Shown here: in pieces, positions 1 through 64,000 of the stretch | Layout: the number at the start of each line of letters is the position of its first letter | Position numbering within the stretch: position 1 is the first letter of the stretch | Assembly (NCBI GenBank): GCA_964613805.1 | Contig: CAZTJF010000004.1 | Location: 51,070 to 115,069, forward strand | Source: an uncultured Ignavibacteriaceae bacterium | GTDB lineage: Bacteria > Bacteroidota > Ignavibacteria > Ignavibacteriales > Ignavibacteriaceae | DNA: 64,000 nucleotides | Direction of reading: 5' to 3' | The notes under the pieces: generated by a model | What the model was told of the DNA's origin: nothing | Database searches by the model: none | What the model saw: only the letters and a program-made list of their open reading frames with translations | Position numbers and translations under genes: made by a program

Positions 1-1026
1 AGCGGCTTTGATTTTGATCTTAAGATTAAGAAAGGTGCCGGAGCTTTCGTTTGCGGTGAAGAAACTGCACTCATTGGTTCAATCGAAGGAAGAAGAGGAA
101 TGCCCAAACCTCGTCCACCTTTCCCAAGCATTTCGGGTTTATTCGGAAAACCAACAGTGATAAATAATGTTGAAACATTTGCAAACATAACAGCAATCAT
201 TAATCGTGGTGCAGAATGGTTTTCATCAATTGGAACTGAAAAAAGTAAAGGCACAAAAGTTTTTGCTCTCAGTGGAAAAATCAGCAACACCGGATTGGTT
301 GAAGTTCCAATGGGAATGACTTTGGAAGATGTAGTATTTGATGTTGGCGGTGGAATTCCAAACCACAAGCATTTCAAAGCTGTTCAAATTGGCGGACCAT
401 CAGGAGGATGTTTACCTGAAAGTGTTATCAAGACACCTGTTGATTATGAATCACTTAAAGAAGTTGGTGCGATGATGGGTTCAGGCGGCTTCGTTGTGAT
501 GGATGAAGATACTTGTATGGTTGATATTGCTAAATTCTTCCTGACATTTATTCAAAATGAATCGTGCGGTAAATGTGTCCCCTGCAGAGAAGGTACAAAA
601 AGAATGCTTGAGATAATTGAGCGAATCCCTCATAGTTATAAAAACACCCCAAATAAATTAGATCAGCTTCAAAGATTCAAAGGAATTGTACACTTGCAGA
701 GATTAGCAAGTGTCATTCAAGATACTTCTCTTTGCGGTTTGGGGCAATCAGCACCAAATCCTGTTTTATCTGGTTTAAAATATTTTAGAGATGAATATGA
801 GCAGCATTTATATGAAAGAAAATGCTCGGTTGCTGTTTGCAAAGAGTTATTAACATTTACAATAGATAATAACATTTGTACTGGATGCGGAGTGTGCGTG
901 AGGAAATGTTCAGTTGATGCAATTGCAGGCGAAAAAGGTCATGCTCATTACATTCTTGATGATAAATGTATTAGATGCGGAATGTGTTTTGAATCCTGCA
1001 GATTCGAAGCTATCGAGGTTAACTAA
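1..1026 (+). CDS. hydB: [FeFe]-hydrogenase NAD(P)H-binding flavoprotein subunit (HydB/NuoF-like), 5' end outside window
   Basis: Frame 1 is open from base 1 ([30 protein letters not shown]...), so the start lies upstream. It has NuoF-type motifs ([36 protein letters not shown]). The C-terminus carries a 2x[4Fe-4S] ferredoxin domain ([22 protein letters not shown]). Confidence 0.88.
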
Positions 1027-1046
1027 AAAATTGCAATGGAGAAAAA

Positions 1047-2774
1047 ATGGTTCAGCTAACAATAAATAATATAAAAGTAAATGCAGAAGAAGGAATGACA
1101 ATTCTTGATGCTGCTAAGTCAGTCGGCATTCAGATTCCAACTTTATGTCACTTAAAAAATTTAGCGCCAACCGGTGCTTGCAGAATTTGTTCAGTGGAAG
1201 TTGAAGGACAGAAAGGATTAACGCCTTCGTGTGCCTATCCGATTTATGAAGGGATGAATGTTGAAACCAACTCACCGAGAGTTAGAAGAGCAAGAAAAAC
1301 AATCGTTGAGCTTCTGGTTGAGAATCACCCTCAAGATTGTTTGATTTGTGTTCGCAATAAAAATTGTGAACTTCAGGATTTAGCAGAGCAATATGGATTG
1401 AGAGAGCACAGATTTGCTGGTGAAAGCAAATGTCATGCGATAGATGTTTCGAGTGCATCTATGGAACGCGATCCTGCAAAGTGTATCCTTTGCGGAAGAT
1501 GTGTTCGCGTTTGTTTTGAAGTTCAGAACATTGGTGCAATTGATTTTACGAATCGTGGTTTCACAAGCATTGTTACAACTCCTTACAACAAAGGATTAAA
1601 CATCAGCGATTGTATTCTTTGCGGGCAATGTATTCTTGTTTGTCCGACAGCAGCTCTTAGAGAAAAAAGCACTTTGAAAGAAGTTTCAAATGCACTTACA
1701 AATAAAAATAAGTTTACCATTGTGCAAATTGCTCCCGCAGTGCGTGCAAGTCTTGGTGAAGAATATAACATGCCTCTTGGCACGGATGTAACCGGACAGT
1801 TAGTAACCGGATTGCGACGACTCGGATTTAAAAAAGTATTTGATACTAATTTTGCAGCCGATCTTACAATTATGGAGGAGGCATCAGAATTAATTAATCG
1901 AGTACAAAGCGGTGGAACACTTCCAATGTTTACAAGCTGCTGCCCTGGCTGGGTTAAGTATGCCGAGCAGAACAGTCCTGAAATTCTCGATCATATTTCC
2001 ACGTGCAAATCTCCGCATGAAATGGAAGGAGCAGTTCTAAAAACTTACTACGCTAAGAAAATGGGAATTGATCCCAAAGACATTTTTGTTGTTTCAATTA
2101 TGCCATGCACTGTCAAAAAATATGAATCAAACCGTGCAGAACTTAAAGAAGATGCTTTGCCTGATGTAGACGCAGTGCTCACAACTCGTGAACTTGTAAG
2201 ATTTTTCAAACTTGCCGGAATTGACTTTGAAGATTTACCACAAGATCAGTTTGATAATCCCCTTGGAGAATCAACCGGTGCAGCAGCTATTTTTGGAACA
2301 AGCGGCGGCGTGATGGAAGCCGCATTAAGAACAGCTTACTTTAAGTTGAGTGGAAAAGAATTGGATAATCTTGAATTTGAAAGTGTTCGCGGAAGCGGCG
2401 GTGTTAAGGAAGCCACTATTAATGTTAACGGTTTGGAATTGAACATAGCAGTCGTAAATGGAATTGGAAATGTAAAACCAGTGATTGATGAAATAAAAGC
2501 TGGAAAATCAAAATATCATTTTATAGAAGTGATGGCTTGTCCCGGCGGCTGTATAAACGGAGGAGGGCAGCCCATTCATCAAAAACCGGAAAGAGTGAGA
2601 AAGCGAATAAAAACTTTATACCAAATTGATGCTGAAATGCAAAAGCGTAGATCACATGAAAACGAATCTGTAAAAATTTTGTATAAAGAATTTTTAGGAG
2701 AACCTAACAGCCATAAGGCACATGAAGTTCTTCACACAGAGTATTTTAACCGAAAAGAATTATTAAATAATTGA
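1047..2774 (+). CDS. hydA: [FeFe]-hydrogenase catalytic subunit, M3-type (HydA1)
   Basis: N-terminal 2Fe-2S region (CHLKNLAPTGACRICSVEV), then HPQDCLICVRNKNC and two 4Fe-4S motifs (CILCGRCVRVC, CILCGQCILVCP). H-cluster motifs are canonical: L1 FTSCCPGWV, L2 MPCTVKKYE, L3 EVMACPGGCINGGGQP. A GGAG lies just upstream of the ATG. Confidence 0.93.
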   Translation: MVQLTINNIKVNAEEGMTILDAAKSVGIQIPTLCHLKNLAPTGACRICSVEVEGQKGLTPSCAYPIYEGMNVETNSPRVRRARKTIVELLVENHPQDCLICVRNKNCELQDLAEQYGLREHRFAGESKCHAIDVSSASMERDPAKCILCGRCVRVCFEVQNIGAIDFTNRGFTSIVTTPYNKGLNISDCILCGQCILVCPTAALREKSTLKEVSNALTNKNKFTIVQIAPAVRASLGEEYNMPLGTDVTGQLVTGLRRLGFKKVFDTNFAADLTIMEEASELINRVQSGGTLPMFTSCCPGWVKYAEQNSPEILDHISTCKSPHEMEGAVLKTYYAKKMGIDPKDIFVVSIMPCTVKKYESNRAELKEDALPDVDAVLTTRELVRFFKLAGIDFEDLPQDQFDNPLGESTGAAAIFGTSGGVMEAALRTAYFKLSGKELDNLEFESVRGSGGVKEATINVNGLELNIAVVNGIGNVKPVIDEIKAGKSKYHFIEVMACPGGCINGGGQPIHQKPERVRKRIKTLYQIDAEMQKRRSHENESVKILYKEFLGEPNSHKAHEVLHTEYFNRKELLNN

Positions 2775-2824
2775 CATTTAAAAGCAGCCCACGATTTCAA
2801 TCGCGGGTTATTTATAATAAAAAT

Positions 2825-4819
2825 ATGAACAACGGAATCGTAAGCACAATACTCGATAGATGTAAAAGATGCTATTCATGCATAAGGGAATGTCCTGCTC
2901 AAGCCATCAAAGTAATTAATGGGCAAGCGCGGGTTATTTCCGAAAGATGTATTGCCTGCGGACATTGTGTTAAGGTCTGTTCGCAAGATGCAAAGATGAT
3001 TGAAAGCGATATTGATTTAGTTACAATGGAAATTCTTCCAACCAAAAAAGCCGTTGCTATTGTTGCTCCATCATTTGCAGCATCATTTCCTGATACGTAT
3101 AGCAAGGTTCCGAGTGCTTTGCGAAAGATTGGGTTTACTAAAGTTGTTGAAACTGCTTTTGGAGCAGATTTAATCAGCAGCTATTATGAAGATGAAATTA
3201 CAAGTGAAAACAAAAAGACAATCATCAGTTCATCTTGTCCTGCAGTTATAAACTACATTGAAAAGTATCACATAGAGTTGGTTCCCAATCTTGCTAAAAT
3301 TGTTTCACCAATGATTGCAGTTGGAAGATATCTTAAAGAAAATTTAGGAAACGATACGCCAATTGTTTTTATCGGACCATGTGTGGCGAAAAAAAGCGAA
3401 TATAGGAGTGAAGAGGTTGACGGAGTAATTGAGGCAGTATTAACTTTCACTGAGTTGAAAGAAATACTTCATAAGTACAGTATAAATTTTGATAAGCTCG
3501 AAGAAAGTGATTTTGATCCGCCTCATGCTTACTTAGGAAAATCTTTTCCGCTTGCAGGCGGTTTGCTTAAAACTGCAAATGTGTCCGGTGATATTCTTGA
3601 AAAAGAAATCATTGTTGTTGAGGGCAAGAAAAAAGTTCTCGAAATAATTGAGGAAATTGCTGATAATAAAATCAATGCAAAGTTTGTTGATATACTTTTT
3701 TGCGAGGGCTGTATAAGCGGTCCGGCAATTGATTCGGATTTGAATTACTACTCACGAAGAGAAAAAGTAATTAACTACATTGATAAGAAAATTCATAACA
3801 CCGATAAGCAGCTTTGGAAAAGTAATATTTATAACAGCAGGCAAATTGATTTCTCGCGTGAGTTTAAAGAAAAAAATCAGAGAAGACCTTATCCAAGTGA
3901 AGAAAAAATTAAGGAGATTTTAGCCGAAACTGAAAAATACAGCACGAAAGATGAACTTAACTGCGGTGCTTGCGGTTACGAAACTTGCAGAGAATATGCA
4001 GTTGCAATCGCAAAAGATTTGGCTGAGAAAGAAATGTGTCTGCCTTATCTTATTGATAAACTCGGCAAAGCGTACAATGAATTGAATGAAACTCAAGAGC
4101 AATTGCGAATAGCTGAAAAACTTGCATCGGTCGGACAGCTTGCAGCCGGTGTTGCCCATGAAATAAATAATCCTTTAGGTTCAATTCTCATCTATTCTTC
4201 TATGCTAAAAAATACTATTGAAAAAGCCACTGCTGATGAACAAAGTAAAGAAGACTTGGAACTAATTATTGATGAAGCAAAAAGATGTAAGAACATTGTT
4301 TCAAACCTTCTTAATTTTGCAAGGCAGGGAAAATTAAATTTAAGCAATGTTAATTTTTCGAAACTATTAAATTCAGTGATTAAGCTGGTTAGAAATAATC
4401 CCGACTTTGCTGGTGTAAATATCAAAGTGGAAACTGACGGCAAAGGTAAAGAGATAGAAGCTGACGAGGACCAGCTTAAGCAAGTGATGTTAAATTTACT
4501 TAACAATGCCTGTGAAGCAATGTCTGATGTTAATGAGAAAATAGTTACAATTAAACTTTATGGCGAAACAGAAAATATTGTTGCAGAGGTAAGCGATTAC
4601 GGCTCTGGTATTCCTCAGGAAAATTATGGAAAGATATTTACACCATTCTTTACTACAAAAAAAATTGGAAAGGGAACAGGGTTAGGTTTAGCAATTTCTT
4701 ATGGAATAATTAAAATGCATCGAGGAGATATTACATTCACGAGCGAGGTTGGTAAAGGCACGACTTTTAAGTTGAGACTGCCTAAAAAACTACAGATTCA
4801 AAAATTTAGTCTGAATTAG
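2825..4819 (+). CDS. Sensory [FeFe]-hydrogenase-like domain (HydS type) fused to a histidine kinase
   Basis: Two 4Fe-4S motifs (CKRCYSCIRECP, CIACGHCVKVC). The H-cluster motifs are degenerate (SSSCPAV, GPCVAKKSE, ILFCEGCISGP). An exact Cx2Cx4Cx16C motif follows (CGACGYETCREYAVAIAKDLAEKEMC). Then come HisKA (AAGVAHEINNPLGSI) and HATPase_c (NLLNNACEAM ... GKGTGLGLAISYGII). The ORF track starts at TTG 2771; I prefer ATG 2825. Confidence 0.85.
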   Translation: MNNGIVSTILDRCKRCYSCIRECPAQAIKVINGQARVISERCIACGHCVKVCSQDAKMIESDIDLVTMEILPTKKAVAIVAPSFAASFPDTYSKVPSALRKIGFTKVVETAFGADLISSYYEDEITSENKKTIISSSCPAVINYIEKYHIELVPNLAKIVSPMIAVGRYLKENLGNDTPIVFIGPCVAKKSEYRSEEVDGVIEAVLTFTELKEILHKYSINFDKLEESDFDPPHAYLGKSFPLAGGLLKTANVSGDILEKEIIVVEGKKKVLEIIEEIADNKINAKFVDILFCEGCISGPAIDSDLNYYSRREKVINYIDKKIHNTDKQLWKSNIYNSRQIDFSREFKEKNQRRPYPSEEKIKEILAETEKYSTKDELNCGACGYETCREYAVAIAKDLAEKEMCLPYLIDKLGKAYNELNETQEQLRIAEKLASVGQLAAGVAHEINNPLGSILIYSSMLKNTIEKATADEQSKEDLELIIDEAKRCKNIVSNLLNFARQGKLNLSNVNFSKLLNSVIKLVRNNPDFAGVNIKVETDGKGKEIEADEDQLKQVMLNLLNNACEAMSDVNEKIVTIKLYGETENIVAEVSDYGSGIPQENYGKIFTPFFTTKKIGKGTGLGLAISYGIIKMHRGDITFTSEVGKGTTFKLRLPKKLQIQKFSLN

Positions 4820-4831
4820 AGGTTAATTTGT

Positions 4832-5245
4832 ATGTCAGAAAAAGAGAAGAAAAGAATTTTATTGGTTGATGATGATTTAGATTTACTTGAACAGCATAAA
4901 GTATTGTTCGAATCGCGCGGTTACAATGTTGTTACGGCAGATAACAGCAAAAAGGGCTGGGATTTATTTAAAGTAGAAAAACCTTATGCAGCAGTGATTG
5001 ATTTGATAATGGAAGAGCACGATGCGGGTTTTATCCTCAGTTATAAAATTAAAAAGGACAGCTATGGAAAAACTATTCCAGTTTTCGTTCTTACCTCGGC
5101 AACTTATGTAACTGGATTCAAGTTCAGTGCTTCCACTGCTGAAGAAAAAGAGTGGATAAAATGTGATGAGATAATTAATAAGCCGGTTGTGATTGATGAT
5201 CTTGTTCAAAAAATAGAAGGTTACTACGCTGCAAAGATGGCATAG
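4832..5245 (+). CDS. Stand-alone response-regulator receiver protein (CheY-like, no output domain)
   Basis: Receiver signature is present: ILLVDDD, the phospho-acceptor Asp in AAVIDLIM, LTS and INKP. At 137 aa there is no room for an output domain. Confidence 0.85.
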   Translation: MSEKEKKRILLVDDDLDLLEQHKVLFESRGYNVVTADNSKKGWDLFKVEKPYAAVIDLIMEEHDAGFILSYKIKKDSYGKTIPVFVLTSATYVTGFKFSASTAEEKEWIKCDEIINKPVVIDDLVQKIEGYYAAKMA

Positions 5246-5261
5246 CGAATATTTTTTAGTG

Positions 5262-5325
5262 TCACTCTGAGCGTGTCGAAGAGTGAGATTCTCATAGAGT
5301 CAGATTTCGACTTGCTCAATCTGAC
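5262..5325. repeat. Pair of intergenic stem-loops (REP-like hairpin element)
   Basis: Hairpin 1: tcactct (5262-5268) pairs with agagtga (5280-5286). Hairpin 2: gtcagat (5299-5305) pairs with atctgac (5319-5325). No trailing T-run follows. The element sits in the 99-nt gap between the receiver gene and the hybrid kinase gene. Confidence 0.5.
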
Positions 5326-5344
5326 AAAGTTATTGAATTGATTA

Positions 5345-6826
5345 ATGGATAACTACCCAAAACCAAAAGTGTTAATTGTGGATGACGAAAAAGGACTTCG
5401 TATGGGAACAAAGCGCCTTCTTGAAATGGAAGGATACGAAGTAGATGCTGCTCAAAACGGCACAGAAGGTATTGCTTTTGGAACCTCCTCTGATTATGAT
5501 CTTGCAGTTATTGATCTCAAAATGCCTGATTTTGACGGTATGCAAGTACTTAGGCAAATTCGTGATGTTCATCCGAACACTGTCTGTTTCATTGCAACTG
5601 CATATCCGGGATTTGATACGGCAACCGAATCTGCAAAGCTTGGTGCGTTCAACTACATTCCCAAACCATTTACACCCGAAGAACTACTAACGAATTTAAA
5701 ACAAGGTTACGATAGAAGACTTCTGCTGCTTGAAGCTGAAAAGTGGAAAAGAGAAAGAGAAGAAAGTCTTCTTGAGGTTGCGTTTGAGAAGACACGTTTA
5801 AACACAATAATAAATTCGATTACGGAAGGAATACTTGTAATTAATAAGCATGGACAAGCAGTGCTTTACAATCCAAGTGCACTTATCTACCTTCAGCTTT
5901 CTAATATTGTTATCGAAGAGTACATAATTGACAAGCTCAATCCCACAATTGCTGACCTAGTGAATAAATTTCTTTCAAAAAATATTTATGAGAAAAAATC
6001 TTACTCGGCGCAGATAGAAGTAAAACCGGAAGGCGAATTGTTTATTGAAGCTACCTCATCGCCAGTTCCACATCCGGACGGAAGTCTTGCCGGAGTTGTT
6101 GTGGTAATGAAGAATATTACTGAATCAAAAAAGCTTGAGCATCTCAAATCACAATTTGTGTCAATGGTTTCGCATGAGCTAAAAGCTCCTATAGCAGCTG
6201 TGTATGGTTACCTAAAATTATTTTCTGATCCGTCAATCGAACTGTCACAAGAGCAAAAAATTAATCACATAAATCGCTCTATAATTAGGTTGGATGGATT
6301 GCTGAAAATGGTTAATGATCTTCTTGATATTTCCCGAATGGAGATGAAAGCAGTTCACCGTGAAATCAAGGACTTGAATATTCCTGAAATTATTAATTCA
6401 ATATTTGATTTGTTCCAGAATGAAATAAAGAAAAAGAATTTGATTTTGAGTTTTCGAACAGCCGATAACCTTAAAGCAATTAAAGCTGATAATGATGAGA
6501 TTACAAGATTATTCACAAACCTTATCAGTAATGCCATCAAATACAATAAAGAGAGTGGCAACATTAGTATCAGTGTTCAGTCTGTTGATAAGTATATCTT
6601 AACGACCATAAGTGATACGGGAATTGGAATGAAACCAGAAGAAAAACGAAAGTTGTTCCAGGAATTTTTCAGAGCAAAGAATGAACAGACAAAAAATATA
6701 AGCGGAACAGGTTTGGGCTTATCAATTGTAAAAAGAATTGTAGATTCATATGCGGGCAAGATTGAAGTTGACTCAGAGTTCGAAAAAGGAACAACATTTA
6801 AAATTTATTTACCATTTGAAAATTAG
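5345..6826 (+). CDS. Hybrid sensor: N-terminal receiver + PAS + HisKA/HATPase histidine kinase
   Basis: REC domain (VLIVDDE, LAVIDLKMPDFDG, IPKPF), a PAS-like segment (LNTIINSITEGILVINKHG), the H-box (FVSMVSHELKAPI) and the ATPase domain (NLISNAIKYN ... GTGLGLSIVKRIV). Confidence 0.88.
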   Translation: MDNYPKPKVLIVDDEKGLRMGTKRLLEMEGYEVDAAQNGTEGIAFGTSSDYDLAVIDLKMPDFDGMQVLRQIRDVHPNTVCFIATAYPGFDTATESAKLGAFNYIPKPFTPEELLTNLKQGYDRRLLLLEAEKWKREREESLLEVAFEKTRLNTIINSITEGILVINKHGQAVLYNPSALIYLQLSNIVIEEYIIDKLNPTIADLVNKFLSKNIYEKKSYSAQIEVKPEGELFIEATSSPVPHPDGSLAGVVVVMKNITESKKLEHLKSQFVSMVSHELKAPIAAVYGYLKLFSDPSIELSQEQKINHINRSIIRLDGLLKMVNDLLDISRMEMKAVHREIKDLNIPEIINSIFDLFQNEIKKKNLILSFRTADNLKAIKADNDEITRLFTNLISNAIKYNKESGNISISVQSVDKYILTTISDTGIGMKPEEKRKLFQEFFRAKNEQTKNISGTGLGLSIVKRIVDSYAGKIEVDSEFEKGTTFKIYLPFEN

Positions 6827-6871
6827 GAAATTAACTCACTAAAAATTCACTAATCAAATAAAGGGAATCTT

Positions 6872-7258
6872 ATGGCAAAAATAGCAATCATAGACGACGA
6901 TCCCGATATCCTTGATGCAAGTACGCTTGTGTTAAATGCAAAAGGATATGAGACTGTTACTGCTTCAAATCCTGACGACGGATACAAGATCGTTATAGAA
7001 AATTCTCCGGATCTCATCATACTTGATGTGATGATGAATGAACCGGATGACGGGTTTTTTCTTGCCCAAAAATTTCGAAAGGAAAAAATAAAAACTCCAA
7101 TAATTATGTACACATCAATTTCAAAAACCACAGGAATGGATTTTGGCAAAAGCGATATCGTTCCGGTTGATGAGTATGTTGAAAAACCAATCTCTCCGGA
7201 TGAACTTATTGAAAAAGTTGAAAAACTTTTAAAGAGAGATGCGAAAGGAAGTAAATAA
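6872..7258 (+). CDS. Stand-alone response-regulator receiver protein (paralog of 4832-5245)
   Basis: IAIIDDD, LIILDVMM, MYTS and VEKP motifs in 128 aa. No output domain. Confidence 0.85.
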   Translation: MAKIAIIDDDPDILDASTLVLNAKGYETVTASNPDDGYKIVIENSPDLIILDVMMNEPDDGFFLAQKFRKEKIKTPIIMYTSISKTTGMDFGKSDIVPVDEYVEKPISPDELIEKVEKLLKRDAKGSK

Positions 7259-7259
7259 T

Positions 7260-7733
7260 ATGTTAGTTGAAGAAAAAAATGCTTTGACTGAAGAGATTGA
7301 ACAGTTGATAAAAAAGTTTGGTAAAAGAAGATCTGCTTTGCTGTCAATTCTTCATGGTATTCAAGCTAAACACAGACATGTTTCGGAATATGCTCAGCAG
7401 GAGATAGCGCGCTTGCTGGATATTCATCCTGTTGAAGTTTACAGCGTCCTTTCATTTTTTACTTTTCTGAATGCAACTCGAAAAGGCAGAAACCTTGTCC
7501 GAATCTGCCAAACAATTACCTGCGATATGAAAGGAAAGGACAACATTGTTAGAGCCATTGAGCGTGAATTAGATGTAAAGATTGGTCAAACCACAAACGA
7601 TAATAAATTTACGGTTGAATATGTTAATTGCCTCGGTCTGTGTGATGAAGGTCCAGCTATGGCAATAAATGATCAAGTTTTTACAAAGCTCACACCTGAG
7701 AAAGCTGTTAAATTATTAAGTAAGGTGAAGTGA
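7260..7733 (+). CDS. hydC: [FeFe]-hydrogenase 2Fe-2S thioredoxin-like subunit (HydC/NuoE-like)
   Basis: NuoE pattern: SALLSILHGIQ ... CQTITCDMKG ... CLGLCDEGPAMAIND. I chose ATG 7260, one base after the preceding stop codon. The ORF track starts at 7239. Confidence 0.85.
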   Translation: MLVEEKNALTEEIEQLIKKFGKRRSALLSILHGIQAKHRHVSEYAQQEIARLLDIHPVEVYSVLSFFTFLNATRKGRNLVRICQTITCDMKGKDNIVRAIERELDVKIGQTTNDNKFTVEYVNCLGLCDEGPAMAINDQVFTKLTPEKAVKLLSKVK

Positions 7734-7740
7734 GGTAAAT

Positions 7741-8949
7741 ATGGAAACAAAAATAAAGAAAAGAACAGGTCCGATTATATTTTCAGAGTACGAAAGAGGA
7801 TCGGCTATTAAAAAAGCTCTCGATATGAATCGAGAAGATATTCTGCTCGAAATTAGAGAATCAAAACTTAAAGGAAGAGGCGGTGCTGGTTTTCCAACTT
7901 CAACTAAATGGATGTTAACTGCAGCTTCTTTGAGTGATGAAAAATTTATTATTTGCAATGCTGATGAAGGCGAACCAGGAACGTTCAAAGATAGAGTCCT
8001 TCTAATTGAATATCCTGAACTCGTGTTAGATGGAATGGTCATTGCCGCATATACTATTGGCGCGCAGCAAGGAATAGTTTACTTGAGAGGTGAGTACGAA
8101 TATCTGCTTAAACCGCTTCAAGATTACCTCGAAGGAATGCGTAAAGACAATTTGCTTGGTAAAAACATTCTTGGCAAGCAGGGATTTTCTTTTGATATAA
8201 CTGTCTTTCTTGGTTCTGGAGCATATGTCTGCGGCGAAGAAACTGCATTGATAGAATCTTTAGAAGGGCATCGCGGTGAAGCACGTAACCGACCGCCATA
8301 TCCGGTTAACACCGGTTACATGGGAAAACCCACTATCGTAAATAATGTTGAAACACTCGCTTCGGTACCTCACATTATAGTTAAAGGATCTGCATGGTAT
8401 AAAAAACTTGGAACAGGTGTTTCAACTGGTTCGAAACTGTTTTCAGTTTCAGGTGATTGTGATAAGCCAGGTGTTTATGAATTACCTTGGGGTACTAAGA
8501 TAAGTGAACTTCTCAAATTAGTTGAAGCAAAGAATACCAAAGCTGTTCAAGTCGGTGGAGCATCTGGATTTTGCTATAATAAAAATCAGTTTAACAGAGC
8601 ACTTGCTTATGAAGATGCTGCAACTGGCGGCTCAATCATGATATTTAATGAAAACCGGGACATGCTAAGAGTGCTGGACAATTTTATGGAGTTCTTTGTA
8701 GATGAATCTTGCGGACAATGTACGCCATGCCGTATCGGTAATGTGAAAATGCTTGAAGGAGTGAAGATGATTCAAAGAGGCGACTATACTTTTGCCTATA
8801 TCAATAAACTGAAAGAATTAGGTAAATCAATGCAAGTAGCATCAAAGTGCGGATTGGGGCAATCAAGTCCAAACGCTTTCTTATCAATCTTAGAAAACTT
8901 TAATGAAGAGATATTTAACCGAGAAAATGGAGTTGACAATGAAAACTAA
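7741..8949 (+). CDS. hydB: [FeFe]-hydrogenase flavoprotein subunit, NuoF core only (HydB2)
   Basis: [53 protein letters not shown] and CGLGQSSPN motifs. It lacks the C-terminal 2x[4Fe-4S] domain present in the paralog at 1-1026. Confidence 0.9.
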   Translation: METKIKKRTGPIIFSEYERGSAIKKALDMNREDILLEIRESKLKGRGGAGFPTSTKWMLTAASLSDEKFIICNADEGEPGTFKDRVLLIEYPELVLDGMVIAAYTIGAQQGIVYLRGEYEYLLKPLQDYLEGMRKDNLLGKNILGKQGFSFDITVFLGSGAYVCGEETALIESLEGHRGEARNRPPYPVNTGYMGKPTIVNNVETLASVPHIIVKGSAWYKKLGTGVSTGSKLFSVSGDCDKPGVYELPWGTKISELLKLVEAKNTKAVQVGGASGFCYNKNQFNRALAYEDAATGGSIMIFNENRDMLRVLDNFMEFFVDESCGQCTPCRIGNVKMLEGVKMIQRGDYTFAYINKLKELGKSMQVASKCGLGQSSPNAFLSILENFNEEIFNRENGVDNEN

Positions 8950-10855
8950 AGAAACTTCCCGAGCTCCTGTAAGTCAACAGGCACATGTTATTCAAAAACC
9001 AGAGCATCCGGAATACATCGGCGGTTCCATTTCGGTTGAGATAAATGAGAAGAAAGTTACTGTTCCAATGGGAACAACAATTCTCGAAGCGTGCAGACAA
9101 AATCAAGTTTATGTTCCAACGTTATGCCATCACGATGATTTGTGTATTGCCGGCGTTTGCAGAATATGCGTGGTTGACGTTGAAGGAATGAGAACTTTAC
9201 AAGCTGCTTGCGCTTTTCCAATTACGGCACCAATAAAAATTAGAACTTCAACTCCAATGGTTCGCAAAGCAAGAAAGCATATCATTGATCTTCTTCTAAG
9301 CGAGCATTACGGTGAATGTTACTCGTGTTTTAGAAATAACAACTGTGAGCTTCAAACACTGGCAAAAGAATATGGTGTTGATCATTACAATTTTGGTCAT
9401 GTTGAAAATCCAAGATATGAAGTTGATAGCTCGTCCTATTCTGTTGTTCGTGATATGGATAAATGTATCTTGTGCAAAAGATGCGTTCGCACCTGCATAG
9501 ATTTACAGGAAGTCGGTGTGCTTGAAGCAATTGGTAGAGGATATAAAACTCGCATCGGCACTTTTTCAGAAAAACCATTAGCAGAAGTTGTGTGTATTAA
9601 TTGCGGGCAATGCATAAATCGCTGTCCAACCGCTGCATTACGAGCTAACGATCCTCGTGACGAAATTTGGGAGGCAATTGATAATCCGGATAAGCATGTT
9701 GTAATTCAAACAGCACCCTCTCCGAGGGCTGGAATTGGTGAGGAATTTGGAATCGAACCAGGTCATTCTTTTACAGGAGAAATGAACACGGCATTAAGAA
9801 GAATCGGTTTCGATAGAGTATTCGATACAAACTTTACTGCCGATCTAACAATAATGGAAGAAGGAACTGAATTACTGCTTCGGCTTTACAAAGCACTTGT
9901 CAAAAAAGATACTTCTGTCGTGATACCTCAATTTACATCATGTTCACCGGGCTGGGTAAAGTACCTCGAACATTTTTATCCCGAATTTATTCCGAATCTC
10001 AGTTCAGCAAAATCACCGCAGCAAATGTTTGGTGCACTTATAAAAACTTATTATGCCAAGAAGCATAACATTGACCCTGCTAACATTGTTAGTGTTGCGG
10101 TTATGCCTTGCTCAGCAAAGAAGTTTGAGTGCAACAGACCTGAAATGACTTCATCCGGATTTAAGGATGTTGATTATGGATTGACGGCACGTGAACTTGC
10201 TCAAATGATTAAAGAATCAGGAATTTATTTACCTGAAATGCCAAAGTCCAATTTTGATGATCCATTTGGTGATGCATCAGGTGCAGGACTTATTTTCGGT
10301 GCAACCGGCGGTGTAATGGAAGCAGCACTTAGAACGGTGATTGAATTAGTTACTGGAATAAAAGTTGAAAAAGTTTTTGATAATATGAACATCATGCCAG
10401 TTAGAGGATTTGAAGGAATTAAATATGCCGAACTTCCAATTACAAAAGTCGGACCTGTTCCCAAAATTTTAACTCATCTTGTTCCTAACTGGGATTGGCT
10501 AAAGGGAGCAACCGTAAAAGTAGCAGTTGCGCATGGTACAGCCAACGCAAAGAGAGTAATTGAGGATATCAAAGCCGGCGGTAAATTCAGCGAATGTCAT
10601 TTCATTGAATTCATGGCTTGTCCTGGCGGATGTATAGGAGGCGGTGGTCAGCCAATTCCTACAAATGCTGAGATTAGACGACTTAGAGCAAAAGCAATTT
10701 ATGATGAAGATGCTTCGCTCGGATTGCGAAAATCTCACGAGAACACTCACGTATTAAAACTGTATGAAGAATTTTTGACTGATGGTCCTTGCGGGCACAC
10801 GGCGCATAAACTGCTTCATACGCATTATACGAAGAGAGGAAAGTTTATTTCCTAA
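8939..10855 (+). CDS. hydA: [FeFe]-hydrogenase catalytic subunit, M3-type (HydA2) with variant L1 motif
   Basis: 2Fe-2S region (CHHDDLCIAGVCRICVVDV), HYGECYSCFRNNNC, CILCKRCVRTC and CINCGQCINRCP. H-cluster motifs: L1 FTSCSPGWV (variant), L2 MPCSAKKFE, L3 EFMACPGGCIGGGGQP. The start is ambiguous (ATG 8903, 8927 or 8939). I chose 8939 because a GGAG lies 6 nt upstream. Confidence 0.9.
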   Translation: MKTKETSRAPVSQQAHVIQKPEHPEYIGGSISVEINEKKVTVPMGTTILEACRQNQVYVPTLCHHDDLCIAGVCRICVVDVEGMRTLQAACAFPITAPIKIRTSTPMVRKARKHIIDLLLSEHYGECYSCFRNNNCELQTLAKEYGVDHYNFGHVENPRYEVDSSSYSVVRDMDKCILCKRCVRTCIDLQEVGVLEAIGRGYKTRIGTFSEKPLAEVVCINCGQCINRCPTAALRANDPRDEIWEAIDNPDKHVVIQTAPSPRAGIGEEFGIEPGHSFTGEMNTALRRIGFDRVFDTNFTADLTIMEEGTELLLRLYKALVKKDTSVVIPQFTSCSPGWVKYLEHFYPEFIPNLSSAKSPQQMFGALIKTYYAKKHNIDPANIVSVAVMPCSAKKFECNRPEMTSSGFKDVDYGLTARELAQMIKESGIYLPEMPKSNFDDPFGDASGAGLIFGATGGVMEAALRTVIELVTGIKVEKVFDNMNIMPVRGFEGIKYAELPITKVGPVPKILTHLVPNWDWLKGATVKVAVAHGTANAKRVIEDIKAGGKFSECHFIEFMACPGGCIGGGGQPIPTNAEIRRLRAKAIYDEDASLGLRKSHENTHVLKLYEEFLTDGPCGHTAHKLLHTHYTKRGKFIS

Positions 10856-10865
10856 GTACATTCAT

Positions 10866-10903
10866 AAAAATCCCTCTCCGAGTGAGAGGGATTTTTAGTT
10901 TTT
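10866..10903 (+). terminator. Rho-independent terminator after hydA2
   Basis: A perfect 13-bp stem: aaaaatccctctc (10866-10878) pairs with gagagggattttt (10884-10896), with loop cgagt. T-rich sequence follows. Confidence 0.8.
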
Positions 10904-10999
10904 ATTATTGACATTGAGCGAAAAAAGTCCTTTTTATGGAATGAGAAAAAAATATTTCTCAGTTAAGTCATCCAATTATTTAAGAACGAGAGGTGTAAA

Positions 11000-12502
11000 A
11001 TGAAAAAAGTCCTTTTTTTCTGTTTATGCTCTTTTCTTTCATATCAATTATTAGCTCAACCCTTCCAGAAAAAGCAGATAACAAATTTTGATTGGGATTC
11101 AAGAGGTGCTGTAATTCCAAATTATCCGCTTGGAATTTCAACCTTGCCCAATTCGCCAATATTTTTTGAGGCACATAAGAATAATTCTTCTAACATTATG
11201 ATGATGAGCTACAGTCCGAATGCTGACAGCTTTTACAATCCCACTGAGCTAACAAAGAACAATTTCCTTAATATAAATGCTGATGCAAGCTGCAGCCAAA
11301 TTTATCCTAATGTTAAAGTCAATATAATTTGGCAAACCAACGAAAATGGTAATTGGGATATTGCACTTAGAACACTAACAGATTCCACTTGGAGTGCAAA
11401 AAAATACATAGCTAATTCTCTATCAAATGAAACCAACCCTAAATTTGTTGCAAGACATAATAATCATTTTCCCACAGCAACTTCTATTGAAGTTTTATAT
11501 GAAAGAGATAACAGCATTTATCTTTATAAAGAGACTGAGTCAGTTGTGACTAATGAAATAGTTTTCAGTGGTGATAGTTTGAATAAATTCACTCAGTCCA
11601 CTGGAATTTATTATGATGTTTGGTTTGGACCCCCCTCCGGTTTGTATGTAGCTGCTGTTTACAAACCAAATGATACGGCTTCTATTATTGTTTATCGTTA
11701 TAAAGCAAACGAAGATTCGGTTTGGAGTCCAATTCTCACAGCTTATGACAGCGGTTATTGTGAAAATCCAAGTTTTTACAACGTGTTTTTTGAACAATGT
11801 CCAATGAGTTTTGAAAAGGTAATCGGAAACAAACGACAAGTATTTGTTATACCCAAATTGGAGTATCTTGGTCAAAACAACCAAGCCGTTAAGCTCACAG
11901 ATAATACAGCAACCAGCACTTCAAACTTGAAGATGTTCATGTATGGTATGGTTGGTAAAAAAGAAAACTTAGAGGATTATTATTTCTCAGGACCTCATTC
12001 ATTTAAATCAATTTCCAATGACTCAACCTACATTGTTTGTTTATTTTATCCTTTTCCAGTACATGCAATGTTTTATTCTAAAGTAGCTGACAGTAGAATT
12101 GGTTTGGGTAATATCGGTATGTTTTACGGCTATGCTGTCTCTTATCGAATTTGGGAAGATAGTTCCGATGGAAAAATTAATTTATTTGGTTTTTTGATGT
12201 ATGATCCTTTGGGAAATGTAGATGATAAAATTGAGGCAACTAATTTTCAGCTTTACCAAAATTACCCCAACCCCTTTAATCCCAACACTGTAATTCGGTA
12301 TAGCTTACTCTCAAGAGATTTTGTTACCCTTAAAGTTTTTGACGTATTGGGAAATGAAGTTGCAGCATTAGTAAATGATGAAATGGATGCTGGTGAATAC
12401 AAAACAATTTTTGATGGATCAAATTTAGCAAGCGGAATTTATGTCTATCGGCTGACGGTTGGAAAGAATTATATTAGTCGAAAGATGATATTATTAAAAT
12501 AA
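11000..12502 (+). CDS. Secreted protein of unknown function with T9SS C-terminal sorting domain
   Basis: Signal peptide (MKKVLFFCLCSFLSYQLLAQ). The C-terminal ~80 aa (LYQNYPNPFNPNTVIRYSL ... GIYVYRLTVGKNYISRKMILLK) match the T9SS type-A CTD pattern. Confidence 0.75.
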   Translation: MKKVLFFCLCSFLSYQLLAQPFQKKQITNFDWDSRGAVIPNYPLGISTLPNSPIFFEAHKNNSSNIMMMSYSPNADSFYNPTELTKNNFLNINADASCSQIYPNVKVNIIWQTNENGNWDIALRTLTDSTWSAKKYIANSLSNETNPKFVARHNNHFPTATSIEVLYERDNSIYLYKETESVVTNEIVFSGDSLNKFTQSTGIYYDVWFGPPSGLYVAAVYKPNDTASIIVYRYKANEDSVWSPILTAYDSGYCENPSFYNVFFEQCPMSFEKVIGNKRQVFVIPKLEYLGQNNQAVKLTDNTATSTSNLKMFMYGMVGKKENLEDYYFSGPHSFKSISNDSTYIVCLFYPFPVHAMFYSKVADSRIGLGNIGMFYGYAVSYRIWEDSSDGKINLFGFLMYDPLGNVDDKIEATNFQLYQNYPNPFNPNTVIRYSLLSRDFVTLKVFDVLGNEVAALVNDEMDAGEYKTIFDGSNLASGIYVYRLTVGKNYISRKMILLK

Positions 12503-12510
12503 ATTGAAAA

Positions 12511-12620
12511 GACATCAGAAAAATACTGGATGTCATTTCGATCCCGATTTCAATCGGGAGAGAAATCTTCAATTTCGAAAAGATTTCTCAGTCTTGCAAA
12601 GCCATCCTTCTTCCAAAGGA
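12511..12620. repeat. Cluster of four consecutive intergenic stem-loops
   Basis: Four stems in series: gacatc/gatgtc (12511-12534), tcccga/tcggga (12542-12559), gagaaatctt/aagatttctc (12560-12589, 10 bp perfect) and tcctt/aagga (12605-12620). Confidence 0.5.
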
Positions 12621-12706
12621 ATGATTTTGACAGAAATGATTTTTCATAATTATTCAGAGATCTTTTGAACTTAATCTTAAAAAGAATTTAATTAACACCA
12701 AAAAAT

Positions 12707-14116
12707 ATGATACGATTAATTCCTGATTGGGCACACAAATACGAAGCATTTTGGGATGCTATACGAAAACGCAACATGTGGTTCATCAAGCTGCGTTATG
12801 GAGCCGTGTTAATGCTCACAAGTTTTATTCTTGCTTCCGAATATTTCCTCGGATTTAAGTTTACCGAGACGCAAACTATTGCTATATCTGTAATAACAAT
12901 ATCAATTTTGACTTATAATGCACTTTTACATATTGGTAAGAAACATATTAAATCAATCGCTGGACAATTTAATCCTCTCCATCTTTCAGTAATTCAGATA
13001 CTTTTAGATTTTATTGCACTCTTTTTACTCGTTCATTTTACCGGAGGAATCGAAACACCATTATACATGCTATTTGTTTTTCATATGATAATTGGAAGCT
13101 TGATACTTCCGGGTTCAATAATTTACCCTGTCGGAGCTGTTGTTGTGTTAGGTTTTGGCGGTATTGTTTTTTCAGAATATTATCACATCATTCCGCATTA
13201 TGCCATTCAAGGTTTCCTAAATACTCAACTTTATGATGATTTCAATTACGTTGTATCAATCTTTACAATTTTTGGATTTACAATTTTTATTAGCATTTAT
13301 CTTGCAAATGGAATTGCACGTCAACTCTATAGTATGGAACAGGATTTAATTGAAACCCTTGATCGTCTCAACGTTGCAGAAATGGAAAAGCAAAGGTATA
13401 TCGTGGGGATTGTTCATGAGATAAAAACACCACTAACAGCAGTTCAGTCTTATTTAAATTTGATACTACAAAAATTCCTTGGACCTCTCGATAAAAAAGT
13501 TGAAGAACGACTAATCAGAGCGCGTACAAGATCTGAAGAAGCAATACACCTAATAAATGATGTGATAAAAATTTCAAGGTTTAAATTATTTAATCAGTTT
13601 GTTCATGAAGAAATTCTGATTGAAGAAGTGATGAGCGAACTTGCAAATAAACATTCCGAAATTGCAGAAACTAAAAAGATTAAACTGGTATTTAATGATA
13701 ACAGGAAAACCAATACAAAAATAAAGGGCGATAAATTTTTGTTAACACTTGCAATTTCAAATCTTATTGGCAATGCCGTAAAATTTGTCGGTAAGAAAGG
13801 ATTAATTGAAGTGAATATGGAAGATGATGAGAATAACCTGCTTATTTCCATTTGTGATAATGGTATGGGCATTCCTGAAAACGAATTAGAGAAAATATTC
13901 ATAGCATTCTTCAGGTCATCTAACGTAAGTAAAGATAAGCAAGAGGGAGCCGGAATTGGTTTATCAATTGTAAAAGAAATTATTGAAAAGCATGAGGGAA
14001 AAATCTCAGTCGAAAGTCCTTCAAGATTAACAAACGGCAATAAACCTGGAACGTGCTTTAAAATACAATTACCTAAAATCAATATTTCATCAATAAAAAA
14101 AGGAGGAGTTCAATGA
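12707..14116 (+). CDS. Polytopic membrane sensor histidine kinase
   Basis: About six hydrophobic segments with short loops at the N-terminus. H-box (IVGIVHEIKTPLTAV) and HATPase_c (NLIGNAVKF ... DNGMGIP ... GAGIGLSIVKEII). The stop overlaps the next start (ATGA at 14113). Confidence 0.85.
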   Translation: MIRLIPDWAHKYEAFWDAIRKRNMWFIKLRYGAVLMLTSFILASEYFLGFKFTETQTIAISVITISILTYNALLHIGKKHIKSIAGQFNPLHLSVIQILLDFIALFLLVHFTGGIETPLYMLFVFHMIIGSLILPGSIIYPVGAVVVLGFGGIVFSEYYHIIPHYAIQGFLNTQLYDDFNYVVSIFTIFGFTIFISIYLANGIARQLYSMEQDLIETLDRLNVAEMEKQRYIVGIVHEIKTPLTAVQSYLNLILQKFLGPLDKKVEERLIRARTRSEEAIHLINDVIKISRFKLFNQFVHEEILIEEVMSELANKHSEIAETKKIKLVFNDNRKTNTKIKGDKFLLTLAISNLIGNAVKFVGKKGLIEVNMEDDENNLLISICDNGMGIPENELEKIFIAFFRSSNVSKDKQEGAGIGLSIVKEIIEKHEGKISVESPSRLTNGNKPGTCFKIQLPKINISSIKKGGVQ

Positions 14117-15477
14117 ACAACATTACTTCTAAAATTATCTTTTCCACCGCACTTATTTTTATTTTCTGTTTTGATAATTATTCACAGCAAGTGAAAGCCG
14201 GCGATCATGCGTTGGGCACAAGAAAATATGAAGACTTCAGCAAAGCCACTCTTTGCGGATCTGCGTGTCATAATGATTTCTTTCAGCAGTGGAAACAGGC
14301 AATGATGTCCCAATGTTATCATCACGAGTGGGATGAAATAGAATACTTCAAGCTTGCTGTTCCACATGCAGAGAAAGATCAGATTGTTGCCGGAGTTAAA
14401 GCGGGATGCAACGGTTGTCATGCGCCAATTTCATTTTTAGCTGGTGATGTTCCTCCACCAAAGCCAGATAAAATGTCTATGGCTAATGAATCTGTAAACT
14501 GCGATGTTTGTCATACAGTAACCGGATTTGAAGGTGATACACCATTCAACTTCAACTTTATTTCTTCGCCGGGAAATGTGAAGTATGGACCGAGAGAAAA
14601 TGTTGAATCGCCCGAACATGAAATAAAGAAATCTGAATTCTTAGCTAGTGCAGAATTTTGCGGTACATGCCACAATGAAAAAGATCCCTATGGAATTTGG
14701 GTTAAGTCAACACATCTTGAATGGAAGGAAGGTCCATATGCAAAGGAAGGCGTTAAATGCCAAAATTGCCACATGACTTATGCACCAGGATATACCGCTG
14801 CGATGGGGAAATTTTATCCGGATACTCGTCAGCATCTATTTCACGGTGCTCATGATCCTGGTAAAGTAAAAGGCACAATTGAATTACGAATCCATCCCGA
14901 CATAAATGAAGCTGAACCTGGCGAAAGAGTAAAATTCACAATTGCATTGTTCAATCAAAAAACCGGACACAAATTTCCAACTGGTTCAGTGGAAGATAGA
15001 ATTGTCTGGATGCACGTCGAAGCGGTTGATGCTAAAGGAAAAGTATATCACATACCTGTGGATAAAAAAGGTTTCGCGGGCGAAGAATTTACAATTGGAA
15101 GTGATGCGCTTGCTTATCAGGATATGGGAATAGCTTTGAACGATGAGAATTTCAAAGGCGTACAGCGTGATGGAATTCCAATTGGAGATAGGATATTTCG
15201 CATGCCGTATTTTGATCCTCAAGGTCGAATGACAATTCAGCAGTGGAACACAAAATCTCTTGGTGTTGATTACAGGATCGGACCAAGAGAAACAAAATTA
15301 GAAACTTGTACTTTCACTCTGCCGAATAATCTTCCACCAGGAAAACTTAAAGTCACTGCTATTTTAAATTATCAGAAACTTGTAAAACCGGTTGCAGATT
15401 TTCTTGGTGTTCCCGAAGAAGAATCAGAGATTATCAAAGTAAATGAGCATTCAACTTACGTTAACATTTTACCATAG
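14113..15477 (+). CDS. Periplasmic multiheme cytochrome c (4 CxxCH + 1 CxxxCH)
   Basis: Signal peptide present. Heme motifs: CGSACH (Cx3CH), CNGCH, CDVCH, CGTCH and CQNCH. The C-terminal ~170 aa are beta-rich and have no heme motifs. Confidence 0.85.
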   Translation: MNNITSKIIFSTALIFIFCFDNYSQQVKAGDHALGTRKYEDFSKATLCGSACHNDFFQQWKQAMMSQCYHHEWDEIEYFKLAVPHAEKDQIVAGVKAGCNGCHAPISFLAGDVPPPKPDKMSMANESVNCDVCHTVTGFEGDTPFNFNFISSPGNVKYGPRENVESPEHEIKKSEFLASAEFCGTCHNEKDPYGIWVKSTHLEWKEGPYAKEGVKCQNCHMTYAPGYTAAMGKFYPDTRQHLFHGAHDPGKVKGTIELRIHPDINEAEPGERVKFTIALFNQKTGHKFPTGSVEDRIVWMHVEAVDAKGKVYHIPVDKKGFAGEEFTIGSDALAYQDMGIALNDENFKGVQRDGIPIGDRIFRMPYFDPQGRMTIQQWNTKSLGVDYRIGPRETKLETCTFTLPNNLPPGKLKVTAILNYQKLVKPVADFLGVPEEESEIIKVNEHSTYVNILP

Positions 15478-15485
15478 GTGCACAA

Positions 15486-16634
15486 ATGAAAAAAACAATT
15501 TTATTCTCTCTGTTGATTTTAATTTTAGTTCCTTACGCTACACAAGCAATTCCTGCCTTTGCTCGGAAGTACAATATGACTTGCAAGACCTGTCATGCAC
15601 CATTTCCAAAACTCAAAGCTTACGGTGAGGAATTTGCCGGTAACGGTTTTGTTTTAAAAGATCAAGATGCTCCAAGATATTTTGTGGAAACAGGTGACGA
15701 AAAACTTTCGTTGATAAGAGATATTCCACTTGCGGTTAGAGTTGACGGCTATGCGACTTTCAATTCCGAAAAATCGGAACGATCCGATTTTAAAACTCCA
15801 TTTATTTTTAAACTATTGTCGGGCGGTTCAATTTTTAAGAATGTTTCATACTATGTTTATTACATTCTTGAAGATGGCGAGGTAGGCAAATTAGAAGATG
15901 CATTCGTGATGTTTAATGATCTTTTCGGAAGCGGACTCGCCTTTTCAATTGGTCAATTTCAGGTATCCGATCCTTTATTCAAAAGAGAATTAAGACTGAC
16001 ACTTGCCGATTACGACATTTACAAAGTGAAAGTTGGTAATTCTCATACAAATCTTACTTACGATCGTGGCATTATGTTGAATTATGGATTTGAGACTGGA
16101 ACAGATTTAACTTTTGAAGTCATAAATGGAAATGGTATTGGTGCAATTGAAAATGGAAACTTTGATAATGACAAGTACAAAAATTTTATGGGAAGAATAT
16201 CACAAGATCTTGGTGAACATATAAGAATAGGCGGATTTGGTTATCTTGGAAAAGAGGAAACAAATGATGTTACAAGTGATTTGTGGATGGTTGGTCCGGA
16301 TGCAACAATTTCTTTTGATCCGATTGAACTGAATGTGCAATTTGTAGAAAGACGGGATAAGAATCCATTCTTTCTGAGTAATGCAGCTATTGAAATTAAA
16401 ACACGCGGAGCTTTTGCTGAACTGATCTTCAGGCCCGATGGTGACAATAGCAATTGGTACGCAGTTGGTTTATACAATTGGGTTGAGTCTAACATCGGTA
16501 TGCTTGATAAAAAATCTGCATCTTTTCATTTAGGATATCTTATGGCAAGAAACATTAGACTGGTTGGAGAACTAACTTACGACTTTACAAATAAGTTTAG
16601 TAAGATCGGGTTAGGTTTTGTTTCGGCTTTTTAG
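15486..16634 (+). CDS. Fused monoheme cytochrome c / outer-membrane beta-barrel protein (Cyc2-like)
   Basis: A signal peptide is followed directly by AIPAFARKYNMTCKTCHAPFPKLKAYGEEF, which holds the single CxxCH. The rest shows an alternating-hydrophobicity, Gly/aromatic-rich pattern. The C-terminus (GLGFVSAF) ends in an aromatic residue, typical of OMP barrels. Confidence 0.65.
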   Translation: MKKTILFSLLILILVPYATQAIPAFARKYNMTCKTCHAPFPKLKAYGEEFAGNGFVLKDQDAPRYFVETGDEKLSLIRDIPLAVRVDGYATFNSEKSERSDFKTPFIFKLLSGGSIFKNVSYYVYYILEDGEVGKLEDAFVMFNDLFGSGLAFSIGQFQVSDPLFKRELRLTLADYDIYKVKVGNSHTNLTYDRGIMLNYGFETGTDLTFEVINGNGIGAIENGNFDNDKYKNFMGRISQDLGEHIRIGGFGYLGKEETNDVTSDLWMVGPDATISFDPIELNVQFVERRDKNPFFLSNAAIEIKTRGAFAELIFRPDGDNSNWYAVGLYNWVESNIGMLDKKSASFHLGYLMARNIRLVGELTYDFTNKFSKIGLGFVSAF

Positions 16635-16643
16635 TTTTTAATT

Positions 16644-16690
16644 GAAGCACAGATTACATTTGCTTAAAGTGAAACGATAATCTGTGCTTC
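16644..16690. terminator. Hairpin between convergent genes (likely bidirectional terminator)
   Basis: A 13-bp perfect inverted repeat: gaagcacagatta (16644-16656) and taatctgtgcttc (16678-16690). T-rich sequence follows on the + strand. It lies between the stops at 16634 (+) and 16709 (-). Confidence 0.6.
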
Positions 16691-16708
16691 TGAAATTTTA
16701 ATTTTTAT

Positions 16709-19700
16709 TTACTTGATTATCACCATCTTCCTGCTTTTAATAAATCCCTTTGCAGAAAGTTGATAGACATAAACTCCGCTTGCAAGATAGTTTGCGTTAA
16801 AATCAATTGAATATCTGCCCGCAGGTTGAAACTCATTAACCAAAGTTTTTACTTCACGACCAAGAATATCATAAATCTTTAACTCGACTTTAGTATCTGT
16901 TGGAATATCGTATTGAATTTTGGTTGTTGGGTTAAAGGGATTGGGATAATTCTGATAGAGCGAATAATCAGTTGGAATAATTTTAGACGAAAGAATATTC
17001 TCTTTATTATTCCTTGCTCTTATAAGTGCATTTAGTTTTGTTCTATAATCGTTTGCATCTTTGGCTGATAAATCCATCCCGCTTACTTTACTCATAGCTG
17101 TATTTCCGCTATCCAAAAGCGATGTTGTGAGTATGTCTATTGCAGCAAAGAACGCTTCCTCACTATTCGGATTCTGAGTAATAACTTCACCAAAATTATT
17201 TATTGCCTGAACGTAATCTTTCTTTGCAACTAAACAAAGATCACTCAAGTGTTTTACTATTTTTAGCATTAAGGTATCTTGAATTGATTGTAATTTGTTG
17301 TCATAGAAACTTTTTAATTCAGAAAAAGTTGAAGCTAAAGTATCAGTTAATTTTGATATGGTGTAAAGTTTAGTGTATGCTTCAATGCTTTTTCTATCCG
17401 AACCATTCGTTTGAATTATTCCATAATAAACTTGTTTTGCTTCGGTAAAATTACCAATGTAAAAATGTTTTGAAGCTAAAGCGTAAGCTTCGGAAATTGA
17501 ATCTGCTGATACAGCTAATCCTAAAGAATAGATGGTATCAATAACAGTTTCGCCTTTACTGTCCTCAATCAGTACAAAATCCCCGTCGCTTTGTTTAGTG
17601 CATGGTTCATTATTATATGGCTCGAAATTAACTTCAACATCGCTCTCAATCCTATGAGATGGATCGTTGCCATATCTTGGATGATTTCCCCAATAATTAT
17701 AATTAGCTCGAATTGGGCTGCGTGTCCTTTCACTAAAGAAAAGAATACGCGTGTTTAAGCCAGGCTGCTCTATTCTGTTGTCGGCAATGGTATTGCAGCC
17801 GTAACCAAGAAGGATATCAGCATCAAACATATGAATTTCTGCCCCATTGTAAAGATTAGCATCGCCATTTTCAAATATTTGATTCAGACCGGATATTGGA
17901 AATACTTTTACTGTCTCCTCTCTTTTTATCATACCTTCTGATAAATCAGGTATTGAACCACTCGATATATATAAGCCGGCTGCTTTATTATCTGTAATAA
18001 TATTTTGCCCGATTTTAGGACTTGAATTACCGAGATCGATTCCTTTTTCAAAACGAGTAATATGATTTAGACGATATATTCCATCGCTGGAGTTTGAAAA
18101 TATTCCAGATTCTGCTGTACCACGATTATTCAGTATTTGTATTAGATTGTCAGCAATATATGGATTTGCTACTTGCAAAAGTTGTATACCAAAATCATAG
18201 TCATTGATGGTATTACTTTCTATTGCTGCTTCGGATCCATTCATTAATATTATAGCACTTGTTTTTTCATTTTCGCTTACAGGTTTCGGCGATGTTATAA
18301 TATTTTTTTTGATGATAGGAAAAATATTCTGAAAGTCATTAAAATAAATACCTTCAATACAATTATTGATTTGGTTGTTTTCGATAATAAAATTACCGGA
18401 TACGATAGGGTTTTCAGATGATTTAAAATCTCTCCCACAGGAAATACCATAATCAAAATTTGATATGATGCAATCTGAAATATTAACATTTTTACAATTA
18501 AGGGTAGAAATGCCGCGAGAATCATCTATAGGCGCTTCTTTAAATAATGTTACATTTTCTATTTTAAGATTATTTACGCTGAAAACTTGAATCCCCCGCT
18601 TATAATTATCGCCTCTTATTATAGAATTTTTTATAATGACTTCATGACTGTTTGGAGAAACTTTTGTATCTAAATATAATCCTTTGGACATATCATTGAA
18701 CTCGACATTATCTATATTTATAGAGGCAATGTTACTTGCATGAGTTTTTATTTCGATAATATATACCCTATTAATTATAGCATTAGTTAACTCAACATAA
18801 TTTGCATCGCTAATCGTAATAGAAGAATTAAAATTGTTCGAGTTAATCCGTATCTTAATTGATTCCGTTCCAACTGCATAAAGCTTATGTTTTATTAGCA
18901 GTTTACTCGTGTCATTAAAAAAGAGCACTGCTCCGGCAGCAATGGTTAAGCTATCTGTACTTAGAGATGATTTATTATTGAAACGCAAATGCTCCCCGGT
19001 ACCAACTGTTAAATTTGTTGCTGTTAGATAGCTGTTATTATAAAAATTAAAAGTGCCATTAGCTATTAGAACATTTGCAGTATCAAATTTGGAATTTGAA
19101 AATCCATAAAAGTTAAGTACTGCTTCGTTTTCAATTTCGAGTGTCCCATCTATTTGAAGCGAGGCATTTCTTCTAAAATTTACTATTGCATCGTGTGGTA
19201 TAGTTAATTTTATTCCTTCGGGTACGATAAGTTTACCGTAGATATCTCCGCTTGTAATAGTTGTATCTTGTGTAAGTATTTTAGTTACTTGTGCTGGGAG
19301 TATTCTGGTTAGGGGGTCACCAACTATTACATTCTGCCAAGCTAAATATTTCATGCCCATATACACAGCATCGACATAATTGTAACCAATAGCATATGCT
19401 GGCATAAATATATTGTTATATATTACTCCACTTGGACCATAAGATGGTACTGGCTCCCAGGCATGTCCCATCATTCCTGTCCCGCCAATTTGAGTAAATT
19501 GAGTTGCCAAACCCTGTGTACGATTATTTTGATACGACGAACATGGAGCTATCCAACGCCACTTTAAAACCCCAATACTGTTTCCATTAAAACTTTCGAG
19601 TGAGTTGAAAACTGCACCAGGGGCAAATTGAAAATATTGTAGGGAATCTTTAACCCAGTTTGAATCTGTAAATGCACAATTGTCATCTTCTGCATGCGTT

Positions 19701-20656
19701 CCCCAGGATGAATAACCGATTACCGAACCATCATTATGTGTTATCCATTTCCCATCGTTATTCCAATTAACATTAAAACCAAGAGCTTCGAGCTTATTCT
19801 TTGCATCTGTAAAGAAAGAATAATGATATGTGGATGGAATATCATCATCATCTAAAACCCAGGTAGCAGTTCCGGTAGTGTCAGCATTTTTTGAACTATC
19901 AATTATTCCTTTAACTATTTCAAAACTTAATCCATCCAAATGTGAAACAAGGTAAGATAATTTAATCGTATCTGTTCCCATTATTTTCATAAAGCGATCA
20001 GGTAAGAATCTGTAATCCAATGTAAAATTTTTATCGGAATCAAAGTACGGATTATTTATTTTAGGTTGATAATTTACGGCATCAAATAAAGTTTGGAGTA
20101 GAAAAGTATCATAATTTGAAGTATTTAAAATTGATAATAAACCATCAACTGTTAAATTGCCAGGTAACGCTTGCCAATCGCTTCCTGCTTGAATTTTATA
20201 TGGGACTCCTTTACAAAGGACGATGTACCTTATTGTTGAAGTTAGGTTATGAGATGTTATCCAATTGCGGATTGGTGTGGATACGTTATTCAGAAAATAT
20301 ACCCAGGCATGACGATTCGCTCCAGTCCAAGGCAATATATTTTTAGAGCTGTCTTGAATAATGTCTCCATTTTGTGCAATGATAACTCTGTGTGTGCTGC
20401 CGTCTATTGTAATTGTTTGTGAAGTTAAAGAATTTAAAGGGCAAATATTTACCGCTGGTATGCCGCGGGCGAGCCGGTAGTATTCCTTCACTGAATCAGA
20501 AACAGCTCCTAAAGTATCTGTTGGATCAGATTGCACCTTATATACCACTAATATGTTTTCTGGACCTGGGATTCCAGCATAAGTGGGTATCTGTTGTGCT
20601 TCTATAAAATTGTTACAATAAAGAAGCAGCAAAACAAAAAGTAAAAAATTTTTCAT
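16709..20656 (-). CDS. Very large secreted protein: N-terminal unknown domain + right-handed beta-helix repeats + helical region + T9SS CTD
   Basis: Signal peptide present. The central region has repeated N/I/G-rich turns typical of parallel beta-helix proteins (NLKIENVTLF, NVNISDCIISNFDYGIS, IIENNQINNCIEGIY). The C-terminus is a T9SS sorting domain (LYQNYPNPFNPTTKIQYDI ... GVYVYQLSAKGFIKSRKMVIIK). Confidence 0.75.
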   Translation of the reverse strand: MKNFLLFVLLLLYCNNFIEAQQIPTYAGIPGPENILVVYKVQSDPTDTLGAVSDSVKEYYRLARGIPAVNICPLNSLTSQTITIDGSTHRVIIAQNGDIIQDSSKNILPWTGANRHAWVYFLNNVSTPIRNWITSHNLTSTIRYIVLCKGVPYKIQAGSDWQALPGNLTVDGLLSILNTSNYDTFLLQTLFDAVNYQPKINNPYFDSDKNFTLDYRFLPDRFMKIMGTDTIKLSYLVSHLDGLSFEIVKGIIDSSKNADTTGTATWVLDDDDIPSTYHYSFFTDAKNKLEALGFNVNWNNDGKWITHNDGSVIGYSSWGTHAEDDNCAFTDSNWVKDSLQYFQFAPGAVFNSLESFNGNSIGVLKWRWIAPCSSYQNNRTQGLATQFTQIGGTGMMGHAWEPVPSYGPSGVIYNNIFMPAYAIGYNYVDAVYMGMKYLAWQNVIVGDPLTRILPAQVTKILTQDTTITSGDIYGKLIVPEGIKLTIPHDAIVNFRRNASLQIDGTLEIENEAVLNFYGFSNSKFDTANVLIANGTFNFYNNSYLTATNLTVGTGEHLRFNNKSSLSTDSLTIAAGAVLFFNDTSKLLIKHKLYAVGTESIKIRINSNNFNSSITISDANYVELTNAIINRVYIIEIKTHASNIASINIDNVEFNDMSKGLYLDTKVSPNSHEVIIKNSIIRGDNYKRGIQVFSVNNLKIENVTLFKEAPIDDSRGISTLNCKNVNISDCIISNFDYGISCGRDFKSSENPIVSGNFIIENNQINNCIEGIYFNDFQNIFPIIKKNIITSPKPVSENEKTSAIILMNGSEAAIESNTINDYDFGIQLLQVANPYIADNLIQILNNRGTAESGIFSNSSDGIYRLNHITRFEKGIDLGNSSPKIGQNIITDNKAAGLYISSGSIPDLSEGMIKREETVKVFPISGLNQIFENGDANLYNGAEIHMFDADILLGYGCNTIADNRIEQPGLNTRILFFSERTRSPIRANYNYWGNHPRYGNDPSHRIESDVEVNFEPYNNEPCTKQSDGDFVLIEDSKGETVIDTIYSLGLAVSADSISEAYALASKHFYIGNFTEAKQVYYGIIQTNGSDRKSIEAYTKLYTISKLTDTLASTFSELKSFYDNKLQSIQDTLMLKIVKHLSDLCLVAKKDYVQAINNFGEVITQNPNSEEAFFAAIDILTTSLLDSGNTAMSKVSGMDLSAKDANDYRTKLNALIRARNNKENILSSKIIPTDYSLYQNYPNPFNPTTKIQYDIPTDTKVELKIYDILGREVKTLVNEFQPAGRYSIDFNANYLASGVYVYQLSAKGFIKSRKMVIIK

Positions 20657-20667
20657 ATTATCTCCTT

Positions 20668-23229
20668 CTATTTAATTAGTATTAGTTTTTTTGTAGCGGT
20701 GTATCCGCTTTTTGTTGTCATTCGATAGTAATATATCCCCGAAGCATATTTTTTTAGATCAATCTCAATACTGTAAATACCTCTTTCTTTTTCTTCATTA
20801 AGTATTTCTTTAATTTTTTCTCCAGTCATTGAGAAAAGTTCTATTTTCACTGAAGTCCTTTGGGGAACGGTAAATGAAATATTGGTATGAGGGTTTGCCG
20901 GATTTGGGTAGTTTTGTGTTAAAACAAAATTATTAACTAGAATTTGTATTGAAACAACTTCTGAAAATTTATTGCTGCCATCAAAATCTATTTGCTTTAT
21001 TTTATAATGAAGTTGTTCACTTTCAATTTTAAAGTCACTGAAGGAATAATTTCTAATTTCTGTACTTGTTCCAGCTCCATGAAGAAAACCAATTTTTTCC
21101 CAATTTTGTAAATCAGAAGATTTCCAAATTTCAAAACCATAATTGTTGACTTCACTTGCTGTTGACCAGTTTAATTCAATTTTATTTAAGGAATACCTCG
21201 CAGTGAGTTGTGTAAGTTCTACGGGTACATAGGTTGTGTCGAAATATTTCAATATCAGTCCATAACCGCTTACTGCATATCCAATATATTCGATTGGAGA
21301 ATGAAACTGTCCAAAAATAGCAGGCAACTCTCCACTTATTTCTTCCCAAGAATTTCCATTATCGGTGGTTTCAAAGACTTGACCCATAGACCATCCATTC
21401 GAAATCCAATGATATTTATTCGGAAAAGCATGAATATTATATGATGTTTCGATTCTTGTTTCTCTTTGCCAACTAATGCCACCATTTGTTGTTTTATAAA
21501 GATCATGACTACCGGTATTTGTCATATCAACTGTGACAAATCCTGTATCAATTGATGTGAAATATATGTTTCTATTAAAATAAAGCTGCACATCTGTTCT
21601 CTGAATCCAATTCGTACCACCATTTGTAGTTTGCCAAATGTATCTGCTTGTTGCCCAGCCGTTGAGCGAGTCTATGAAGTATATGCTTGTAAATGAATCT
21701 ATAGATAAATCTTCTAACTGCTCAAACCAATTCTCCCCGCCATCTGTAGTTTTTAATATCTTTCCTTTTGTCCCAGGAGACCATCCAGTTGCTGCCCAAC
21801 CAGTCGTTTGGTTAGTAAAAAATATTTTATAAACAGTGCCTATCGTATCGCTAGTATTTGTTACGTACCAATTTACCCCACCATTTATTGTTTTATAAAT
21901 TCTTACTTGATCAACGTCACCGGTATAAGTTGTACCAATAAATCCGATAGCATCGTCGGTAAAAACAATATCGTTACCGCCTGGTGCACCAGAGACTATT
22001 TCCCAACTAACTCCGCTATCTTCCGTTTTAAATAACTGTCCATACGGCCCAGAACTAATTGCAAATCCTTTTTCTGCGCTTACAAAAAACACATCGGTAA
22101 AGTTTTCGTTAATTATTAGTTTTCTCCAGCTATCAAGGTTTCCTTCTGCCTTAAAAATATTTAGTGCAGTTCCAGCACTGTAACCTATCTTCCCAGACAT
22201 ATCTTTTAAAAACTGTAATTCATAATTATCACTTATTCCTCCAATGGGTGTCCATTCCTGCCCTCTATTGGTCGTTTTACGCGCAGATACATTGGTCATT
22301 ACCAAATAACCTGTATCTGGATTTACATATTGTATACAGTTTACAGATTCAAGATTTAAAGTCCCACCGTTAATCCAGGTATTCCCTCCATCACTGCTGT
22401 AAATGTTTTTTGCCGGATAACTTGTTCCTCCATAACCAGCCGCTGCTATGTGTAAGCTGTCTATTACATCTAAGCAAAAAAGTGGAGCGCTGTCTCCAGC
22501 TTGTAGTACTTCCCAATTAGTTCCTCCGTCTGTTGTTCTCAATACATTTCCATTTGCTGCTATAAAACCATAACTCTCAGTAAAAAAATCTATCCACCAA
22601 TAATCAGAGGTATAGCTGGGTGTAAATATTCTTTGCCACGTTAATCCACCATCAGTCGTTTTAATCAGTGAGTTTGCAGTGCCGCAAGCCCAGCCAAGTG
22701 TATCATTCAGCATTTGCAAACCCCAAAGATCACCATTAACTCCGCTTGCAACTTGTGTAAATGTTTCCCCGCCATCTGTTGAGTGGAGTATCAAACCGTT
22801 GTAACCACTCGCAATAACAACTGCTCCATTAAAACTTCGTACTTTAAGTATTGGTGTTGTAGTTTGTGAGTTAATGTTTAGCCAGCTTTCTCCGCCATCA
22901 GTAGATTTAATCAGCGTACCATTAGCCCCACAAGCCCAGCCTGTGTCTTTATTGATGAAGTGTATTCCGAGGTAATCAACTCTTGGCACTTTGGGATTTA
23001 GTTCTGTCCAAACACCGGTTCCGGTTTGTACAGTTTTTAACGGCATGAGAGAAGGGTCGTATTCGGGAAGGTTTATATGGTTGCGATAATCGGGGCGCTT
23101 GATACTTGTATCTGGATACTGCCCGCTGCTATGTGGGATGCCAACCTTCGGTTGGTAAATTTGTGGAAATGCAATAACTGCAAATGTGCAAAACAACAAC
23201 ATGAAAATTCTGTAACAAAGTTTCATCAA
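20668..23229 (-). CDS. Secreted BNR/Asp-box repeat protein (tandem beta-propellers) with T9SS CTD
   Basis: Twelve Asp-box-like motifs (STDGGESW, STDGGETF, TTDGGLTW, TTDGGTNW, SSDGGNTW, TTNRGQEW, TEDSGVSW, TINGGVNW, TTDGGENW, TTNGGTNW, TTNGGISW, TTDNGNSW). The C-terminus is a T9SS sorting domain (LTQNYPNPANPHTNISF ... LILIK). Only 11 nt separate it from the downstream gene on the same strand. Confidence 0.8.
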   Translation of the reverse strand: MMKLCYRIFMLLFCTFAVIAFPQIYQPKVGIPHSSGQYPDTSIKRPDYRNHINLPEYDPSLMPLKTVQTGTGVWTELNPKVPRVDYLGIHFINKDTGWACGANGTLIKSTDGGESWLNINSQTTTPILKVRSFNGAVVIASGYNGLILHSTDGGETFTQVASGVNGDLWGLQMLNDTLGWACGTANSLIKTTDGGLTWQRIFTPSYTSDYWWIDFFTESYGFIAANGNVLRTTDGGTNWEVLQAGDSAPLFCLDVIDSLHIAAAGYGGTSYPAKNIYSSDGGNTWINGGTLNLESVNCIQYVNPDTGYLVMTNVSARKTTNRGQEWTPIGGISDNYELQFLKDMSGKIGYSAGTALNIFKAEGNLDSWRKLIINENFTDVFFVSAEKGFAISSGPYGQLFKTEDSGVSWEIVSGAPGGNDIVFTDDAIGFIGTTYTGDVDQVRIYKTINGGVNWYVTNTSDTIGTVYKIFFTNQTTGWAATGWSPGTKGKILKTTDGGENWFEQLEDLSIDSFTSIYFIDSLNGWATSRYIWQTTNGGTNWIQRTDVQLYFNRNIYFTSIDTGFVTVDMTNTGSHDLYKTTNGGISWQRETRIETSYNIHAFPNKYHWISNGWSMGQVFETTDNGNSWEEISGELPAIFGQFHSPIEYIGYAVSGYGLILKYFDTTYVPVELTQLTARYSLNKIELNWSTASEVNNYGFEIWKSSDLQNWEKIGFLHGAGTSTEIRNYSFSDFKIESEQLHYKIKQIDFDGSNKFSEVVSIQILVNNFVLTQNYPNPANPHTNISFTVPQRTSVKIELFSMTGEKIKEILNEEKERGIYSIEIDLKKYASGIYYYRMTTKSGYTATKKLILIK

Positions 23230-23370
23230 ATTCTCCGTAAGTTTTAATCAATTGTTAAAAAAGTAGTGAATTAAAACTGCGAAATCAAGAATTATTTTTA
23301 TCGAAAAAGAAATTAGTGTTAAAAGATCATAGTTAATCCCGAGCGGTCATCATTAAAAATAAAGCACAGA

Positions 23371-23814
23371 TCATTTCCCAAATGTTCTTAATATTTTCTT
23401 CCATACCCCGCTTCCTACCATGTTGTTGGCATTTGCAAGTATGGTTTTAACAAGCACCAAAATATCCTTTTCACCCGCCCAATTTCGCCTAACTATTTGT
23501 GGATCAACTTCATTAATGATGTCATTAAGAATGTACGCGGTAAGTGCTATGTCATCGAGGTAGCCAACCGGTCCTAAAAGCATCTCGGGAAGGAAATCCA
23601 ATGGCGAAATAAAGTAAGCAATTATTCCCGCAAGCTTTACTTTTTTACTTGCAGGTACATCGGGGTCAATTGCCAGCTTTGTGAGAAGATGGAACAGATC
23701 AGGTGCAAGCATAATATATTCTGTCCAAGTGTTTTTGGAGTCAGTTTTTTGATTGAGCCATTTTTTTATATCAGCCCTAATTTTTTGATAGAAGTCTTTT
23801 TTCTGTTCATCCAT
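23371..23814 (-). CDS. DUF1232 (YkvA-like) membrane-associated protein
   Basis: Core motif LAGIIAYFISPLDFLPEMLLGPVGYLDDIALTAYIL matches the DUF1232 pattern recalled from memory. Confidence 0.65.
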   Translation of the reverse strand: MDEQKKDFYQKIRADIKKWLNQKTDSKNTWTEYIMLAPDLFHLLTKLAIDPDVPASKKVKLAGIIAYFISPLDFLPEMLLGPVGYLDDIALTAYILNDIINEVDPQIVRRNWAGEKDILVLVKTILANANNMVGSGVWKKILRTFGK

Positions 23815-23904
23815 TAGTCAACCCTAAGATATGCTATTAGTTATTGAAATATTGTGCAAAATTATGGAATGTTTGTTAAACCTGCTCGTGAGGAATTTGA
23901 TGAA

Positions 23905-24033
23905 TTAAAACTTAGCTGCTAGTGCTATCACAATCATCAAAACTAAAAATGCTTCAATAAGCACCACCAAACTAAAGTGAGACAACTTATCCTGGGTGAT
24001 GGCGAATCGAGTAAAGAATCCTAAACTTAACAT
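23905..24033 (-). CDS. Possible 42-aa hydrophobic small protein (below ORF-track cutoff)
   Basis: Hand translation of the minus strand gives MLSLGFFTRFAITQDKLSHFSLVVLIEAFLVLMIVIALAAKF*. It has one predicted TM helix and lies 90 nt upstream of the DUF1232 gene on the same strand. No clear RBS. Confidence 0.25.
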   Translation of the reverse strand: MLSLGFFTRFAITQDKLSHFSLVVLIEAFLVLMIVIALAAKF

Positions 24034-24126
24034 TTGGCATAGTTTCTGTCTCTTTACTCTAAATGGACAGATAATGTTCAGTAAAAATTCAAATTTAAAA
24101 GGTTATTACTAATTCTGGAGATACTT

Positions 24127-24312
24127 ATGGATGAGATTTTACAGCAAATAATGAAAACAATCGAGCGAGAGTTTAAAGACGCATTGAACAATGGTTTACT
24201 TGATTCCGCTTCGATAGCCAACAAAATTCTGGATGTTCTGCTCGACAAAGAAGCCATTAAGGTTTCTGTTCCGGAACCAGCTTATGGCTGCTGCGAAAAT
24301 TTTGATGAATAA
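24127..24312 (+). CDS. Small acidic hypothetical protein (61 aa)
   Basis: The ORF has a GGAGA 7 nt upstream of its ATG. The sequence looks helical and acidic and ends in YGCCENFDE. I recognise no family. Confidence 0.35.
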   Translation: MDEILQQIMKTIEREFKDALNNGLLDSASIANKILDVLLDKEAIKVSVPEPAYGCCENFDE

Positions 24313-24460
24313 CTATTAAATTTCAAACTACAACTGCCACCACTAAATAATATCCAATTTATAAATTTTAGATGTTTTGGTATTTGAATTTGATTTTTGA
24401 AACTTATTTGGAATTTGTTATTTAACGATTGGCATTTCTTCGCAACCCCCGCTTCAAACA

Positions 24461-27400
24461 TTATTCTCCCAGCAATCCTTTTCTTATAGTTCTCTCCACA
24501 GCTTGTTTAAAATTTGCAAGGTTCACAGGTTTCTGGAAAATATAATCTATTCCCAACAATCCGTAATCATGAATTGCAGTTCTATCAATATCACCACTAA
24601 GTACTATTATTGGCGGCTTTGATTTCGATTCGAGCTTCTGAATTTCCTGAACAAGCCGTATTCCATTCATCTCAGGCATATTATGATCAGTGATAACAAG
24701 AGCTGGCGGAGATTTCTTTATTTTCTCCATCGCCTCTTTGCCGTTTGATGCAACTTCAACATTATAATCCGGGGTAATATTTTTTAGAATTTTTGAATAC
24801 AGCAGACGGTCAGTTTTGTTGTCATCTACAAGCAGAATAACTGCTGATGCAATCGGCAATGTAAATTTAAATGTGGAACCTTTACCCGGTTCACTCTCGA
24901 CCCAAATTAAACCCCCATGCTTTTGGATTATATCTTTTACGATAGTCAAACCCATTCCGCTTCCTTTTTCACCTGCTGTTCCATCCATTGTGAATTTACT
25001 GTCAATTGAAAAAAGTTTTTTCATGTCGTTTGATTTAATACCTAAACCGGTATCTGAAACTGAGAATTCCAAAAACCTTAAGCGCTGTGCAGGGCTGACA
25101 GAAATAGAGATAATGCCTTTAGGACTTGAAAATTTTATAGCATTAGAAATGAGGTTATTAAAAACCTGTAGAATCAAATTCTCATCAACAAAGATTTGAA
25201 GTTCTGTTGGAACCGATGTTTTTATTTCGATATTTTTTCTTAACGCAGCACCAGACAAAGAGTTAATAGATTTTTCAATTATTGGATAAGCGTAAGTTTT
25301 TTGGGGTTCAAATTGAACTCTTCCGGATTGCAATCTATTCCAGTCCAATAAAGAATTCACTAACGAAAGCATCGAGTTTGATGATTCTTGAATAAACCTC
25401 ACGTACTGGTTGCGTTCTTTCTCCGTTAATGTTTCGTCTTTCAACAGCAGTTCGGTAAAACCTAAAATAGAACTAAAAGGTGTGCGAAGATCGTGTGATA
25501 CAATGGAAAGAAATCTATCTTTAGTTTCATTAAGCTTAACAAGATCTTCCTTCGATTTTCTTAAATCATCTTCCACCTTTCTTCGAACACTAATATCACT
25601 TACTATTCCATACAACCTTTGCACTTTACCGGAATCATCTCGAACGAGATTAATTTTATTTCTTACCCAAACAATATTTCCATACTTATTGATAATTCTG
25701 AATTCAATTTCGGTAGAATTTTTAATGCGGCTTATTAACAGGTCTTTAATTTTTTGTTTGGCTAAATGAACATCGTCTGGCAAGATGATTTTAAAGAATA
25801 GTCTCTGATCACTGATGAACTCTTCTTGCGTATAACCGGTAATTTTCTGAACATTTGAGGAGTAGAATATTGGTTTCAGTTTATTCTTAAACTTTGAGTA
25901 AGTGAAACAGAAATCATCAATATTCTCAATCAAGCTTCTATATTTTTCTTCCGATTCACGAAGAGCTTGCTGGGACCTTTTTCTTTCGGAAATATCTCTG
26001 GTTATATAAACAAGATAATTTTTTCCTTCTAACTCAAATTCAGATACTGAAGCAGAGTAATATGTGGTGGTTCCATTCTCTTGTCTGCCAAGAAATTCAA
26101 ATTTGTCCGGTGCATCCATTTTTCTTCTAATAAGATGAAGATATTCAGAAATTCTTTTTACATCTTCATCAGCGACTAATTCGATAAAAGATTTGCCAAT
26201 TAAATCTTCTTTTCGAGGATATCCAAAGATTTTTACGAATGAATCATTCACTAAAATTATTTTGTTATTTGCTTCAATTGTTATTCCATCCACCGCTGAA
26301 TTCAGAAGTGCAAGCAGGAGATTAAAATCATGATTAAACTGCTTTAGTGAAGTAATGTTCTGAAAATAACCATTGTAAACACTCTCTCCATTTGATTCCG
26401 TGGTTCCCTGTAAAAATCCGGAAAGGAAAATCTTATTCCCATTTTTTAATACTAACGGAATTTCGATTTGTCTGTTAGTTTCAGATTCTGATGAAAGTTT
26501 TTCAAGTGTGTTATGTGATAGAAATTCCTGCTCAATCAAATCCGTAAGTGAATAGCTTGTAACCTCATCTTGAGAAATATTTAGAAGATCGAGAAGTGTC
26601 TGATTGGCATAAATGAATTTACCGTTCAGGTCTGTGGTAAAAATCATATTCCCTGATTGATGGATGATTTTGTCGAATTTTCCCTCAACATTTTTAAGCT
26701 GATTTTCGAGCCGAATTTTCTCTGAGATATCTTGGCACGTAACAACTATATATTCCTCTTGATTGTCTACCAAAGTAAACGATGCATGCAATATTCCTTC
26801 TTTACCGGTTGAATCAATAATATTAAAAGTACTCTCAGCACATTTTGATTTTGACAGCTCATTTTTAATATCATTAAAATAATTTGGTTCTGTAATTCCA
26901 ATCAAACGAATAAAGTATTTACCGGTCGCCTGAAATTCCGAATATCCAAAAAGATTTTGTGAACTTGTATTCCAATAAATAATTTTTCCTTCCTTATCTA
27001 TAACGAAGATAGGAAGGTTAATGTTATCCAAATAAGTCTTACTCTTTAGAATTTCTTGAATTTTAAGTTCTAATGTTTTTTGTGTCTTTATGAATCTGCG
27101 AATATCACTGAACCGAAAGAACAATAATTTTATTTTCTTTTCATCATCAAGAATAGGTTCGATTTCGCATTCGTAATCATGCGGGCGATTGCTGATATAC
27201 AATTGTATATTAAATTTACCTGCGGTGAGGTCTTCTTTTATAAGTTTGATTTGATCATTCAGTATGCTGCTTGTTTCTTTGGGGAAAAGACTGTTAAGGG
27301 TATACTTTTCAAATGGTGAAACTCTCCACGACAATTTTTTTATTTTTTTCCCGAATGAATATTTAATTTCACCTTCAGCATCAGTAATTAACAGAAGGTC

Positions 27401-27856
27401 AACTGAAGAATTTATTATTTCTTTCCATTGAGGTTCAAGATTTTTTAGCGGATCATCTTCATGCTTAACAATTTTGATATCTTGTAATATTAAAATTCCA
27501 CCATCAAACTTACCTTCCTTAAAGAGAGGAACTGATTTAATAACAATTGTAATTTTTCTTAAGCTAAAAGTTTTTACACCCTCAATTTCTCTTTCGAAAG
27601 AGTAACCTTCGCGAAGTTTCTGGAAATATTCTAATAGATGACTATCAGGAAACAACTCTTCTTCGAATAAACTTATAGTATTCGATGGATTAATTTCAAT
27701 TCGATGAAACACACAAAATTCAAGAAAATTATTATTTAAATAAGTTATCCTGCCATCGGAATTGAAAGTTAAAATTCCCAAAGGAAATGATTCTACTAGT
27801 CGTAAGAAAAATTCCTGGGAATATCTCTGAAAAATATCGTCTTTTGAATTCGTCAT
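24461..27856 (-). CDS. Multi-PAS hybrid sensor histidine kinase with C-terminal receiver
   Basis: Several PAS-like modules across the N-terminal ~750 aa. H-box (FLSIVSHDLRTPFSSI), HATPase_c (NLISNAIKFS ... GSGMGLTIVKDII) and a receiver domain (ILLVDDN ... LVITDHNMPEMNG ... FQKP). Confidence 0.88.
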   Translation of the reverse strand: MTNSKDDIFQRYSQEFFLRLVESFPLGILTFNSDGRITYLNNNFLEFCVFHRIEINPSNTISLFEEELFPDSHLLEYFQKLREGYSFEREIEGVKTFSLRKITIVIKSVPLFKEGKFDGGILILQDIKIVKHEDDPLKNLEPQWKEIINSSVDLLLITDAEGEIKYSFGKKIKKLSWRVSPFEKYTLNSLFPKETSSILNDQIKLIKEDLTAGKFNIQLYISNRPHDYECEIEPILDDEKKIKLLFFRFSDIRRFIKTQKTLELKIQEILKSKTYLDNINLPIFVIDKEGKIIYWNTSSQNLFGYSEFQATGKYFIRLIGITEPNYFNDIKNELSKSKCAESTFNIIDSTGKEGILHASFTLVDNQEEYIVVTCQDISEKIRLENQLKNVEGKFDKIIHQSGNMIFTTDLNGKFIYANQTLLDLLNISQDEVTSYSLTDLIEQEFLSHNTLEKLSSESETNRQIEIPLVLKNGNKIFLSGFLQGTTESNGESVYNGYFQNITSLKQFNHDFNLLLALLNSAVDGITIEANNKIILVNDSFVKIFGYPRKEDLIGKSFIELVADEDVKRISEYLHLIRRKMDAPDKFEFLGRQENGTTTYYSASVSEFELEGKNYLVYITRDISERKRSQQALRESEEKYRSLIENIDDFCFTYSKFKNKLKPIFYSSNVQKITGYTQEEFISDQRLFFKIILPDDVHLAKQKIKDLLISRIKNSTEIEFRIINKYGNIVWVRNKINLVRDDSGKVQRLYGIVSDISVRRKVEDDLRKSKEDLVKLNETKDRFLSIVSHDLRTPFSSILGFTELLLKDETLTEKERNQYVRFIQESSNSMLSLVNSLLDWNRLQSGRVQFEPQKTYAYPIIEKSINSLSGAALRKNIEIKTSVPTELQIFVDENLILQVFNNLISNAIKFSSPKGIISISVSPAQRLRFLEFSVSDTGLGIKSNDMKKLFSIDSKFTMDGTAGEKGSGMGLTIVKDIIQKHGGLIWVESEPGKGSTFKFTLPIASAVILLVDDNKTDRLLYSKILKNITPDYNVEVASNGKEAMEKIKKSPPALVITDHNMPEMNGIRLVQEIQKLESKSKPPIIVLSGDIDRTAIHDYGLLGIDYIFQKPVNLANFKQAVERTIRKGLLGE

Positions 27857-28163
27857 TTACTTGTTTTGAAAAGAAAACCCTCTGATAGTACAAGGATGTA
27901 CACAATTATAATGCTAACTTATTCAACTAAATTGAAAAATGGAATAAAAAAGCCGGATAAGTTTTTTCGCACAGTTCGGAATGGCTAACTTACTATAAAA
28001 TAATTACTTAGGCGATGTGACAATTTTAAGAATTTATTCTAAAATGAGATGTTTTAACTATATATCTGAGCCACATTGTAAAACTCATAAATTAATTGTC
28101 TCATTGTGATGAAGATTTTAAAAATAAAGCAGTTTTCCCTTGCTTGGAAAATGCTATTAGAAT

Positions 28164-29954
28164 CTAATAATTTAATCTTTTTTCAAGGGCATCTAATTCA
28201 TTTGATAATTCAATTGGAATATCGTCGCCAAATATTTTATAGAACTTACTAATATTTTTAACTTCCTGTTTCCACTCATCATAGTCAATTTTAAATAATT
28301 CATTCATCGTTTGAGAACTGATATTAAGATTTGAGATATCAATCACATCTTTTGCGGGAATGAGTCCAATCGGAGATGTAACTGAATTAGATTTATTATC
28401 ACACTGTTCAAAAATCCATTTTATAACTCGAATATTTTCACCAAAACCAGGCCATAAAAATTTTCCATTAGCGTCCTTTCTAAACCAGTTGACGTGAAAA
28501 ATCTTTGGCAACTTTTTTTCATCAGTCATTTTTCCAATTTTCAGCCAATGCGAAAAATATTCACCCATATTATACCCGCAGAAAGGCAGCATCGCAAAAG
28601 GATCGTGTCTTACTTTTTCAAAATTACCTTGTGCTGCGGCTGTTACTTCAGATGAAACTATTGAACCAACAAAAGTACCATGCTGCCAATTGAACGCTTC
28701 ATAAACTAATGGGACAACATTTTCTCTTCGCCCTCCAAATAAAATTGCGGAGATTGGCACACCATTCGGATCCTCCCATGAGGGGTCCATAGTTGGGCAT
28801 TGAGAAGCAGGAATAGTATATCTTGAGTTTGGATGTGCTGGGTTTTCTTTACTTTCCGGGGTCCAATCTTTTTTTAACCAGTTTATTAACTTTTCAGGTT
28901 TATATTTTGTCATTCCTTCCCACCAAACATCACCTTCAGAGGAAAGAGCAACATTAGTAAAAATGGAATTTCTTGCCATAGTGGCCATTGCATTGGGATT
29001 TGTATCGTAAGAAGTTCCCGGTGCAACACCGAAAAATCCAGCTTCCGGATTTATTGCATACAATCTTCCATCTTCACCAAATTTCATCCACGCGATATCA
29101 TCTCCAACAGTCTCCGCCTTCCAACCTGGAATTGTGGAAGTTAACATTGCTAAGTTTGTTTTACCGCACGCACTCGGAAATGCAGCGGCAAAATATTTTT
29201 TACTGCCTTTGGGATTTGTGATACCTACAATCAGCATATGTTCGGCTAACCAACTTTCATTTCGAGCCATGTATGAAGCTATTCTTAATGCAAAACATTT
29301 TTTTCCCAATAGTGCGTTGCCGCCGTAACCACTGCCATAGGACCAAATTGTTTTTTCCTCAGGAAAATGCACAATGAATTTATTGTCTTTGTTGCAAGGC
29401 CAGGACACATCTTTTTCTCCATGATTTAGAGGTGCACCAACTGAATGTAAACAAGGAACAAAATCTCCATCACCTAAAACATCAAGTACTTTACTACCGA
29501 TTCTTGTCATAATTTTCATGCTGCAAACAACATACGGTGAATCTGTGAGTTGAACTCCGATGTATGATATTTTTGAACCGAGTGGTCCCATGCTAAATGG
29601 AATAACGTACATCGTTCTTCCTTTCATTGAACCAGTAAATAGCTTTTGCAATTTATCCTTCATAATTAATGGATCTTCCCAATTATTTGTCGGACCAGCA
29701 TCTTTCTTCTTTAAGGTGCAAATAAAAGTTTTGTCTTCAACTCTCGCAACGTCGGAAGGATCAGACATTGCACAATAACTATTTGGGCGAAGATTTTCAT
29801 TAAGTTTTACAAAAGTGCCATTCCTCACGAGCAATTCAGCGAAATGATTGTATTCATCGTTGGAGCCATCGCACCATAGCACCGAATCAGGTTGACACAT
29901 TGAAGCCATTTTATCAACCCACTTAAGTAACTTTTTATTTGAAGTTCTATTCAT
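28164..29954 (-). CDS. pckG: Phosphoenolpyruvate carboxykinase (GTP)
   Basis: About 600 aa with the GTP-PEPCK signatures [13 protein letters not shown] and [13 protein letters not shown]. Confidence 0.92.
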
Positions 29955-30104
29955 GTTTTACCTTTTTGTAATTAAGATGCTTAAACTTTTATGATTCACT
30001 GTTTAATATATAAAAGAAGTTCTAAATCTTCTGTGACTTGTAAGACATAATACAACTCGGGAATTATTTTGTTAAATTTAATCAATCAATTATCATAATT
30101 TTAA

Positions 30105-30881
30105 ATGTTGATCAAGTTATTATTGCAAAAGGTTGGAGCTTCTACAATAAGGTTTTTTGAAGAAATTGGACAAGTCTCAAAATTATTCTTGGGAATAGTG
30201 AAAAGTTTCTCATGGATTCCTAAAAGCAAACGACTGATTTTATTTCAAATGGAACACATCGGAGTAAATTCTCTTCCCCTTGTAATAATCATTGCAGTTT
30301 TCACCGGAGCAGTTGCTGCATGGCAAGCAGCTTATCAGCTAAAGGGTATTGCGCCTCTTTCATTCTTAGGTGCAGCAACAAGTAGAGCAATTATTACAGA
30401 ACTTGGTCCGGTACTAACAGGAATTGTTATTGCAGGAAGAGTTGGTGCCTCAATTGCGGCTGAACTTGGTACAATGAAAGTTACCGAGCAAATAGATGCT
30501 CTGGAAACTATGGCGATTAATCCAGTTCGCTATCTTGCAATGCCACGATTTCTTGCTGCAATTTTAATGATGCCCCTGCTTGTAATTTTTGCAAATGTTA
30601 TTGCAGTAATGGGAGCATATATTGTCTCCAATTATTTTCTTGGAGTTTCATTTGCGGTATTCTTTAAATCTGTCCGAAGATTTTTCGAGATTTCTGATTT
30701 ACTTTCCGGTTTATTGAAAACGATATTTTTTGGTGGGGTTACTTCATTGCTTGGCTGCCATATTGGTTTCAGAACAGAAGGTGGCGCTGAAGGTGTCGGG
30801 CTTTCGACTATTCGTTCCTTTGTTTTGTCTGCTGCCTTAATATTAATTTTGGATTACGTTCTTTGGATGTTTCTATTCTAG
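30105..30881 (+). CDS. mlaE: MlaE-family ABC transporter permease
   Basis: 258 aa and polytopic. It contains the MlaE-like core LGPVLTGIVIAGRVGASIAAELGTMKVTEQIDALETMAINPVRYL. Confidence 0.85.
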   Translation: MLIKLLLQKVGASTIRFFEEIGQVSKLFLGIVKSFSWIPKSKRLILFQMEHIGVNSLPLVIIIAVFTGAVAAWQAAYQLKGIAPLSFLGAATSRAIITELGPVLTGIVIAGRVGASIAAELGTMKVTEQIDALETMAINPVRYLAMPRFLAAILMMPLLVIFANVIAVMGAYIVSNYFLGVSFAVFFKSVRRFFEISDLLSGLLKTIFFGGVTSLLGCHIGFRTEGGAEGVGLSTIRSFVLSAALILILDYVLWMFLF

Positions 30882-31107
30882 ATGTTAGGTATTTTCTTTT
30901 GCACTAAAATTTTTTATTTCATTCTTAAGCTGAAATGACGTCTCATTTTTAGAATATTGGACAAAAAAAAGCGGAAAAATAAGCTCTTCGTTAAGTACTC
31001 AGTTCAATTAGCTTAATGGGAATTACAGAAAGTCATTACTTAACTGTTCCCAATATTTTATTAAAATGTAATTGCTTAAATAAATAAAATGTATTATATT
31101 TGAAAAG

Positions 31108-31182
31108 CGATTCATTAAGTTCTACCCCCCCTTAATGAGTCTTCCCCATGCCCGGTAGCCCTCCACCGGGCACTTTTATTTT
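31108..31182 (+). ncRNA. Candidate small RNA or 5' leader with intrinsic terminator upstream of ilvE
   Basis: A TATATTTG promoter-like octamer (31095-31102) lies upstream. Hairpin 1: 31109-31119 pairs with 31131-31141 (11 bp, one G-U) around a C7-containing loop. Hairpin 2: gcccggt (31150-31156) pairs with accgggc (31165-31171) and is followed by cacttttatttt. Confidence 0.35.
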
Positions 31183-31248
31183 AAATTTTGGATATTTTTC
31201 AGTAAATATCGGTTGTTGATTCTAACCAAAAATCTTTTGAGGTACCCA

Positions 31249-32337
31249 ATGGATAAAATATCATATCAGCTTAAGGAGAGAAAAGAAAAACCGATTCTTC
31301 CAACAAATTTGGGCTTTGGACAAATATTTTCGGATCATGTTTTTGAAATGGATTATAGTGACAAGCGGGGTTGGCATAATCCTTCGATAAAACCGTTAGA
31401 AAACTTATCACATCATCCTGCAACAATGTTTATTCACTATGGTCAAGCAGTTTTTGAAGGATTAAAAGCCTTTAAAACTAAAGATGAAGATGTTGTTATT
31501 TTTAGACCAGAACGACATCTTCAAAGATTAAATAATTCTTCTAGGAGATTATGCATTCCTGAAATTGAAGTTGAATTTGTTTTATCTGCATTAAAGGAAT
31601 TGGTTTGGATTGATAAAGATTGGATTCCCACAAAGAAAGGGGAATCATTATATATTCGACCATTTGTTTATGGAGCAGATCCGGTTTTAGGAGTTAAACC
31701 CGCATCCACATATAAACTTATTATTCTGTTATCTCCAGTTGGAGCTTATTATCCCGAAGGATTTAAACCTTTAAAAATATTAGCAACTGATGAGTATGTT
31801 CGCGCTGTGAGAAAAGGTATTGGTGAGTGTAAAACCCCTGGAAATTATGCTGCCAGTTTATATGCTAGTGAATTTGCAAGACGTCAGGGTTTCACTCAAG
31901 TACTTTGGATGGATGGTGTTGAGCAAAAGTACATCGAGGAAGTTGGAACAATGAACATCTTCATAAGATTTAAAAACGAAGTTGCTACTCCCAAATTAAC
32001 AGGTGGGATTTTACCTGGAATCACTCGCGAGTCAGTCATTCAAATTCTCAAAGATTGGGAAATGAAAGTAATCGAAAGATTAATTCCAATGGATGAGGTT
32101 ATAGCTGAATATAAAAAGGGAAATGTTCTTGGTGTTTTCGGTACGGGAACAGCTGCAATAATTTCCGAAGTTGGCTTGTTGAAATACAAACATTTGGAGA
32201 TGACTTTTAAAAGTAATCAGTCGAATGACTTGGCACTTCAACTTTTTGATAAATTAACCTCCATTCATTATGGAATTTCTGAGGATAAATATAATTGGCT
32301 TACCCATGTAACTGGAAAAGAAGTTGAAGTTTCATAA
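31249..32337 (+). CDS. ilvE: Branched-chain amino acid aminotransferase (class IV)
   Basis: Typical BCAT features: FSDHVF, YGQAVFEGLKAF, RRLCIPE, GECKTPGNYAAS and GILPGITR. I chose ATG 31249 rather than the ORF-track TTG at 31213. Confidence 0.9.
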   Translation: MDKISYQLKERKEKPILPTNLGFGQIFSDHVFEMDYSDKRGWHNPSIKPLENLSHHPATMFIHYGQAVFEGLKAFKTKDEDVVIFRPERHLQRLNNSSRRLCIPEIEVEFVLSALKELVWIDKDWIPTKKGESLYIRPFVYGADPVLGVKPASTYKLIILLSPVGAYYPEGFKPLKILATDEYVRAVRKGIGECKTPGNYAASLYASEFARRQGFTQVLWMDGVEQKYIEEVGTMNIFIRFKNEVATPKLTGGILPGITRESVIQILKDWEMKVIERLIPMDEVIAEYKKGNVLGVFGTGTAAIISEVGLLKYKHLEMTFKSNQSNDLALQLFDKLTSIHYGISEDKYNWLTHVTGKEVEVS

Positions 32338-33403
32338 AATTTTTGCGTTGTTACTATTTTTAAGTTCAGGGATTTCATTTCCTCAAAACACGCATAGACC
32401 CCAAAACATTATCATTCTTATTGGTGATGGAATGGGTGTTGGTTACGTCAGTACTGCGGTTCTTACAATTCCGAACAATCCTTTTCAAGAATTCAGTTCT
32501 GTCGGATTTTCAATTACCAAAGCCGCTAATAAGTTGATAACTGACTCTGCCCCCGGAGCTTCTGCCATTTCCACAGGTTACCGTATAAATTATTTATCTA
32601 TAGCTGTTGATACAAGCAGTTATCCTATTCAAACTATTTTTGATGAAGCAGAGAAACTTGGTCTTTCAACAGGAATGGTAGTAACAAGTTCAATCACTGA
32701 TGCAACCCCAGCAGCATTTGTTGCACATGTTAGTAACAGAAAAGAAGAAACAGAAATAGCTAAGCAATTTTTGAAAAAGAGGATTGAAGTTGTGATTGGC
32801 GGTGGGGAAGCATATTTCTCTGATTCGATTTTAATTGATTCGATGAGAAACGGTTTAGATATTTTGAAAGAAGATGGATATGAAATTTTCACAGATTTTG
32901 AAAATCTTAAGAGTAATCCACCGTCCTCCAATTTTTATGCACTTCTTGGGAAAAAGCACTTACCTAAAACAAGTGAAAGAGAATATTCTTTAACCGACCT
33001 CACCGAAATTGCTCTATCCCATTTATCAAAAAATGAGAGTGGTTTTGTGTTGATGGTTGAGGGTTCACAAATTGACTGGGGAGGACATAAAAACGACCAA
33101 GAATATATTCTATCTGAACTCACAGATTTCTGCGGGGCAATTACCACTGCCTTAAATTTTGCGAAGAATAATAATACATTAGTTTTAGTTACAGCAGATC
33201 ACGAAACCGGAGGTATGTCTATAACTGATGGTAAAATGGATGGTTCTGAACTAAAAATGAAATTCAATTCGACTGGTCATACTGCTGAATTAGTCGGAGT
33301 TTTTGCCAAAGGTCCTGGTGAGGAATTATTTCGTGGTGTATATGACAACTATATGATTGGTAGAAATTTATTTCATCTTCTCAATCCCGATTACAAATTC
33401 TGA
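32324..33403 (+). CDS. Alkaline phosphatase (PhoA family), secreted
   Basis: Signal peptide present. Motifs: IGDGMG, the active-site region TDSAPGASAISTG, ITDATPAAF, IDWGGH and TADHETGG. It has a TTG start that overlaps ilvE by 14 nt. Confidence 0.85.
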   Translation: MKFHKIFALLLFLSSGISFPQNTHRPQNIIILIGDGMGVGYVSTAVLTIPNNPFQEFSSVGFSITKAANKLITDSAPGASAISTGYRINYLSIAVDTSSYPIQTIFDEAEKLGLSTGMVVTSSITDATPAAFVAHVSNRKEETEIAKQFLKKRIEVVIGGGEAYFSDSILIDSMRNGLDILKEDGYEIFTDFENLKSNPPSSNFYALLGKKHLPKTSEREYSLTDLTEIALSHLSKNESGFVLMVEGSQIDWGGHKNDQEYILSELTDFCGAITTALNFAKNNNTLVLVTADHETGGMSITDGKMDGSELKMKFNSTGHTAELVGVFAKGPGEELFRGVYDNYMIGRNLFHLLNPDYKF

Positions 33404-33448
33404 ATTACTGAATTTCCGCTATCTTTTTTTACTTTTCAAAAAAATATC

Positions 33449-33488
33449 TTGACAAGTGTACTTATGTTCACTATATTTGTAGTGAACA
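33449..33488 (+). promoter_or_regulatory. lexA promoter with overlapping palindromic operator(s)
   Basis: TTGACA (33449-33454) lies 17 nt upstream of TATATT (33472-33477), and the latter is part of TATATTTG. A perfect 8-bp inverted repeat, TGTTCACT (33465-33472) and AGTGAACA (33481-33488), brackets the -10 element. An imperfect GTGTAC-N4-GTTCAC palindrome (33456-33471) lies in the spacer. Confidence 0.55.
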
Positions 33489-33501
33489 ATTGAACACATA
33501 T

Positions 33502-34149
33502 ATGAAAAACATACTTACTGATCGTCAAAAGGACATTTTGAACTTCATCGAAGAGTATCGAGGCGAGAATGGTTATCCGCCAACGCTAAGAGAAATTGGG
33601 AAAAGGTTTGAAATTTCATCTACATTTGGAGTTAAACGACACTTAGAAGCGTTGGTTAAAAAGGGTTATATAGCCGTAGAAAGCAATGCAAGCCGGGGAA
33701 TCTCATTTCTCAGGAATGAATTTGAGCCAACGGTTAATTCAAGTTTACGTTCCGAGAATCACTTTAGTAAAATCCCAATTGTAGGACGTGTCGCTGCCGG
33801 CACTCCAATACTTGCAATTGAGAATATTGAAGGGAGTTTAGTTGTCGATCCATCTTTCCTCAAGAAATCCGAAAATTATTTTGCTCTAAAAGTTAGAGGG
33901 GATAGTATGATTGAAGCCGGTATCTTTGATGGAGATTTTGTTATAGTATCATCGAGAAAAGAAGCATTTAATGGTGAAATTATTGTTGCAATGGTTGACG
34001 GTGAGGTTACTGTTAAAATATATGAAAAGAAATTTGGTCAAGTAAACTTAATTCCGCGCAACATAAATTATCAGCCAATTCCAGTAGATAGTAATTCTGA
34101 TTTTTCCATCCTTGGAAAAGTTTCAGGTGTAATTAGATTATTAAATTGA
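33502..34149 (+). CDS. lexA: LexA repressor (S24 peptidase)
   Basis: N-terminal wHTH (LTDRQKDILNFI ... PPTLREIGKRF ... HLEALVKKGYI), the Ala-Gly cleavage site (GRVAAGTP), catalytic Ser (RGDSM) and catalytic Lys (VTVKIY). I chose ATG 33502 rather than the TTG at 33490. Confidence 0.92.
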   Translation: MKNILTDRQKDILNFIEEYRGENGYPPTLREIGKRFEISSTFGVKRHLEALVKKGYIAVESNASRGISFLRNEFEPTVNSSLRSENHFSKIPIVGRVAAGTPILAIENIEGSLVVDPSFLKKSENYFALKVRGDSMIEAGIFDGDFVIVSSRKEAFNGEIIVAMVDGEVTVKIYEKKFGQVNLIPRNINYQPIPVDSNSDFSILGKVSGVIRLLN

Positions 34150-34159
34150 AAGAAATAAA

Positions 34160-34399
34160 ATGAAAACAAAAATATTTGCTGACGCAATAAGTAAACGAAA
34201 TCAAATTAAATTTTTATATGGTTTTGATGAAGTGGTGCTTGAGCCATATTATATTACCAAAGATAAGTCGGGTAAAAAAGTTATTTACGGCAGAGTTACA
34301 AACTCCAGTGAAGTAAAAAAATTTGAATACAGCTTAATTGCAAACATTAAAGTTTTTAATGACAGAAGATTTTCACCAAGAATTAGTATGGTTTCTTAA
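34160..34399 (+). CDS. Small WYL-like (Sm/SH3-fold) protein, function unknown
   Basis: 79 aa. The pattern IKFLYGFDEVVLEPYYITKDKSGKKVIYGRVTNSSEVKKFEYSLIANIKV resembles the WYL-domain consensus (x-Y ... EP ... G-x-x-Y-hydrophobic ... F-x-x-x-x-I). It lies 10 nt after the lexA stop. Confidence 0.4.
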   Translation: MKTKIFADAISKRNQIKFLYGFDEVVLEPYYITKDKSGKKVIYGRVTNSSEVKKFEYSLIANIKVFNDRRFSPRISMVS

Positions 34400-34425
34400 T
34401 TGTTTTTAAACAATCGAGGTATAAA

Positions 34426-34860
34426 ATGACTGAAATATTAAGAAGAAAGAATGTCGATTTGTTAGTCGAAGAATTTTGGAGAAAAGGTTACTTAACCTTA
34501 AGCAGAAAATTTGGAACGTATCTTCCCGAACCAACCTCTGTTGGAGGTTTTGAGGTGGATATTGTTGCCAGGCAGAAAAATAAATTTGCCATTGGCTTAA
34601 CTTTAAACGATGAGGATTTGAAAAATCAAGCTGCTCTATTAAATAAGATTAAATATTTAGCTACACGGCAAACTCGTCATGGTAATGTTCCCGTCATGCT
34701 TTTCATCGGAGTTAAAGACGAAAACTTCAAAACATTAAAATTACTGGTTGACCAGCTTGAAGAAGACGTTAGAAAAAATATAAAACTGATTCTGATTACA
34801 GAACATAGAACAGTAATTAGGAAAAGACATGAAGAAAAATCTATTCCGCTCTTTTCTTAA
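34426..34860 (+). CDS. Hypothetical protein, possible degenerate PD-(D/E)xK nuclease-like fold
   Basis: 144 aa. The segment EEFWRKGY ... VGGFEVDIVARQKNKFAIGL resembles the helix plus beta-hairpin core of restriction-endonuclease-fold proteins. No clean (D/E)xK motif is visible. It lies 26 nt after the previous gene. Confidence 0.3.
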   Translation: MTEILRRKNVDLLVEEFWRKGYLTLSRKFGTYLPEPTSVGGFEVDIVARQKNKFAIGLTLNDEDLKNQAALLNKIKYLATRQTRHGNVPVMLFIGVKDENFKTLKLLVDQLEEDVRKNIKLILITEHRTVIRKRHEEKSIPLFS

Positions 34861-35047
34861 GCATATAATTTGTTGGGGAGTAGATTGCGCTTCTCAAAAC
34901 ATATAGCTTTTTCCCTTTCATTATAAAATCTGCATTTATTATCTTTCATGTCGCAAACTGCTGTTTTGTGAACATTTACAATTGATTGTAAGTCTTAACA
35001 ACAGATAAGCAGCTTCATGCTTAAATTATTTCAAAGAAGGAGAATAT

Positions 35048-35827
35048 TTGAAAAGTTCTCGCAGCTCATCCGATGAGAGTATCCAGGCAGAACTTAAAAA
35101 GTCCGGCGAGATTCCAAAACATATTGCAATCATTATGGATGGAAATGGACGATGGGCAAAGAAAAGAGGATTACCACGCGCCGCCGGTCATACGCGGGGA
35201 GTTGAATCCGTTAGGGATATTGTTAAAGCATGCTCTAAATTAGGTGTAAGTTATTTAACATTGTATACTTTCTCGACTGAAAATTGGCGAAGACCAAGAG
35301 AAGAAGTTTCTATGCTTATGCGTCTTCTCCTAAAAAGTTTGAGGGATGAAACCGATGAGCTTAATCAGAATGATATTAAGATAACAATGATTGGTGAGCT
35401 TCATTCGCTGCCGGAAGAAGTTCAAAAAGAACTTGAAGATGCACGGGATAAAACCAAGGACAACAAGAAAATGGTTCTTAATTTGGCATTGAGTTACAGC
35501 GGGAGAGTTGAGATTTTAACCGCTATTAGAAAAATTGCCGACTCTGTCGCAAATAATAAATTAAAACCAGAATGTATAGACGAAACTATTATATCAGACC
35601 ATCTTATGACTAAGGATATGCCAGACCCTGATTTGGTTATTAGAACAAGCGGTGAATTTAGAGTGAGTAATTTCCTTTTATGGCAGATTGCCTATTCGGA
35701 GTTTTATATTTCAGATGTACTTTGGCCGGACTTCCGAAGAAACAATTTATATGATGCTATCAGAAGTTTTCAAAAAAGGGAACGAAGATTTGGCAAAGTC
35801 AGCGAACAAATAAAGAAAAAGGTGTAA
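35048..35827 (+). CDS. uppS: Undecaprenyl-diphosphate synthase (cis-prenyltransferase)
   Basis: HIAIIMDGNGRWAKKRGLPR, TLYTFSTENWRRP, DLVIRTSGEFRVSNFLLWQ and ERRFG motifs. TTG start. Confidence 0.9.
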   Translation: MKSSRSSSDESIQAELKKSGEIPKHIAIIMDGNGRWAKKRGLPRAAGHTRGVESVRDIVKACSKLGVSYLTLYTFSTENWRRPREEVSMLMRLLLKSLRDETDELNQNDIKITMIGELHSLPEEVQKELEDARDKTKDNKKMVLNLALSYSGRVEILTAIRKIADSVANNKLKPECIDETIISDHLMTKDMPDPDLVIRTSGEFRVSNFLLWQIAYSEFYISDVLWPDFRRNNLYDAIRSFQKRERRFGKVSEQIKKKV

Positions 35828-35831
35828 CCTA

Positions 35832-38333
35832 ATGTACATGCCCTCTCGATTAAAGCAAGCTCGACATCATTTGATATTAATTGTATTTATTTTCGCTTCT
35901 TTATTATCAGCTCAAACAGTTACAAAGAGTTATAAAATACTTGGGATTTCTGTGATAGGCAATAAATCTGCGGATGCTTCAATAATTATTGCAAACAGCG
36001 GTTTAAAAATTGGTGATGAAATTCAAATTCCGGGTGATAAAACTTTAAATGCTATAAAACAATTATGGTCTCTAAATATTTTTTCAGATGTTCAGATTAT
36101 AAATGACAAGCAAATTGGTGATGGAGTTTTTCTTGTAATCAAAGTTGACGAATACCCGAGAATTGAAAAAATTGTTTTCGAGGGTAATGACGAAATAAGC
36201 ACTGATGATTTGGAAAAAAAGGTGAGTTTCATTCGCGGACAAATTCTTAAACCACAAGAAATTAGTAAGTTAAAACAACGGGTATTTCAATTATATGAAG
36301 AAGAAGGTTTCTTAAACGCTTCCATTATCACAAAGTATTTTGAGTATTTTACTGCCGATACTCTGAAAGATGAAATAGTTGTAACATGGCGAAACCAAAA
36401 AGATCTTTCTGAAGAATTTAATGTTGAGTATTCAAAATCCGATCAAAGCTACTCTAATCTAATAGATAAACTTAAAAATAGAATCTTTGTAAAATTCGAA
36501 ATTCAGGAAAATGACCAAGTTAAAATTAGGGAGATTAGATTTTTTGGTAATACGGCTTTTGATGAGGGTGATCTCCGAAGTGAGTTTGATGAAACGAAAG
36601 AAGCAAGATGGTGGAAGTTTTGGAGTTCTGCAAAGTTTGATAAGAAGATGTACGAAAAAGATAAAGAATTGCTTCTCAAATTTTATAAACGTAAAGGTTA
36701 TCGCGATGCCGAAATTTTAGCCGATTCACTTATTTATTATAATGACAAAAAAGATCTAAGAATTCAGATTTATGTTGATGAAGGACCGCAATATAAAGTG
36801 CGAAATATTAATTGGGTTGGAAATACAATATACACAGATGAAGTACTTTCTGAGCGATTAGATTTTGCAAAGGGTGATATATTTAATTATGAAAAGTTTG
36901 AGCAAAATCTTCGGGGTAATGAAAAACAATCTGATGTTTATGCCCTTTATTTGGACAACGGCTACCTTACATTCAACCTTAAAGCAACCGAAACAAAAGT
37001 CCCTGAAGATTCTATCGACATATTGATTCGAATTGAAGAGAGAAATCAATTTAAAGTTGGCAAAGTTGATATTACTGGAAATGATAAAACAAAAGACAAA
37101 GTAATTAGGCGGGAATTATACACAGTACCAGGAGATTATTTTAATAGAGGATTATTGTTCAGAAGCATTCAGCAGCTTGCAAACCTGCAGTATTTTAATG
37201 TGGAAAAATTATACGGTCCACAAGGAATTGATTACACACTTCCTACTGACAGTTCGGTTGATGTCACATTTAGAGTTGAAGAAAAATCAAGTGATTATCT
37301 TAATGCATCAATCGGTTACAGCGGTGCATTTGGATTCAGCGGTGCAGTCGGGGTTACACTAACTAATTTTTCAATTACGGAACCGTTCTCGTTAGGTGGT
37401 GGACAGATATTAAGTTTTAATTGGCAATTTGGTGTCGGAAGTTTGTATCGTACCTTCACATTAGGGTTTACTGAACCATGGTTGTTCGACACACCGACAT
37501 TAGTTGGTTTGGAAGTTTTTGACACACGCCAAGCATACATTTATGATTTGCGTCAATCGGGTGGAACATTAAGAGTTGGCAGAAGGTTAAAATGGCCGGA
37601 TGACTTTTTCTATGTTCAAGGATTATTTAGATATCAGTACAACAATGTTTTAGAAGGACAAAATTTTTACCAAGAGGGAAAAACAAATCAATTTACTGTT
37701 GGTGCAACACTGAGCAGAAAAAATATTGATAATCCAATATTCCCATCTACAGGATCATCATTTACTTTAGATGGTGAAATTTCGGGTGGTCCATTTTTAC
37801 CCGGCGATGTAGATTATTATAAAATTAATTTCAAAGCCGAATGGTATCGAAGATTATTCAATTCAAATAGAATTGCACTCTATACAGTTGCGGATATAGG
37901 TTATCTAGATGAATTAACTCTTGGAACAAAAATTCAGCCGTTTGAATTTTACTATATGGGAGGTAACGGTTTGATCATTGCGACTGCTCCGCTTCGAGGT
38001 TATGATGATCGGACAGTTGGACCTAGAAATGTTGATGACAGAGTAATTGGCGGGAGGGTTATGTCAAGATATACTGCAGAATTACGATTAGCAGTCACAC
38101 TCGATCCAATTCCGCTTTACTTGCTCGCCTTTGCGGAAGCGGGAAATGTTTATGAAAGTATAAAGAAAACAGATCCTTTTGATCTTAGAAGATCGGTTGG
38201 ATTTGGAGCAAGACTTTTGATAAATCCCATTGGTTTAATCGGCTTTGATCTTGGCTATGGTTTTGATAGAAAACTTACAGACAATAAAGATCCATCTTGG
38301 TTATTTCATTTCCAATTCGGAAGAGGTTTTTAA
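35832..38333 (+). CDS. bamA: Outer membrane protein assembly factor BamA
   Basis: 833 aa. POTRA-like repeats (I..I.F.GN pattern at several positions) are followed by a C-terminal Omp85 barrel ending in HFQFGRGF. It sits in the uppS-bamA-skp context. Confidence 0.88.
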   Translation: MYMPSRLKQARHHLILIVFIFASLLSAQTVTKSYKILGISVIGNKSADASIIIANSGLKIGDEIQIPGDKTLNAIKQLWSLNIFSDVQIINDKQIGDGVFLVIKVDEYPRIEKIVFEGNDEISTDDLEKKVSFIRGQILKPQEISKLKQRVFQLYEEEGFLNASIITKYFEYFTADTLKDEIVVTWRNQKDLSEEFNVEYSKSDQSYSNLIDKLKNRIFVKFEIQENDQVKIREIRFFGNTAFDEGDLRSEFDETKEARWWKFWSSAKFDKKMYEKDKELLLKFYKRKGYRDAEILADSLIYYNDKKDLRIQIYVDEGPQYKVRNINWVGNTIYTDEVLSERLDFAKGDIFNYEKFEQNLRGNEKQSDVYALYLDNGYLTFNLKATETKVPEDSIDILIRIEERNQFKVGKVDITGNDKTKDKVIRRELYTVPGDYFNRGLLFRSIQQLANLQYFNVEKLYGPQGIDYTLPTDSSVDVTFRVEEKSSDYLNASIGYSGAFGFSGAVGVTLTNFSITEPFSLGGGQILSFNWQFGVGSLYRTFTLGFTEPWLFDTPTLVGLEVFDTRQAYIYDLRQSGGTLRVGRRLKWPDDFFYVQGLFRYQYNNVLEGQNFYQEGKTNQFTVGATLSRKNIDNPIFPSTGSSFTLDGEISGGPFLPGDVDYYKINFKAEWYRRLFNSNRIALYTVADIGYLDELTLGTKIQPFEFYYMGGNGLIIATAPLRGYDDRTVGPRNVDDRVIGGRVMSRYTAELRLAVTLDPIPLYLLAFAEAGNVYESIKKTDPFDLRRSVGFGARLLINPIGLIGFDLGYGFDRKLTDNKDPSWLFHFQFGRGF

Positions 38334-38365
38334 CTTATTATTAATTAAACATAAAGGTAAACACA

Positions 38366-38893
38366 GTGAACAAACTCATTTTATTTCTTGCATCAATCAT
38401 CATTTGTGGTACGGTTGTTTTTGCACAGACGCCGCAAAAGCTTGGTTATGTTGATTCTCAAACTATTCTTACACAACTGCCGGAATCAATTAAAGCTCAA
38501 GGAGATTTGGATGCATTAACCAATAAATGGACAGCTCAATTGGATAGTATGACCCAATCTTACCAACAGGCATTGGCGAACTATCAAAAACAAGCTAACA
38601 CCATGCCTGATGATAAAAAATTAGCCGCACAGCAAACTCTTATTGCTCAAGAGCAATCTTTAATTGATTTCAGAAGACAAAAATTTGGTCAAGGCACTGG
38701 AGAGATTTATAAAAAACAGGAAGAATTATTTAATCCAGTTAAAGAAAAAATTTACAAGGCAATTGAAGATGTGGCAAAACGCGAAGGCATGCATTTCGTA
38801 TTTGATAAAAGCGGTGATATTATCTTGCTTTATGCTGATGCGGCATTCGATATTACTTATCAAGTTCTTGATAAGTTAAAAAGAGGTAATTAA
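38366..38893 (+). CDS. skp: OmpH/Skp periplasmic chaperone
   Basis: Signal peptide, KLGYVDSQTIL and a long coiled-coil Q/K-rich region in 175 aa. GTG start. Confidence 0.8.
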   Translation: MNKLILFLASIIICGTVVFAQTPQKLGYVDSQTILTQLPESIKAQGDLDALTNKWTAQLDSMTQSYQQALANYQKQANTMPDDKKLAAQQTLIAQEQSLIDFRRQKFGQGTGEIYKKQEELFNPVKEKIYKAIEDVAKREGMHFVFDKSGDIILLYADAAFDITYQVLDKLKRGN

Positions 38894-38945
38894 TAAATAA
38901 TCCTCGTTTTAAAATTCAAGTTATTATTTCTGAAAAGGTATTGAT

Positions 38946-39458
38946 ATGAAAAAATTAACTCTTGCATTATTTCTCATGTTTATTTCTGGTCTAACTAATG
39001 CTCAATTGAAAATTGGTTATGTGGATTCCGATACGATAATGGATAAATATCCAGATGCACAGGATGCACGGCAAAAACTTGATGGCTTTATTCAAGAATG
39101 GCAGACAGAATTGACGAAGCTTGAGAATAATTGGAAAAGCAAATATGATGACTATGAAAAGCGTAAGCTAATTATGTCGGATCAAATAAGAGCAGAAACA
39201 GAAGCGGAATTGATTAGACTTGAACAGCAGGTTGCTGATTATCGTGACAGGAAATTTGGAACTAACGGTGAACTTTTTCAAAAACAGGATGAAATAATGA
39301 AACCTGTGCAAAACAAGGTCTTCACTGCAATAAAAGATGTTGCAAAAGATCAAGACCTCGATTTTATTTTCGATAGAAGCGGCGATGTGATGCTCCTTTT
39401 TGCAAAAGATGAGTATGATGTTACTGCATTGGTTTTAGAAAAGCTAAAATTAAAATAA
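38946..39458 (+). CDS. skp: OmpH/Skp periplasmic chaperone (second copy)
   Basis: Signal peptide, KIGYVDSDTIM and a coiled-coil region. It is a paralog of the preceding gene. Confidence 0.8.
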   Translation: MKKLTLALFLMFISGLTNAQLKIGYVDSDTIMDKYPDAQDARQKLDGFIQEWQTELTKLENNWKSKYDDYEKRKLIMSDQIRAETEAELIRLEQQVADYRDRKFGTNGELFQKQDEIMKPVQNKVFTAIKDVAKDQDLDFIFDRSGDVMLLFAKDEYDVTALVLEKLKLK

Positions 39459-39475
39459 AACTAAAGCACTTTGTA

Positions 39476-40528
39476 ATGGAATTTACATTAAAAGAAATTG
39501 CAGATTTTGTCGAGGGCAAATTATTTGGGAACGAGCAGGTAGTAATCAAGAATCTCTCCAAGATTGAGGAAGCTGAACCAGGGGATTTAACATTCCTATA
39601 TCTTCCTGCATATAACAAGTATTTCGGCACAACGCACGCCTCTGCAATTTTAGTTAAGCCGGATTTTAAAAAAGTTCGAGATGATATTGCCTACATTGAA
39701 ATAAAAGATCCAAACAAAGCATTCTTCAAAATTGTAAATCAATTTTTCATTCCAGAATTTTTTCTTGAAGGTATTGACTCAACAGCTTTCATTCATCCAA
39801 CAGCAAAACTTGGTAAAAATGTATCTATCGGAAAAAACGTTGTAATCTCGTCTGGCTGCGTAATTGGAGATAATGTTAAAATATTTCACAATACTATTTT
39901 ACACGATGATGTACTTATTGGAAATGATTGTTTGATATTTTCAAACGTTAGCATTCGAGAAAAATGCCTCGTAGGAAATAGAGTTATTATTCATTCAGGA
40001 ACAGTTATTGGTTCAGATGGTTTTGGTTTTGACCTTGATGAAAATGGAGTGTTCCATAAAATATTTCAAATTGGAATAGTGAAAATTGAAGATGACGTTG
40101 AACTTGGTGCTAATGTTTGTGTTGATAGAGCAAGCACTGGTGCAACTATTATTAAAAAAGGTGTAAAAATTGATAACCTTGTTCATGTAGCTCACAATGT
40201 AGTATTGGGTGAGAATACGGCTATTGCTGCACAAGCTGGCATTTCAGGCAGCACAAAAATTGGTAAAAATTGTCTGATTGCTGGTCAAGTTGGAATAGTC
40301 GGACACATAGAAATTGCAGAGAAAGTAACCTTAATTGCACAATCAGGTGTTTCAAAAGGAATTTCAAAATCTGGAACTTATTTTGGCTCACCTGCCAAAG
40401 AAATGGGCACTGCATTGAGGTTAGAGGGACACATTCGATCTCTGCCTGAATATGCCGCAAAGATTCATCAACTAGAAAACCAGGTTAAGGAGCTGATTGA
40501 TAAGATTTCTCAATTGGAAAAAAGTTAA
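39476..40528 (+). CDS. lpxD: UDP-3-O-acylglucosamine N-acyltransferase
   Basis: N-terminal LpxD domain (LKEIADFVEGKLFG), long hexapeptide-repeat region and GSDGFGF motif. It sits in the lpx cluster. Confidence 0.9.
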   Translation: MEFTLKEIADFVEGKLFGNEQVVIKNLSKIEEAEPGDLTFLYLPAYNKYFGTTHASAILVKPDFKKVRDDIAYIEIKDPNKAFFKIVNQFFIPEFFLEGIDSTAFIHPTAKLGKNVSIGKNVVISSGCVIGDNVKIFHNTILHDDVLIGNDCLIFSNVSIREKCLVGNRVIIHSGTVIGSDGFGFDLDENGVFHKIFQIGIVKIEDDVELGANVCVDRASTGATIIKKGVKIDNLVHVAHNVVLGENTAIAAQAGISGSTKIGKNCLIAGQVGIVGHIEIAEKVTLIAQSGVSKGISKSGTYFGSPAKEMGTALRLEGHIRSLPEYAAKIHQLENQVKELIDKISQLEKS

Positions 40529-40641
40529 ATATTCATTTTTCCTCTCACTCCGTTTTATTGTATTTATATGCCCATCTTACTATTTTGAAAAATATAATTA
40601 ATTAATTCTAACAAACTAATTTTATAATTTAAGGAAAGCTC

Positions 40642-42057
40642 ATGTTAGAGCAACAAAGAACAATTGCAAAAGCGGTTTCAATGTCTGGAATTGGACTTCA
40701 TACAGGCACATCATGCACAATGACATTCAAACCATCACATGAAAACACCGGCATCAAATTCGTTCGAACAGATTTAGGTGGAGCTCCCGAAATTCCGGCA
40801 ACATCGGATAATGTTGTAGATATTTCAAGAGGCACTACATTAGGTGTCGGGGAAGTTAAAGTTCACACAGTAGAGCATGTACTTGCGGCTATAGTCGGGC
40901 TGCAAATTGATAATATAATTATTGAGCTTGATGGAATTGAACCGCCGATTGGAGATGGAAGTGCTAAACCATATGTAGATATTATATTGGAAGCAGGTTT
41001 TGTTCAGCAAGAGGCACCAAAAGATTACCTGATTATTGATGAAACTGTGATGTACCACGATGAAAAAAATCAAATTGATATTGTTGCGTTGCCATTGGAT
41101 AGTTACAGAGTTACCGTGATGGTTGACTATCAGAATCCTGCATTAGGAAGTCAGCATACTGGATTATTCGATCTCGAAAAGGAATTTGTTAAAGAATTTT
41201 CTTCTGCTCGAACTTTTTGTTTTTTAAGCGAAGTGGAATCGTTAGCCGATCAGGGTTTGATTAAAGGCGGTGATATAAATAATGCAGTTGTAATAGTTGA
41301 TCACAAAGCAAGTGACGAAGAATTAGAAAAACTACGGCAAAAAATCGGACTTAAGCAAAAAATTTCAATAGGTGAAAACAATATTCTTAACAATAAGGAG
41401 CTTCGTTACAGAAACGAACCTGTGCGACATAAACTATTAGATTTGCTTGGAGATTTAGCTCTAATCGGAGCTCCGATTAAAGCACAAATTCTTGCGGCGA
41501 GACCGGGACATAGAGCAAATGTTGAGTTTGCAAAGCAGGTAAGAAAACTTTATCAGCAAAAAAAAATTGTTAAGAAATATCAATTAGTTAAAAAAGAAGG
41601 TGTTGTATTTGACGTCAACGCAATTCAAAAAATTCTTCCGCATAGATATCCTTTTTTATTGGTTGATAAAATCACGCATCTCGAACTTGATAAAAAAGTA
41701 ATTGGGGTAAAATCAGTTACAGTAAATGAACCATTTTTCCCCGGTCATTTTCCTGGGCAGCCGATTATGCCGGGTGTATTGATAATAGAAGCAATGGCTC
41801 AAACTGGCGGTATAATGCTATTGAATTCTATTGGTGATTTTGAGAATAAGCTGGTTGTATTTATGCAGATAAACAATGCAAAGTTTAGAAAACCTGTTGT
41901 CCCCGGTGATACACTTCATTTGGAGATTGAGTTAACAAATAAGAAAAGTAAGATTTTTACTATGAAGGGAAGAGCATTCGTTAATGAAAATTTAGTTGCC
42001 GAAGCTGAGTTGATGGCTGGAGTTGTTGATAAAGAACAAAAACCAAACGGGATTTAA
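40642..42057 (+). CDS. lpxC-fabZ: Bifunctional UDP-3-O-acyl-GlcNAc deacetylase / 3-hydroxyacyl-ACP dehydratase (LpxC-FabZ fusion)
   Basis: LpxC part: QRTIAKAVSMSGIGLHTG, HTVEHVLAA, HKLLDLLGDLAL and GHRANVEF. FabZ part: ILPHRYPFLLVDKI, FFPGHFPGQPIMPGVLIIEAMAQ. Confidence 0.92.
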   Translation: MLEQQRTIAKAVSMSGIGLHTGTSCTMTFKPSHENTGIKFVRTDLGGAPEIPATSDNVVDISRGTTLGVGEVKVHTVEHVLAAIVGLQIDNIIIELDGIEPPIGDGSAKPYVDIILEAGFVQQEAPKDYLIIDETVMYHDEKNQIDIVALPLDSYRVTVMVDYQNPALGSQHTGLFDLEKEFVKEFSSARTFCFLSEVESLADQGLIKGGDINNAVVIVDHKASDEELEKLRQKIGLKQKISIGENNILNNKELRYRNEPVRHKLLDLLGDLALIGAPIKAQILAARPGHRANVEFAKQVRKLYQQKKIVKKYQLVKKEGVVFDVNAIQKILPHRYPFLLVDKITHLELDKKVIGVKSVTVNEPFFPGHFPGQPIMPGVLIIEAMAQTGGIMLLNSIGDFENKLVVFMQINNAKFRKPVVPGDTLHLEIELTNKKSKIFTMKGRAFVNENLVAEAELMAGVVDKEQKPNGI

Positions 42058-42062
42058 AGAAA

Positions 42063-42839
42063 ATGCAAAATATTCATCCGACTGCAGTAGTTAATTCAAA
42101 AGCAAAATTGGGCGATAATGTTTTAATTCATGCTTATGCAATTATTCATGATAATGTTGAAGTTGGGAATGACTGTGTAATCGGTCCTCATGCTGTTCTT
42201 TATGAGGGAACGAGAATCGGAAATCGTGTGAAGATTTTTCAAGGTGCATCAATCGCAAATGTTCCTCAAGATTTAAGTTTCCGAAATGAAGAATCGCTCT
42301 TTATAATTGAAGATGATACGACTATACGTGAATTTGTCACTTGCCACAGAGGAACAAAGTCTACTGGTTTTTCTAAAGTAGGTAAAAACTGTTTGCTGAT
42401 GGCTTATACGCACATTGCACACGATTGTATTGTTGGAAATAATTGTATCCTTGCAAATGGAGTTCAGCTTGGCGGGCATGTTCATGTTGAAGATTATGCG
42501 ATAATTGGCGGTATGACTCCCGTCCATCAATTTTGTAAAGTTGGCAGTCACTCGATGACGGGTGGTGGTTTTAAAATAGCTCAAGATTTGCCACCATTTA
42601 TTCTTGCGGCGCATCATCCGCTGAAGTTTTGTGGATTGAATGTTGTCGGTTTACGCCGACGGGGGTTTTCACCTAAAGATATCGAAACATTAAAAAAAGC
42701 TTACAATTACATTTATAGTAATTCCTTTAATGTGTCTCAAGCTGTTAAAAAAATTGAATCTGAACTGGGTGATAATGTGTTTGTATTGCAGGTACTGGAT
42801 TTTATCAAAGCAAGTAAAAGAGGATTAGTCGGAAAATGA
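42063..42839 (+). CDS. lpxA: Acyl-ACP--UDP-GlcNAc O-acyltransferase
   Basis: IHPTAVV start, hexapeptide repeats, GLNVVGLRRRGF and a C-terminal helical domain. Confidence 0.9.
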   Translation: MQNIHPTAVVNSKAKLGDNVLIHAYAIIHDNVEVGNDCVIGPHAVLYEGTRIGNRVKIFQGASIANVPQDLSFRNEESLFIIEDDTTIREFVTCHRGTKSTGFSKVGKNCLLMAYTHIAHDCIVGNNCILANGVQLGGHVHVEDYAIIGGMTPVHQFCKVGSHSMTGGGFKIAQDLPPFILAAHHPLKFCGLNVVGLRRRGFSPKDIETLKKAYNYIYSNSFNVSQAVKKIESELGDNVFVLQVLDFIKASKRGLVGK

Positions 42840-43594
42840 AACTCCATGTGCTTGATTCTGGATTTAACACTGGCAAAGCAAATATGGAATTTGATATTCA
42901 TTTAGCCGAGTCAAGCAATCCGGATGAAGTTGTTCTTCGATTTTATAGGTGGAAACCCTATTGTATTTCGTTGGGTGCAAACCAAAAAATTGAAGAAATT
43001 AATCTTGAAATAACTAAGCATGATAATATTGATGTTGTTCATCGTCCAACTGGCGGTCGTGCAATTCTTCACGCCGAAGAGCTGACTTACTCTGTCATTT
43101 ATCCAATTCATGAAAACACTTCCTTTCGAAATATTTATCATGAAATTAATCTTGCTTTAATTAAAGGGTTAATAAATTATAGTTCAGATCTTTCTGCTTT
43201 AGAGATGGAGAATATTCAACCAAACTTTCCAAATTTATATAAGGAGCAACTTGCCACTTTATGTTTCGCAGTTCCGGCGAAAAGTGAAATCAAATATCAC
43301 GGTAAAAAGCTTGTTGGCAGCGCTCAAAAAAAAATGAAAAATGTTTTACTTCAGCATGGATCAATTCTTTGCGGTAATTATCACCTCAGAATAATAGATT
43401 ATCTTAATCTTTCTCAAGAAAACATTTCTTTGATGAAAGAAGAATTGTCTGCTAAAACAACCGATCTTTCTTCAATCCTTCATCAATCAATAGATTATTC
43501 TCGACTGACTGATTCTTTGATAAAAGCATTTCATGTTCATTTTTGCTCCGAATCAGAATTTGTTTCTCAAGAACAAGTAACTCCTCAATTATAA
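42836..43594 (+). CDS. Lipoate/octanoyl protein ligase family protein (BPL/LPL catalytic domain)
   Basis: [35 protein letters not shown] (conserved Lys) and LLQHGSIL motifs. A 4-nt overlap couples it to lpxA. Confidence 0.75.
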
Positions 43595-43614
43595 AAAGAA
43601 GCAGCAAACTTTTT

Positions 43615-44430
43615 ATGGGAACCGAACAACAATTTAAAAGAATAACGACCAAGGCATTAAACCTGCTTAAGCAAAAAGACATTAAGATAACCGCATTGAC
43701 CGCTTATGATTTTATTACCGCGAAAATTTTAGATGAAGCGGGAATTGATGTAATCCTTGTTGGCGACTCATTGGGAAATGTTTTTCAGGGAAACGAAACT
43801 ACACTTCCGGTTACAATGGATGAAATGATTTATCATACCAAAGCTGTTACAAAAGGCGTAAACCGTGCAATGGTTGTTGTAGATATGCCGTTCATGTCAT
43901 ACCAGCTTGGTGTTGATGATGGTTTTCGAAATGCTGGAAGAATTATGAAAGAAACTTCTGCAGGTGCAGTTAAGCTGGAAGGCGGAGAGCGTGTGGCTGA
44001 GACAATTAGAAAAATTACTGAAGCCGGAATTCCGGTTATGGGTCATATTGGTCTAACACCACAAAGCATTCACGTTTTTGGAAGCTATCGCGAAAGAGGC
44101 AAAGATGAAGATGAGGCAAAAGAAATTTTGAAAGATGCTAAAATTTTGGAGGAAGCCGGCGCTTTCGCTCTTGTTCTTGAAAAAATTCCGGCAGAATTAG
44201 CAAAACAAGTTACCGAGATGCTTAAAATTCCAACAATTGGAATTGGTGCGGGCTTGTATTGTGATGGACAAATTCTCGTTTCACCTGACATGCTTGGATT
44301 GAACGTTGATTTTCATCCGCGATTTGTTCGCTATTATGCTCATCTTGCCGAAGTAGTTTCAAATGCCGTTAAAAAATATATTGATGATGTTAAACAAACA
44401 AAATTCCCTTCAGAAGAAGAAAGCTATTAA
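43615..44430 (+). CDS. panB: 3-methyl-2-oxobutanoate hydroxymethyltransferase
   Basis: [40 protein letters not shown] and IGIGAG motifs. I chose ATG 43615 rather than the ORF-track start at 43543. Confidence 0.9.
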
Positions 44431-44502
44431 CACTTTCGCTCTAAAATATTTTGCGAGGAATAGAGATCGAGTCCTAAGATTCACTCATCCAGTTGTTTTA
44501 GC

Positions 44503-45627
44503 ATGAAAAATTTTTCTCTCAAAATAAATTTTGCAATTTTAATTCTTGTTCTAATGGTTTTACTGAACGATAATTCTTTTTCTCAATCACCTTCCGATAT
44601 CGTTCTTGAGAATGTATCTGTCACCGCTGTAAAAGATGAACCAAATTATGTTTGGGTGGCAACTTATGGACAAGGCATTTACAGATATTCAAAAAAAGAT
44701 AATAAGTGGAGTAACTTCTCGACGAGCAATAATACTTTAGAAAATGATTTATTCTCATGCTTAGCTGTAAGCGATGATTATGTTTGGGCTGGTTCAATCG
44801 AGGGGTTGTTTACCTATGACAAGAAGAGAAACATATGGCGGAAAAGAAAATTTGCTGTTGGCGGCGAAATGGGAAATTGGATTCGATCTTTATGCTATGA
44901 TAAAAAAGAAAATATACTTTGGATTGGAAGATTTAAAAATTTAACTCAGCTTGATGTCAAGAAACAAAAGTTTACAGAATTCGATCTCACAAAAAATAAT
45001 GATCCCAAAACAAATACAATCAAATCTATTAAGCTGGATGGCGATAGTCTCGTCTGGATTGGTTCTGAATCCGGAGTGCATGTTTATAACAAAGCTGCAA
45101 GGGATTCAGCAGCGGCTTGGCTTTTCATCAATAACAAAAGGGGATTCAATGCTGAAGGTGAGGCAGTTTCGGTAGCAGATTTTTTATTCGAGGGAAACAA
45201 TGTTTGGTTTGCAACAGATGAATTCGTAACTCCACAGCAGCCCAATTTTAATTTGGGTGGGATTTATAAATTTAATCGTAAACTGAAATGGGAAAGAATT
45301 TCAAAACAGGATGGATTGCCCGGAAATGGAATTTATTGTTTAGAAAGAACTGGAAACAAAATTTGGGCTGCCGTTTATGCTTTCGATAAAAAAAATAAAA
45401 AGGAATATGGGAAAGGTTTTGTTATTATTGATAGAGTTACGGGTAAAATTGCTAATGTTGATTTAAATCAGACAGAGATAAGTTCATCGCTGGTGCAAAC
45501 ATTTTATTTTGATGGTAAGGAAATGTGGGTTGGAACAGATAAAGGCTTATATAAATTTAATGTGGCGAATCCTTTGGCTGAGTGGAAGAGAAAAAAGGAA
45601 GCTCCTTCTAAAAACAAGAAGAAATAA
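44503..45627 (+). CDS. Secreted beta-propeller protein (two-component-regulator-propeller-like repeats)
   Basis: Signal peptide present. Repeats of the V-W-hydrophobic-x-T/S-x-x-G-hydrophobic-x-x-Y/F type occur several times (VWVATYGQGIYRY, VWAGSIEGLFTY, LWIGRFKNLTQL, VWIGSESGVHVY, VWFATDE, MWVGTDKGLYKF). Confidence 0.6.
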   Translation: MKNFSLKINFAILILVLMVLLNDNSFSQSPSDIVLENVSVTAVKDEPNYVWVATYGQGIYRYSKKDNKWSNFSTSNNTLENDLFSCLAVSDDYVWAGSIEGLFTYDKKRNIWRKRKFAVGGEMGNWIRSLCYDKKENILWIGRFKNLTQLDVKKQKFTEFDLTKNNDPKTNTIKSIKLDGDSLVWIGSESGVHVYNKAARDSAAAWLFINNKRGFNAEGEAVSVADFLFEGNNVWFATDEFVTPQQPNFNLGGIYKFNRKLKWERISKQDGLPGNGIYCLERTGNKIWAAVYAFDKKNKKEYGKGFVIIDRVTGKIANVDLNQTEISSSLVQTFYFDGKEMWVGTDKGLYKFNVANPLAEWKRKKEAPSKNKKK

Positions 45628-45857
45628 GATTCTTAATTCAGCGAAGATTAAAAAATGATTTTTGTACAGATAAAACATAAATAACTCTCATTCATAATAT
45701 TCCTTCTTAAATTGCATTTCAAAACCTCAATAGTTAATTTTGGCTTCGTTTAATCCGTTTCAAACGAATAGTATACGCAAAGAAATTTATCTTAGATTTG
45801 GATTGAACTGTTAGTAAATGTTTGGACTACAGTCCATATTCCCTCTGGCTATCCTCA

Positions 45858-45881
45858 AACCCCAGCATTGATGCTGGGGTT
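45858..45881. repeat. Perfect 10-bp stem-loop inside a long intergenic region upstream of secA
   Basis: aaccccagca (45858-45867) pairs with tgctggggtt (45872-45881) around loop ttga. The hairpin is locally G+C-rich within an AT-rich 357-nt spacer. Confidence 0.5.
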
Positions 45882-45984
45882 GATGCAACACAATAGACAT
45901 AGGGCTTTAGCAATGATTTTTGAAAGGTAATTGATAATTGAACTTAATGTAATAGACTATTTTTTCAATTGGAGAGACTATTAA

Positions 45985-49391
<3,407 letters not shown>

Positions 49392-49435
49392 AATATTTGC
49401 CTTTGCATTTTGTACATTCTTATTTAGCTTTTCAT

Positions 49436-51613
49436 ATGATTAAAACTATTTCCTCATTAAAAATCTATCTGCTGCCGATATTTTTCATTTCATTGCTTTC
49501 TGGCTGCGGCGTTTGGGAGGATTTTACTACTTACTTTAATCTTTATTACAATACTAAAGACAAATTCGAAGAAGCTGAAGCAGCAATAAAACTCCAGAGG
49601 AAAAATCTTTTTGAATTCGAAGAACCAGCTATTTCGGGCAATGTACCGCAGTTATTAAATCAAGTTATTGAAAAATGTTCGAAGATATTACAGTTTCACT
49701 CCAAATCAAGTTATGTTGATAATGCGCTGCTGATGCTTGGTAAATCATTCTATTATCAAAGAAATTATCAGAAGGCAATAAGGAAATTTCAGGAACTTGC
49801 TGTGACTGATCCCGAAAGCAATTTAATTCTTGAAAATGATCTATGGATTGCAAAAACGCAAATGAGATTAAAGGATTTCAAAAATGCTTTGCCAATGTTG
49901 AAATATGTTCGAGAAAAATCTATTGATGAGAGTGAAAACGATTTTACTAAAGAAGCATATGTTGAAGAAATAGTCCATTTAATAATTCAAGAACAATATT
50001 CTTCTGCAATTACACTTATGAAAGAATTTTTGGATGTTTCGAGAGATGATGAAGTTAACGCAGAGGTTGTTTATGAGTTAGCAAGACTTTACATAAAAAT
50101 GGACGACATTGAAAATGCAATGGCTTCGTATCAAAAAGTTTTTGATTACTCTCCATCATTTGATATAGAATTCAAAGCTAAAGCAGAGTTGGCGTCAACA
50201 TTGCGGGAAGCCGGGAAAGATGAAGAATCATTGGTTCTGCTTGAAGAAATGAGGAATCAAAATAAATACTCAGATTCGTATGATAAAATTGATCTTGAAA
50301 CCGGAATTACGTTGTACGCTTTAGGCAGAGTTGAAGAGTCAGTTGAGCTGCTCATAAAAGTTGATACAACCTATACTTCATCCCCAAATTCTGGCATGGC
50401 CAAATTTAAGCTTGGGGAAATATTTGAATATCATTATAAAAATTTTGATAGTGCGAGTACATATTATGTCAAAGCCGCAAGTTCAACTGCTCCACCAGAG
50501 TACTCGAAACCAGCTTCCGAAAAAGCCCAGCTATTTAGAAAGTATCAAACCATTCAAAAAAATATTTTTGATTCAAAAAAACAGCTTTCCTATCTTGAAA
50601 ATCCAGAAGAATTTATTCAAGATTCAATTGCATATTATTCTGACACGTTAAGTGCTGAAGAACAGAGTTTTCAACAAGAACCATTTGGTGAGAATCGAAA
50701 TGAAGGTGATGAAAAAGGATTAGTTCAGCCGCTCAAAACACAAGTGAAAACTCAAACTAAAAATCCGCCTCTTCGACCAATAATTTCTGTTGATTCTTTA
50801 AAAAGCATAATTGTTAAAAACGAATTCGATCTTGCAAATCTATTTTTTACTGAGTTGAATGTTCCCGATTCAGCATTTTATTATTATAAAAATATTGTTG
50901 ATAGTTTTCCCGATTCACGATTTTATTCAAGCTCTCTTTATTCTTTGGGAGCTTATTATAACAGCGTTGGAAGACAGGAGGAAGCAGACAGCATTTTTAA
51001 TTTTATTTATGAAAATTATCGAACTGAAAATATTGTTAATGCCGCAGCGCTTCAGCTTAAAAAGCCATTGATAAATTTAAACTACGATCCAGCTGATGAA
51101 CTTTACATAGAAGCAGAAAAAAAACTTATTGAAAAAAGATACGATGAATCGGTAAATAAATTTTATAATATTTTTACCACTCATCCTAAATCACCAATTG
51201 CGCCCAAAGCGCTGTATGCCGGGGGTTGGATATTAGAAAATGAACTTAAACTCTTGGATTCTGCGGCAGTTTTTTATGACAGTTTGGATGTTAAATATCC
51301 GCAATCGCAATATGCTTCTCGCATTAAACCAAAGCTTTCTTTTTATAAACAAGAAAATGAAAGAAAAAATAAAGCGATCGAAGATTCATTGAAGCAGATT
51401 GAAGCACAAAAATTGGAAAAAATGAAATCTGATTCGTTAAAAGCTAATAAACCTGGTGAGGAGGTTAAAAAAGAACAACCTCAAATAGAGGAAGCACCTG
51501 ATACTGATGAAGAAATAAAGCGAAAGGAAATGGAAGAAAATGAACTCCAAAAGTCAGGTGTTCCGGTTGATATAAAAGAACCTGAAAATCCTAAAAACGA
51601 GAAAATAAAATAA
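49436..51613 (+). CDS. TPR-repeat lipoprotein (possible T9SS SprE/PorW-like; uncertain)
   Basis: Lipobox (LLSGC), multiple TPR-like helices and a K/E-rich C-terminal tail. I chose ATG 49436. The SprE/PorW similarity is recalled from memory only (N-terminal YFNLYYN pattern). Confidence 0.6.
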   Translation: MIKTISSLKIYLLPIFFISLLSGCGVWEDFTTYFNLYYNTKDKFEEAEAAIKLQRKNLFEFEEPAISGNVPQLLNQVIEKCSKILQFHSKSSYVDNALLMLGKSFYYQRNYQKAIRKFQELAVTDPESNLILENDLWIAKTQMRLKDFKNALPMLKYVREKSIDESENDFTKEAYVEEIVHLIIQEQYSSAITLMKEFLDVSRDDEVNAEVVYELARLYIKMDDIENAMASYQKVFDYSPSFDIEFKAKAELASTLREAGKDEESLVLLEEMRNQNKYSDSYDKIDLETGITLYALGRVEESVELLIKVDTTYTSSPNSGMAKFKLGEIFEYHYKNFDSASTYYVKAASSTAPPEYSKPASEKAQLFRKYQTIQKNIFDSKKQLSYLENPEEFIQDSIAYYSDTLSAEEQSFQQEPFGENRNEGDEKGLVQPLKTQVKTQTKNPPLRPIISVDSLKSIIVKNEFDLANLFFTELNVPDSAFYYYKNIVDSFPDSRFYSSSLYSLGAYYNSVGRQEEADSIFNFIYENYRTENIVNAAALQLKKPLINLNYDPADELYIEAEKKLIEKRYDESVNKFYNIFTTHPKSPIAPKALYAGGWILENELKLLDSAAVFYDSLDVKYPQSQYASRIKPKLSFYKQENERKNKAIEDSLKQIEAQKLEKMKSDSLKANKPGEEVKKEQPQIEEAPDTDEEIKRKEMEENELQKSGVPVDIKEPENPKNEKIK

Positions 51614-51665
51614 GAAGGTAATTCTTAGTTAAATGATCTAAGTATATTCTAATGAAGAACCTTTC

Positions 51666-52418
51666 ATGAATTACGCTCAATTTCCACCGCTCGAAGCTGC
51701 CGAATACATTGGCAAAATCAAACCTATCATAATTAAAAGGAAAGTATTTTATTCTGTTACATATCTGATTTTAATTTTGTATTTCAGTCTACCATCACTT
51801 AACATTCCATGGCTTCAATATGGCAAAACAAGAATAACTTCGTTGATGGAACAGCGTGCTTTGGAAAATTTAATGATATTTTATCCAAGGCAATCATGGG
51901 TGAATATTGATGATGTAAATCCCAATTTGCTCAAAGCGATAATTTCAATGGAAGATGGAAAATTTTTTATTCACAAAGGAATTGATTGGAAGGAATTGAA
52001 AACATCCATTCGTTTAAATAAGCGGCGTGGAAGGACTGTTCGAGGCGGAAGTACAATTACTATGCAGCTATCAAAAAATCTATTTCTCTCTACAAGTAAA
52101 AGTATCTTAAGAAAAGGTAAAGAATTTCTGATTGCTCTAAGGATGGAAAAAGAACTTCCGAAAAAATCAATTCTGGAAAATTATATTAACATTGTTGAGT
52201 GGGGAGAAGGTATTTTTGGAATTAAAAAAGCCGCGCAAATATATTATAATAAAGAACCGAAGAATCTTACAGCTATAGAAAGTTCCAGATTGGCAGCCGT
52301 TATTCCATCTCCACTAAGGCATGATCCTTCCGTAAATTCCGGCTACATAAACCGTCGTTCATCAATAATTAGGGGAAGATTAAACGATACTCAATTGTTT
52401 CCCGAAAAAGTAAAATGA
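51666..52418 (+). CDS. mtgA: Monofunctional peptidoglycan glycosyltransferase (GT51)
   Basis: N-terminal TM helix, then SMEDGKFFIHKGIDW, RGGSTITMQLSKNLF, LPKKSILENYIN and RLAAVIPSP. Confidence 0.88.
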   Translation: MNYAQFPPLEAAEYIGKIKPIIIKRKVFYSVTYLILILYFSLPSLNIPWLQYGKTRITSLMEQRALENLMIFYPRQSWVNIDDVNPNLLKAIISMEDGKFFIHKGIDWKELKTSIRLNKRRGRTVRGGSTITMQLSKNLFLSTSKSILRKGKEFLIALRMEKELPKKSILENYINIVEWGEGIFGIKKAAQIYYNKEPKNLTAIESSRLAAVIPSPLRHDPSVNSGYINRRSSIIRGRLNDTQLFPEKVK

Positions 52419-53071
52419 AGTTAAAACATTTGCTTGATTTGATCGAAGAAGGTGAAAACCTCACTTGTGAGTTAAAAAGAAAATTTTCTTCTGCGGAAAA
52501 AATCGCCCGAGAAATGATAGCTTTTGCAAATACAAAAGGCGGTTATTTAATTTTTGGTGTTGATGATGATAGAGAGATCGTAGGAGTTGAAAGTGAAAAA
52601 GCCGAATCCGAATTGATATTGGATGCTGCAAAGAATTATTGCGAACCGCCTTTGAATATCAAAATTGATTATGTGGAAGTTAAGGGTAAAGAAGTTGTAG
52701 TTGTTGAAGTTTTTGAATCCGATCTAAAACCGCATAGGATTCAAGATTATCGCAATGAATTGGATGTTAACAATTCAGTTGTAACAATTAGGGTAAACGA
52801 TAAAAGTGTTCACGCCAGTAAAGAAATGATACGAATAATGAAATCCCGTTCATCTGAAATGAGCTTGAAAAAATATTCAATTGGCGCTAATGAAAAAGCG
52901 GTTTTTGAATATTTGGATAAGAACGAAAGAATCTCGGTTAAAGAATTAAGCAATTATGTGAATATTTCGGAGCGAAGAGCTTCGAGAACTCTGGTTAAGC
53001 TGGTCAGAGCAAATCTATTATTTCTTCACACAAAGGATAATGGAGAAGAGTTTTTTACAAACGCACAATAA
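52415..53071 (+). CDS. AlbA_2 (Schlafen-type) putative DNA-binding domain protein with C-terminal wHTH
   Basis: LIEEGENLTCELKRKF ... IAREMIAFANTKGGYLIFGVDDDREIVGV matches the AlbA_2 pattern. The C-terminus (VFEYLDKNERISVKELSNYVNISERRASRTLVKLV) looks like a winged helix. A 4-nt overlap couples it to mtgA. Confidence 0.6.
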   Translation: MKLKHLLDLIEEGENLTCELKRKFSSAEKIAREMIAFANTKGGYLIFGVDDDREIVGVESEKAESELILDAAKNYCEPPLNIKIDYVEVKGKEVVVVEVFESDLKPHRIQDYRNELDVNNSVVTIRVNDKSVHASKEMIRIMKSRSSEMSLKKYSIGANEKAVFEYLDKNERISVKELSNYVNISERRASRTLVKLVRANLLFLHTKDNGEEFFTNAQ

Positions 53072-53094
53072 GAATTCATTATTGTTTTAACTTT

Positions 53095-53628
53095 TTACGA
53101 ATCAAATATTTTTCTCATTTCGAATATTGCTATTCCGTAGGCAACAGCAACATTAAGCGATTGCTTAATTCCATATTGTGGTATCTCAATCGAGGCATCA
53201 CATAGCTCAAGAAGCTCTTGTGACACTCCGGTAATTTCGTTACCAACAACAAGACAAATGGGAAAATCATTGTTATTTATTTGATAATAAGGAGAGCAAC
53301 TATCAGTCAATTCCAATGCAACAATCTTAACTCCGTCATTTTTTAATCTGCCGATTACACTTTTTGCATCTTTAACATATTCCCATTTTACGCTTTCGGT
53401 TGAACCAAGTGCAGTTTTTAGAACCTCTTTTTTGGGCGGGCAAGGTGTGTAACCGCAGAGATATAATTTTTCGATCATTGCCCCATCTGATGTTCTGAAT
53501 ATTGCACCAACATTATAATTGCTTCTGATGCTGTTAAGCAAAACATAAACAGGCAATTTCTTAACTGTATGTAAAGTCTCAATTGAACTTCTCTTAAGGG
53601 AGATTTCATCGTGTGTAAGTTTTCTCAT
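53095..53628 (-). CDS. SpoU/TrmH-family RNA 2'-O-methyltransferase
   Basis: NVGAIFRTSD, LVVGNEITGVS, IEIPQYGIKQSLNVAVAYGI (SPOUT knot motifs). Confidence 0.8.
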   Translation of the reverse strand: MRKLTHDEISLKRSSIETLHTVKKLPVYVLLNSIRSNYNVGAIFRTSDGAMIEKLYLCGYTPCPPKKEVLKTALGSTESVKWEYVKDAKSVIGRLKNDGVKIVALELTDSCSPYYQINNNDFPICLVVGNEITGVSQELLELCDASIEIPQYGIKQSLNVAVAYGIAIFEMRKIFDS

Positions 53629-53647
53629 TTGCTGGTTTTAGTTTCGT

Positions 53648-54751
53648 TCAAATGAATTTAGTAGCAAGCTGACCACATGCAGCAGCAATATCATCACCTT
53701 GTGTTTGTCGCACCATGACCGTAACATTTTTATCTCGAAGTTTTCTAACAAAATCATCTAATTTATCTTTTGGTGTTGAATCAAGCTGCGCGGGATATCC
53801 GATTGGATTCATGTGCTTCAAAGAGTTAAATGGAATGACATTAACCTTAGATGGAATTTCTTTACAGATTTTTACAAGGGCATTAACATCATCATCTGTA
53901 TCGTTTAAATCTTTTAACATAACGTACTCGAATGTAATTCTTGTTCCGGTTAGTTTAGCATAGTACCTAACAGCCATCAAATTTTCTTTTAAAGAATATT
54001 TCTGGTTTATCGGCATAAGCTTGCTTCTAATTTCTTCAAAGCAAGAATGAAGTGACAGTGCTATCTTCACATTTATACCGGAATCAGCAAGCTCTCGGAT
54101 TTTTGGAGCGATTCCAGCAGTTGATAAAGTAATTTTCTTGATGCTGATGCTTTTTGTTAGTTCATGAGAAAAAATCTTCAAACTCTTTAAAGTATTTTGA
54201 TAATTAAGTAGCGGCTCACCCATTCCCATGTAAACAATGTTTGTGATTTTATCTTTACCGTAATCTTTTGCTGCCAGCATGTACTGATCAAAGATTTCGC
54301 CGGAGGTGAGATTTCTTTTATATCCCATCAAACCTGTTGCGCAAAATTGACAATCGAGCGGGCAGCCAACTTGAGTTGATATGCAAAGAGTTGTGCGGGT
54401 GTCTTCAGGTATAATTACCGATTCAATTTTATAATTATCCTCGGTGATGAAAATATATTTTTTTGTTTTTGTGGATTCAGATTGCTCGGTGTGAAAATAA
54501 TTCAGTGTCTGAATCTCTATTTTATCACGGATTTCATTTCTAATCGTCTTCGGGATGTTGCTCATTTCATCAATATCTGTCGAAAGGTGGTTATAAAGCC
54601 AATAAAAAAATTGGTCGCCGCGAAATTTTTGCATGCCTTTAGAAACGAAAAACTCTTTCAATTCAGAAAGGGTCAAACCTTTTAGAATAATTTTTTTCTG
54701 AATTTGATCATCAGATTTGCTTTCTGTTGGTAAGTTAGTCCCGTTTTCCAT
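53648..54751 (-). CDS. rlmN: 23S rRNA/tRNA adenine-C2 methyltransferase RlmN (radical SAM)
   Basis: FRGDQFFYWLY, the radical-SAM motif CPLDCQFCATG, VYMGMGEPLLN, and GDDIAAACGQL at the C-terminus. Confidence 0.9.
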   Translation of the reverse strand: MENGTNLPTESKSDDQIQKKIILKGLTLSELKEFFVSKGMQKFRGDQFFYWLYNHLSTDIDEMSNIPKTIRNEIRDKIEIQTLNYFHTEQSESTKTKKYIFITEDNYKIESVIIPEDTRTTLCISTQVGCPLDCQFCATGLMGYKRNLTSGEIFDQYMLAAKDYGKDKITNIVYMGMGEPLLNYQNTLKSLKIFSHELTKSISIKKITLSTAGIAPKIRELADSGINVKIALSLHSCFEEIRSKLMPINQKYSLKENLMAVRYYAKLTGTRITFEYVMLKDLNDTDDDVNALVKICKEIPSKVNVIPFNSLKHMNPIGYPAQLDSTPKDKLDDFVRKLRDKNVTVMVRQTQGDDIAAACGQLATKFI

Positions 54752-54871
54752 ATCAAAATATAAGCAGAAGAATTTATCTATAAAATAAAAACATTTCTCA
54801 TTTTATTTACTATTGTCTAATTTAAAAGTGAGTTCTGAAAATATTCTTTAAATCTAATAACAGGAGAGGAA

Positions 54872-56014
54872 ATGAATTTTGATTTCACTGAAGACCAGCT
54901 AATGATACAACAATCTGCAAAAGAATTTGCCGAAGCTGAAATTGCCCCAAGTTCTATTCAACGAGATATTAGTGCAGAATTTCCCCATGACATTGTAAAA
55001 AAAATAGGTGAGTTAGGATTTTTAGGAATGATGGTTCCGCCTGAGTTTGGAGGTGCTGGTCTTGATACGATAAGCTATGTTTTAGCCATGATAGAAATAT
55101 CCAAAGTTGATGCAAGCGTTGGTGTAATTATGTCAGTTAATAATTCTCTGGTTTGCCACGGATTAGAAAAATATGGATCAGATTATATAAAAGAAAAATA
55201 TCTTACATCGTTGGCTAAAGGTGAAAAGCTTGGAGCTTTTGCATTGTCTGAACCTGAAGCCGGAAGTGATGCGACCAAACAAAAAACCACTGCCGATAAA
55301 GATGGTGATTATTATGTTCTAAATGGAATGAAGAATTGGATTACCAATGGAATTTCCGCAGATTATTTTCTGGTGATGGCTACTACCGATAAGGAAAAAG
55401 GTCATCATGGTATATCAACAATACTTGTTGAAAAAGGAACGCCTGGTTTTGGTCATGGAAAAAAAGAAGATAAACTGGGAATACGAAGTTCCGATACTTG
55501 CTCGCTTACTTTTGAAAATTGCAGAGTACCGGCAAAAAATATTGTCTGGGAAGAGGGGAAAGGTTTTAACTTTGCGATGAACACGCTTAATGGTGGTAGA
55601 ATTGGAATTGCATCTCAAGCAATTGGTATTGCAGAAGCATCGTTTGAAGCAGCACTTAAATATTCTAAAGAAAGAAAAGCTTTCGGTGCTAATATTGCAA
55701 GTTTCCAGGCAATTCAATTTAAGCTCGCAGATATGGCTGTTAAGATTGATGCAGCAAAAATGCTGACATTAAAAGCTGCCGCACTTAAGGATGCTCAAAA
55801 GAAATATTATAAAGAAGCGGCAATGGCAAAACTTTATTCATCTAAAATTGCCGTTGAGTGCGCGCTTGAGGCAATTCAAATTCATGGCGGGTATGGCTAC
55901 GTACGGGAGTATTTAGTAGAACGTTATTTACGTGATGCTAAGATAACCGAAATTTATGAGGGAACTTCAGAGATTCAAAATATTGTTATAGCCCGCGCTT
56001 TGCTTGACGCTTAA
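54872..56014 (+). CDS. Acyl-CoA dehydrogenase (short/butyryl-CoA type)
   Basis: GAFALSEPEAGSD, NGMKNWITNG, GGRIGIASQA, QIHGGYGY and YEGTSEIQ motifs in 380 aa. Confidence 0.9.
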   Translation: MNFDFTEDQLMIQQSAKEFAEAEIAPSSIQRDISAEFPHDIVKKIGELGFLGMMVPPEFGGAGLDTISYVLAMIEISKVDASVGVIMSVNNSLVCHGLEKYGSDYIKEKYLTSLAKGEKLGAFALSEPEAGSDATKQKTTADKDGDYYVLNGMKNWITNGISADYFLVMATTDKEKGHHGISTILVEKGTPGFGHGKKEDKLGIRSSDTCSLTFENCRVPAKNIVWEEGKGFNFAMNTLNGGRIGIASQAIGIAEASFEAALKYSKERKAFGANIASFQAIQFKLADMAVKIDAAKMLTLKAAALKDAQKKYYKEAAMAKLYSSKIAVECALEAIQIHGGYGYVREYLVERYLRDAKITEIYEGTSEIQNIVIARALLDA

Positions 56015-56021
56015 AGTTTTA

Positions 56022-56477
56022 ATGATAAGAATATTTGTACTCTTATTTTTATTTTCTTGCAGCAGCCAATTTCCTCAATCAGATTGGGTAAAGTGGGAAA
56101 AAGTTAATCCGAATTATACTAAGCAAACGGAATCCACGAAAAGAGATTACTCAATTTCTGAAGGAAACTTTGCAAAACAATTTGTTAAATCATTGGCAGT
56201 CGGCTATTGGTTTTTCATCTCAGATGTAGATGGTGATAATTGTCCATTCAGTCCATCCTGCTCCAATTTTTTAATTCAAGCAGTTGAAGAAACTAACCTT
56301 CCCCAAGGTGTTATAATGTTCTTTGATCGCTTCACACGCGATCTGAATATTTTTAATAGGGAAAATAAATATCCCAGAATCGGAGCAGCACATTTATATG
56401 ATCCGGTTCAACTTTACACGCTTGACGAAAAAAGCATAAATTATATTCCACCGAAAACTTTCGTTAAAGCTGAATGA
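56022..56477 (+). CDS. YidD-like (membrane protein insertion efficiency factor family) lipoprotein with extra N- and C-terminal regions
   Basis: Lipobox (LFLFSC) present. The core FFISDVDGDNCPFSPSCSNFLIQAVEE resembles the YidD signature (C-x-F-x-P-S-C-S). The protein is about twice the usual YidD length. Confidence 0.6.
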   Translation: MIRIFVLLFLFSCSSQFPQSDWVKWEKVNPNYTKQTESTKRDYSISEGNFAKQFVKSLAVGYWFFISDVDGDNCPFSPSCSNFLIQAVEETNLPQGVIMFFDRFTRDLNIFNRENKYPRIGAAHLYDPVQLYTLDEKSINYIPPKTFVKAE

Positions 56478-57313
56478 TAAAAACATTATCGTTCATTTTT
56501 TTGTTAGCTAATATTATTTTCAGTCAATACATTGATTCTATCAATCCGATTCATTCACGTGAAAACATTATAAAATTTGCTGACCATTTATTTTGTGAGA
56601 GGGATTATTTGCGTGCGGCTGAGGAATACCTGCGTGTTGATGAAGCTTTAAGAAATGAGACTATAAACTTCAAAACTGCTCTAAGCTGCTCGAGAATTGG
56701 AGATTACTCATCAGCCGGCAAATTATTTTCTACCATAAAAGAAAGTTCATCTTTGTATCAATCATCTAAACTTGAATTAATGAAGATTCTCTTTCTTGAA
56801 GAAAAGTATTCCGAACTGAGGAAATATTCAGAAGTGAATGGTTTACAAAAGTCGAAATTGTATTTAATATCCTTTTTCATGGGTAATGAAAAAATTACTC
56901 TCCCGAATAATTTTCTTGAATCCTTTGATGAAAACGAAAAAACCGAAGTGATGGACCTATATCAATTGAAAGTTAACTCGCCGGACAAAAATCCGATTAT
57001 TGCTTCTATTCTTTCAGTAATTATTCCTGGCGCAGGGAAGATTTATACCGGTGAAATAAGTGATGGTATAGTCTCGTTTATCACCACGAGTTTGTTCGCA
57101 TTTCTTTCCTACGATAACTTCAAAGCAGATCATAAATTCAGGGCGTGGTTGTTTGGAGGATTAGCTGCCGGATTTTATGCGGGTAACGTCTATGGTTCTT
57201 ACGCTTCAGCACAAATTTATAATGCACACGTAAAGTATGAATTCAACTTGGCTTTGGATTCATTTATTAATTCAAAAAATTATTTTATTCCGCAATATGA
57301 TTTTTGTAAGTAA
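56474..57313 (+). CDS. TPR-like N-terminal domain + C-terminal membrane domain protein (PGAG-x-Y-TG motif)
   Basis: Signal or TM segment at the N-terminus, then a helical repeat region, then two TM helices around SVIIPGAGKIYTGEISDGIVSFITTSLFAFLSY. A 4-nt overlap couples it to the upstream gene. Confidence 0.6.
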   Translation: MIKTLSFIFLLANIIFSQYIDSINPIHSRENIIKFADHLFCERDYLRAAEEYLRVDEALRNETINFKTALSCSRIGDYSSAGKLFSTIKESSSLYQSSKLELMKILFLEEKYSELRKYSEVNGLQKSKLYLISFFMGNEKITLPNNFLESFDENEKTEVMDLYQLKVNSPDKNPIIASILSVIIPGAGKIYTGEISDGIVSFITTSLFAFLSYDNFKADHKFRAWLFGGLAAGFYAGNVYGSYASAQIYNAHVKYEFNLALDSFINSKNYFIPQYDFCK

Positions 57314-58139
57314 AATCTCAATAATCATCTTCTTTTTTCTTATGCAAACTTATTTGCAGTCTCAAACTATTTTACAGCAGCAGTATGAGTATGCTTACAA
57401 ACTTTACGAAAATGAAAAATATTTTGATGCAATTACTGAATTTAAACGACTGCAGTTTTTCGATTCTTTAAATCTCTGTGGTTTTTCATCAAATAAACTG
57501 ATTGGAATGAGCTACAAGCAAGGTGGAAAGTTCAACGAAGCAATAAACTATTTTGCTAAAGCAGAATTGTATTCTCCGAATGACGACTCACTTTTCGCAG
57601 TTAAGATTGAAATTATCAAAGTTAATTTGCTTCGTAGAACAGTTTACCGTGCATTCGATTTACTGAACGAGTTGAACGATGATTCGCGTTTTAATTCAAA
57701 GAAAGATCAAATTACATATTGGAAGGGCTGGACTTACATCTTTAATGATGAATGGCAGAAAGCTTCTGAAGAATTTGTCAAATTAGAAGATGAACAAGAG
57801 CTTAAGAAACTATGTGAGAACGTTTCTAATGCTCAGCACTCATCAAAGTTAGCAAAAGTATTATCGTACATTTTGCCTGGTGCAGGTCAATTTTACACTG
57901 GGAATTACATTAGTGGAATTTTGTCTTTTGGCTGGGTTGCTCTGTGGACGTACATTTCAATCGAAGCATTTTTAGCTGAGAGAATATTTGATGGAGTGAT
58001 GGTTGCTGACTTTTTAGCACTTCGATTTTATAATGGTAATTTACAGAATGCCGAAAAATTTGCAATTGAGCATAATTCTGAAGTAAGTAACTGGATGCTT
58101 AATTATCTTCAAAATAATTTTAGAGGTATGAAGCCATAA
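57297..58139 (+). CDS. Paralog of preceding gene: TPR-like domain + membrane domain with PGAGQFYTG motif
   Basis: Same architecture as the preceding gene, with SYILPGAGQFYTGNYISGILSFGWVALWTY. I chose ATG 57297 (signal-like MIFVSKISIIIFFFLMQTYLQSQ). It overlaps the upstream gene by 17 nt. Confidence 0.6.
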   Translation: MIFVSKISIIIFFFLMQTYLQSQTILQQQYEYAYKLYENEKYFDAITEFKRLQFFDSLNLCGFSSNKLIGMSYKQGGKFNEAINYFAKAELYSPNDDSLFAVKIEIIKVNLLRRTVYRAFDLLNELNDDSRFNSKKDQITYWKGWTYIFNDEWQKASEEFVKLEDEQELKKLCENVSNAQHSSKLAKVLSYILPGAGQFYTGNYISGILSFGWVALWTYISIEAFLAERIFDGVMVADFLALRFYNGNLQNAEKFAIEHNSEVSNWMLNYLQNNFRGMKP

Positions 58140-58256
58140 TTAATGTTATTAGGGGCTTGCATATTAAAATAAAAACGAAGTAAATTGTTTGTGTTAAAAA
58201 ATCAAGTATTGTTCTTTAGTAATAAATCAATTATAAATTGACAACTTGGAGGATAA

Positions 58257-58862
58257 ATGAAAAAAGGTACAATCGTAGGTTTATCCATTGCGGCAATAAT
58301 AATTCTTTTTATTGTCATCTTGATTTCATGGGGAATTAAAACATACAACAACCTTGTCACCATTAATGAAGAAGTAAACCAAAGCTGGAGCCAGGTTGAA
58401 AATCAGTATCAGAGAAGAGCAGATCTGATTCCTAATTTAGTGAACACAGTAAAAGGTTATGCAAATTTTGAAAGAGGTGTTTTAACTGATGTTACTGAAG
58501 CAAGAGCAAGTGTCAGCCAGTTTAAGGTTACACCGGAAGTTTTAAATGATCCCAAGACGTTTCAAAAATTTGAGCAACTCCAGGGAAATTTGAGCAATGC
58601 ACTTTCACGATTGCTTGTAACAGTGGAAAACTATCCTGAATTAAAAGCCAACGAGAACTTTCTTCAGCTGCAAGCCCAACTTGAAGGAACTGAAAACAGG
58701 ATTTCGGTGGAGAGAAGAAAGTTTAACTTAGCTGTTCAGAATTATAATACAACCATCAAGCGATTTCCTTCGGCTTTTTTTGCAAGCATATTTGGATTTA
58801 GAGAAAAATCTTACTTTAAAGCAATACCGGGTTCTGAAACGCCTCCTAAAGTTGAGTTCTAA
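58257..58862 (+). CDS. lemA: LemA family protein
   Basis: N-terminal TM helix, then YNNLVTINEEVNQSWSQVENQYQRRADLIPNLV, YPELKANENF and RRKFNLAVQNYNT. Confidence 0.88.
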   Translation: MKKGTIVGLSIAAIIILFIVILISWGIKTYNNLVTINEEVNQSWSQVENQYQRRADLIPNLVNTVKGYANFERGVLTDVTEARASVSQFKVTPEVLNDPKTFQKFEQLQGNLSNALSRLLVTVENYPELKANENFLQLQAQLEGTENRISVERRKFNLAVQNYNTTIKRFPSAFFASIFGFREKSYFKAIPGSETPPKVEF

Positions 58863-58867
58863 AGGAA

Positions 58868-59587
58868 ATGTTTTATTTGTTCTTTTGTCTGATAGTATAT
58901 TCTTCATTATTTGCTAAACCGGATATTCCAAGGCTTAACAATTGGGCAAATGATTTTACCAGTACCTTGTCTTCACAAGAATTACAGCTTCTAAATTCCC
59001 GACTTAAAACTTTCCAGGACACTACAACCAATCAATTAGTTTCTCTAATGATTGCAACATTGGATGGATATCCGCTTGAGGATTATTCATTTGAAGTTGC
59101 GGAGACAAATAAAATCGGTACAAAAGAAAATTCAAACGGACTGTTGTTTCTGGTTGTAAAGAATGATAGAAAAATGCGGATTGAGGTTGGGTATGGATTG
59201 GAAGGGGTTCTTCCTGATGCTCTGGCAAGTTCAATTATTAGAAATGAAGTAGCACCTTACTTTAGAAAAGATGAGTACTATGCGGGCATCAACTCGGGAA
59301 TTGACGCAATCATTGCAGCAATTGGCGGAGAGTATAAAGCCGATTTCAAAGATAAATCAGAAGGAATCGGTTTTACTTTATTTGTAATACTTTTTATAAC
59401 TATTATCCTTGTTATAAGCTTTATTCCCAAATCTCGAAGTTACAGCGGCGGCTCGGGTGGATTTACTTATCGTGGTGGAAGCTGGGGAGGCGGTGGTTTT
59501 GGAGGGGGAAGCAGTGGAGGTAGTTTTGGTGGATTCAGCGGCGGTGGCGGTTCTTTCGGGGGAGGCGGTTCAAGCGGAAGCTGGTAA
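58868..59587 (+). CDS. TPM-domain (YgcG-like) protein with TM helix and Gly-rich tail
   Basis: Signal peptide, TPM-like core (VVKNDRKMRIEVGYGLEGVLPDA), a TM helix and a C-terminal GGSGGF...GGGGSSGSW tail. It forms the classic pairing with lemA. Confidence 0.8.
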   Translation: MFYLFFCLIVYSSLFAKPDIPRLNNWANDFTSTLSSQELQLLNSRLKTFQDTTTNQLVSLMIATLDGYPLEDYSFEVAETNKIGTKENSNGLLFLVVKNDRKMRIEVGYGLEGVLPDALASSIIRNEVAPYFRKDEYYAGINSGIDAIIAAIGGEYKADFKDKSEGIGFTLFVILFITIILVISFIPKSRSYSGGSGGFTYRGGSWGGGGFGGGSSGGSFGGFSGGGGSFGGGGSSGSW

Positions 59588-59701
59588 AAAAATAATTAGT
59601 TTTTCATTGAAGTTGTTTAACAGTTTTCGTAAAATTGGTAAGAAATTAAATACTTTTATTAAAATAACGTTTCTTAAACAGTTACTAAGGAGTTAATAAA
59701 A

Positions 59702-60034
59702 ATGGCGATAATGATAACTGAAGAATGCATCAATTGCGGTGCTTGCGAGCCCGAATGTCCTAATACTGCAATTTATGAAGGCGGTGCTCAATGGGAATTA
59801 ACTGGTAAAAACTATGGTGCCGATGATGCTGCTCCAAGCGGTGCAACAGGATTTTTCTCCAATGATTTCTTTTATATTGTTCCAGATAAATGTACAGAGT
59901 GTGTCGGATTTCACGATGAACCACAATGTGCGGCTGTCTGTCCTGTTGACTGCTGTGTTCCCGATCCAAAACATGTTGAGGATAAGGATACTCTGCTCAA
60001 GCGAAAAGAATATCTTGACTCGCTAGGAAGATAA
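59702..60034 (+). CDS. 2x[4Fe-4S] ferredoxin with inter-cluster insertion
   Basis: [12 protein letters not shown] and [22 protein letters not shown] motifs in 110 aa. Confidence 0.88.
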
Positions 60035-60060
60035 TTTCAAATTATATTAATTAACAATTA

Positions 60061-60088
60061 GGGCATCAATTTGATGCCCATTTTTTTT
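60061..60088 (+). terminator. Rho-independent terminator after ferredoxin gene
   Basis: gggcatc (60061-60067) pairs with gatgccc (60073-60079). A T8 run (60081-60088) follows. Confidence 0.8.
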
Positions 60089-60122
60089 CAAGAATTTTCT
60101 CTCAGAAATTTGGAGATAACTG

Positions 60123-60848
60123 ATGCTAATCTCAGGTGCACTTGAAAAAGCTCGGCTTTACATCGAAACTCATTCCAAAGGGAAAGAACCTGATAAAAAA
60201 GGAAAGTTCGAAAAGGGACCTTGCATTACAATATCGCGAGAAACAGGTGCGGGTGCAGATGTAATTAGTCAAAAGCTAATCGAGATTCTTCAAAAGTATA
60301 AAAAAGAACAATTACCTGACTGGATCATTTTTGAAAAAAATCTAATTGAAAAAGTCCTTGAAGATCATCACCTTCCTAAAACGTTATCAGATGTGTTTGA
60401 TGAAAAGAAATATTCGTCTATGCTTTCATTTGCAAGTGAGTTGCTTGCCGGACAACCCTCTGTTCATACTTTAGTTCATAAAACAACTCAAACTATTCTA
60501 AGCTTAGCAGAAATTGGAAACGTAGTTATTATTGGGAGGGGCGGAAATATTGTTACAGCTAATTTGCCAAATAGCTTTCATGTCAGATTGGTTGCTCCGA
60601 TTGAGAACAGAATTAAGCATGTTCAGTACGTTTATGGTTATGATTTAAAACAAGCGACTGAATTTCTAAAGAAAGACGATGAAGCGAGAAAAAACTATAT
60701 TAAAACATATTTTCACAAACAAATTGAAGATCCGTTGCTTTATCATTTAACCATAAACACCCATCGACTAGGACACGACAGTTCCGCAGAGATGATAGCA
60801 GATGCGATAATGACGAAATTCCCACAGAGTTTCAATCTATCAACTTGA
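60123..60848 (+). CDS. Cytidylate-kinase-like family protein (AAA/P-loop-like, function unknown)
   Basis: CITISRETGAGADVISQKLIEIL and VIIGRGGN motifs match the 'cytidylate kinase-like 2' family recalled from memory. Confidence 0.6.
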   Translation: MLISGALEKARLYIETHSKGKEPDKKGKFEKGPCITISRETGAGADVISQKLIEILQKYKKEQLPDWIIFEKNLIEKVLEDHHLPKTLSDVFDEKKYSSMLSFASELLAGQPSVHTLVHKTTQTILSLAEIGNVVIIGRGGNIVTANLPNSFHVRLVAPIENRIKHVQYVYGYDLKQATEFLKKDDEARKNYIKTYFHKQIEDPLLYHLTINTHRLGHDSSAEMIADAIMTKFPQSFNLST

Positions 60849-60919
60849 TTGGACATTTAGGTGACGAAAAAATTACAAGTTAATCGGCTCTCCTAAAATT
60901 ATTTAACCAACTTAACCAA

Positions 60920-61762
60920 ATGAAAATAGGGAAATATCAACTTTACATAATCGAGTCTGGATATTTTTATTTAGATGGCGGCGCAATGTTTGGGATTATC
61001 CCTAAACCACTTTGGGAAAAAAACAACCCACCGGATGAAGCGAACCGTGTTAAACTTGCGACACGAAATATTCTTTTAGTCTCTCAGTCAAGAAAGATTC
61101 TAATTGATACTGGAATGGGGAATAAATGGTCGAAGAAATCAAATGAAATTTACAGAATCGAACAAGATGAATTCTCCCTACAAAACTCACTTGTCAAATT
61201 GTCAATAAAGCCCGAAGACATTACAGATGTTCTATTAACACATCTTCATTTTGATCACACAGGAGGTTCGACAAAAAACTTAGATGGTAAACTTGAACCG
61301 GTATTTAGAAATGCTAAATATCATGTTTCAGAGAAAAATTTCAATTGGGCCATGAATCCTTCCGAAAGAGATAAAGGCAGCTACATAAAAGATAATTTCC
61401 TTCCTTTGCACGAAAACGGTGTGCTGTTTTTCACTAAAGAAAAATTTTTTGATGATGAAATTGAATTGATCGAAGTGAATGGACACACTTTCGGTATGCA
61501 GCTTATAAAAATTTCTGATTCTTCAAATACAATTTTATTTTGTGCTGATTTATTTCCATTCTCTTCTCACATTCCTTTGCCGTATGTAATGGGTTATGAC
61601 CTGCAGCCGCTTATTACGGTTGAAGAAAAGAAAGTGATTCTTTCCAAAGCAGTTGAAGAAAATTGGATTTTATGTTTTGAGCATGACCCATTTCACCCAT
61701 TTGCAACTGTAGAGAAAACTGAAATTGGTTATAGAGCGAAGGAAAAATTTGATGAGCTTTAA
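60920..61762 (+). CDS. MBL-fold metallo-hydrolase
   Basis: THLHFDHTGG motif, downstream His/Asp ligand candidates (NGHTFG, CADLF) and 280 aa length. Confidence 0.8.
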   Translation: MKIGKYQLYIIESGYFYLDGGAMFGIIPKPLWEKNNPPDEANRVKLATRNILLVSQSRKILIDTGMGNKWSKKSNEIYRIEQDEFSLQNSLVKLSIKPEDITDVLLTHLHFDHTGGSTKNLDGKLEPVFRNAKYHVSEKNFNWAMNPSERDKGSYIKDNFLPLHENGVLFFTKEKFFDDEIELIEVNGHTFGMQLIKISDSSNTILFCADLFPFSSHIPLPYVMGYDLQPLITVEEKKVILSKAVEENWILCFEHDPFHPFATVEKTEIGYRAKEKFDEL

Positions 61763-62099
61763 CAGCGTTGGTTTGGCTGGATTTCAAAGACTTTGTTCTA
61801 CAAATGATTTAGAGGAAAAGAAAGGTAAGAGATTCATAATTGACTATACCGATATAGCAGTTTTTCTCATTGAGAAAAAAGTTTATGCTGTTGGTAACAT
61901 CTGTCCTCATCAGCATACCGCATTAATTTACGATGGCTTTTTAGAAGATGGGTTTGTCGTTTGTCCTGCTCACGGTTGGAAATTTGACTTAACCACAGGA
62001 AAAACTTCTGAAGGAGGAAAAGGACTGGACGTATATGAATCTAAATTAGTCGGTGACCAAGTCTATATTAAAATTCAAGATAAGAAATCCAATTGGTAA
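61752..62099 (+). CDS. Rieske 2Fe-2S protein (NirD-like small subunit type)
   Basis: CPHQH ... CPAHGWKF motifs. I chose ATG 61752, which overlaps the upstream stop by 11 nt. Confidence 0.8.
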   Translation: MSFNSVGLAGFQRLCSTNDLEEKKGKRFIIDYTDIAVFLIEKKVYAVGNICPHQHTALIYDGFLEDGFVVCPAHGWKFDLTTGKTSEGGKGLDVYESKLVGDQVYIKIQDKKSNW

Positions 62100-62121
62100 A
62101 AATCTGAAATTGTTTTAACGA

Positions 62122-63057
62122 ATGACATTGAGTAATAACACTGTAATTGAAATTGCTAAGCTAAATGGTTTCGATTTAGTTGGGTTTTCAAGTGCGGATG
62201 AACTTGATACTGAGCTTGAAAGATTAACTGAATGGCTGAATGCGGGCTATAATGCAAGTATGGATTACATGAATCGAAATCTTGATAAGCGAAGAGATGT
62301 TAAAAAAATTTTGTCTTCTGCTAAATCTATTATCTCGCTTGGCATGAATTACTACACTTCGGAACAATATTCGAAACAATCATATAAAGGGAAGATATCG
62401 AGATATGCTTGGGGTAAAGATTATCATTTTATCATTTGGGAAAAGTTAGATAAAATTATTGGTGAGCTTAAAGATAAAGAACCATCATTCGAAGCAATAT
62501 CGTATGTTGACACGGGACCGGTTATGGACAAAGCATGGGCAGTCCGAAGCGGTTTAGGTTGGCAAGGTAAGCACACCAACGTAATAAATACAGAATATGG
62601 AAGCTGGTTCTTTATTGCAAATATTATTTGTAAGTGGGAGTTTGAGTATACAACTCCAGTTCAAGATTTTTGCGGCACATGCACAGCTTGCATTGATGCT
62701 TGTCCAACAAACGCAATTGTTGAGGAGTATGTTGTTGATTCGAATAAATGTATTTCTTATCTAACAATTGAAAATAAGAAAGATATACCCAAAGAGTTTA
62801 TTGGTAAATTTAATGACTGGCTTTTTGGCTGTGATATTTGTCAGGATGTTTGTCCATGGAATGTCAAGTTTGCATTTCCCTCGGCTCAAAGTGAATTTCT
62901 TCCCAAAGAAGGTTTTAAAGAAATGGATTTAGATGAGGTTCTGAATTTGTCAACAAAAGAATTTAAAGATCGCTTTAGTAAAAGCCCGATTAAACGAGCA
63001 AAGATATCAGGATTAAAACGAAATGCTGAATTTCTAAAGCATCAAAATAAAGATTGA
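62122..63057 (+). CDS. queG: Epoxyqueuosine reductase
   Basis: ISRYAWGKDYH, WQGKHTN, CGTCTACIDACPTNAI and CDICQDVCPWN motifs. Confidence 0.9.
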   Translation: MTLSNNTVIEIAKLNGFDLVGFSSADELDTELERLTEWLNAGYNASMDYMNRNLDKRRDVKKILSSAKSIISLGMNYYTSEQYSKQSYKGKISRYAWGKDYHFIIWEKLDKIIGELKDKEPSFEAISYVDTGPVMDKAWAVRSGLGWQGKHTNVINTEYGSWFFIANIICKWEFEYTTPVQDFCGTCTACIDACPTNAIVEEYVVDSNKCISYLTIENKKDIPKEFIGKFNDWLFGCDICQDVCPWNVKFAFPSAQSEFLPKEGFKEMDLDEVLNLSTKEFKDRFSKSPIKRAKISGLKRNAEFLKHQNKD

Positions 63058-63122
63058 AACTTTATCTTTGTGTTTGAATCTAACATAAAGAAAAAAAGCA
63101 TTTGGAATTAAATGAGGAAATA

Positions 63123-64000
63123 ATGTCTGAAATCAAAAGTCATCATAAAGTTATAATTATCGGTTCGGGTCCAGCAGGATTTACAGCCGCACTTTATACA
63201 GCAAGAGCAAATCTGAAACCAGTTATATTCGAGGGATTACAACCTGGTGGTCAATTAACTATTACAACTGAAATAGAAAACTATCCAGGTTTCGAGCATG
63301 GAATTCAGGGACCAGAACTAATGGACATAATGAGAAAGCAAGCTCATCGTTTTGGTGCAACTTCACTTTATCAGGAAGTTACAGCAGTGGATTTTTCAAA
63401 ACGACCATTTGTCATTAAATCTTATGATGAGATATTTACTGCTGATGCTGTTATCATTTCAACAGGGGCTTCTGCAAGACTTTTAGGTTTAGAGAGTGAA
63501 AAGAAATTTATGGGATATGGCGTATCAGCTTGTGCAACATGTGACGGATTTTTCTTTCGCAACCAAAAAATATTGGTTGTCGGTGGCGGCGATACAGCAA
63601 TGGAAGAGGCAAATTATCTTACTAAGTTTGCTTCCGAAGTTACAGTTATTCACAGAAGAGAGGAATTCCGTGCATCTAAAATAATGCTGGACAGGGCTAA
63701 AGGTAATCCTAAAATAAAATTTCTAATGAATAAAGTTGTGAAAGAAGTTATTGGTAAGGAAGAGGAAGGGAAAAAAACTATGACAGGTGTTTTGCTCGAG
63801 GATACAAAAAATCACAGCAAACAAATTTTTGAAGCACAAGGATTATTTATCGCGATTGGTCATAAACCAAATACAGATTTATTTAAAGGTGCATTAGAGA
63901 TGGATGAAACAGGTTATTTAATCACAAAACCTGGTTCAACTCATACAAATATTGAGGGAGTGTTTGCAGCTGGGGATGTTGCTGATCACAAGTATAGACA
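63123..64000 (+). CDS. trxB: Thioredoxin-disulfide reductase, 3' end outside window
   Basis: Hand translation from ATG 63123 gives [31 protein letters not shown] ... with the redox-active CATCDG, the second dinucleotide fold [12 protein letters not shown] and GVFAAGDV. The frame stays open to the window end, which is why it is absent from the ORF track. Confidence 0.9.

Follow-up and report, generated by a model that had tools for sequence, protein, structure and literature searches.

Here we report that hydS-HK, a gene in a 64,000-nucleotide stretch of DNA (the window) from an uncultured Ignavibacteriaceae bacterium, probably encodes a cytoplasmic, soluble sensor kinase with a low-turnover, HydS-type [FeFe]-hydrogenase domain as its input, which would respond to H2 and regulate the flanking hydrogenases (we put the probability of this reading at roughly 0.68). 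The protein is a real member of a large family that has already been catalogued by bioinformatics. New in the present analysis are the heptad-locked linker of the kinase-fused members, the fusion of the same sensor module to sigma-54 activators and GGDEF domains, and the relay downstream of hydS-HK, which has no DNA-binding output.

The features of the gene and its neighbourhood are listed in Table 1. An identical protein is present in public data (P0001), and the position of its start codon (ATG) agrees. An initial annotation of the DNA had described two 4Fe-4S motifs followed by an H-cluster domain, an exact Cx2Cx4Cx16C motif, and HisKA and HATPase_c at the end of the protein; these assignments were borne out by the Pfam matches to Fer4 and Fe_hyd_lg_C, by translation of positions 3962-4039, and by Pfam together with intact catalytic boxes (N, NLLNNA; G1, DYGSGI; F, FTPFF; G2, GKGTGLGL), respectively. 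The ligands of the N-terminal clusters (C13/16/19/23 and C42/45/48/52) are retained in at least 90% of 150 representatives of the family, and the C-terminal four-Cys motif lies inside a PF04060 FeS match (aa 378-407, E 1.6e-9). Residues 1-420 contain exactly 16 Cys, eight for the two N-terminal clusters, four for the H-cluster and four for the C-terminal cluster. A PAS domain hidden between the last cluster and the kinase was ruled out, as AF2 predicts only helices in that region and Pfam gives no PAS match.

Table 1. Features of hydS-HK and its neighbouring genes (positions in the window).
Feature	Position	Strand	Description and basis
hydB1, 3' part	1..1026	+	NuoF-like flavoprotein subunit; Pfam
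hydA1	1047..2774	+	catalytic group A subunit of HydABC-type enzyme; NCBIfam NF040763, 879 bits (above cutoff); Pfam
hydS-HK	2825..4819	+	664-aa sensory [FeFe]-hydrogenase-like protein fused to histidine kinase; ORF and Pfam
N-terminal ferredoxin-like domain	2849..2992	+	two CxxCxxCxxxC [4Fe-4S] motifs; Pfam Fer4 dicluster, aa 9-56
H-domain (aa 74-300)	3044..3724	+	Pfam PF02906 Fe_hyd_lg_C, E 1.2e-54
L1 SSSCPAV	3227-3247	+	exact-coordinate translation
L2 GPCVAKKSE	3374-3400	+	exact-coordinate translation
L3 ILFCEGCISGP	3692-3724	+	exact-coordinate translation
Segment between H-domain and C-terminal cluster	3725..3961	+	AF2 helices 308-325, 328-340, 359-368, pLDDT >90
C-terminal [4Fe-4S] motif CGACGYETCREYAVAIAKDLAEKEMC	3962..4039	+	exact Cx2Cx4Cx16C; C380, C383, C388, C405
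Signalling helix (aa 406-444)	4040..4156	+	last cluster Cys to phospho-accepting His; AF2
HisKA/DHp domain	4133..4327	+	Pfam HisKA, aa 437-501, E 2.3e-16
H-box HEINNPL	4157-4177	+	His445 codon at 4157-4159
HATPase_c domain	4463..4789	+	Pfam, aa 547-655, E 8.4e-26
RR1	4832..5245	+	stand-alone receiver, 137 aa; Pfam Response_reg; 12 nt 3' of hydS-HK
HK2	5345..6826	+	REC-PAS-HisKA-HATPase_c, 493 aa, receiver-controlled second kinase; Pfam
RR3	6872..7258	+	second stand-alone receiver, 128 aa; Pfam Response_reg 1e-19
hydC2	7239..7733	+	NuoE-like; Pfam 2Fe-2S_thioredx 7.7e-46; public gene call from 7260
hydB2	7741..8949	+	short NuoF-like subunit, 402 aa, without C-terminal ferredoxin domain; Pfam
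hydA2	8903..10855	+	second catalytic group A subunit, L1 FTSCSPGW; NCBIfam NF040763, 804 bits; public call from 8939
Intrinsic-terminator-like hairpin	10865..10897	+	14-bp stem, then T run; 10 nt past hydA2

Alignment to CpI identified C138, C186, C293 and C296 of hydS-HK as the H-cluster ligands (CpI C300, C355, C499 and C503), which are invariant or at least 90% conserved among relatives; K358 and E282 are unchanged as well. The substitutions that the initial annotation had anticipated at three positions were all found (C299 to Ser, M353 to Gly (G184), M497 to Leu), together with E279 to Tyr and S319 to Ala, and R286 falls in a gap. The annotation had also pointed to the lost Cys before the cluster-ligand Cys (the proton-relay position) in combination with the extra four-Cys motif as a mark of HydS proteins; both are present, and a lost proton relay together with Gly at M353 has also been published for TmHydS (PMC10055695). 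Its description of the H-cluster signatures as degenerate holds for the second-sphere residues and for L3, which is one residue shorter than the canonical motif (Cx2C vs Cx3C), but not for the four ligand Cys, which are kept. The L1 sequence FTSCCPGW that it gave for both catalytic paralogs is that of HydA1, whereas HydA2 differs from it by one Ser.

Sensor-module relatives number 1073 at E<=1e-30 among cluster representatives, and the 150 best of these are mostly ~30-50% identical to hydS-HK over the module. P82, S161/P162 and G184-P185-C186 are conserved family-wide, and the C299 position is variable (Ala, Pro, Ser, Thr and others). Nearly all of the 150 have Gly at the M353 position, a residue reported there for about half of sensory enzymes (PMC10055695). 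Every complete sequence among the 150 carries the C-terminal four-Cys motif, whose exact spacing is found in 213 of 227 relatives and whose Cys are invariant in the kinase-fused set. The short Cx2C form of L3 is common to most kinase-, sigma54- and GGDEF-fused relatives, whereas those with PAS only mostly keep Cx3C.

Membership in the catalytic group A fails, as SSSCPAV, GPCVAKK and ILFCEGC replace TSCCPxW, MPCxxK and ExMxCxxGCxxG. In keeping with the sensory reading of the initial annotation, the H-domain stood apart from group A when compared with it, being only 26% identical to the co-resident HydA1 and scoring 105-107 bits with the NCBIfam group A models against cutoffs of 406-765; Pfam gave no match in hydS-HK to the small-subunit-like C-terminal domain Fe_hyd_SSU. 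Group D (M2e, the TamHydS type) was rejected because the M353 position is Gly and a 260-aa kinase output is fused. The protein shows the features of the putative group C (HydS), namely the ligand Cys, the lost proton relay, Gly at M353, three FeS motifs, a signalling domain after the C-terminal cluster and an adjacent group A (A3-type) hydrogenase. Judged by its sequence, the H-domain is thus supported as a sensory, group C-like type rather than a catalytic one. An H-cluster is predicted from the kept ligand Cys, and the Cx2C form of L3 may count against a normal one. The PDB copy searched held no solved HydS-type structure, and the best matches were group A enzymes (20-24% identity) and kinase cores.

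Redox-sensing kinases based on FeS clusters are common, and hydS-HK may likewise sense the cellular redox state, with the N-terminal [4Fe-4S] clusters exchanging electrons with ferredoxin or HydABC, the kinase reporting on the pool, and the H-cluster site being vestigial or structural. The Cx2C L3, which departs from every canonical H-cluster signature, would fit this explanation, as would the group C1 proteins reported to have no recognisable H-cluster motifs (PMC11406978). We nevertheless consider it unlikely, because the equivalents of the four H-cluster Cys, K358, P231-S232 and S323-P324 are conserved across many phyla, which is hard to explain with an empty [2Fe] site, and because TmHydS and TamHydS both take up a functional H-cluster (PMC8163306, PMC10055695).

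The kinase domain has, by its sequence motifs, the H, N, G1, F and G2 boxes of a class I histidine kinase (HisKA-type, NtrB/AtoS/ZraS-like), and its best PDB match is the ZraS core 9jfj (36% identity, TM 0.78). Among 43 kinase-fused relatives, N561, D591, G593, G595, F608 and G621 are invariant and H445 is at least 90% conserved. The AF2 model (mean pLDDT 89.6) has a single helix from 406 to 468, followed by a helix at 472-500 and an alpha/beta domain; in this model, the last cluster ligand, C405, would cap one long helix that reaches the phospho-accepting His445. The distance from this Cys to the His takes the values 33, 40, 47, 54 or 68 residues, all spaced by exact heptads, in 94 of 97 distinct linkers, although the number of independent heptad events is below 97 because the set includes related sequences. 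Both ends of the linkers are conserved and Leu occupies heptad positions; in hydS-HK, it is found at linker positions 1, 8, 15 and 22. The coiled-coil linkers of PAS-histidine kinases, according to work on FixL and the engineered YF1 attributed to Moglich et al. in 2009, reportedly also fall into heptad classes in their natural lengths. In both cases, a continuous coiled coil connects the sensor to the DHp, but the sensor is a PAS domain in FixL/YF1 and an FeS-cluster domain in hydS-HK, where alone a cluster-ligand Cys caps the helix.

Output domains vary within the family. Among 123 Pfam-scanned representatives, HisKA/HATPase is present in 43, six of which have an additional PAS between cluster and kinase, and the other 80 include PAS (28), Sigma54_activat (15) and GGDEF (4). 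This range of fusions is typical of a modular sensor domain, and a rough tree shows the outputs interspersed. The species representatives that have full-length kinase fusions bear names from more than 15 phylum-level groups, and the usual locus has the order hydC-hydB-hydA, sensor-kinase, receiver and receiver-kinase. A group A hydA lies within 10 kb in 64 of 79 loci (directly upstream in 44 of 70), and an ortholog of RR1 directly downstream of the sensor-kinase in 57 of 75; 61 of 70 have a second kinase no more than 1.2 kb downstream.

In the window, hydA1 ends 51 nt upstream of hydS-HK, and hydC2-B2-A2 follow downstream; in a longer contig (L001), hydB1 encodes 661 aa and is preceded by hydC1. 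The three receiver domains within 2.5 kb of hydS-HK have an intact acidic pocket, Asp, Thr/Ser and Lys, as read from their translations and Pfam matches. RR3 is kept in Ignavibacteria loci, and the counterparts of HK2 in four examples from other phyla are REC-HisKA-HATPase proteins of ~380 aa. The hairpin past hydA2 is the only strong plus-strand terminator-like structure in the cluster, with none earlier. Three ORFs past the hydrogenase cluster encode a kinase, a multihaem-like protein and an unassigned protein. The maturase genes hydE, hydF and hydG were absent among the window genes scanned, which is not informative genome-wide; window ORFs of maturase-like size are lpxD, lpxC-fabZ, lpxA and others.

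Pfam analysis of the cluster genes revealed no DNA-binding regulator. A scan of the cluster (L001) for sigma-54 promoters (TGGCAC-N5-TTGCW) gave four matches with two mismatches against eight expected by chance, and a sigma-70-type scan of the cluster remained at background level; the promoters of this phylum probably lie outside the models of both scans. The link between hydS-HK and hydrogenase expression is therefore circumstantial, given the missing DNA-binding regulator and a sigma-54 signal that is not above chance.

A second alternative would make hydS-HK a fourth subunit of HydABC, working in catalysis or electron routing, with a kinase domain that is secondary or serves in ATP binding, as in the view of 'BfuT' as part of the BfuABC gene cluster (PMC11406978). 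The frequent position of the sensor gene directly after hydA (the 44 loci above) and the reversible, if slow, catalysis of TamHydS (PMC8163306) would agree with such a role. It is made very improbable by the loss of the proton-transfer pathway, by relatives that fuse the module to sigma-54 activators and GGDEF domains, by the intact His, N, G1, F and G2 boxes with cognate-looking receivers alongside, and by several loci, such as two of Smithella (L067, L068), in which the triad of sensor, receiver and kinase is kept without hydABC nearby.

Fermenting cells of Melioribacter roseus were the only ones in which a syntenic cluster (MROS_2480-2488, including 2483-2486) was detected; it was not seen in cells grown aerobically (PMC5492636). 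In a homolog search with a Melioribacteraceae query, no match bore the name Melioribacter roseus, so that the correspondence of hydS-HK to MROS_2483 is one of gene order only. It is very improbable that hydS-HK is a sensor of O2 or CO that responds when the H-cluster is damaged or inhibited and turns off oxygen-sensitive hydrogenases in air. TamHydS does react rapidly with O2 to a defined product and tolerates CO unusually well (PMC8163306), and a facultatively anaerobic lifestyle is found in Ignavibacteria such as M. roseus, which has the expression pattern just described. However, an irreversible reaction with O2 is ill suited to reversible sensing, and the family also has a wide distribution in strict anaerobes, including Smithella, Syntrophorhabdus, Dehalococcoidales and Kuenenia.

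If hydS-HK is the H2-responsive sensor kinase that we favour, H2 would bind and be split at the H-cluster, and a change in the state of the H-cluster or an accessory cluster, or in conformation, would be passed to the C-terminal [4Fe-4S] domain, where C405 caps the coiled-coil helix. The helix would carry the signal to the DHp helix with His445; this path follows the anatomy described above, and the effect on the kinase may be in either direction. A shifted kinase/phosphatase balance would then alter phosphorylation of the co-transcribed RR1 and/or the receiver domain of HK2, and possibly of RR3, and the relay, having no output domain, would adjust the production or activity of the flanking HydABC to the H2 level. 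Control of autophosphorylation by H2 or the cluster state, as the initial annotation proposed, is made more plausible by the conserved synteny, the modular swapping of outputs and the heptad-locked linker.

[quoted passage not shown] We tentatively suggest that the C-terminal [4Fe-4S] domain of HydS might instead be a mechanical transducer, in which an H2-dependent change that is conformational and not redox in nature drives a rotation or piston movement of the helix into the kinase via the heptad-locked coiled coil. The signal might leave through the conserved relay, in which two kinases and two or three receiver domains take part, possibly acting post-translationally on HydABC or other proteins instead of via a transcription factor of its own, and the clade-specific Cx2C at the bridging cysteine might be part of the tuning from catalyst to switch. 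We regard this more detailed scheme as possible rather than probable.

The closest described relative is 'BfuT' of Hydrogenedentota, Caldithrix abyssi and Bacteroidota, a group C3 protein with H-domain and His-kinase domain, encoded downstream of bfuC-B-A (= hydC-B-A) as is hydS-HK, which was described by bioinformatics in 2024 in a paper that suggests that kinase-domain forms score as C3 and makes no mention of a receiver and receiver-kinase downstream, a heptad-locked linker or a Cx2C form of L3 (PMC11406978). Syntenic full-length relatives with 42-44% identity to hydS-HK occur in genomes of Hydrogenedentales (L032) and Calditrichaeota (L026). Kinase-linked group C proteins appear in the literature only as bioinformatic classes (HydDB C1-C3, PMC5037454; 'BfuT', PMC11406978), as the initial annotation had stated, and no biochemical or genetic study of a kinase-fused HydS was found in the literature searched.

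H-cluster binding, low turnover and sensor-like properties have been established for the characterised HydS proteins TmHydS and TamHydS (PMC8163306, PMC10055695), and reviews call the sensory role of group C and D [FeFe]-hydrogenases putative (PMC8924675). TmHydS (Thermotoga maritima, group C, M2f), which was characterised spectroscopically, resembles hydS-HK in its two N-terminal [4Fe-4S] clusters, the C-terminal Cx2Cx4Cx16C, the lost C299 relay (Ala in TmHydS, Ser in hydS-HK), Gly at M353 and its linkage to a trimeric HydABC; it differs in having Ser instead of Leu at M497 and a terminal PAS without enzymatic output, whereas the cluster domain of hydS-HK is joined directly to HisKA/HATPase. 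TamHydS (Thermoanaerobacter mathranii, group D, M2e) shares the module of three clusters plus H-cluster and Leu at M497, but the M353 position is Ser/Thr in group D and Gly in hydS-HK, and a separate HATPase-like gene adjoins it (PMC8163306) in place of a fused kinase. The HydS of Ruminococcus albus (PMC8924675; class C3 'phosphatase-linked', PMC5037454) and HfsB of Thermoanaerobacterium, for which regulatory evidence exists (PMC8924675), are also putative H2 sensors encoded with hydrogenase genes; their outputs are a Ser/Thr phosphatase or separate proteins, in contrast to the fused two-component transmitter of hydS-HK. In the [NiFe] systems HoxBC-HoxJ-HoxA and HupUV-HupT-HupR (HydDB group 2b), hydrogenase genes are likewise regulated by a histidine kinase under the control of a low-activity, H2-sensing hydrogenase. 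These systems, however, have an unrelated metal site and fold, their sensor and kinase are made as two polypeptides, and they end in an NtrC-type DNA-binding regulator, of which the hydS-HK locus has none.

The HydS enzymes studied so far have no measurable output because they end in PAS or nothing. The kinase-fused members offer a direct enzymatic readout of HydS signalling, namely autophosphorylation and phosphotransfer with and without H2, and the heptad-locked linker provides a precise, mutable hypothesis for the coupling of HydS to a kinase. If an H2-responsive kinase of this kind works, it would also serve as a compact part for biosensors. Anaerobes of many sorts carry members of this very widely distributed family, among them syntrophs, anammox bacteria, and Bacteroidota of guts or sediments, so that what these proteins do matters for the control of H2 production in fermenters and syntrophs.

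The gene hydS-HK encodes a sensory [FeFe]-hydrogenase-like module fused to a histidine kinase; its features and those of its surroundings are listed in the table. The product, counted from ATG, is identical to a protein in the public data (P0001, 664 aa), including the start. Exactly 16 cysteines occur in the sensor half; eight belong to two [4Fe-4S] clusters, four to the H-cluster and the remaining four to an exact Cx2Cx4Cx16C motif. All motifs reported for hydS-HK in the initial annotation were found in place on translation. In an alignment with the catalytic reference enzyme CpI, the ligands C300, C499 and C503 are kept, as are C355 and K358, and the substitutions expected at C299 (proton relay), M353 and M497 proved to be Ser, Gly and Leu; E279 is replaced by Tyr and S319 by Ala, and R286 falls in a gap. 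The L3 motif reads CEGC and is one residue shorter than the canonical CPGGC. The L1 motif FTSCCPGW, previously assigned to both catalytic group A paralogs, is present in HydA1, but HydA2 has FTSCSPGW, where Ser aligns with the second Cys of TSCCP. PDB 7q4v chain A has this variant too, as do 38 of the 66 hydA genes examined beside sensor-kinase genes (related loci L003-L082) and all but one of the downstream hydA2-type copies (19 of 20).

Features of hydS-HK and neighbouring genes (L001, longer public contig carrying the window sequence)
Feature	Location	Strand	Details
hydS-HK ORF	window 2825-4819	+	664 aa
Ferredoxin-type dicluster domain	hydS-HK aa 9-56		Pfam
Fe_hyd_lg_C	hydS-HK aa 74-300		Pfam, E 1.2e-54
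PF04060 'FeS' motif	hydS-HK aa 378-407		Pfam
HisKA	hydS-HK aa 437-501		Pfam
HATPase_c	hydS-HK aa 547-655		Pfam
L3 motif of hydS-HK	window 3692-3724		
Unbroken helix	hydS-HK aa 406-468		AlphaFold2
DHp hairpin return helix	hydS-HK aa 472-500		AlphaFold2
hydA1	window 1047-2774		
hydA2	window 8903-10855		
hydB1	L001 2861-4846		661 aa
hydB2	window 7741-8949		402 aa
T9SS-tail protein	window 11000-12502		
Further histidine kinase	window 12707-14116		469 aa
Cytochrome-like ORF	window 14113-15477		
Small GTPase	L001 1622-2128		168 aa
Housekeeping genes (scanned ORFs)	window 31213-45627		ilvE, bamA, lpxD, lpxC-fabZ, lpxA, panB

The sensor half shares 26% identity with the co-resident HydA1 and, in agreement with the sensory reading of the initial annotation as opposed to membership in group A or B, hydS-HK scores far under the NCBIfam cutoffs for both groups of [FeFe]-hydrogenases. 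An exhaustive HMMER search of cluster representatives with residues 1-420 as query yielded 1073 relatives of the sensor module at E<=1e-30. The best 150 of these 1073 representatives have the module in common; each of its eight N-terminal, four H-cluster and four C-terminal cysteines is at least 90% conserved among them, the M353 position is almost universally Gly, and A, P, S, T, C, N or H can stand at the C299 position. A Gly at M353 and a lost C299 have been published as hallmarks of sensory enzymes, for example TmHydS (A131, Gly, S267), which shares the Gly with hydS-HK and has Ala where hydS-HK has Ser at C299 (PMC10055695). Group D enzymes carry Ser/Thr at M353 and no output domain, a pattern that hydS-HK does not fit (PMC8163306). 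No solved HydS-type structure was found among the PDB entries searched. Judged by its sequence, hydS-HK is not a catalytic paralog.

The kinase half appears competent, with every one of its H, N, G1, F and G2 boxes present in the translated sequence and conserved across 43 diverse kinase-fused relatives. Its top NCBIfam matches are AtoS and ZraS (NtrB-like transmitter), and the nearest solved kinase core is that of ZraS (36% identity, TM-score 0.78 over the target). An AlphaFold2 model built on a 43-sequence alignment (mean pLDDT 89.6) contains a single unbroken helix that starts right after the last cluster ligand, C405, and runs through His445. The connector (residues 301-379) is modelled as helical and not as a PAS fold. 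Linker length, taken between the final cluster Cys and the H-box His, was compared for all direct fusions, with 97 distinct linker sequences: 61 are 47 residues long, 23 have the 40 residues of hydS-HK itself, five have 54, three have 33 and two have 68, and lengths of 38, 48 and 49 residues, out of register, occur once each. The five main lengths are congruent modulo 7. The start (CLP[YF]LI..LE) and the end (LIQ.EKLAS.GQLAAGVAHE.NNPL) of the linker are conserved, its middle is the site of whole-heptad insertions, with Leu or Ile at positions 1, 8, 15, 22 and 29. Because the linker sequences are related, the independent evidence is the count of length classes and not the 97 sequences; the chance that four alternative lengths are all in register is about (1/7)^4 if lengths were free. 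Linker lengths in heptad register mark a rigid coiled-coil signalling helix of the kind known from PAS-kinase linkers, and the C-terminal cluster domain is placed directly in the path of signal transmission.

The sensor module is also combined with other outputs. Among 80 non-kinase representatives, 28 match the PAS family of Pfam, 15 have a sigma-54 AAA+ activator domain, joined by HTH_8 in 11 cases, and four carry GGDEF; additional domains within the kinase set are PAS (six), receiver (three) and GAF (one). In P0124, P0144 and other proteins, the module is fused directly to sigma-54 enhancer-binding or GGDEF diguanylate cyclase domains; no paper on such fusions was found in the literature. 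A rough neighbour-joining tree built on the sensor module, with no support values, comprised a large PAS-only group of TmHydS-like length and a clade with kinase, sigma-54 and GGDEF outputs intermingled. The L3 spacing is mostly Cx2C in this clade and mostly Cx3C, the spacing of catalytic enzymes, in the PAS-only group. That one module was fused repeatedly to signalling outputs of three classes argues strongly, if circumstantially, for a sensor role. The Cx2C variant would suit a protein with an empty H-site that senses redox state in general, a reading opposed by the fact that all H-cluster determinants are conserved. A role as structural or catalytic 'T' subunit of HydABC is at odds with the loss of the proton path, with a kinase and receivers that are intact, and with the alternative outputs; an O2 or CO sensor is at odds with the wide occurrence of the family in strict anaerobes.

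Of the 150 nearest representatives of clusters at 50% identity, about 44 carry a homologous kinase. With one genome scanned per species, relatives are encoded at no fewer than 572 loci. In the 80 best of these loci, all from metagenome-assembled genomes, full-length kinase fusions occur, by genome name, in Ignavibacteria, Bacteroidota, Calditrichaeota, Hydrogenedentales, Planctomycetota (including Kuenenia), Myxococcota, Desulfobacteraceae, Smithella, Syntrophorhabdus, Acidobacteriota, Verrucomicrobiota/Victivallales, Spirochaetota, Elusimicrobiota, Anaerolineae, Dehalococcoidales, Thermoleophilia, other Actinomycetes, Armatimonadia and Clostridia. The nearest company of hydS-HK is from Ignavibacteriaceae and Ignavibacteriales.

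The gene order on L001 is hydC1, hydB1, hydA1, hydS-HK, RR1 (stand-alone receiver, 137 aa), HK2 (REC-PAS second kinase, 493 aa), RR3 (stand-alone receiver, 128 aa), hydC2, hydB2 and hydA2, and the only strong plus-strand terminator of the hyd cluster lies 3' of hydA2. HydB1 has a C-terminal 2x[4Fe-4S] ferredoxin domain that HydB2 lacks; the sensor cassette is therefore flanked by two different HydABC types, an arrangement conserved across Ignavibacteria loci. Of the 79 related loci, 64 have a group A hydA within 10 kb, and hydA lies directly upstream of the sensor-kinase gene in 44 of the 70 with enough sequence. A stand-alone receiver follows directly downstream in 57 of 75, and 61 of 70 loci have a second kinase downstream. 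This kinase is a REC-HisKA-HATPase_c protein of about 380 aa in four examples from other phyla, and the Ignavibacteria form adds a PAS domain. No DNA-binding or other output domain was found on any receiver examined in the window cluster and these four examples. Some Smithella loci keep the triad of sensor, receiver and receiver-kinase with no hydABC nearby, and the triad is therefore the conserved core.

Several further genes accompany these clusters. Bacteroidales loci L038, L051, L053, L062 and L076 have a second HydS-type gene (540-665 aa) without kinase, which lies immediately upstream of hydC on the other strand and matches the 'two bfuT genes' reported for Bacteroidota (PMC11406978). 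The further histidine kinase encoded after the hyd cluster and the T9SS-tail protein is conserved 3' of hydA2 in many Ignavibacteria loci, and its gene overlaps the start of an ORF with weak multihaem cytochrome likeness (ExtKL, 39 bits, under cutoff). The stand-alone small GTPase 5' of hydC1, outside the window, has the GTPase domain of the maturase HydF as top NCBIfam match (80 bits, far under the 326-bit cutoff); hydE, hydF and hydG were not found among the window ORFs scanned.

HydDB (2016) lists groups C1 ('histidine kinase-linked'), C2 and C3, all as putative (PMC5037454). A 2024 study of Hydrogenedentota described bfuC-B-A-T clusters in which BfuT belongs to group C3 and carries a His-kinase domain, a form common to Hydrogenedentota, Caldithrix abyssi and some Bacteroidota, with no mention of response regulators (PMC11406978). 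Reviews and the spectroscopic papers of 2023-2026 cover only PAS-containing or output-less enzymes and term the sensory role putative (PMC8924675, PMC10055695, PMC13104023). No paper with kinase assays on kinase-fused sensory [FeFe]-hydrogenases was found, consistent with the initial annotation, which knew kinase-linked group C enzymes only from bioinformatic classifications. In Melioribacter roseus, MROS_2480-2488 have the same gene order as the window, and by gene order alone MROS_2483 is a candidate ortholog of hydS-HK; it is annotated as 'sigma-54 dependent transcription regulator' and is not among the only three [FeFe]-hydrogenases counted in the genome paper (PMC3534657). In the proteome, MROS_2483, 2485 and 2486 were detected in 3/3 and MROS_2484 in 1/3 replicates of one condition, and all four were absent from the other; the main text assigns the hydrogenases of this cluster to fermentative conditions only (PMC5492636).

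Starting from the anatomy, conservation, synteny and heptad-locked helix established for hydS-HK, we propose that its H-cluster site would bind H2 and turn it over slowly, as in TmHydS and TamHydS. The state change would reach the DHp by way of the C-terminal cluster domain and the coiled coil and shift the kinase/phosphatase balance; phosphate would be transferred to RR1 and/or the receiver of HK2, possibly RR3, and the relay would tune the flanking hydrogenases. We favour a conformational rather than a redox role for the C-terminal cluster, because that of TamHydS stays unreduced under H2 (PMC13104023).

The finding is real and was correctly interpreted in the initial annotation; hydS-HK is one more member of a large, catalogued and experimentally untouched subgroup of sensory [FeFe]-hydrogenases, and no new kind of system. 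Its value is practical, as it offers a direct readout for the question of how HydS proteins signal. Concrete and testable additions are the link from cluster to kinase in heptad register, the relay without output domains and the Cx2C variant. In Ignavibacteria, one may speculate that the cassette could serve the choice between two HydABC enzymes according to H2 pressure.

Follow-up and report, generated by a model that had tools for sequence, protein, structure and literature searches.

Cyc2 proteins are the closest described relatives of the predicted outer-membrane barrel protein considered here. The reference members are Acidithiobacillus ferrooxidans Cyc2, Mariprofundus Cyc2PV-1, and Leptospirillum Cyt572 (Keffer et al. 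2021; McAllister et al. 2020), and the published criteria for the family are an N-terminal CXXCH, the motif AXPXFAR[Q/K][T/Y], a PXL motif, a length of >365 amino acids, and a 16-strand porin (Keffer et al. 2021). FeGenie denotes cluster-3 cyc2, which is found in Geobacter and Rhodoferax, as 'possible iron reduction' (PMC7005843). In the rus operon of A. ferrooxidans (cyc2-cyc1), the Cyc2 gene lies beside the gene for a periplasmic c-type cytochrome. Porin-cytochrome complexes (MtrAB/MtoAB/PioAB, Geobacter Omb/Oma/Omc, and the Ext clusters) follow the same logic, with a periplasmic multiheme gene next to a barrel gene. Furthermore, a 'pentaheme with beta-sandwich plus porin' pair without an assigned function, ptdAB, has been described in marine Alphaproteobacteria, Nitrospirales, and others (bioRxiv 10.1101/2023.11.21.568154). 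Among pentaheme proteins, Thermochromatium tepidum c552 (PDB 5ZE8) and the 'sPHC' family that includes Geobacter ExtKL and MccSep carry an N-terminal cap with five c hemes, followed by a beta-sandwich domain.

The locus described herein lies in a window of 64,000 nucleotides from an uncultured Ignavibacteriaceae bacterium. An earlier note on this DNA had pointed to three tightly packed plus-strand genes, and these are indeed present: a membrane-embedded histidine kinase (ORF1, 12707-14116, 469 amino acids) recognized by ORF calling and Pfam, a pentaheme cytochrome c of the c552/ExtKL class, predicted to be periplasmic (ORF2, 14113-15477, 454 amino acids), assigned by heme motifs and homology, and a Cyc2-type fused monoheme cytochrome-porin (ORF3, 15486-16634, 382 amino acids), assigned by motif criteria and a structural model. 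The junctions are also as that note had read them. The kinase and cytochrome ORFs share the four nucleotides ATGA (14113-14116), and a Shine-Dalgarno sequence, AAGGAGG (14100-14106), lies within the 3′ end of the kinase gene, which together form a plus-strand translational-coupling junction at 14100-14116. An 8-nucleotide gap (15478-15485) separates the cytochrome and barrel genes, with AGGTG just 5′ of the barrel ATG. From the overlap alone, we infer that the kinase gene is probably co-transcribed with the other two. The strong hairpin noted after the last gene, GAAGCACAGATTA...TAATCTGTGCTTC (16644-16690, no strand assigned), has a folding energy of -20.2 kcal/mol (z = -4.4), and none of 200 shuffled sequences is as stable. 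It is flanked by convergent genes and probably acts as an intrinsic terminator in both directions, marking the end of the unit.

A conserved cytochrome-barrel pair

Comparative gene order indicates that the second and third genes, cytochrome then barrel, together make up the functional unit. The cytochrome gene is directly upstream of the barrel gene in 78 of 81 genome loci, which span Ignavibacteria, Bacteroidales, Aminicenantes, Zixibacteria, and Acidobacteriota, and in 50 of the 69 informative metagenome loci. Thus, the proposal that a multiheme gene partners the barrel holds well beyond this window. The usual gap between the two is 8-15 nucleotides, and the proteins appear to co-evolve (Mantel r 0.716; 0 of 999 permutations as high). 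No other genes were found to be conserved around the pair across its loci. These observations suggest that the pair is a mobile, co-evolving module of many anaerobic or facultative heterotroph lineages. The gene family itself is known, but its conserved pairing has been little described.

The barrel protein was judged by applying the motif criteria of Keffer et al. 2021 to its translation; it matches no Pfam or NCBIfam model. It has a signal peptide ending in TQA, AIPAFARKY at residues 21-29, a single CKTCH at residues 33-37 by motif scan, PKL at 41-43, and a C-terminal Phe. An AF2 model is a 16-strand beta-barrel, with the heme domain outside the modelled part, and Foldseek matches to this model are 16-strand porins of the OmpF/Omp32 type. 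With its signal peptide and length, the protein thus agrees with characterized Cyc2 proteins in every published sequence feature, and we assign it as a Cyc2-type cytochrome-porin fusion on this basis. Both the fusion and the barrel with one N-terminal heme motif had been predicted earlier. Across 42 homologs, residues 22-23, 25-29, 33-37, 39, 41, and 43 never vary, and at least 90% of these proteins have A21. More distantly, the P, CxxCH, PxL heme motif is invariant in all 16 aligned representatives, the FAR motif is retained with variants in those relatives that were read, and even relatives at about 25-30% identity still have the heme motif. The earlier note had named poor conservation of the CxxCH among homologs as grounds for abandoning its proposal; because the motif is kept in distant relatives, those grounds fall away.

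The cytochrome carries a signal peptide and a conserved C-terminal beta-rich (Ig-like) domain with GHKFPTGSVEDR, and shares with c552 and the sPHC proteins the order of heme cap and beta-sandwich. Its sole PDB sequence match is 5ZE8 (E 1.2e-6 with the single sequence, 1.6e-8 with a profile), at only about 18% identity and with an H-x-x-P-T-G stretch in common. The same structure is the best Foldseek match (E 5e-9), as found with a poor model (pLDDT 48). The description of this protein as a secreted cytochrome with five heme motifs stands, except that the motifs are not all of one kind: four are CXXCH (residues 99-103, 130-134, 183-187, and 216-220) and the first is CX3CH (CGSACH, residues 48-53). 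In the alignment, this CX3CH falls on the leading CXXCH of the c552 structure, and orthologs conserve it, so five hemes seem reasonable.

Across 72 orthologs, no heme motif varies and 10 His are invariant; the five motifs, together with the five invariant His outside them, are consistent with bis-His ligation of electron-transfer hemes. No conserved extra Cys was found in these 72 sequences, and a search of the cytochrome for equivalents of the MccSep Cys (C239) or Sec/Cys (U325) revealed none, nor any in-frame TGA. Unlike MccSep, the protein therefore has neither a His/Cys heme ligand nor Sec, and it falls far below the cut-off of the ExtKL model NF040886 (38.8 bits versus 250). As judged from these comparisons, it is a relative of Thermochromatium c552 and ExtKL, and probably an electron relay rather than an enzyme. 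Met64-Met65 is also conserved, where the aligned c552 positions are Met-His, and could be a sign of a higher-potential His/Met heme that would suit inward electron flow.

Several features set the pair apart from its nearest counterparts. Relative to the rus operon, the gene order is reversed, the partner is a 454-residue pentaheme with an Ig-like domain rather than the diheme c4 Cyc1, and no rusticyanin or oxidase genes follow. Whereas known Cyc2 genes stand alone or beside cyc1, this barrel gene consistently follows a pentaheme gene of the c552 class. The pair resembles ptdAB as published, but stands by itself here, with ptdC-G absent. In contrast to porin-cytochrome complexes, the barrel, with its 16 strands, is too narrow for a multiheme protein to fit inside and has its own heme, and there is no extracellular lipoprotein cytochrome.

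The histidine kinase and the hydrogenase island

The predicted membrane-embedded kinase is borne out by a hydrophobic polytopic N-terminal domain (approximately residues 26-205) followed by HisKA (231-291) and HATPase_c (342-457). Reading of the sequence gives six transmembrane segments, and a hydropathy scan gives five that partly overlap. Pfam reports HisKA, HATPase_c, and a weak 6TM_PilS, and the transmembrane domain, taken by itself, gives a match to the ActS/PrrB/RegB model NF033792 (E 4e-8). Like RegB, PrrB, and ActS, the kinase has a 6-TM N-terminal domain and a conserved TM1 Arg. Its TM3-TM4 loop, TGGIETPL, is conserved as TG-x-x-E-x-P-L among the 118 homologs assessed and occupies the position of GGXXNPF in RegB. 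However, it is not RegB proper: the N and F of that motif are replaced, Q38 and Cys265 have no equivalents, the protein scores 93.8 against a model cut-off of 350, and it is associated with an [FeFe]-hydrogenase island rather than an adjacent RegA.

This island (2771-10855, plus strand, Pfam/NCBIfam assignments) opens with a fusion of a sensory [FeFe]-hydrogenase and a histidine kinase (2771-4819). Then come a receiver (4832-5245), a hybrid of receiver and kinase (5345-6826), another receiver (6872-7258), HydC (7239-7733), HydB (7741-8949), and a group A6 HydA (8903-10855). Its right-hand border is a conserved, convergent PAS-rich hybrid histidine kinase with a receiver (24461-27856, minus strand), which abuts the 6-TM kinase directly in locus L084. 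The claim that no cognate response regulator is encoded nearby is therefore inaccurate, since receiver domains are encoded at a distance of 5–8 kb; neither the upstream receivers nor the downstream hybrid has a DNA-binding output domain. Neither is the hydrogenase immediately upstream, as had been stated. A plus-strand terminator-like hairpin with a 14-bp stem and a T-run (10865-10897) follows hydA and would separate the hydrogenase transcript from what follows, and a plus-strand gene for a T9SS-sorted secreted protein (11000-12502) intervenes. This gene is a lineage-specific insertion, present also in L002 and absent from L003, L082, L083, and L084.

Nevertheless, the suspected link to H2 metabolism exists at the genomic level in this clade. 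Orthologs of the kinase follow hydA of a HydABC/phosphorelay island in 8 of 8 contexts examined, with the island preceding them in L082, L083, L084, L002, L003, L005, and L015. In L083 and L084 the kinase follows hydA without the cytochrome-barrel pair, L002 has kinase and barrel but a deletion of the cytochrome gene, and in L005 and L015 kinase and pair are loosely linked, 0.6-1.1 kb apart. Only in a narrow clade of Ignavibacteriaceae (the window, L082, and L003) do the three genes take the ATGA-coupled form, and about 75 further genome loci and 50 from metagenomes have the pair but not this kinase. By this comparison, the kinase belongs invariably to the HydABC [FeFe]-hydrogenase/phosphorelay island and lies outside the pair's unit. 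Because the kinase follows hydA even without the pair, and the pair is common without the kinase, the three-gene synteny is lineage-specific; of the arrangement that the earlier note proposed to look for in relatives, only the cytochrome-barrel part is conserved.

Direction of electron flow

We propose, at a probability of roughly 0.4, that the locus encodes an outer-membrane conduit, co-expressed with a redox-sensing kinase, that would serve mainly for outward electron disposal. The pentaheme cytochrome, of the c552/ExtKL structural class, would be exported by Sec and remain periplasmic, and the Cyc2-type protein would set its one c-heme domain in or at the outer-membrane barrel. Perhaps as a complex, the two would pass single electrons, one after another, across the outer membrane, with the pentaheme relaying to inner-membrane quinol or oxidase partners encoded elsewhere. 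No inner-membrane partner gene was found near the pair, which counts against this explanation. We lean toward outward flow because the hosts are mostly anaerobic heterotroph lineages, because the pair has a genomic link to a fermentative hydrogenase, because Ignavibacteria have been cited as iron reducers (PMC7914226) and FeGenie associates cluster-3 cyc2 with possible iron reduction, and because c552, the solved relative of the cytochrome, is described as low-potential. The function of this barrel protein, unlike that of characterized Cyc2, is predicted from sequence, and it may belong to cluster 1, 2, or 3.

That all biochemically tested Cyc2 proteins are Fe(II) oxidases (PMC8406198) counts against outward flow, and the barrel protein has their defining motifs. 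In a canonical role, its heme would oxidize Fe(II) that is extracellular or enters the periplasm, and electrons would move inward via the pentaheme to a terminal oxidase or another reductase, either to gain energy or to detoxify Fe(II) where conditions are micro-oxic or nitrate-reducing. In FeGenie-based surveys, cyc2 of Ignavibacteriales, Zixibacteria, and Aminicenantes does count as potential for iron oxidation; in A. ferrooxidans, too, the archetypal operon joins cyc2 to a periplasmic cytochrome gene; and the conserved Met-Met near heme 1 might raise its potential. We regard inward flow as the main rival, and as somewhat less probable than outward flow, given that the hosts are chiefly anaerobic organoheterotrophs and are not known as iron oxidizers, that the partner has a low-potential relative instead of being a high-potential c4-type carrier, that the pair here is linked to a fermentative H2 island, and that cluster-3 type cyc2 is present in iron reducers.

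Two further readings seem improbable. One is that the pentaheme is a periplasmic redox enzyme, resembling the MccSep/ExtKL polysulfide reductases or an N-oxide reductase, and that the barrel is mainly a substrate porin with an accessory heme. MccSep is a periplasmic enzyme, the outer-membrane route of its substrate is left open in the literature, and ptdAB offers a similar pair; the weak homology to ExtKL and to c552, for which a link to sulfur metabolism has been reported, and the very high conservation of the pentaheme, C-terminal domain included, are also compatible with catalysis. Yet the MccSep-type Cys and Sec are missing, the NF040886 score is low, ten invariant His are enough for five bis-His hemes, and the invariance of the Cyc2 heme motif in the barrel points to electron transfer and not to diffusion alone. 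The other, put forward in the earlier note, is a 'self-sensing' three-gene conduit, with the kinase as a dedicated structural or regulatory subunit that senses the redox state or substrate of the conduit. The ATGA overlap with its strong Shine-Dalgarno sequence, the conservation of this overlap in L003 and L082, and a membrane sensor domain akin to RegB speak for such a device, but kinase and pair each occur without the other, and their spacing and gene content vary among the loci described above. Comparative synteny thus largely refutes it.

Returning to outward disposal, the pair in the Ignavibacteriaceae clade lies directly downstream of the RegB-like 6-TM kinase and is translationally coupled to it, and so the conduit would be made together with a sensor that may read the redox state of the membrane. 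The outward acceptors might be soluble or colloidal, for example humic quinones or complexes of Fe(III). If electrons do flow outward, then the conduit would provide these organisms with an alternative electron sink to H2 evolution.

The barrel and its cytochrome partner

The three + strand genes discussed here were read as ORFs for a six-TM histidine kinase (ORF1, 12707-14116), a pentaheme cytochrome c (ORF2, 14113-15477), and a Cyc2-type barrel (ORF3, 15486-16634). An earlier note gave the same positions and described an ATGA overlap, an 8-nt gap, and a hairpin at 16644-16690, and all these details are borne out by the sequence. The ATGA is common to ORF1 and ORF2, with AAGGAGG located 6 nt ahead of the ORF2 start, and the 8-nt gap separates ORF2 from ORF3, which has AGGTG upstream of its start. 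The hairpin (stem of 13-14 bp, -20.2 kcal/mol, z -4.4) is a likely terminator that closes the unit, and a convergent T9SS-tail gene lies beyond it. An Rfam scan of 10800-16900 returned sub-threshold matches at the hydA terminator only and no riboswitch or leader, and a sigma-70 promoter scan gave results no better than those for shuffled sequence. The window belongs to an Ignavibacteriales genome; the best protein matches have 63-97% identity, with IALB_0268 of Ignavibacterium album at 63%.

Cyc2 proteins are defined by a signal peptide, one CXXCH, the motifs AXPXFAR[Q/K][T/Y] and PXL, a length of at least 365 aa, and a 16-strand porin (Keffer et al. 2021, PMC8406198). According to the same study, AXPXFAR[Q/K][T/Y] occurs just upstream of CXXCH and is unique to Cyc2, and PXL is found four residues downstream of CXXCH. 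The length threshold used by FeGenie is at least 375 aa. ORF3, with 382 aa and a terminal Phe, exceeds both lengths. By inspection, it begins with a Sec signal peptide, MKKTILFSLLILILVPYATQA, followed by mature IPAFARKY, and its N-terminus reads ...TQA-IPAFARKY-NMT-CKTCH-APF-PKL... The segment AIPAFARKY (residues 21-29) fits the upstream motif; the alignment of 42 homologs (A1) shows no variation at residues 22-23 and 25-29 and at least 90% conservation at A21 and A24. CKTCH (residues 33-37) is the sole CXXCH and is invariant in 42/42 close and 16 distant homologs, as are P41 and L43 in both alignments. Even among distant representatives, which are 18-29% identical to the alignment reference, the upstream motif is recognizably kept beside the invariant heme motif. 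The earlier note had allowed that the CxxCH might not be conserved among barrel homologs, and this doubt is now removed.

The AF2 model of ORF3 has 16 strands (barrel pLDDT 63-89), and the heme domain was not modelled, which is to be expected when no heme is present. When this model was used as a Foldseek query, the best PDB matches were 16-strand general porins (E about 1e-10, TM 0.5-0.65). No Pfam or NCBIfam model matches ORF3, and the family is nevertheless large, with 5753 matches among the scored candidates and 1807 clusters of 50% identity at E <= 1e-3. On every sequence criterion, ORF3 is a predicted Cyc2-family protein.

For the cytochrome, the earlier note counted five heme motifs. 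The total stands, but they comprise four CXXCH and one CX3CH (CGSACH), all within the N-terminal ~240 aa of ORF2 and all invariant in 72 orthologs. The same orthologs share ten invariant His residues, five proximal and five others. The first motif takes the form CGxxCH in almost every genome ortholog and is mostly plain CXXCH in the metagenome set, and it aligns with the first CXXCH of PDB entry 5ZE8, a Thermochromatium tepidum pentaheme cytochrome c552. This entry is the only meaningful PDB match (phmmer E 1.2e-6, profile E 1.6e-8). It is also the top Foldseek match (E 5e-9), with a TM of only 0.3 because the AF2 model of ORF2 is poor. That model has an overall pLDDT of 48 and is usable only for this top match and for the C-terminal strands (256-305 and 394-452), which are all beta with pLDDT 80-93. 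A signal peptide is present. Lipoprotein anchoring was considered, but only 3% of orthologs retain the N-terminal Cys19, and therefore the pentaheme protein is not a conserved lipoprotein.

A weak match of ORF2 to NCBIfam NF040886 (ExtKL; 38.8 bits, cut-off 250) raises the matter of enzymatic function. ExtKL has been characterized as MccSep, a pentaheme polysulfide reductase of the periplasm that combines a heme cap with an Ig-like stem; its heme 2 is His/Cys-ligated (C239) and its catalytic selenocysteine (U325) resides in a loop of the Ig-like domain (bioRxiv 10.1101/2025.11.18.688581). ORF2 orthologs have no conserved non-motif Cys equivalent to C239 (C68 occurs in 3% and other non-motif Cys in 24%). 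Likewise, the reading frame runs through without any in-frame TGA, and the conserved loop considered for U325 has the sequence TGHKFPTG, in which His286 is invariant and Cys is absent. These missing Cys and Sec residues rule out a MccSep-type identity. ORF2 belongs, as predicted from its sequence, to the c552/ExtKL structural class but lies outside the MccSep enzyme family. We read it as a probable electron carrier.

Conservation of the two-gene unit

A scan of one genome per species recovered relatives in at least 577 genomes. The best 80 of these belong to Ignavibacteria, Melioribacteraceae, Bacteroidales, Aminicenantes, Zixibacteria, Kapabacteria, Acidobacteriota, and others. In 78 of 81 loci, the gene immediately before that of the barrel encodes a pentaheme ortholog, usually with an intergenic gap of 8-15 nt. 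Two of the three unpaired loci are without any upstream DNA, and the third is that of the RIFOXYB12 Ignavibacteria MAG (L002). There, between the kinase and the Cyc2-type gene (L002:6700-7010), the pentaheme gene is reduced to its last ~60 nt, by either natural deletion or assembly artefact. Across 84 loci, no other neighbor of the pair is conserved. Pairwise identities of ORF2 and ORF3 correlate (Mantel r 0.716; 0/999 permutations as high), and the cytochrome is the more conserved partner (mean identity 67% vs 53% for the barrel).

A metagenome scan seeded with four distant relatives gave the same picture, with the pentaheme gene upstream of the barrel in 50 of the 69 loci that have enough upstream DNA. 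The conserved unit therefore consists of two genes, and judging from sequence this unit defines a predicted large subfamily within the Cyc2 family. The unpaired metagenome loci mostly hold the most distant barrels, and five are preceded by a predicted diheme peroxidase gene. In these five (L149, L154, L155, L157, and L161), an upstream ORF with two CXXCH replaces the pentaheme gene, and the three such ORFs that were scanned (L149, L155, L161) belong to the diheme cytochrome c peroxidase/MauG family (PF03150). A regex search for the Cyc2 heme motif in these barrels found none.

The pair also occurs in cultured organisms, namely in Ignavibacterium album, as IALB_0268 and its upstream neighbor, and in Melioribacter roseus. 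At the I. album locus (L001:4962-6277) and about 10 similar loci, two genes are found directly upstream of the pair. The product of one is a secreted protein of ~200 aa that contains DxDGDGIPNGxD repeats (calcium-binding, thrombospondin-3-like), and that of the other is a DUF2202 (ferritin-like) lipoprotein. Farther upstream, a PAS kinase is encoded divergently, and there is also a sigma-54 response regulator. Overall, 24 loci have a sigma-54 response regulator together with a PAS kinase upstream of the pair. Control of the pair by sigma-54 was considered and dropped because TGG-N9-TGC[AT] is present upstream of the cytochrome gene in only 3/74 loci and is absent at this site in the window.

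MtrAB and PioAB use a large, heme-free porin of ~20-28 strands that sheathes a periplasmic decaheme protein, whereas here the barrel is made of 16 strands and holds a heme of its own, and the partner is a pentaheme protein with a beta-rich domain. A sheath complex of the MtrAB type is rejected because the barrel is too small. The pair differs from cyc2-cyc1 of A. ferrooxidans in the type of partner cytochrome. As far as descriptions allow comparison, the closest likeness is to ptdAB of marine bacteria, in which a pentaheme protein with a beta-sandwich is followed by a porin. The accompanying ptdC-G genes (flavoprotein, tetraheme, Fe-S protein, ferric-reductase-like, and decaheme) have no heme-encoding counterpart in the 64-kb window, where no other heme ORF was found, and no neighbors of this type are conserved across the 84 loci. 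Calls of cyc2 are already common in FeGenie-based surveys of Ignavibacteriales, Zixibacteria, and Aminicenantes (PMC7914226, PMC7005843, among others), and therefore the novelty does not lie in the gene. Among the papers that could be searched, none described a constant pairing of cyc2 with a c552-class pentaheme gene, ptdAB being the nearest. Literature searches for IALB_0267/0268 gave no result, and the Melioribacter multi-omics paper makes no mention of the pair.

The kinase and the hydrogenase island

The earlier note regarded as odd that a kinase heads a structural operon with no response regulator nearby. The claim about regulators is wrong, as receivers are encoded at 4832-5245, 5345-6826, and 6872-7258, and within a hybrid kinase at 24461-27856 on the - strand. 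Moreover, the kinase is right behind hydA in 8/8 contexts. Compared in this way, the oddity disappears.

The island around hydA (2771-10855, + strand) includes a sensory [FeFe]-hydrogenase-histidine kinase fusion, three receiver proteins, and HydCBA, together with a convergent PAS hybrid kinase. In the fusion (2771-4819), a [FeFe]-hydrogenase H-cluster domain is joined to HisKA/HATPase_c, an architecture that presumably resembles that of the histidine-kinase-linked group C sensory hydrogenases. Behind it, up to 7258, are a single-domain receiver, a receiver-kinase hybrid, and another receiver, and then hydCBA; the island recurs in L082 and L084. Two HydA-type [FeFe]-hydrogenase large subunits (1047-2774 and 8903-10855), with NuoF-/NuoE-like partners, flank the phosphorelay genes, which suggests that two bifurcating or NADH-dependent hydrogenase sets are under one sensory system. 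The genes at 11000-12502, 16709-20656, and 20668-23229 code for large proteins that are secreted and carry a T9SS sorting domain at the C-terminus. All three genes are absent in L082 and L084 and are lineage-specific insertions into the hydrogenase/kinase island; the first, the only one compared with L002, has an ortholog there.

Three-gene synteny, which the earlier note proposed to check, is kept only in part. The pair overlaps the kinase stop codon in a narrow clade (the window, L003, and L082), but high-scoring orthologs of the six-TM kinase are found in only 4/81 genome loci of the pair. In L005 and L015, kinase and pair are 0.6-1.1 kb apart. The kinase homolog of L082 is 75% identical, in the order HydC-HydB-HydA-kinase-pentaheme-barrel, and those of L083 and L084 (55-57% identical) follow hydA with nothing cytochrome-like behind. 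Therefore, the pair occupies an island position that is empty in the latter two loci. In L084, the six-TM kinase directly adjoins the PAS kinase; in the window, the two kinases are separated by the cytochrome pair, three T9SS-tail genes, and a DUF1232 gene. This comparison also carries a caution that tight overlaps can join genes from different evolutionary units.

Residues 1-222 of ORF1 alone match NCBIfam NF033792 (RegB/PrrB/ActS) at E 4.2e-8 over profile positions 13-186, and this six-TM N-terminal domain, seen in hydropathy, is homologous to the RegB sensing domain. The whole protein scores 93.8 bits against that model, below its cut-off of 350. The quinone-binding motif of RegB, GGXXNPF (N110 and F112 fully conserved), is absent from the ORF1 family, in which the TM3-TM4 loop at this position (TGGIETPL in ORF1; family consensus TG-x-x-E-x-P-L) has T or S for N and L for F. 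RegB has conserved R31 and Q38 in TM1; in ORF1, Arg30 in IKLRYGAV is conserved and may be the counterpart of R31, and no conserved Gln lies 7 residues after it. There is no equivalent of the redox-active Cys265 between the H-box and the ATPase domain, as the Cys residues of ORF1 are only at 383 and 450. Also, no RegA-type regulator is adjacent, the nearby receivers being single-domain or hybrid proteins. Judged by these features, ORF1 is evidently not a RegB. It might nonetheless work like a membrane-embedded redox sensor.

Proposed electron flow and its implications

A Cyc2-type heme-porin and a c552-class pentaheme cytochrome are encoded as a tight, co-evolving pair. In the window, the overlap suggests that this pair is translationally coupled to, and perhaps co-transcribed with, the hydrogenase-island kinase as far as the terminator. 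The pentaheme protein would reside in the periplasm and exchange electrons with the single heme in or at the 16-strand barrel, and inner-membrane partners would come from genes elsewhere. We lean tentatively, with a probability of roughly 40%, toward electrons flowing mainly outward through the pair because the hosts are mainly anaerobic heterotroph lineages and because the pair is locally linked to a fermentative hydrogenase. Other reasons for this preference are that Ignavibacteria have been cited as iron reducers (PMC7914226) and that FeGenie annotates cluster-3 cyc2, found in Geobacter and Rhodoferax, as 'possible iron reduction' (PMC7005843). In addition, the solved relative, c552, has been described as low-potential.

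Canonical Fe(II) oxidation by the pair is the chief alternative and has in its favor that every tested Cyc2 is an Fe(II) oxidase (PMC8406198). Furthermore, a conserved Met-Met aligns at the Met-His of c552 and might raise the potential of one heme. We consider this direction somewhat less likely than outward flow. That the pair is an enzyme plus a porin is quite improbable; the weak ExtKL match speaks for it and the absent MccSep residues against it. We hold equally little belief in the self-sensing three-gene unit proposed in the earlier note, for the kinase occurs without the pair in L083 and L084 and the overlap that joins the three genes is confined to its narrow clade.

Outward flow could be part of a broader and more doubtful proposal. 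The pair might represent a distinct minimal two-protein conduit for reductive extracellular electron disposal in anaerobic heterotrophs (Ignavibacteria, Bacteroidales, Aminicenantes, Zixibacteria, Acidobacteriota), such that the metagenomic equation of cyc2 with iron oxidation potential would be systematically wrong there. The Ignavibacteriaceae clade would have wired this conduit into a phosphorelay that senses H2 and membrane redox state. If this speculation is true, cells of that clade could either evolve H2 or dump electrons outside the cell, as they choose.

The existence and wide distribution of the two-gene module matter for the interpretation of cyc2 in metagenomes, where this gene is the most widely used marker of microbial iron oxidation. 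A large cyc2 subfamily is locked to a c552-type pentaheme gene in anaerobic heterotrophs, and here it is found beside control genes of a fermentative hydrogenase. With six hemes in two proteins, the pair is about the smallest conceivable electron path across the outer membrane and thus a tractable model. In this subfamily, the cyc2 marker may report another process, be it electron export or a conduit that works in both directions, and if so the reading of iron-cycling potential in sediments and the subsurface would change.

Follow-up and report, generated by a model that had tools for sequence, protein, structure and literature searches.

No marker gene of microbial iron oxidation is in wider use than cyc2, which is employed by FeGenie and in many surveys of metagenomes. 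We analyzed a stretch of 64,000 nucleotides (the window) from an uncultured Ignavibacteriaceae bacterium (GenBank assembly GCA_964613805.1, contig CAZTJF010000004.1), in which a cyc2-like gene is preceded by the gene of a pentaheme cytochrome, hereafter PHC (Table 1). The question raised by this locus is whether the marker can be read here as a sign of iron oxidation. Because this branch of the family is encoded right after a five-heme cytochrome, cyc2 may serve another role in the heterotrophs of sludge and sediments.

Table 1. Positions of the PHC-porin genes, the adjacent kinase gene, and the protein features discussed in the text (numbering of the window).
Feature	Position	Strand	Basis
Polytopic sensor histidine kinase	12707..14116	+	HisKA, HATPase_c, PilS-like 6TM, sub-threshold RegB/PrrB-family match
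Secreted pentaheme cytochrome, c552/ExtKL (PHC) family, 454 aa	14113..15477	+	Sequence and fold matches
Cyc2-family fused monoheme cytochrome-porin gene	15486..16634	+	ORF, 382 aa
Signal peptide, aa 1-21, MKKTILFSLLILILVPYATQA	15486..15548	+	Read from sequence; predicted cleavage before I22
Cyc2 signature AIPAFARKY (aa 21-29), CKTCH, and PKL (aa 41-43)	15546..15614	+	Match to the Keffer consensus
Heme site CKTCH, aa 33-37	15582-15596	+	Single CxxCH of the ORF
16-strand outer-membrane beta-barrel, aa 83-381, C-terminal aromatic …GFVSAF	15732..16628	+	DSSP on the AlphaFold2 model

The earlier note described the porin as an open reading frame of 382 residues with one CxxCH motif and a terminal VSAF, and all of this was found as described. 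The N-terminus reads MKKTILFSLLILILVPYATQA before and IPAFARKYNMTCKTCHAPFPKLKAYGEEF after the predicted cleavage site, which aligns with the Edman-determined site of Cyt572 from Leptospirillum, located between AANA and YPGFARKYNF (review PMC13741234). C33 is the 12th residue of the predicted mature protein, in agreement with the distance of 12 residues given in that note. The P-x-F-A-R…CxxCH arrangement that it gave for Cyc2 also fits the published consensus, which is AXPXFAR[Q/K][T/Y] before CXXCH and PXL four residues after it (Keffer et al., 2021), and the spacing of the signature is the same in the porin (AIPAFARKY-NMT-CKTCH-APF-PKL) and in Cyt572 (AYPGFARKY-NFP-CSFCH-IQW-PRL). C33, C36, and H37 as well as P23 and P41/L43 were invariant in a diverse set of 24 homologs whose identity went as low as 23%, and also in an alignment of 75 sequences; over the signature as a whole, the columns vary little or not at all. 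Because of this invariance, we have no doubt that the CxxCH is not a chance motif. If CKTCH is matured, one c-type heme would be attached to the N-terminal segment.

In the AlphaFold2 model of the porin (protein only, heme-free; mean pLDDT 87.9, pTM 0.85), DSSP assigned 16 long strands, all within residues 83-381, consistent with the beta-barrel of ~330 residues ending in Phe for which the earlier note had suggested a strand count. The top PDB folds found by Foldseek were the 16-strand general porins OmpF, OmpC, Omp32, and PorB (TM 0.55-0.68, E ~1e-10 to 1e-11). Judging from this model, the barrel is real. The porin had no family match in Pfam or NCBIfam; sequence matches to PPR proteins in the PDB were discarded as compositional noise. 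A fold resembling general porins and the lack of a Pfam or NCBIfam match are what would be expected of an ordinary diffusion porin whose CxxCH is not used for heme. We consider this hardly credible, as hundreds of homolog clusters retain the CxxCH and the Cyc2 signature around it without change and the gene is coupled to a cytochrome gene, as described below.

Membership in the Cyc2 family was judged by the consensus motif, a length of at least 365 residues (FeGenie; Keffer et al., 2021), and a BLASTP E-value of 1e-5 or lower to a reference Cyc2. The Cyt572 reference (UniProt K4ENW4, designated P0348 here) was reached by back-translating the published Edman N-terminus and scanning metagenomes. 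The porin has the motif, the length, a single heme site, and the 16 strands, and it matched Cyt572 with a pairwise BLASTP E-value of 1e-10 over the N-terminal 65 residues only. Profile-profile alignment (hhalign) of the porin family with the Cyt572 family covered 362 columns with a probability of 99.1% and an E-value of 4.6e-19. As the match of this family to the biochemically validated Cyt572 extends along the entire protein, the assignment of the product to the Cyc2 family is supported, and the Cyc2-like identity proposed from the first reading of the sequence stands. The same reading placed 382 residues at the short end of the family; the length itself is correct, but it is not unusual, given the cut-off of 365 residues and the 389 residues of the functionally characterized cluster-1 Cyc2 of Ghiorsea. 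A signal peptide, an N-terminal CxxCH signature, a 16-strand barrel, and a length within ~380-550 residues are shared with Cyt572 and with the Cyc2 proteins of A. ferrooxidans, PV-1, and Ghiorsea.

In a tree built without cluster 1 and 2 references, the PHC-linked porins formed a supported clade (98/99) apart from Cyt572, which grouped weakly with diheme-linked paralogs and not with the PHC-linked clade. A distant representative (P0264), tried as a link to named iron oxidizers, matched nothing but unnamed proteins or proteins from lineages that are not iron oxidizers. A tblastn search of plasmids gave N-terminal matches only, in replicons of Ralstonia, Ideonella, and Methylocystis.

The porin has >5,700 homologs, including IALB_0268 of Ignavibacterium album. 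Cyc2 homologs are known in Ignavibacteriaceae/Ignavibacteriales, Bacteroidetes, Aminicenantes, and Zixibacteria (PMC6344600; PMC8478452; PMC7914226; PMC7005843), and a Cyc2-like gene was present in 52 of the 121 sampled genomes of the class Ignavibacteria; the expectation that this gene would bring fused cytochrome-porins to a new lineage was therefore not borne out. The branch studied here occurs in about a quarter of the sampled Ignavibacteria and was confirmed in at least 588 stretches from species-representative genomes. The more interesting result is the gene context of the porin with PHC.

Among 80 loci from Ignavibacteria, Bacteroidales, Aminicenantes, and Zixibacteria, 78 have the PHC gene directly upstream of the porin ortholog. 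The median intergenic gap is ~14 nt; in the window, the PHC stop codon is 8 nt ahead of the porin ATG. All of the PHC orthologs in the class Ignavibacteria (28/28) adjoin a porin ortholog, Ignavibacteria genomes with only distant Cyc2 paralogs are without PHC, and the pairing persists to 39% identity. Across these loci, PHC is the better conserved of the two, with 58-84% identity against 48-66% for the porin. No third gene of the module is conserved, the largest flanking family occurring in 9-10 of the 78 loci. The gene of a sensor histidine kinase lies upstream in the window, and its stop codon overlaps the PHC start (ATGA). A homolog of this kinase was found upstream in only one of the 80 loci (L002), and it is a local, lineage-specific addition outside the conserved module. 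In RNA-library contigs of a relative that is ~92% identical, one contig (X26 record 8) covers PHC and the porin, corresponding to positions 14035-16637, and the kinase gene is contiguous with the module. These contigs, which may contain DNA, are consistent with co-transcription of PHC and the porin.

The partner has five conserved heme sites, one CX3CH (CGSACH) and four CXXCH, in an alpha-helical cap, followed by a C-terminal Ig-like beta-sandwich. This architecture is that of the PHC family, which includes Thermochromatium tepidum c552 (PDB 5ZE8), Geobacter ExtKL/MccSep, and the sPHC of cable bacteria, while the partner differs from c552, ExtKL, and sPHC in that, within Ignavibacteria, the first of its heme sites is of the CX3CH type. 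Searches of Pfam and NCBIfam gave weak matches to c554, c7, and ExtKL. 5ZE8 was matched by sequence (E 1.2e-6), and it was by far the top fold match of the AlphaFold2 model of the partner (pLDDT 84.3; E 3.5e-18, TM 0.55/0.64). This structurally closest PHC, to which the partner is only 18% identical, is called low-potential in the title of Chen et al. (2019). Homologs of the partner have SPI-type signal peptides; a lipoprotein was considered and rejected, as the homologs have no conserved lipobox Cys.

The PHC could also be an enzyme like its relative MccSep/ExtKL, a polysulfide reductase of the periplasm, with the barrel mainly as a channel for a small anionic substrate or for the product and the porin heme as an accessory. 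A true enzyme does exist within the PHC family, Geobacter extKL clusters with the outer-membrane barrel gene extI, and according to the MccSep literature it is not known how polysulfide enters. The very strong conservation of PHC (mean column identity of 72% across phyla) and the DsrE/TusA sulfur-relay and oxidative-stress genes located beside the module at one KSB1 locus would also suit an enzyme. MccSep is, however, defined by a Cys ligating heme 2 (C239) and a catalytic Sec or Cys in the DGUP loop. Judged by these published criteria and the homolog alignment, the partner has neither the Cys that ligates heme 2 nor the loop with Sec or Cys: no Cys beyond the heme motifs is conserved in 69 PHC homologs, indicating that the catalytic Cys/Sec is absent. 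Because these residues are missing, we reject an enzyme of the MccSep type. In addition, six conserved non-motif His are candidate distal ligands that could ligate all five hemes in a bis-His manner, the NCBIfam ExtKL score was 38.8 against a cut-off of 250, and the gene adjoins a Cyc2-type porin instead of extHIJ-type genes. No sulfur gene or other substrate-specific gene was consistently present among the genes flanking the module. Taken as a whole, an enzymatic PHC is improbable.

A multiheme cytochrome gene adjoining a barrel gene, in a genome that encodes many large multiheme cytochromes with as many as 34 heme motifs, also brings to mind complexes of the MtrAB or Pcc kind, in which a multiheme cytochrome is threaded through the barrel toward solid minerals or electrodes. 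MtrB-type sheaths have 26 strands, and because a 16-strand barrel is too narrow for a two-domain cytochrome of 454 residues, we reject such a sheath. The porin further differs from MtrCAB, MtoAB/PioAB, and Geobacter Pcc/Ext, whose barrels have 20-26 strands, in having its own heme site, and no extracellular cytochrome gene was linked to the module among the flanking genes of the loci. This arrangement is very improbable here.

A parallel is found in pairs of the Cyc2-Cyc1 type, in which the gene of an outer-membrane Cyc2 stands beside that of a presumed periplasmic cytochrome, a class-I diheme c4. In other Cyc2 subfamilies, including those of Ignavibacteria, the neighboring gene encodes a class-I cytochrome c with one or two hemes. 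In Leptospirillum, the neighbor of cyt572 encodes a small class-I cytochrome c, and no PHC gene adjoins it. Pairs of Cyc2 with a class-I diheme cytochrome were found in other Ignavibacteria (L098-L105) and, accompanied by Rieske/cytochrome b genes, in L088; no inner-membrane quinol dehydrogenase was linked to the PHC-porin module. PHC differs from the partners in Cyc2-Cyc1 pairs in being located upstream, in having five hemes, and in its multiheme fold, which is low-potential in the only characterized structural relative. The new operon context anticipated in the earlier note is thus real, in that the porin is strictly coupled to an upstream PHC, an arrangement not shared by those validated Cyc2 proteins whose gene context was examined.

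Judging from the architecture of both proteins and the strict gene pairing, PHC and the porin most likely form a two-gene electron module across the outer membrane and the periplasm. The porin would be the outer-membrane half, with one N-terminal c-type heme fused to the 16-strand barrel, and PHC the secreted, soluble half, a dedicated periplasmic electron carrier taking the place of the Cyc1-like class-I cytochromes beside other Cyc2 subfamilies. Electrons would be exchanged between the five-heme PHC and the single porin heme, and the latter would react with a small soluble redox species able to enter a pore of 16 strands, iron in dissolved or chelated form being the most likely candidate. 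We regard this explanation as a whole, a Cyc2 porin and PHC forming an electron module for a small soluble redox species, as probable, with moderate confidence.

In which direction the electrons would move is a matter of weighing. In the classical role of a Cyc2 iron oxidase, dissolved Fe(II) would be oxidized at the porin heme and PHC would hand the electrons inward, where a cbb3/caa3 oxidase or a nitrogen-oxide reductase would take them up; the cell would gain energy or detoxify iron in this way. This role is favored by the motif that defines Cyc2, by the homology to Cyt572 along the entire protein, and by the fact that all of the biochemically tested members oxidize Fe(II), namely Cyc2 PV-1 of Mariprofundus and Ghiorsea Cyc2 (cluster 1), A. 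ferrooxidans Cyc2 (cluster 2), and Leptospirillum Cyt572 (cluster 3). The source genome encodes at least two heme-copper oxidases that could take electrons, as well as candidate tetraheme ORFs of NrfH/NrfA size and heme count, and FeGenie-based surveys label such genes in these lineages as iron-oxidation markers (PMC8478452; PMC7914226; PMC7005843). Against this, the partner is a multiheme PHC and not a class-I mono- or diheme cytochrome like that beside Cyt572. The hosts of the module are mostly heterotrophic anaerobes and not known iron oxidizers (FCB-group, Aminicenantes, and Zixibacteria heterotrophs, in contrast to the dedicated iron oxidizers with validated Cyc2), and no heme-copper oxidase was seen in 10 of 30 module-bearing genomes, which may reflect incomplete MAGs. 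The function of Cyc2 beyond cluster 1 is rated uncertain (Keffer et al., 2021), and cluster 3 is given as possible iron reduction by FeGenie (PMC7005843). We consider the classical iron oxidase, taken as a complete explanation, rather unlikely.

Outward flow, in which a low-potential multiheme donor would reduce Fe(III) in solution or some other small oxidant, is suggested by the low potential that the title of Chen et al. (2019) gives to c552 compared with Cyc2 PV-1 at +208 mV, and by the genomes in which no heme-copper oxidase was seen. The Fe(II) oxidation by tested family members and the oxidases of the source genome point the other way. For the direction alone, outward flow appears to us to come near an even chance and classical Fe(II) oxidation to be a possible though lesser candidate, the rest being left to other roles or bidirectional flow; for the PHC-linked branch, outward electron transfer thus seems to have a slight edge over iron oxidation. 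Only tentatively do we put forward the stronger proposal that the PHC-linked Cyc2 is not an iron oxidase but a compact outward conduit of low potential. In this proposal, electrons would run from PHC through the porin heme to an acceptor in solution, for example chelated Fe(III), a quinone/humic analogue, or a different small oxidant. The organisms using the conduit would be heterotrophs with an anaerobic or microaerophilic way of life from Ignavibacteria, Bacteroidales, Aminicenantes, Zixibacteria, and KSB1.

The question is testable, since the pair is present in cultured strains, Ignavibacterium album JCM 16511 (IALB_0268) and a Melioribacter roseus genome among them, and an E. coli expression route works for Cyc2 proteins. 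Whichever direction holds, this branch of Cyc2 is coupled to a multiheme cytochrome unlike the partners beside other Cyc2 subfamilies. If the module oxidizes iron, a new periplasmic relay would be revealed. If it works outward or on another substrate, the iron-cycling inventories of sludge, sediments, and the subsurface would need correction, and if the outward conduit is true, many cyc2-based calls of 'iron-oxidation potential' in these lineages would point the wrong way.

The reading frame of the window protein is a real one: it encodes 382 amino acids, the first of them a signal peptide of typical form (MKKTILFSLLILILVPYATQA); predicted cleavage leaves a mature protein that opens with IPAFARKYNMTCKTCHAPFPKL and carries one CxxCH only (C33-H37), and the C-terminal end is …GFVSAF, which confirms the earlier note's description of an ORF with a signal peptide, a single heme motif, and a terminal Phe. 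Searches of Pfam and NCBIfam with this protein gave no match. More than 5,700 relatives were found in a word-indexed search, every one annotated as hypothetical, including IALB_0268 of Ignavibacterium album (63% identity), and an exhaustive homolog search returned 1,807 clusters (50% identity) at E <= 0.001. Because both heme-site Cys and the His, as well as P23, P41, and L43, are invariant in alignments of homologs down to 23% identity, the heme motif is under selection rather than a chance occurrence.

The description of Cyc2 proteins in Keffer et al. (mBio 2021) includes a signal peptide, a single CXXCH, AXPXFAR[Q/K][T/Y] as the consensus before the heme site, PXL four residues after it, and a porin predicted to have 16 strands; the working criteria are a length of 365 aa or more and a blastp E <= 1e-5 to a reference. 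In the window protein the corresponding stretch is AIPAFARKY-NMT-CKTCH-APF-PKL, and the protein agrees with every one of the sequence criteria. As a validated reference we used Cyt572 of Leptospirillum, whose mature N-terminus was determined by Edman sequencing as YPGFARKYNF, with cleavage after AANA (2026 review, PMC13741234). The Edman peptide was back-translated and metagenome contigs were scanned, which recovered six loci, one of them with the exact AANA|YPGF; a homolog search from one recovered locus then found K4ENW4 ("Cytochrome 572"), the accession cited in PMC13741234. The window protein matched K4ENW4 by BLASTP (E 1e-10, first 65 residues), and a profile-profile comparison of its clade with the Cyt572 clade (probability 99.1%, E 4.6e-19) spanned 362 columns and with them both the cytochrome segment and the barrel. 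Judging from the consensus and these matches, the window protein is, on its sequence, a member of the Cyc2 family, and the Cyc2-like heme arrangement proposed in the earlier note is borne out. In a tree without cluster 1 and 2 references, its clade was well supported (98/99) and apart from Cyt572. The short length remarked on previously stands at 382 aa but is not exceptional; one functionally characterised cluster-1 Cyc2, that of Ghiorsea, has 389 aa. Proteins with N-termini resembling the heme signature of Cyc2 (E about 1e-3) are also encoded on five plasmids (megaplasmids or chromids), NZ_CP115953.1, NZ_CP051176.1, and NZ_CP046730.1 (Ralstonia), NZ_CP088082.1 (Ideonella), and NZ_CP107559.1 (Methylocystis), three of these five places being without an annotated feature.

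The AlphaFold2 model of the window protein (75-sequence alignment) is confident (mean pLDDT 87.9, pTM 0.85) and places 16 long beta-strands in residues 83-381, and the heme site sits ahead of the barrel in a short, largely helical N-terminal segment. Foldseek against the PDB returned the 16-strand general porins OmpF, OmpC, Omp32, PorB, and OmpT (TM-scores 0.55-0.68), in line with the beta-barrel character claimed for this protein.

Features of the window around the cytochrome-porin gene (positions in the whole stretch)
Feature	Position	Strand	Remarks
[FeFe]-hydrogenase large subunit, 650 aa	8903-10855	+	N-terminal 2Fe-2S and 4Fe-4S domains
Large secreted protein	11000-12502	+	T9SS (Por) C-terminal sorting domain
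Polytopic histidine kinase	12707-14116	+	PilS-like 6TM region; sub-threshold RegB/PrrB-family match
Pentaheme cytochrome gene (PHC)	14113-15477	+	directly upstream of porin; stop 8 nt before porin ATG
First heme site of PHC	14254-14271		CX3CH (CGSACH)
Cyc2-family cytochrome-porin	15486-16634	+	
Large secreted protein	16709-20656	-	T9SS (Por) C-terminal sorting domain
Large secreted protein	20668-23229	-	T9SS (Por) C-terminal sorting domain

The partner encoded upstream is a secreted protein of 454 aa with one CX3CH and four CXXCH heme sites. Ignavibacteria-type homologs likewise have CX3CH at the first site and Bacteroidales-type homologs the canonical CXXCH, a natural swap at one position (compared with loci L038-L080). 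The partner matched the pentaheme cytochrome c552 of Thermochromatium tepidum (PDB 5ZE8) by sequence (E 1.2e-6) and, weakly, the NCBIfam ExtKL model (E 4e-10, far under the cut-off), and its AlphaFold2 model (pLDDT 84.3) had 5ZE8 as the top fold match by far (E 3.5e-18, TM 0.55/0.64). Because of these matches we place the partner, by sequence and model, in the PHC family, which is known from Geobacter ExtKL and from cable bacteria. ExtKL is MccSep, a periplasmic polysulfide reductase whose catalysis needs a heme-ligating Cys and selenocysteine, whereas the window partner is without conserved equivalents: no Cys outside the heme motifs is conserved among it and 68 homologs, and six additional His are, enough to give each of the five hemes two His ligands. 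Given both features, the partner is probably an electron carrier rather than an MccSep-type enzyme. Signal peptides of the homologs are of the ordinary kind, without a conserved lipobox Cys.

The earlier note expected an extension of fused cytochrome-porins to a new lineage. This is not new: Cyc2 homologs are known from Ignavibacteriaceae and Bacteroidetes genomes of a humic lake (PMC6344600), iron-oxidation genes have been reported for deep-mine Ignavibacteriales and Zixibacteria in a community dominated by cyc2 (PMC8478452), and we found a Cyc2-like match in 52 of 121 genomes sampled evenly across Ignavibacteria. A porin ortholog at >=49% identity is present in about 29 of the 52; the paralogs in the rest are more distant and reach four copies in a genome. 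Homologs have also been reported for Aminicenantes and Krumholzibacteria (PMC7914226, PMC7005843). The window gene itself adds one more ordinary member to a known family, in a lineage from which that family had been reported before.

The proposal of a new operon context fared better. The comparison covered 80 loci in species-representative genomes (Ignavibacteria, Melioribacter, Bacteroidales, Aminicenantes, Zixibacteria, Kapabacteria, and others). PHC lies directly upstream of the porin in 78 of them, with a median gap of ~14 nt; in the two exceptions (L016 and L058) the porin match begins 100-200 nt from the locus edge and the upstream region is not visible. PHC is more conserved (58-84% identity) than the porin (48-66%) in this set, and there is no third conserved gene, the biggest flanking family occurring in 9-10 of the 78 loci. 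Across the class sample, each of the 28 PHC orthologs adjoins a porin ortholog, and a porin ortholog lacking PHC occurs just once, in a genome 61% complete. PHC orthologs are absent from genomes holding distant Cyc2 paralogs only. The pairing is kept in a KSB1 genome and a relative at 39% identity and was not seen in two relatives at 33% identity. RNA-library contigs from bioreactors (relative ~92% identical) carry both genes in one piece, a 3,076-nt contig running from 78 nt upstream of the PHC start through the porin stop and further, which is consistent with co-transcription, although contigs from RNA libraries can include DNA. A limited literature search found no mention of strict Cyc2-PHC pairing. 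In a Mariniphaga MAG (L055:2764-3957) the Cyc2-like match has an in-frame stop, so either the assembly is wrong there or the gene may be a pseudogene.

Other Cyc2 genes have other neighbours. A small cytochrome gene, but no PHC, lies next to cyt572 at the Leptospirillum loci, and the one scanned (L082) is a class-I cytochrome c by Pfam. In a deltaproteobacterial MAG (L088/L089, distant relative P0289), genes for a 200-aa protein and then a diheme class-I cytochrome come after the Cyc2-like gene, with Rieske and cytochrome b genes and one for a large cbb3-like cytochrome protein behind them, looking like a complete operon of the iron-oxidation type. Among 12 fetched distant-paralog loci of other Ignavibacteria, the Cyc2-like gene adjoins a 265-300-aa diheme cytochrome in eight and a small monoheme cytochrome in two; of these, two diheme proteins and one monoheme protein were scanned, and all three are class-I cytochromes c. 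By this pattern every Cyc2 subfamily comes with a periplasmic cytochrome of its own, and the window's branch is the one with a multiheme PHC. Loci L098-L105 (genomes G070, G032, G019, G060, G006, G100, G062, and G091) hold a separate Cyc2-like subfamily of about 390-470 aa (…IPLFARKYNxxCFxCH…), whose Cyc2-Cyc1-like pair with the diheme protein resembles the classical iron-oxidation arrangement. L102 (G006:C19:45000-62000) has two Cyc2-like genes ~4 kb apart and more cytochromes nearby, among them a 344-aa ORF with 10 heme motifs, a size and heme count as in MtrA/MtoA-type decahemes.

The upstream kinase gene overlaps the PHC start by 4 nt (ATGA) and has no adjacent response regulator. A homologous kinase precedes the module at only one of the 80 loci (L002), the only one that also has a hydrogenase copy upstream (81% identical); a different PAS kinase is nearby in ~10 and a sigma-54 response regulator in ~4, and the joining of a sensor kinase to the module is a local feature of this genus. 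The T9SS-type neighbours are not conserved beside the module in other genomes. In KSB1 (L090/L091), NifU, DsrE, TusA, DsrE, rubrerythrin, and desulfoferrodoxin lie upstream of the pair and Fe-superoxide dismutase downstream, a sulfur-relay and oxidative-stress neighbourhood not seen at other loci. The window's genome has many large multiheme cytochromes, including ORFs with 34, 20, 19, 15, 14, 13, and 11 heme motifs (contigs C24 29328-33580, C2 54105-63696, and C13 69409-74167). Heme-copper oxidases number two or more, and some tetraheme ORFs are as large as NrfH and NrfA; its gene content fits a facultative organism capable of extracellular electron transfer.

We propose a two-component module, in which a heme-bearing 16-strand pore in the outer membrane would work with a periplasmic five-heme carrier dedicated to it. 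MtrB sheaths its cytochrome, whereas a 16-strand pore cannot, so the external redox partner of such a module must be a small soluble species entering the pore, as proposed for dissolved iron entering Cyc2 (Keffer et al., 2021). Classical Fe(II) oxidation by the module is possible but somewhat doubtful. Every tested Cyc2 family member shows this activity, cyc2 is an oxidation marker in FeGenie, and the heme-copper oxidases and putative NrfH/NrfA (tetraheme ORFs matching in size and heme count) of the window's genome argue for it. In favour of outward flow, PHC is of a multiheme type whose sole characterised structural relative is called low-potential (title of Chen et al. 2019), as against +208 mV for Cyc2 PV-1, and class-I cytochromes serve other Cyc2 subfamilies, not this branch. 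The hosts, moreover, are mostly anaerobic heterotrophs, a heme-copper oxidase not being seen in 10 of 30 module-bearing genomes (MAGs may be incomplete), cluster 3 is listed by FeGenie as possible iron reduction (PMC7005843), and function beyond cluster 1 is uncertain according to Keffer et al. The probability left over by these two directions goes to other roles, e.g., a barrel serving as substrate channel for an enzymatic PHC, or reductive iron uptake. Outward electron flow through the module is our tentative reading, at a little under an even chance.

What the first reader, a model, noticed from the sequence alone, without database searches (positions are those of the whole stretch)
34160..34860. 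Two small unknown genes (WYL-like and nuclease-fold-like) packed directly behind lexA
lexA is followed, after gaps of 10 and 26 nt, by a 79-aa and a 144-aa ORF. A 187-nt gap then precedes uppS, so the three genes look like one SOS-autoregulated operon.

The 79-aa protein fits the WYL/Sm-like beta-barrel pattern (IKFLY ... LEPYYI ... GKKVIYG ... KKFEYSLIANIKV).

Established knowledge: WYL domains act as nucleic-acid or ligand sensors in LexA-independent DNA-damage regulators (PafBC, DriD) and in many defence systems. There, however, they are fused to HTH or effector domains.

The 144-aa protein has a GGFEVDIVA strand-turn reminiscent of the PD-(D/E)xK/Mrr-type core, but without an obvious catalytic (D/E)xK.

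Inference: this may be a minimal, possibly undescribed SOS effector or sensor pair. Possible roles include ssDNA sensing, division inhibition and DNA-end binding. This is my best candidate in the window for a novel small system, but the fold calls are made by eye.
Basis: inference. Interest (0 to 1): 0.6.

Follow-up and report, generated by a model that had tools for sequence, protein, structure and literature searches.

The report
LexA operon with WYL and nuclease-fold partners
In this sludge bacterium and almost all of its order (Ignavibacteriales), the DNA-damage repressor gene lexA is packed into one self-repressed operon with two uncharacterised small basic proteins: a bare WYL nucleic-acid-sensor barrel and a nuclease-fold protein without its catalytic ExK motif. 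This suggests an undescribed accessory module of the SOS response.

Summary
lexA is followed after 10 nt by a 79-aa ORF, after 26 nt by a 144-aa ORF, and then by a 187-nt gap before uppS.

Both by-eye fold calls hold.
- **orf79:** the AlphaFold model (pLDDT 90) matches only WYL domains at the top of Foldseek (PafBC, BrxR, DriD, CapW; TM 0.70-0.80). Half of its relatives hit Pfam WYL weakly.
- **orf144:** it models as an alpha-beta-beta-beta-alpha-beta nuclease fold, with XisH as the best match. It is homologous (hhalign 97%, E 5e-11) to a small family with an intact EPD...EAK motif. orf144 keeps the Asp, but L/I-T-L/I replaces ExK.

Both families are very basic (pI about 10) and confined to one order.
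- orf144 is present as a single copy in 117 of 121 genomes.
- The order lexA-orf79-orf144 is kept in 50 of 52 loci, with median gaps of 11 and 13.5 nt.
- Two Cheo-like LexA boxes flank the -10 element of the lexA promoter. They recur in 37 of 38 independent loci and nowhere else in those loci.

Most likely this is a LexA-autorepressed operon that delivers two nucleic-acid-binding SOS accessory proteins. Their biochemical role, induction by damage and any interaction are untested. I found no published description.

The parts
33449..33477 (+). lexA promoter: TTGACA, 17 nt, TATATT
   Evidence: It matches 11 of 12 consensus positions and is the best site in the region. The same TTGACA...TATATT layout is found in all 12 first loci.
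33455..33472 (.). LexA box 1, AGTGTACTTATGTTCACT, lying between the -35 and -10 elements
   Evidence: It scores 22.3 bits on the position weight matrix, the top site in the genome. A palindrome GTGnnC-N4-GnnCAC occupies the same position in 12 of 12 loci, and again in 37 of 38 independent loci.
33481..33498 (.). LexA box 2, AGTGAACAATTGAACACA, between the -10 element and the lexA start codon
   Evidence: It scores 19.9 bits. It lies 26 nt from box 1, a spacing kept in most of the independent loci (26-31 nt overall).
33490..34149 (+). lexA (probable start ATG 33502), a self-cleaving repressor
   Evidence: TIGR00498 gives 2e-65 and 220 bits. Pfam finds LexA_DNA_bind plus Peptidase_S24. The AG cleavage site and the Ser and Lys residues are present.
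34160..34399 (+). orf79: stand-alone, divergent WYL-fold protein (one helix plus a 5-strand barrel) with a conserved C-terminal FSP(I/V)IPI-type tail
   Evidence: The AlphaFold model has pLDDT 90. The top 23 Foldseek hits are all WYL domains. Pfam WYL hits 22 of 43 relatives weakly. Family median pI is 10.1. The tail is conserved across families f1, f2 and f3.
34426..34860 (+). orf144: basic protein with a PD-(D/E)xK fold. It keeps Asp45 and has lost ExK. Its C-terminal tail is lineage-specific and ends in LFS.
   Evidence: The AlphaFold model has pLDDT 81 and alpha-beta-beta-beta-alpha-beta-alpha-beta topology. Foldseek finds XisH, Bax1, Cdn1/Card1, the R2 restriction-like endonuclease and MunI. 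hhalign against the family with EPD...EAK gives 97.1% and E 4.7e-11. Family median pI is 9.7.
34861..35047 (+). 187-nt spacer before uppS: probable end of the operon, not proven
   Evidence: No position-weight-matrix site reaches 12 bits here. The simple scan finds no + strand terminator. There is no Rfam match. uppS follows in only 38 of 52 loci, against 50 of 52 for the lexA trio.

Best explanation
lexA, orf79 and orf144 form one LexA-autorepressed (SOS) operon that arose in, and is nearly universal to, the order Ignavibacteriales.

**Shown here**
- The gene order and its tight spacing.
- Two conserved Cheo-like palindromes overlapping the only strong promoter.
- The WYL fold of orf79.
- The PD-(D/E)xK fold of orf144, with the metal-binding Asp kept and ExK lost.
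- Strongly basic pI in both families.

**Inferred**
- After DNA damage, RecA-ssDNA triggers LexA self-cleavage and the operon is derepressed. orf79 and orf144 then rise together with new LexA.
- orf79 binds single-stranded nucleic acid, as WYL domains do in DriD, PafBC and CapW. Here it has no DNA-binding HTH output domain of its own.
- orf144 binds DNA, probably gaps, ends or branched structures, without canonical cleavage. It looks like a domesticated, inactivated descendant of small nucleases from defence islands.
- Together or separately they act as SOS accessory factors at damage sites. Possible roles are protecting or marking ssDNA, or tuning the RecA/LexA switch.
For: **Genes and regulation**
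- LexA is genuine and recA is present in the genome.
- The promoter plus two boxes is conserved in 12 of 12 loci and again in 37 of 38 independent loci. No other box occurs in those 5.5-kb loci.
- The two boxes rank first and third genome-wide. The second-ranked site sits 6 nt upstream of a DnaE-like ORF, a classic type of SOS gene.

**Linkage**
- The order lexA-orf79-orf144 on one strand is found in 50 of 52 genomes. Median gaps are 11 and 13.5 nt, and some ORFs overlap.
- This linkage is tighter than the background synteny with uppS, which holds in 38 of 52 loci.
- The one sampled genome of family f3 without a true lexA lacks both small genes.

**Folds**
- orf79 as WYL.
- orf144 as an ExK-less PD-(D/E)xK fold.

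**Charge**
- Median pI is 10.1 for orf79 and 9.7 for orf144, against 6.0 for the intact-motif relatives.
Against: - There is no expression evidence. The only run that holds the locus is probably DNA or has flat low depth, so neither co-transcription nor damage induction is shown.
- LexA binding to the palindromes is inferred from position and conservation only.
- orf79 does not reach the Pfam WYL threshold. In the MAFFT alignment the W-Y-L triplet is K-V-I, and the residue aligned to DriD Arg207 is Glu56. The ligand may therefore not be ssDNA.
- orf144 persists without lexA and orf79 in family f27, so its role need not depend on SOS. orf79 occurs without orf144 in G230, and G153 has lexA alone.
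- Some PD-(D/E)xK enzymes relocate their catalytic residues, so loss of activity in orf144 is not proven.
Confidence: 0.6

Rival explanations
1. orf79 is a trans-acting sensor subunit of LexA itself, making a split 'HTH + WYL' regulator. It would bind ssDNA or another damage signal and dock on LexA, or on RecA-LexA, to change cleavage or operator occupancy. This would add a WYL-type input to the classical switch. orf144 would be a separate effector.
For: - orf79 tracks lexA more closely than orf144 does. It is absent wherever a true lexA is absent (G015, G151, G152), and it is kept next to lexA when orf144 is missing (G230).
- The 10-nt gap implies production in step with LexA.
- The C-terminal FSPIIPI-type peptide lies outside the barrel and is highly conserved, as a docking motif would be.
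Against: - No interaction evidence of any kind exists.
- G153 has lexA without orf79.
- LexA here has every residue needed for ordinary RecA-stimulated self-cleavage.
- Only part of the canonical ssDNA-contact residue set is kept.
Confidence: 0.15
2. orf144 is still an active, damage-induced nuclease or toxin, like the BapE-type 'last resort' endonuclease or a toxin-antitoxin or defence pair. orf79 would be its regulator or antitoxin.
For: - orf144 has a nuclease fold, with the Asp and the alpha-1 Glu retained.
- Its nearest sequence relatives sit in restriction-modification and abortive-infection-like operons.
- WYL domains often regulate defence systems (established knowledge; BrxR and CapW appear).
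Against: - ExK is replaced by hydrophobic residues throughout the family.
- The gene is single-copy, order-wide and fixed in position, not in a variable island.
- PADLOC and PHROGs give no significant match.
- Each gene can occur without the other.
Confidence: 0.1
3. The two genes are housekeeping passengers of a conserved gene string (lexA-x-y-uppS-bamA). They have no role in the DNA-damage response, or they have an unrelated role such as division inhibition.
For: - Local synteny is generally high in this order: uppS follows in 38 of 52 loci.
- orf144 survives in family f27 without lexA, next to unrelated genes.
Against: - Linkage to lexA (50 of 52) exceeds linkage to uppS (38 of 52).
- The gaps are too short for promoters of their own, and no other strong promoter was found.
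- Both folds are tied to nucleic-acid metabolism.
- Neither protein has a membrane segment of the kind most SOS division inhibitors carry. I judged this by reading the sequences; I ran no dedicated predictor.
Confidence: 0.1

Closest known systems
WYL-domain DNA-damage and defence regulators: DriD (Caulobacter), PafBC (actinobacteria), CapW and BrxR
   Same: The WYL barrel fold is the same: TM 0.70-0.80, RMSD 1.2-3.2 A over 70-83 columns. Both are tied to the DNA-damage response. In DriD the WYL domain binds ssDNA (PMC9186387); CapW is solved with ssDNA bound (PDB 9c5g); PafBC binds ssDNA (PMC11804915, title and abstract).
   Different: Those proteins are 280-640 aa HTH-WYL-WCX transcription factors, and DriD and PafBC act independently of LexA. 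orf79 is the barrel alone (79 aa) and is encoded inside the LexA operon. It scores below the Pfam threshold, lacks the W-Y-L triplet, and keeps only part of the DriD contact residue set.
LexA-autoregulated operons that co-transcribe SOS genes (E. coli lexA-dinF) and small SOS modulators (DinI, RecX)
   Same: lexA is the first gene of a self-repressed operon. The co-expressed proteins are small and presumably act at RecA/ssDNA sites. This comparison rests on established knowledge and is an analogy only.
   Different: There is no sequence or fold relation to DinF, DinI or RecX. The partner genes here are order-specific inventions.
Small PD-ExK family with invariant EPD...EAK (P0288-like, 126-131 aa, unnamed), found in restriction-modification and abortive-infection-like operons
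   Same: It is homologous to orf144 over 119 columns (hhalign 97.1%, E 4.7e-11), with the same size and topology.
   Different: Its catalytic triad is intact, its pI is acidic to neutral (about 6), and it is scattered across Patescibacteria and an Acidoferrales-labelled MAG next to methyltransferase/RE_CfrBI or SDH-protease genes. It is never next to lexA in the nine loci fetched.
XisH (PDB 2inb, 2okf), the closest solved structure to orf144
   Same: It is a small single-domain restriction-endonuclease-like fold (Foldseek E 3e-3, probability 0.99).
   Different: TM is only 0.42-0.49 and identity 13-14%. Pfam gives no XisH hit. There is no XisI partner, and the setting is cyanobacterial element excision.
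BapE, the damage-induced endonuclease of Caulobacter
   Same: It is a nuclease-type protein switched on by DNA damage. Its promoter is a DriD (WYL) target, according to the title of PDB 9pfq.
   Different: BapE is an active nuclease, while orf144 lacks ExK. I did not test homology.

Membership tests
WYL domain (Pfam PF13280) | Sm/SH3-like five-stranded barrel preceded by a helix | tested here: met
   The AlphaFold model has pLDDT 90, with helix 2-12 followed by five strands. The top 23 Foldseek PDB hits are all WYL domains, with probability 1.00 and TM 0.70-0.80. Hfq and Sm proteins rank far lower.
WYL domain (Pfam PF13280) | Score above the Pfam gathering threshold (21.8 bits) | tested here: not met
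   The window protein gives no WYL hit at E <= 1. Of 43 relatives, 22 hit below threshold, with a best E of 0.0011. The PADLOC WYL model gives E 0.039.
WYL domain (Pfam PF13280) | W-Y-L motif and the R-x-F-R-L-D-R-I strand | tested here: inconclusive
   In the MAFFT alignment with PafC, CapW and a canonical WYL protein of the same genome, A9, Y20, P29 and F55 are shared. The WYL triplet aligns to K-V-I, and 'RnFRLDRI' aligns to 'KKFEYx(R)I'. An alignment at 13-16% identity is uncertain.
WYL domain (Pfam PF13280) | Binds ssDNA or another nucleic-acid ligand | not testable with these tools
   The only support is indirect: family median pI of 10.1 and conserved aromatic and basic residues.
HTH-WYL-WCX transcription regulators (DriD, PafBC, CapW, BrxR class) | N-terminal HTH and C-terminal WCX domains fused to the WYL domain | tested here: not met
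   All 116 relatives are 47-103 aa (most 79-82) with a single domain. The apparent 237-aa fusion P0239 is a TGA read-through artefact.
PD-(D/E)xK nuclease superfamily | alpha-beta-beta-beta-alpha-beta core fold | tested here: met
   The model topology is helix 2-19, strands 23-27, 46-50 and 53-59, a helix, strand 91-96, a helix, strand 119-123. Foldseek finds XisH, Bax1, Cdn1/Card1, the R2 restriction-like endonuclease, MunI and EcoO109I.
PD-(D/E)xK nuclease superfamily | Catalytic Asp followed by (D/E)xK on the next strand | tested here: not met
   D45 is invariant. The ExK positions, aligned to EAK of the intact relatives, are L58-T59-L60, and are hydrophobic throughout the family.
PD-(D/E)xK nuclease superfamily | Sequence homology to a family with the intact motif | tested here: met
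   hhalign of A2 against A4 gives probability 97.1% and E 4.7e-11 over 119 columns.
XisH (Pfam PF08814) | Match to the family profile | tested here: not met
   No XisH hit appears among the 41 relatives at E <= 10. The resemblance is structural only.
LexA (SOS) regulon member | Genuine self-cleaving LexA and RecA in the genome | tested here: met
   TIGR00498 scores 220 bits, above its cut-off. The AG site, Ser and Lys are present. recA scores 527 bits.
LexA (SOS) regulon member | LexA operator at the promoter that serves the gene | tested here: met
   Two GTGnnC-N4-GnnCAC palindromes flank the -10 element. They are conserved in 12 of 12 loci and in 37 of 38 independent loci, mostly 26 nt apart, with no other site in those loci. 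Binding by LexA itself is inferred.
LexA (SOS) regulon member | Co-transcription with lexA and induction by DNA damage | tested here: inconclusive
   Gaps of 10 and 26 nt leave no room for a strong internal promoter or terminator. One contig of run X19 spans 34083-34480, but that run looks like DNA or has flat depth. No damage-treated transcriptome exists.

The most novel reading that the evidence does not exclude
The classical LexA switch of Ignavibacteriales has acquired a WYL-type sensor in trans. orf79, made in step with LexA, would bind ssDNA and act directly on LexA or on the RecA-LexA reaction. That would merge into one operon the two damage-sensing principles so far thought to be alternatives: RecA/LexA, and WYL-ssDNA as in DriD and PafBC. 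The ExK-less nuclease-fold protein would be the DNA-targeting partner.
Probability: 0.15. Interest if true: 0.85.

Novelty: new variant of a known kind. Interest (0 to 1): 0.62.

Why it matters
WYL domains have emerged as ssDNA sensors of LexA-independent damage responses (DriD, PafBC) and of phage-defence regulators (CapW, BrxR). In those proteins the domain is always wired to its own HTH.

Here a bare WYL barrel is hard-wired into the LexA operon of a whole bacterial order, next to an inactivated nuclease-fold protein.

If either protein modulates LexA or RecA, or marks damaged DNA, this would be a new accessory layer of the SOS response. It would also be a minimal system for studying what a WYL domain does on its own.

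It also gives the first operator motif and a core regulon for LexA in Ignavibacteriales, a group with no published SOS work in the library searched.

Tried and rejected
1. **'Fusion' protein P0239 (237 aa, orf79 + orf144).** I rejected it as Rosetta-stone evidence. It translates only if TGA is read as Trp, so it is a gene-calling artefact.
2. **Transcript evidence.** 24 RNA-labelled runs were listed and four were laid on the region. Only X19 covers the locus, at flat depth of about 3 including the region upstream of the promoter, so it is probably DNA. The others match 40-90 nt fragments of relatives. This is uninformative.
3. **Sequence searches against PDB with both profiles.** They found nothing significant.
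4. **Family libraries.** Pfam and NCBIfam name neither window protein. PADLOC and PHROGs give nothing significant. Rfam has no match in the region.
5. **lexA in other orders of the class.** It is followed by other genes, such as Y-family polymerases. Profiles A1 and A2 find nothing there.
I checked whether the intact-motif relatives of orf144 sit next to lexA. They do not in any of the nine loci fetched.
7. **Literature.** Searches for WYL + lexA + SOS and for Ignavibacteria + LexA found no description of this operon. A third search, for stand-alone WYL proteins, was too unspecific to use.
8. **Second LexA box in the spacer before uppS.** A half-site-like GTGAACATTT exists there, but it scores below 12 bits.

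Full report
**1. Observation**

The window carries the following genes on the + strand:
- lexA at 33490-34149. Homologue N-termini place the real start at the ATG at 33502.
- A 79-aa ORF at 34160-34399, after a 10-nt gap.
- A 144-aa ORF at 34426-34860, after a 26-nt gap and behind a GAGG ribosome-binding site.
- uppS from 35048, after a 187-nt spacer.

LexA is genuine. It scores 220 bits on TIGR00498 against a cut-off of 111, and Pfam finds LexA_DNA_bind plus Peptidase_S24. The Ala-Gly cleavage site, the Ser of GDSM and the Lys of VTVK are present. recA is present elsewhere in the genome.

No Pfam or NCBIfam model names either small protein.

**2. Both small ORFs are real, conserved and restricted to one order**

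- The 5.8-billion-protein collection holds 116 relatives of orf79 and 533 of orf144. All named ones come from Ignavibacteria-type MAGs or are labelled Bacteroidota. Mean column identity is 64% in both sampled alignments (A1, A2).
- An exhaustive profile search of 1.84 billion representatives with A2 found only 53 clusters.
- In 151 genomes sampled across the class, both genes occur in the same 16 of 17 genomes of the window's order. They occur in none of 134 genomes of other orders.
- A 301-genome sample of the phylum gave orf79 only in that order. The two other hits were marginal (E about 0.005) and lay in 316-aa ORFs, probably ordinary HTH-WYL regulators.
- Within the order, orf144 is a single-copy gene in 117 of 121 genomes, spanning 59 of 61 genera.

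**3. Linkage and regulation**

I examined 52 loci from 52 genomes.
- 50 carry lexA-orf79-orf144 in this order on one strand. Median gaps are 11 nt and 13.5 nt, and several ORFs overlap.
- uppS follows in only 38 of 52 loci, so the trio is tighter than the background synteny.

Upstream of lexA lies a near-consensus promoter, TTGACA-17-TATATT. It is the best site in the region. Two 18-nt palindromes (consensus AGTGAACATATGTTCACT) sit in it, one between the -35 and -10 elements and one just downstream of the -10 element.
- The core resembles the Cheo-type box GAAC-N4-GTTC. This comparison is from established knowledge.
- The layout is present in all 12 first loci.
- A position weight matrix built from those 12 loci finds two boxes in 37 of 38 independent loci and one box in the remaining locus. 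Spacing is 26 nt in most loci. No further box occurs anywhere in those 5.5-kb loci.
- Genome-wide in G000, only about six sites reach 18 bits. The lexA pair ranks first and third. The second-ranked site sits 6 nt upstream of a DnaE-like ORF, which supports reading the motif as the LexA operator.

orf79 and orf144 therefore have no operator or strong promoter of their own. They should be expressed from the autoregulated lexA promoter.

Co-transcription and induction are still inferred. The public runs gave no usable RNA evidence.

**4. Phyletic exceptions**

| Genome(s) | True lexA | orf79 | orf144 |
|---|---|---|---|
| G015 (2.4 Mb) | absent; only an umuD-like gene next to a Y-family polymerase | absent | absent |
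| G151, G152 (family f27, 2.6 Mb) | absent | absent | present, between unrelated genes |
| G230 | present | present, adjacent to lexA | absent; a heavy-metal-binding gene follows orf79 |
| G153 | present | absent | absent |

Sources.

In this sample orf79 is never found without lexA, whereas orf144 can be. The two proteins are not an obligate pair.

**5. orf79 is a stand-alone WYL fold**

- The AlphaFold model built on A1 has pLDDT 90 and pTM 0.77. It shows one helix followed by five strands.
- The top 23 Foldseek PDB matches are all WYL domains: PafBC 6sj9, BrxR 7qfz, DriD 7tzv/8tp8/9pfq/9cu3, and CapW 7tb5/7tb6/9c5g. Probability is 1.00, TM normalised to the query is 0.70-0.80, and RMSD is 1.2-3.2 A over 70-83 columns. 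Tudor, Sm and Hfq folds follow far behind.
- Independent sequence evidence agrees. 22 of 43 relatives hit Pfam WYL below threshold, with a best E of 0.0011. The PADLOC WYL model gives E 0.039. JGI labelled one relative 'YafY'.
- An alignment with the WYL segments of PafC, CapW and a canonical 273-aa WYL protein of the same genome shares A9, Y20, P29 and F55. The W-Y-L triplet itself reads K-V-I, and the 'RxFRLDRI' strand reads 'KKFEYx(R)I'.
- Of the DriD ssDNA contacts (Tyr168, Arg176/178, Tyr192, Lys202, Arg204, Trp206, Arg207; PMC9186387), the aromatic and one or two basic positions seem to be kept. The others do not, so the ligand is uncertain.
- The family is very basic, with a median pI of 10.1.
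- It carries a strongly conserved tail, (K/R)FSP(I/V)IPI, outside the barrel.

**6. orf144 is a PD-(D/E)xK fold without ExK**

- The model (pLDDT 81, pTM 0.72) has the alpha-beta-beta-beta-alpha-beta-alpha-beta topology.
- Foldseek returns XisH (2inb, 2okf; E 3e-3, probability 0.99, TM 0.42-0.49). It is followed by Bax1, Cdn1/Card1, the restriction-like endonuclease of R2 elements, MunI and EcoO109I.
- The weakest significant hit of the exhaustive search, P0288, founds a family of 126-131-aa proteins (A4) with an invariant R-H-E-P-D-I-I-A ... G-E-A-K motif.
- Profile-profile comparison of A2 with A4 gives 97.1% probability and E 4.7e-11 over 119 columns (94.3% with the single sequence).
- In that alignment the invariant D45 of orf144 matches the Asp of EPD. 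L58-T59-L60 take the place of E-A-K, and these positions are hydrophobic throughout the family.
- The intact relatives lie in operons of two kinds: HTH - methyltransferase - RE_CfrBI - X - unknown, and HTH - unknown - unknown - X - SDH-protease. One sits next to a ResIII helicase and one next to a Pol-beta nucleotidyltransferase. The named ones come from Patescibacteria and an Acidoferrales-labelled MAG. None is next to lexA.
- Their median pI is 6.0, against 9.7 for the orf144 family.

My reading, which is inference: a small defence-island nuclease was captured, lost its canonical chemistry, turned basic, and became a fixed DNA-binding component of the lexA operon.

**7. Mechanism**

*Shown:* the anatomy, the folds, the conservation and the operator layout.

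*Inferred:*
- RecA-ssDNA triggers LexA cleavage, which derepresses the operon.
- orf79 binds single-stranded nucleic acid.
- orf144 binds DNA without canonical cleavage.
- The proteins act as SOS accessory factors.

Rivals:
1. orf79 as a trans-acting sensor partner of LexA. The phyletic pattern and the conserved tail favour this.
2. An active nuclease or toxin module. The lost ExK and the core-gene behaviour disfavour this.
3. Passengers without an SOS role. Linkage stronger than background disfavours this, but orf144's survival without lexA in f27 keeps it open for that gene.

**8. Novelty**

WYL domains and PD-(D/E)xK folds are both well known. I found nothing published on two points:
- a bare WYL barrel under LexA control;
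- its order-wide coupling to an ExK-less nuclease fold.

Earlier AI notes of this scan describe the same operon in other Ignavibacteria genomes. They agree with my reading but are not independent evidence. Their taxonomic scope ('whole phylum' or 'whole class') is wider than my result, which confines it to one order of the GTDB class.

I rate this a new variant of a known kind, with moderate to high interest because the hypotheses are directly testable.

Noticed in passing
outside the window: G000 contig C34, 9164-10869 (minus strand): The second-best LexA-box site in the genome (GGTGAACATTTGAACACT, 20.5 bits) lies 6 nt upstream of a 560-aa ORF. That ORF covers only the C-terminal half of a DnaE/Pol III alpha protein (profile positions 586-1066 of 1146). 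No ORF of 100 aa or more lies in the 800 nt upstream. It may be a truncated or split LexA-controlled DnaE2-like gene.
   Followed up: partly
window 34364-34396 (orf79 residues 69-79) and loci L002-L070: The C-terminal tail (K/R)FSP(I/V)IPI of the WYL protein lies outside the barrel, where pLDDT is about 65. It is conserved across all three families that have the gene, and looks like a docking or oligomerisation peptide. The window's own copy is a variant (RFSPRISMVS).
   Followed up: partly
window 34795-34857 (orf144 residues 124-144) and loci of family f1: In family f1, orf144 has a variable basic linker ending in ...LFS, or an internal [SD]LF (QLPSLFSEE, ESDLFV, PDLFF). This resembles the QL[SD]LF motif that binds the beta sliding clamp. 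Families f3 and f27 end right after the last strand and lack it.
   Followed up: partly
L028 (JGI contig, 1032 nt): A 237-aa 'fusion' of orf79 and orf144 in the protein collection exists only if TGA is read as Trp. It is a gene-calling artefact that could mislead domain-fusion analyses.
   Followed up: yes
L082, L083, L085-L087 (Patescibacteria-type contigs): The intact-motif relatives of orf144 sit in a conserved operon: HTH controller - N6/N4 methyltransferase - RE_CfrBI - small PD-ExK protein - unknown 205-212-aa protein. In another set they precede an SDH (SppA-like) protease. These appear to be uncharacterised accessory genes of restriction or abortive-infection systems.
   Followed up: partly
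L071 (G230:C379): A genome assigned to the same family has a divergent orf79 behind lexA, followed by a heavy-metal-associated (MTCEHC) gene instead of orf144. The translated frames are Arg/Ala/Gly-rich, which suggests a much higher G+C content than the rest of the order (not computed). It may be a misbinned contig or a deep branch.
   Followed up: no
window 33400-35000 against public RNA runs: About 20 metatranscriptome runs each hold 0.10-0.16 of the sampled words of this stretch. When three of them were laid on it, one gave nothing and two gave only 40-90-nt fragments: one over the promoter, the others at the edges of the stretch. These are probably conserved parts of relatives rather than a small RNA.
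   Followed up: partly
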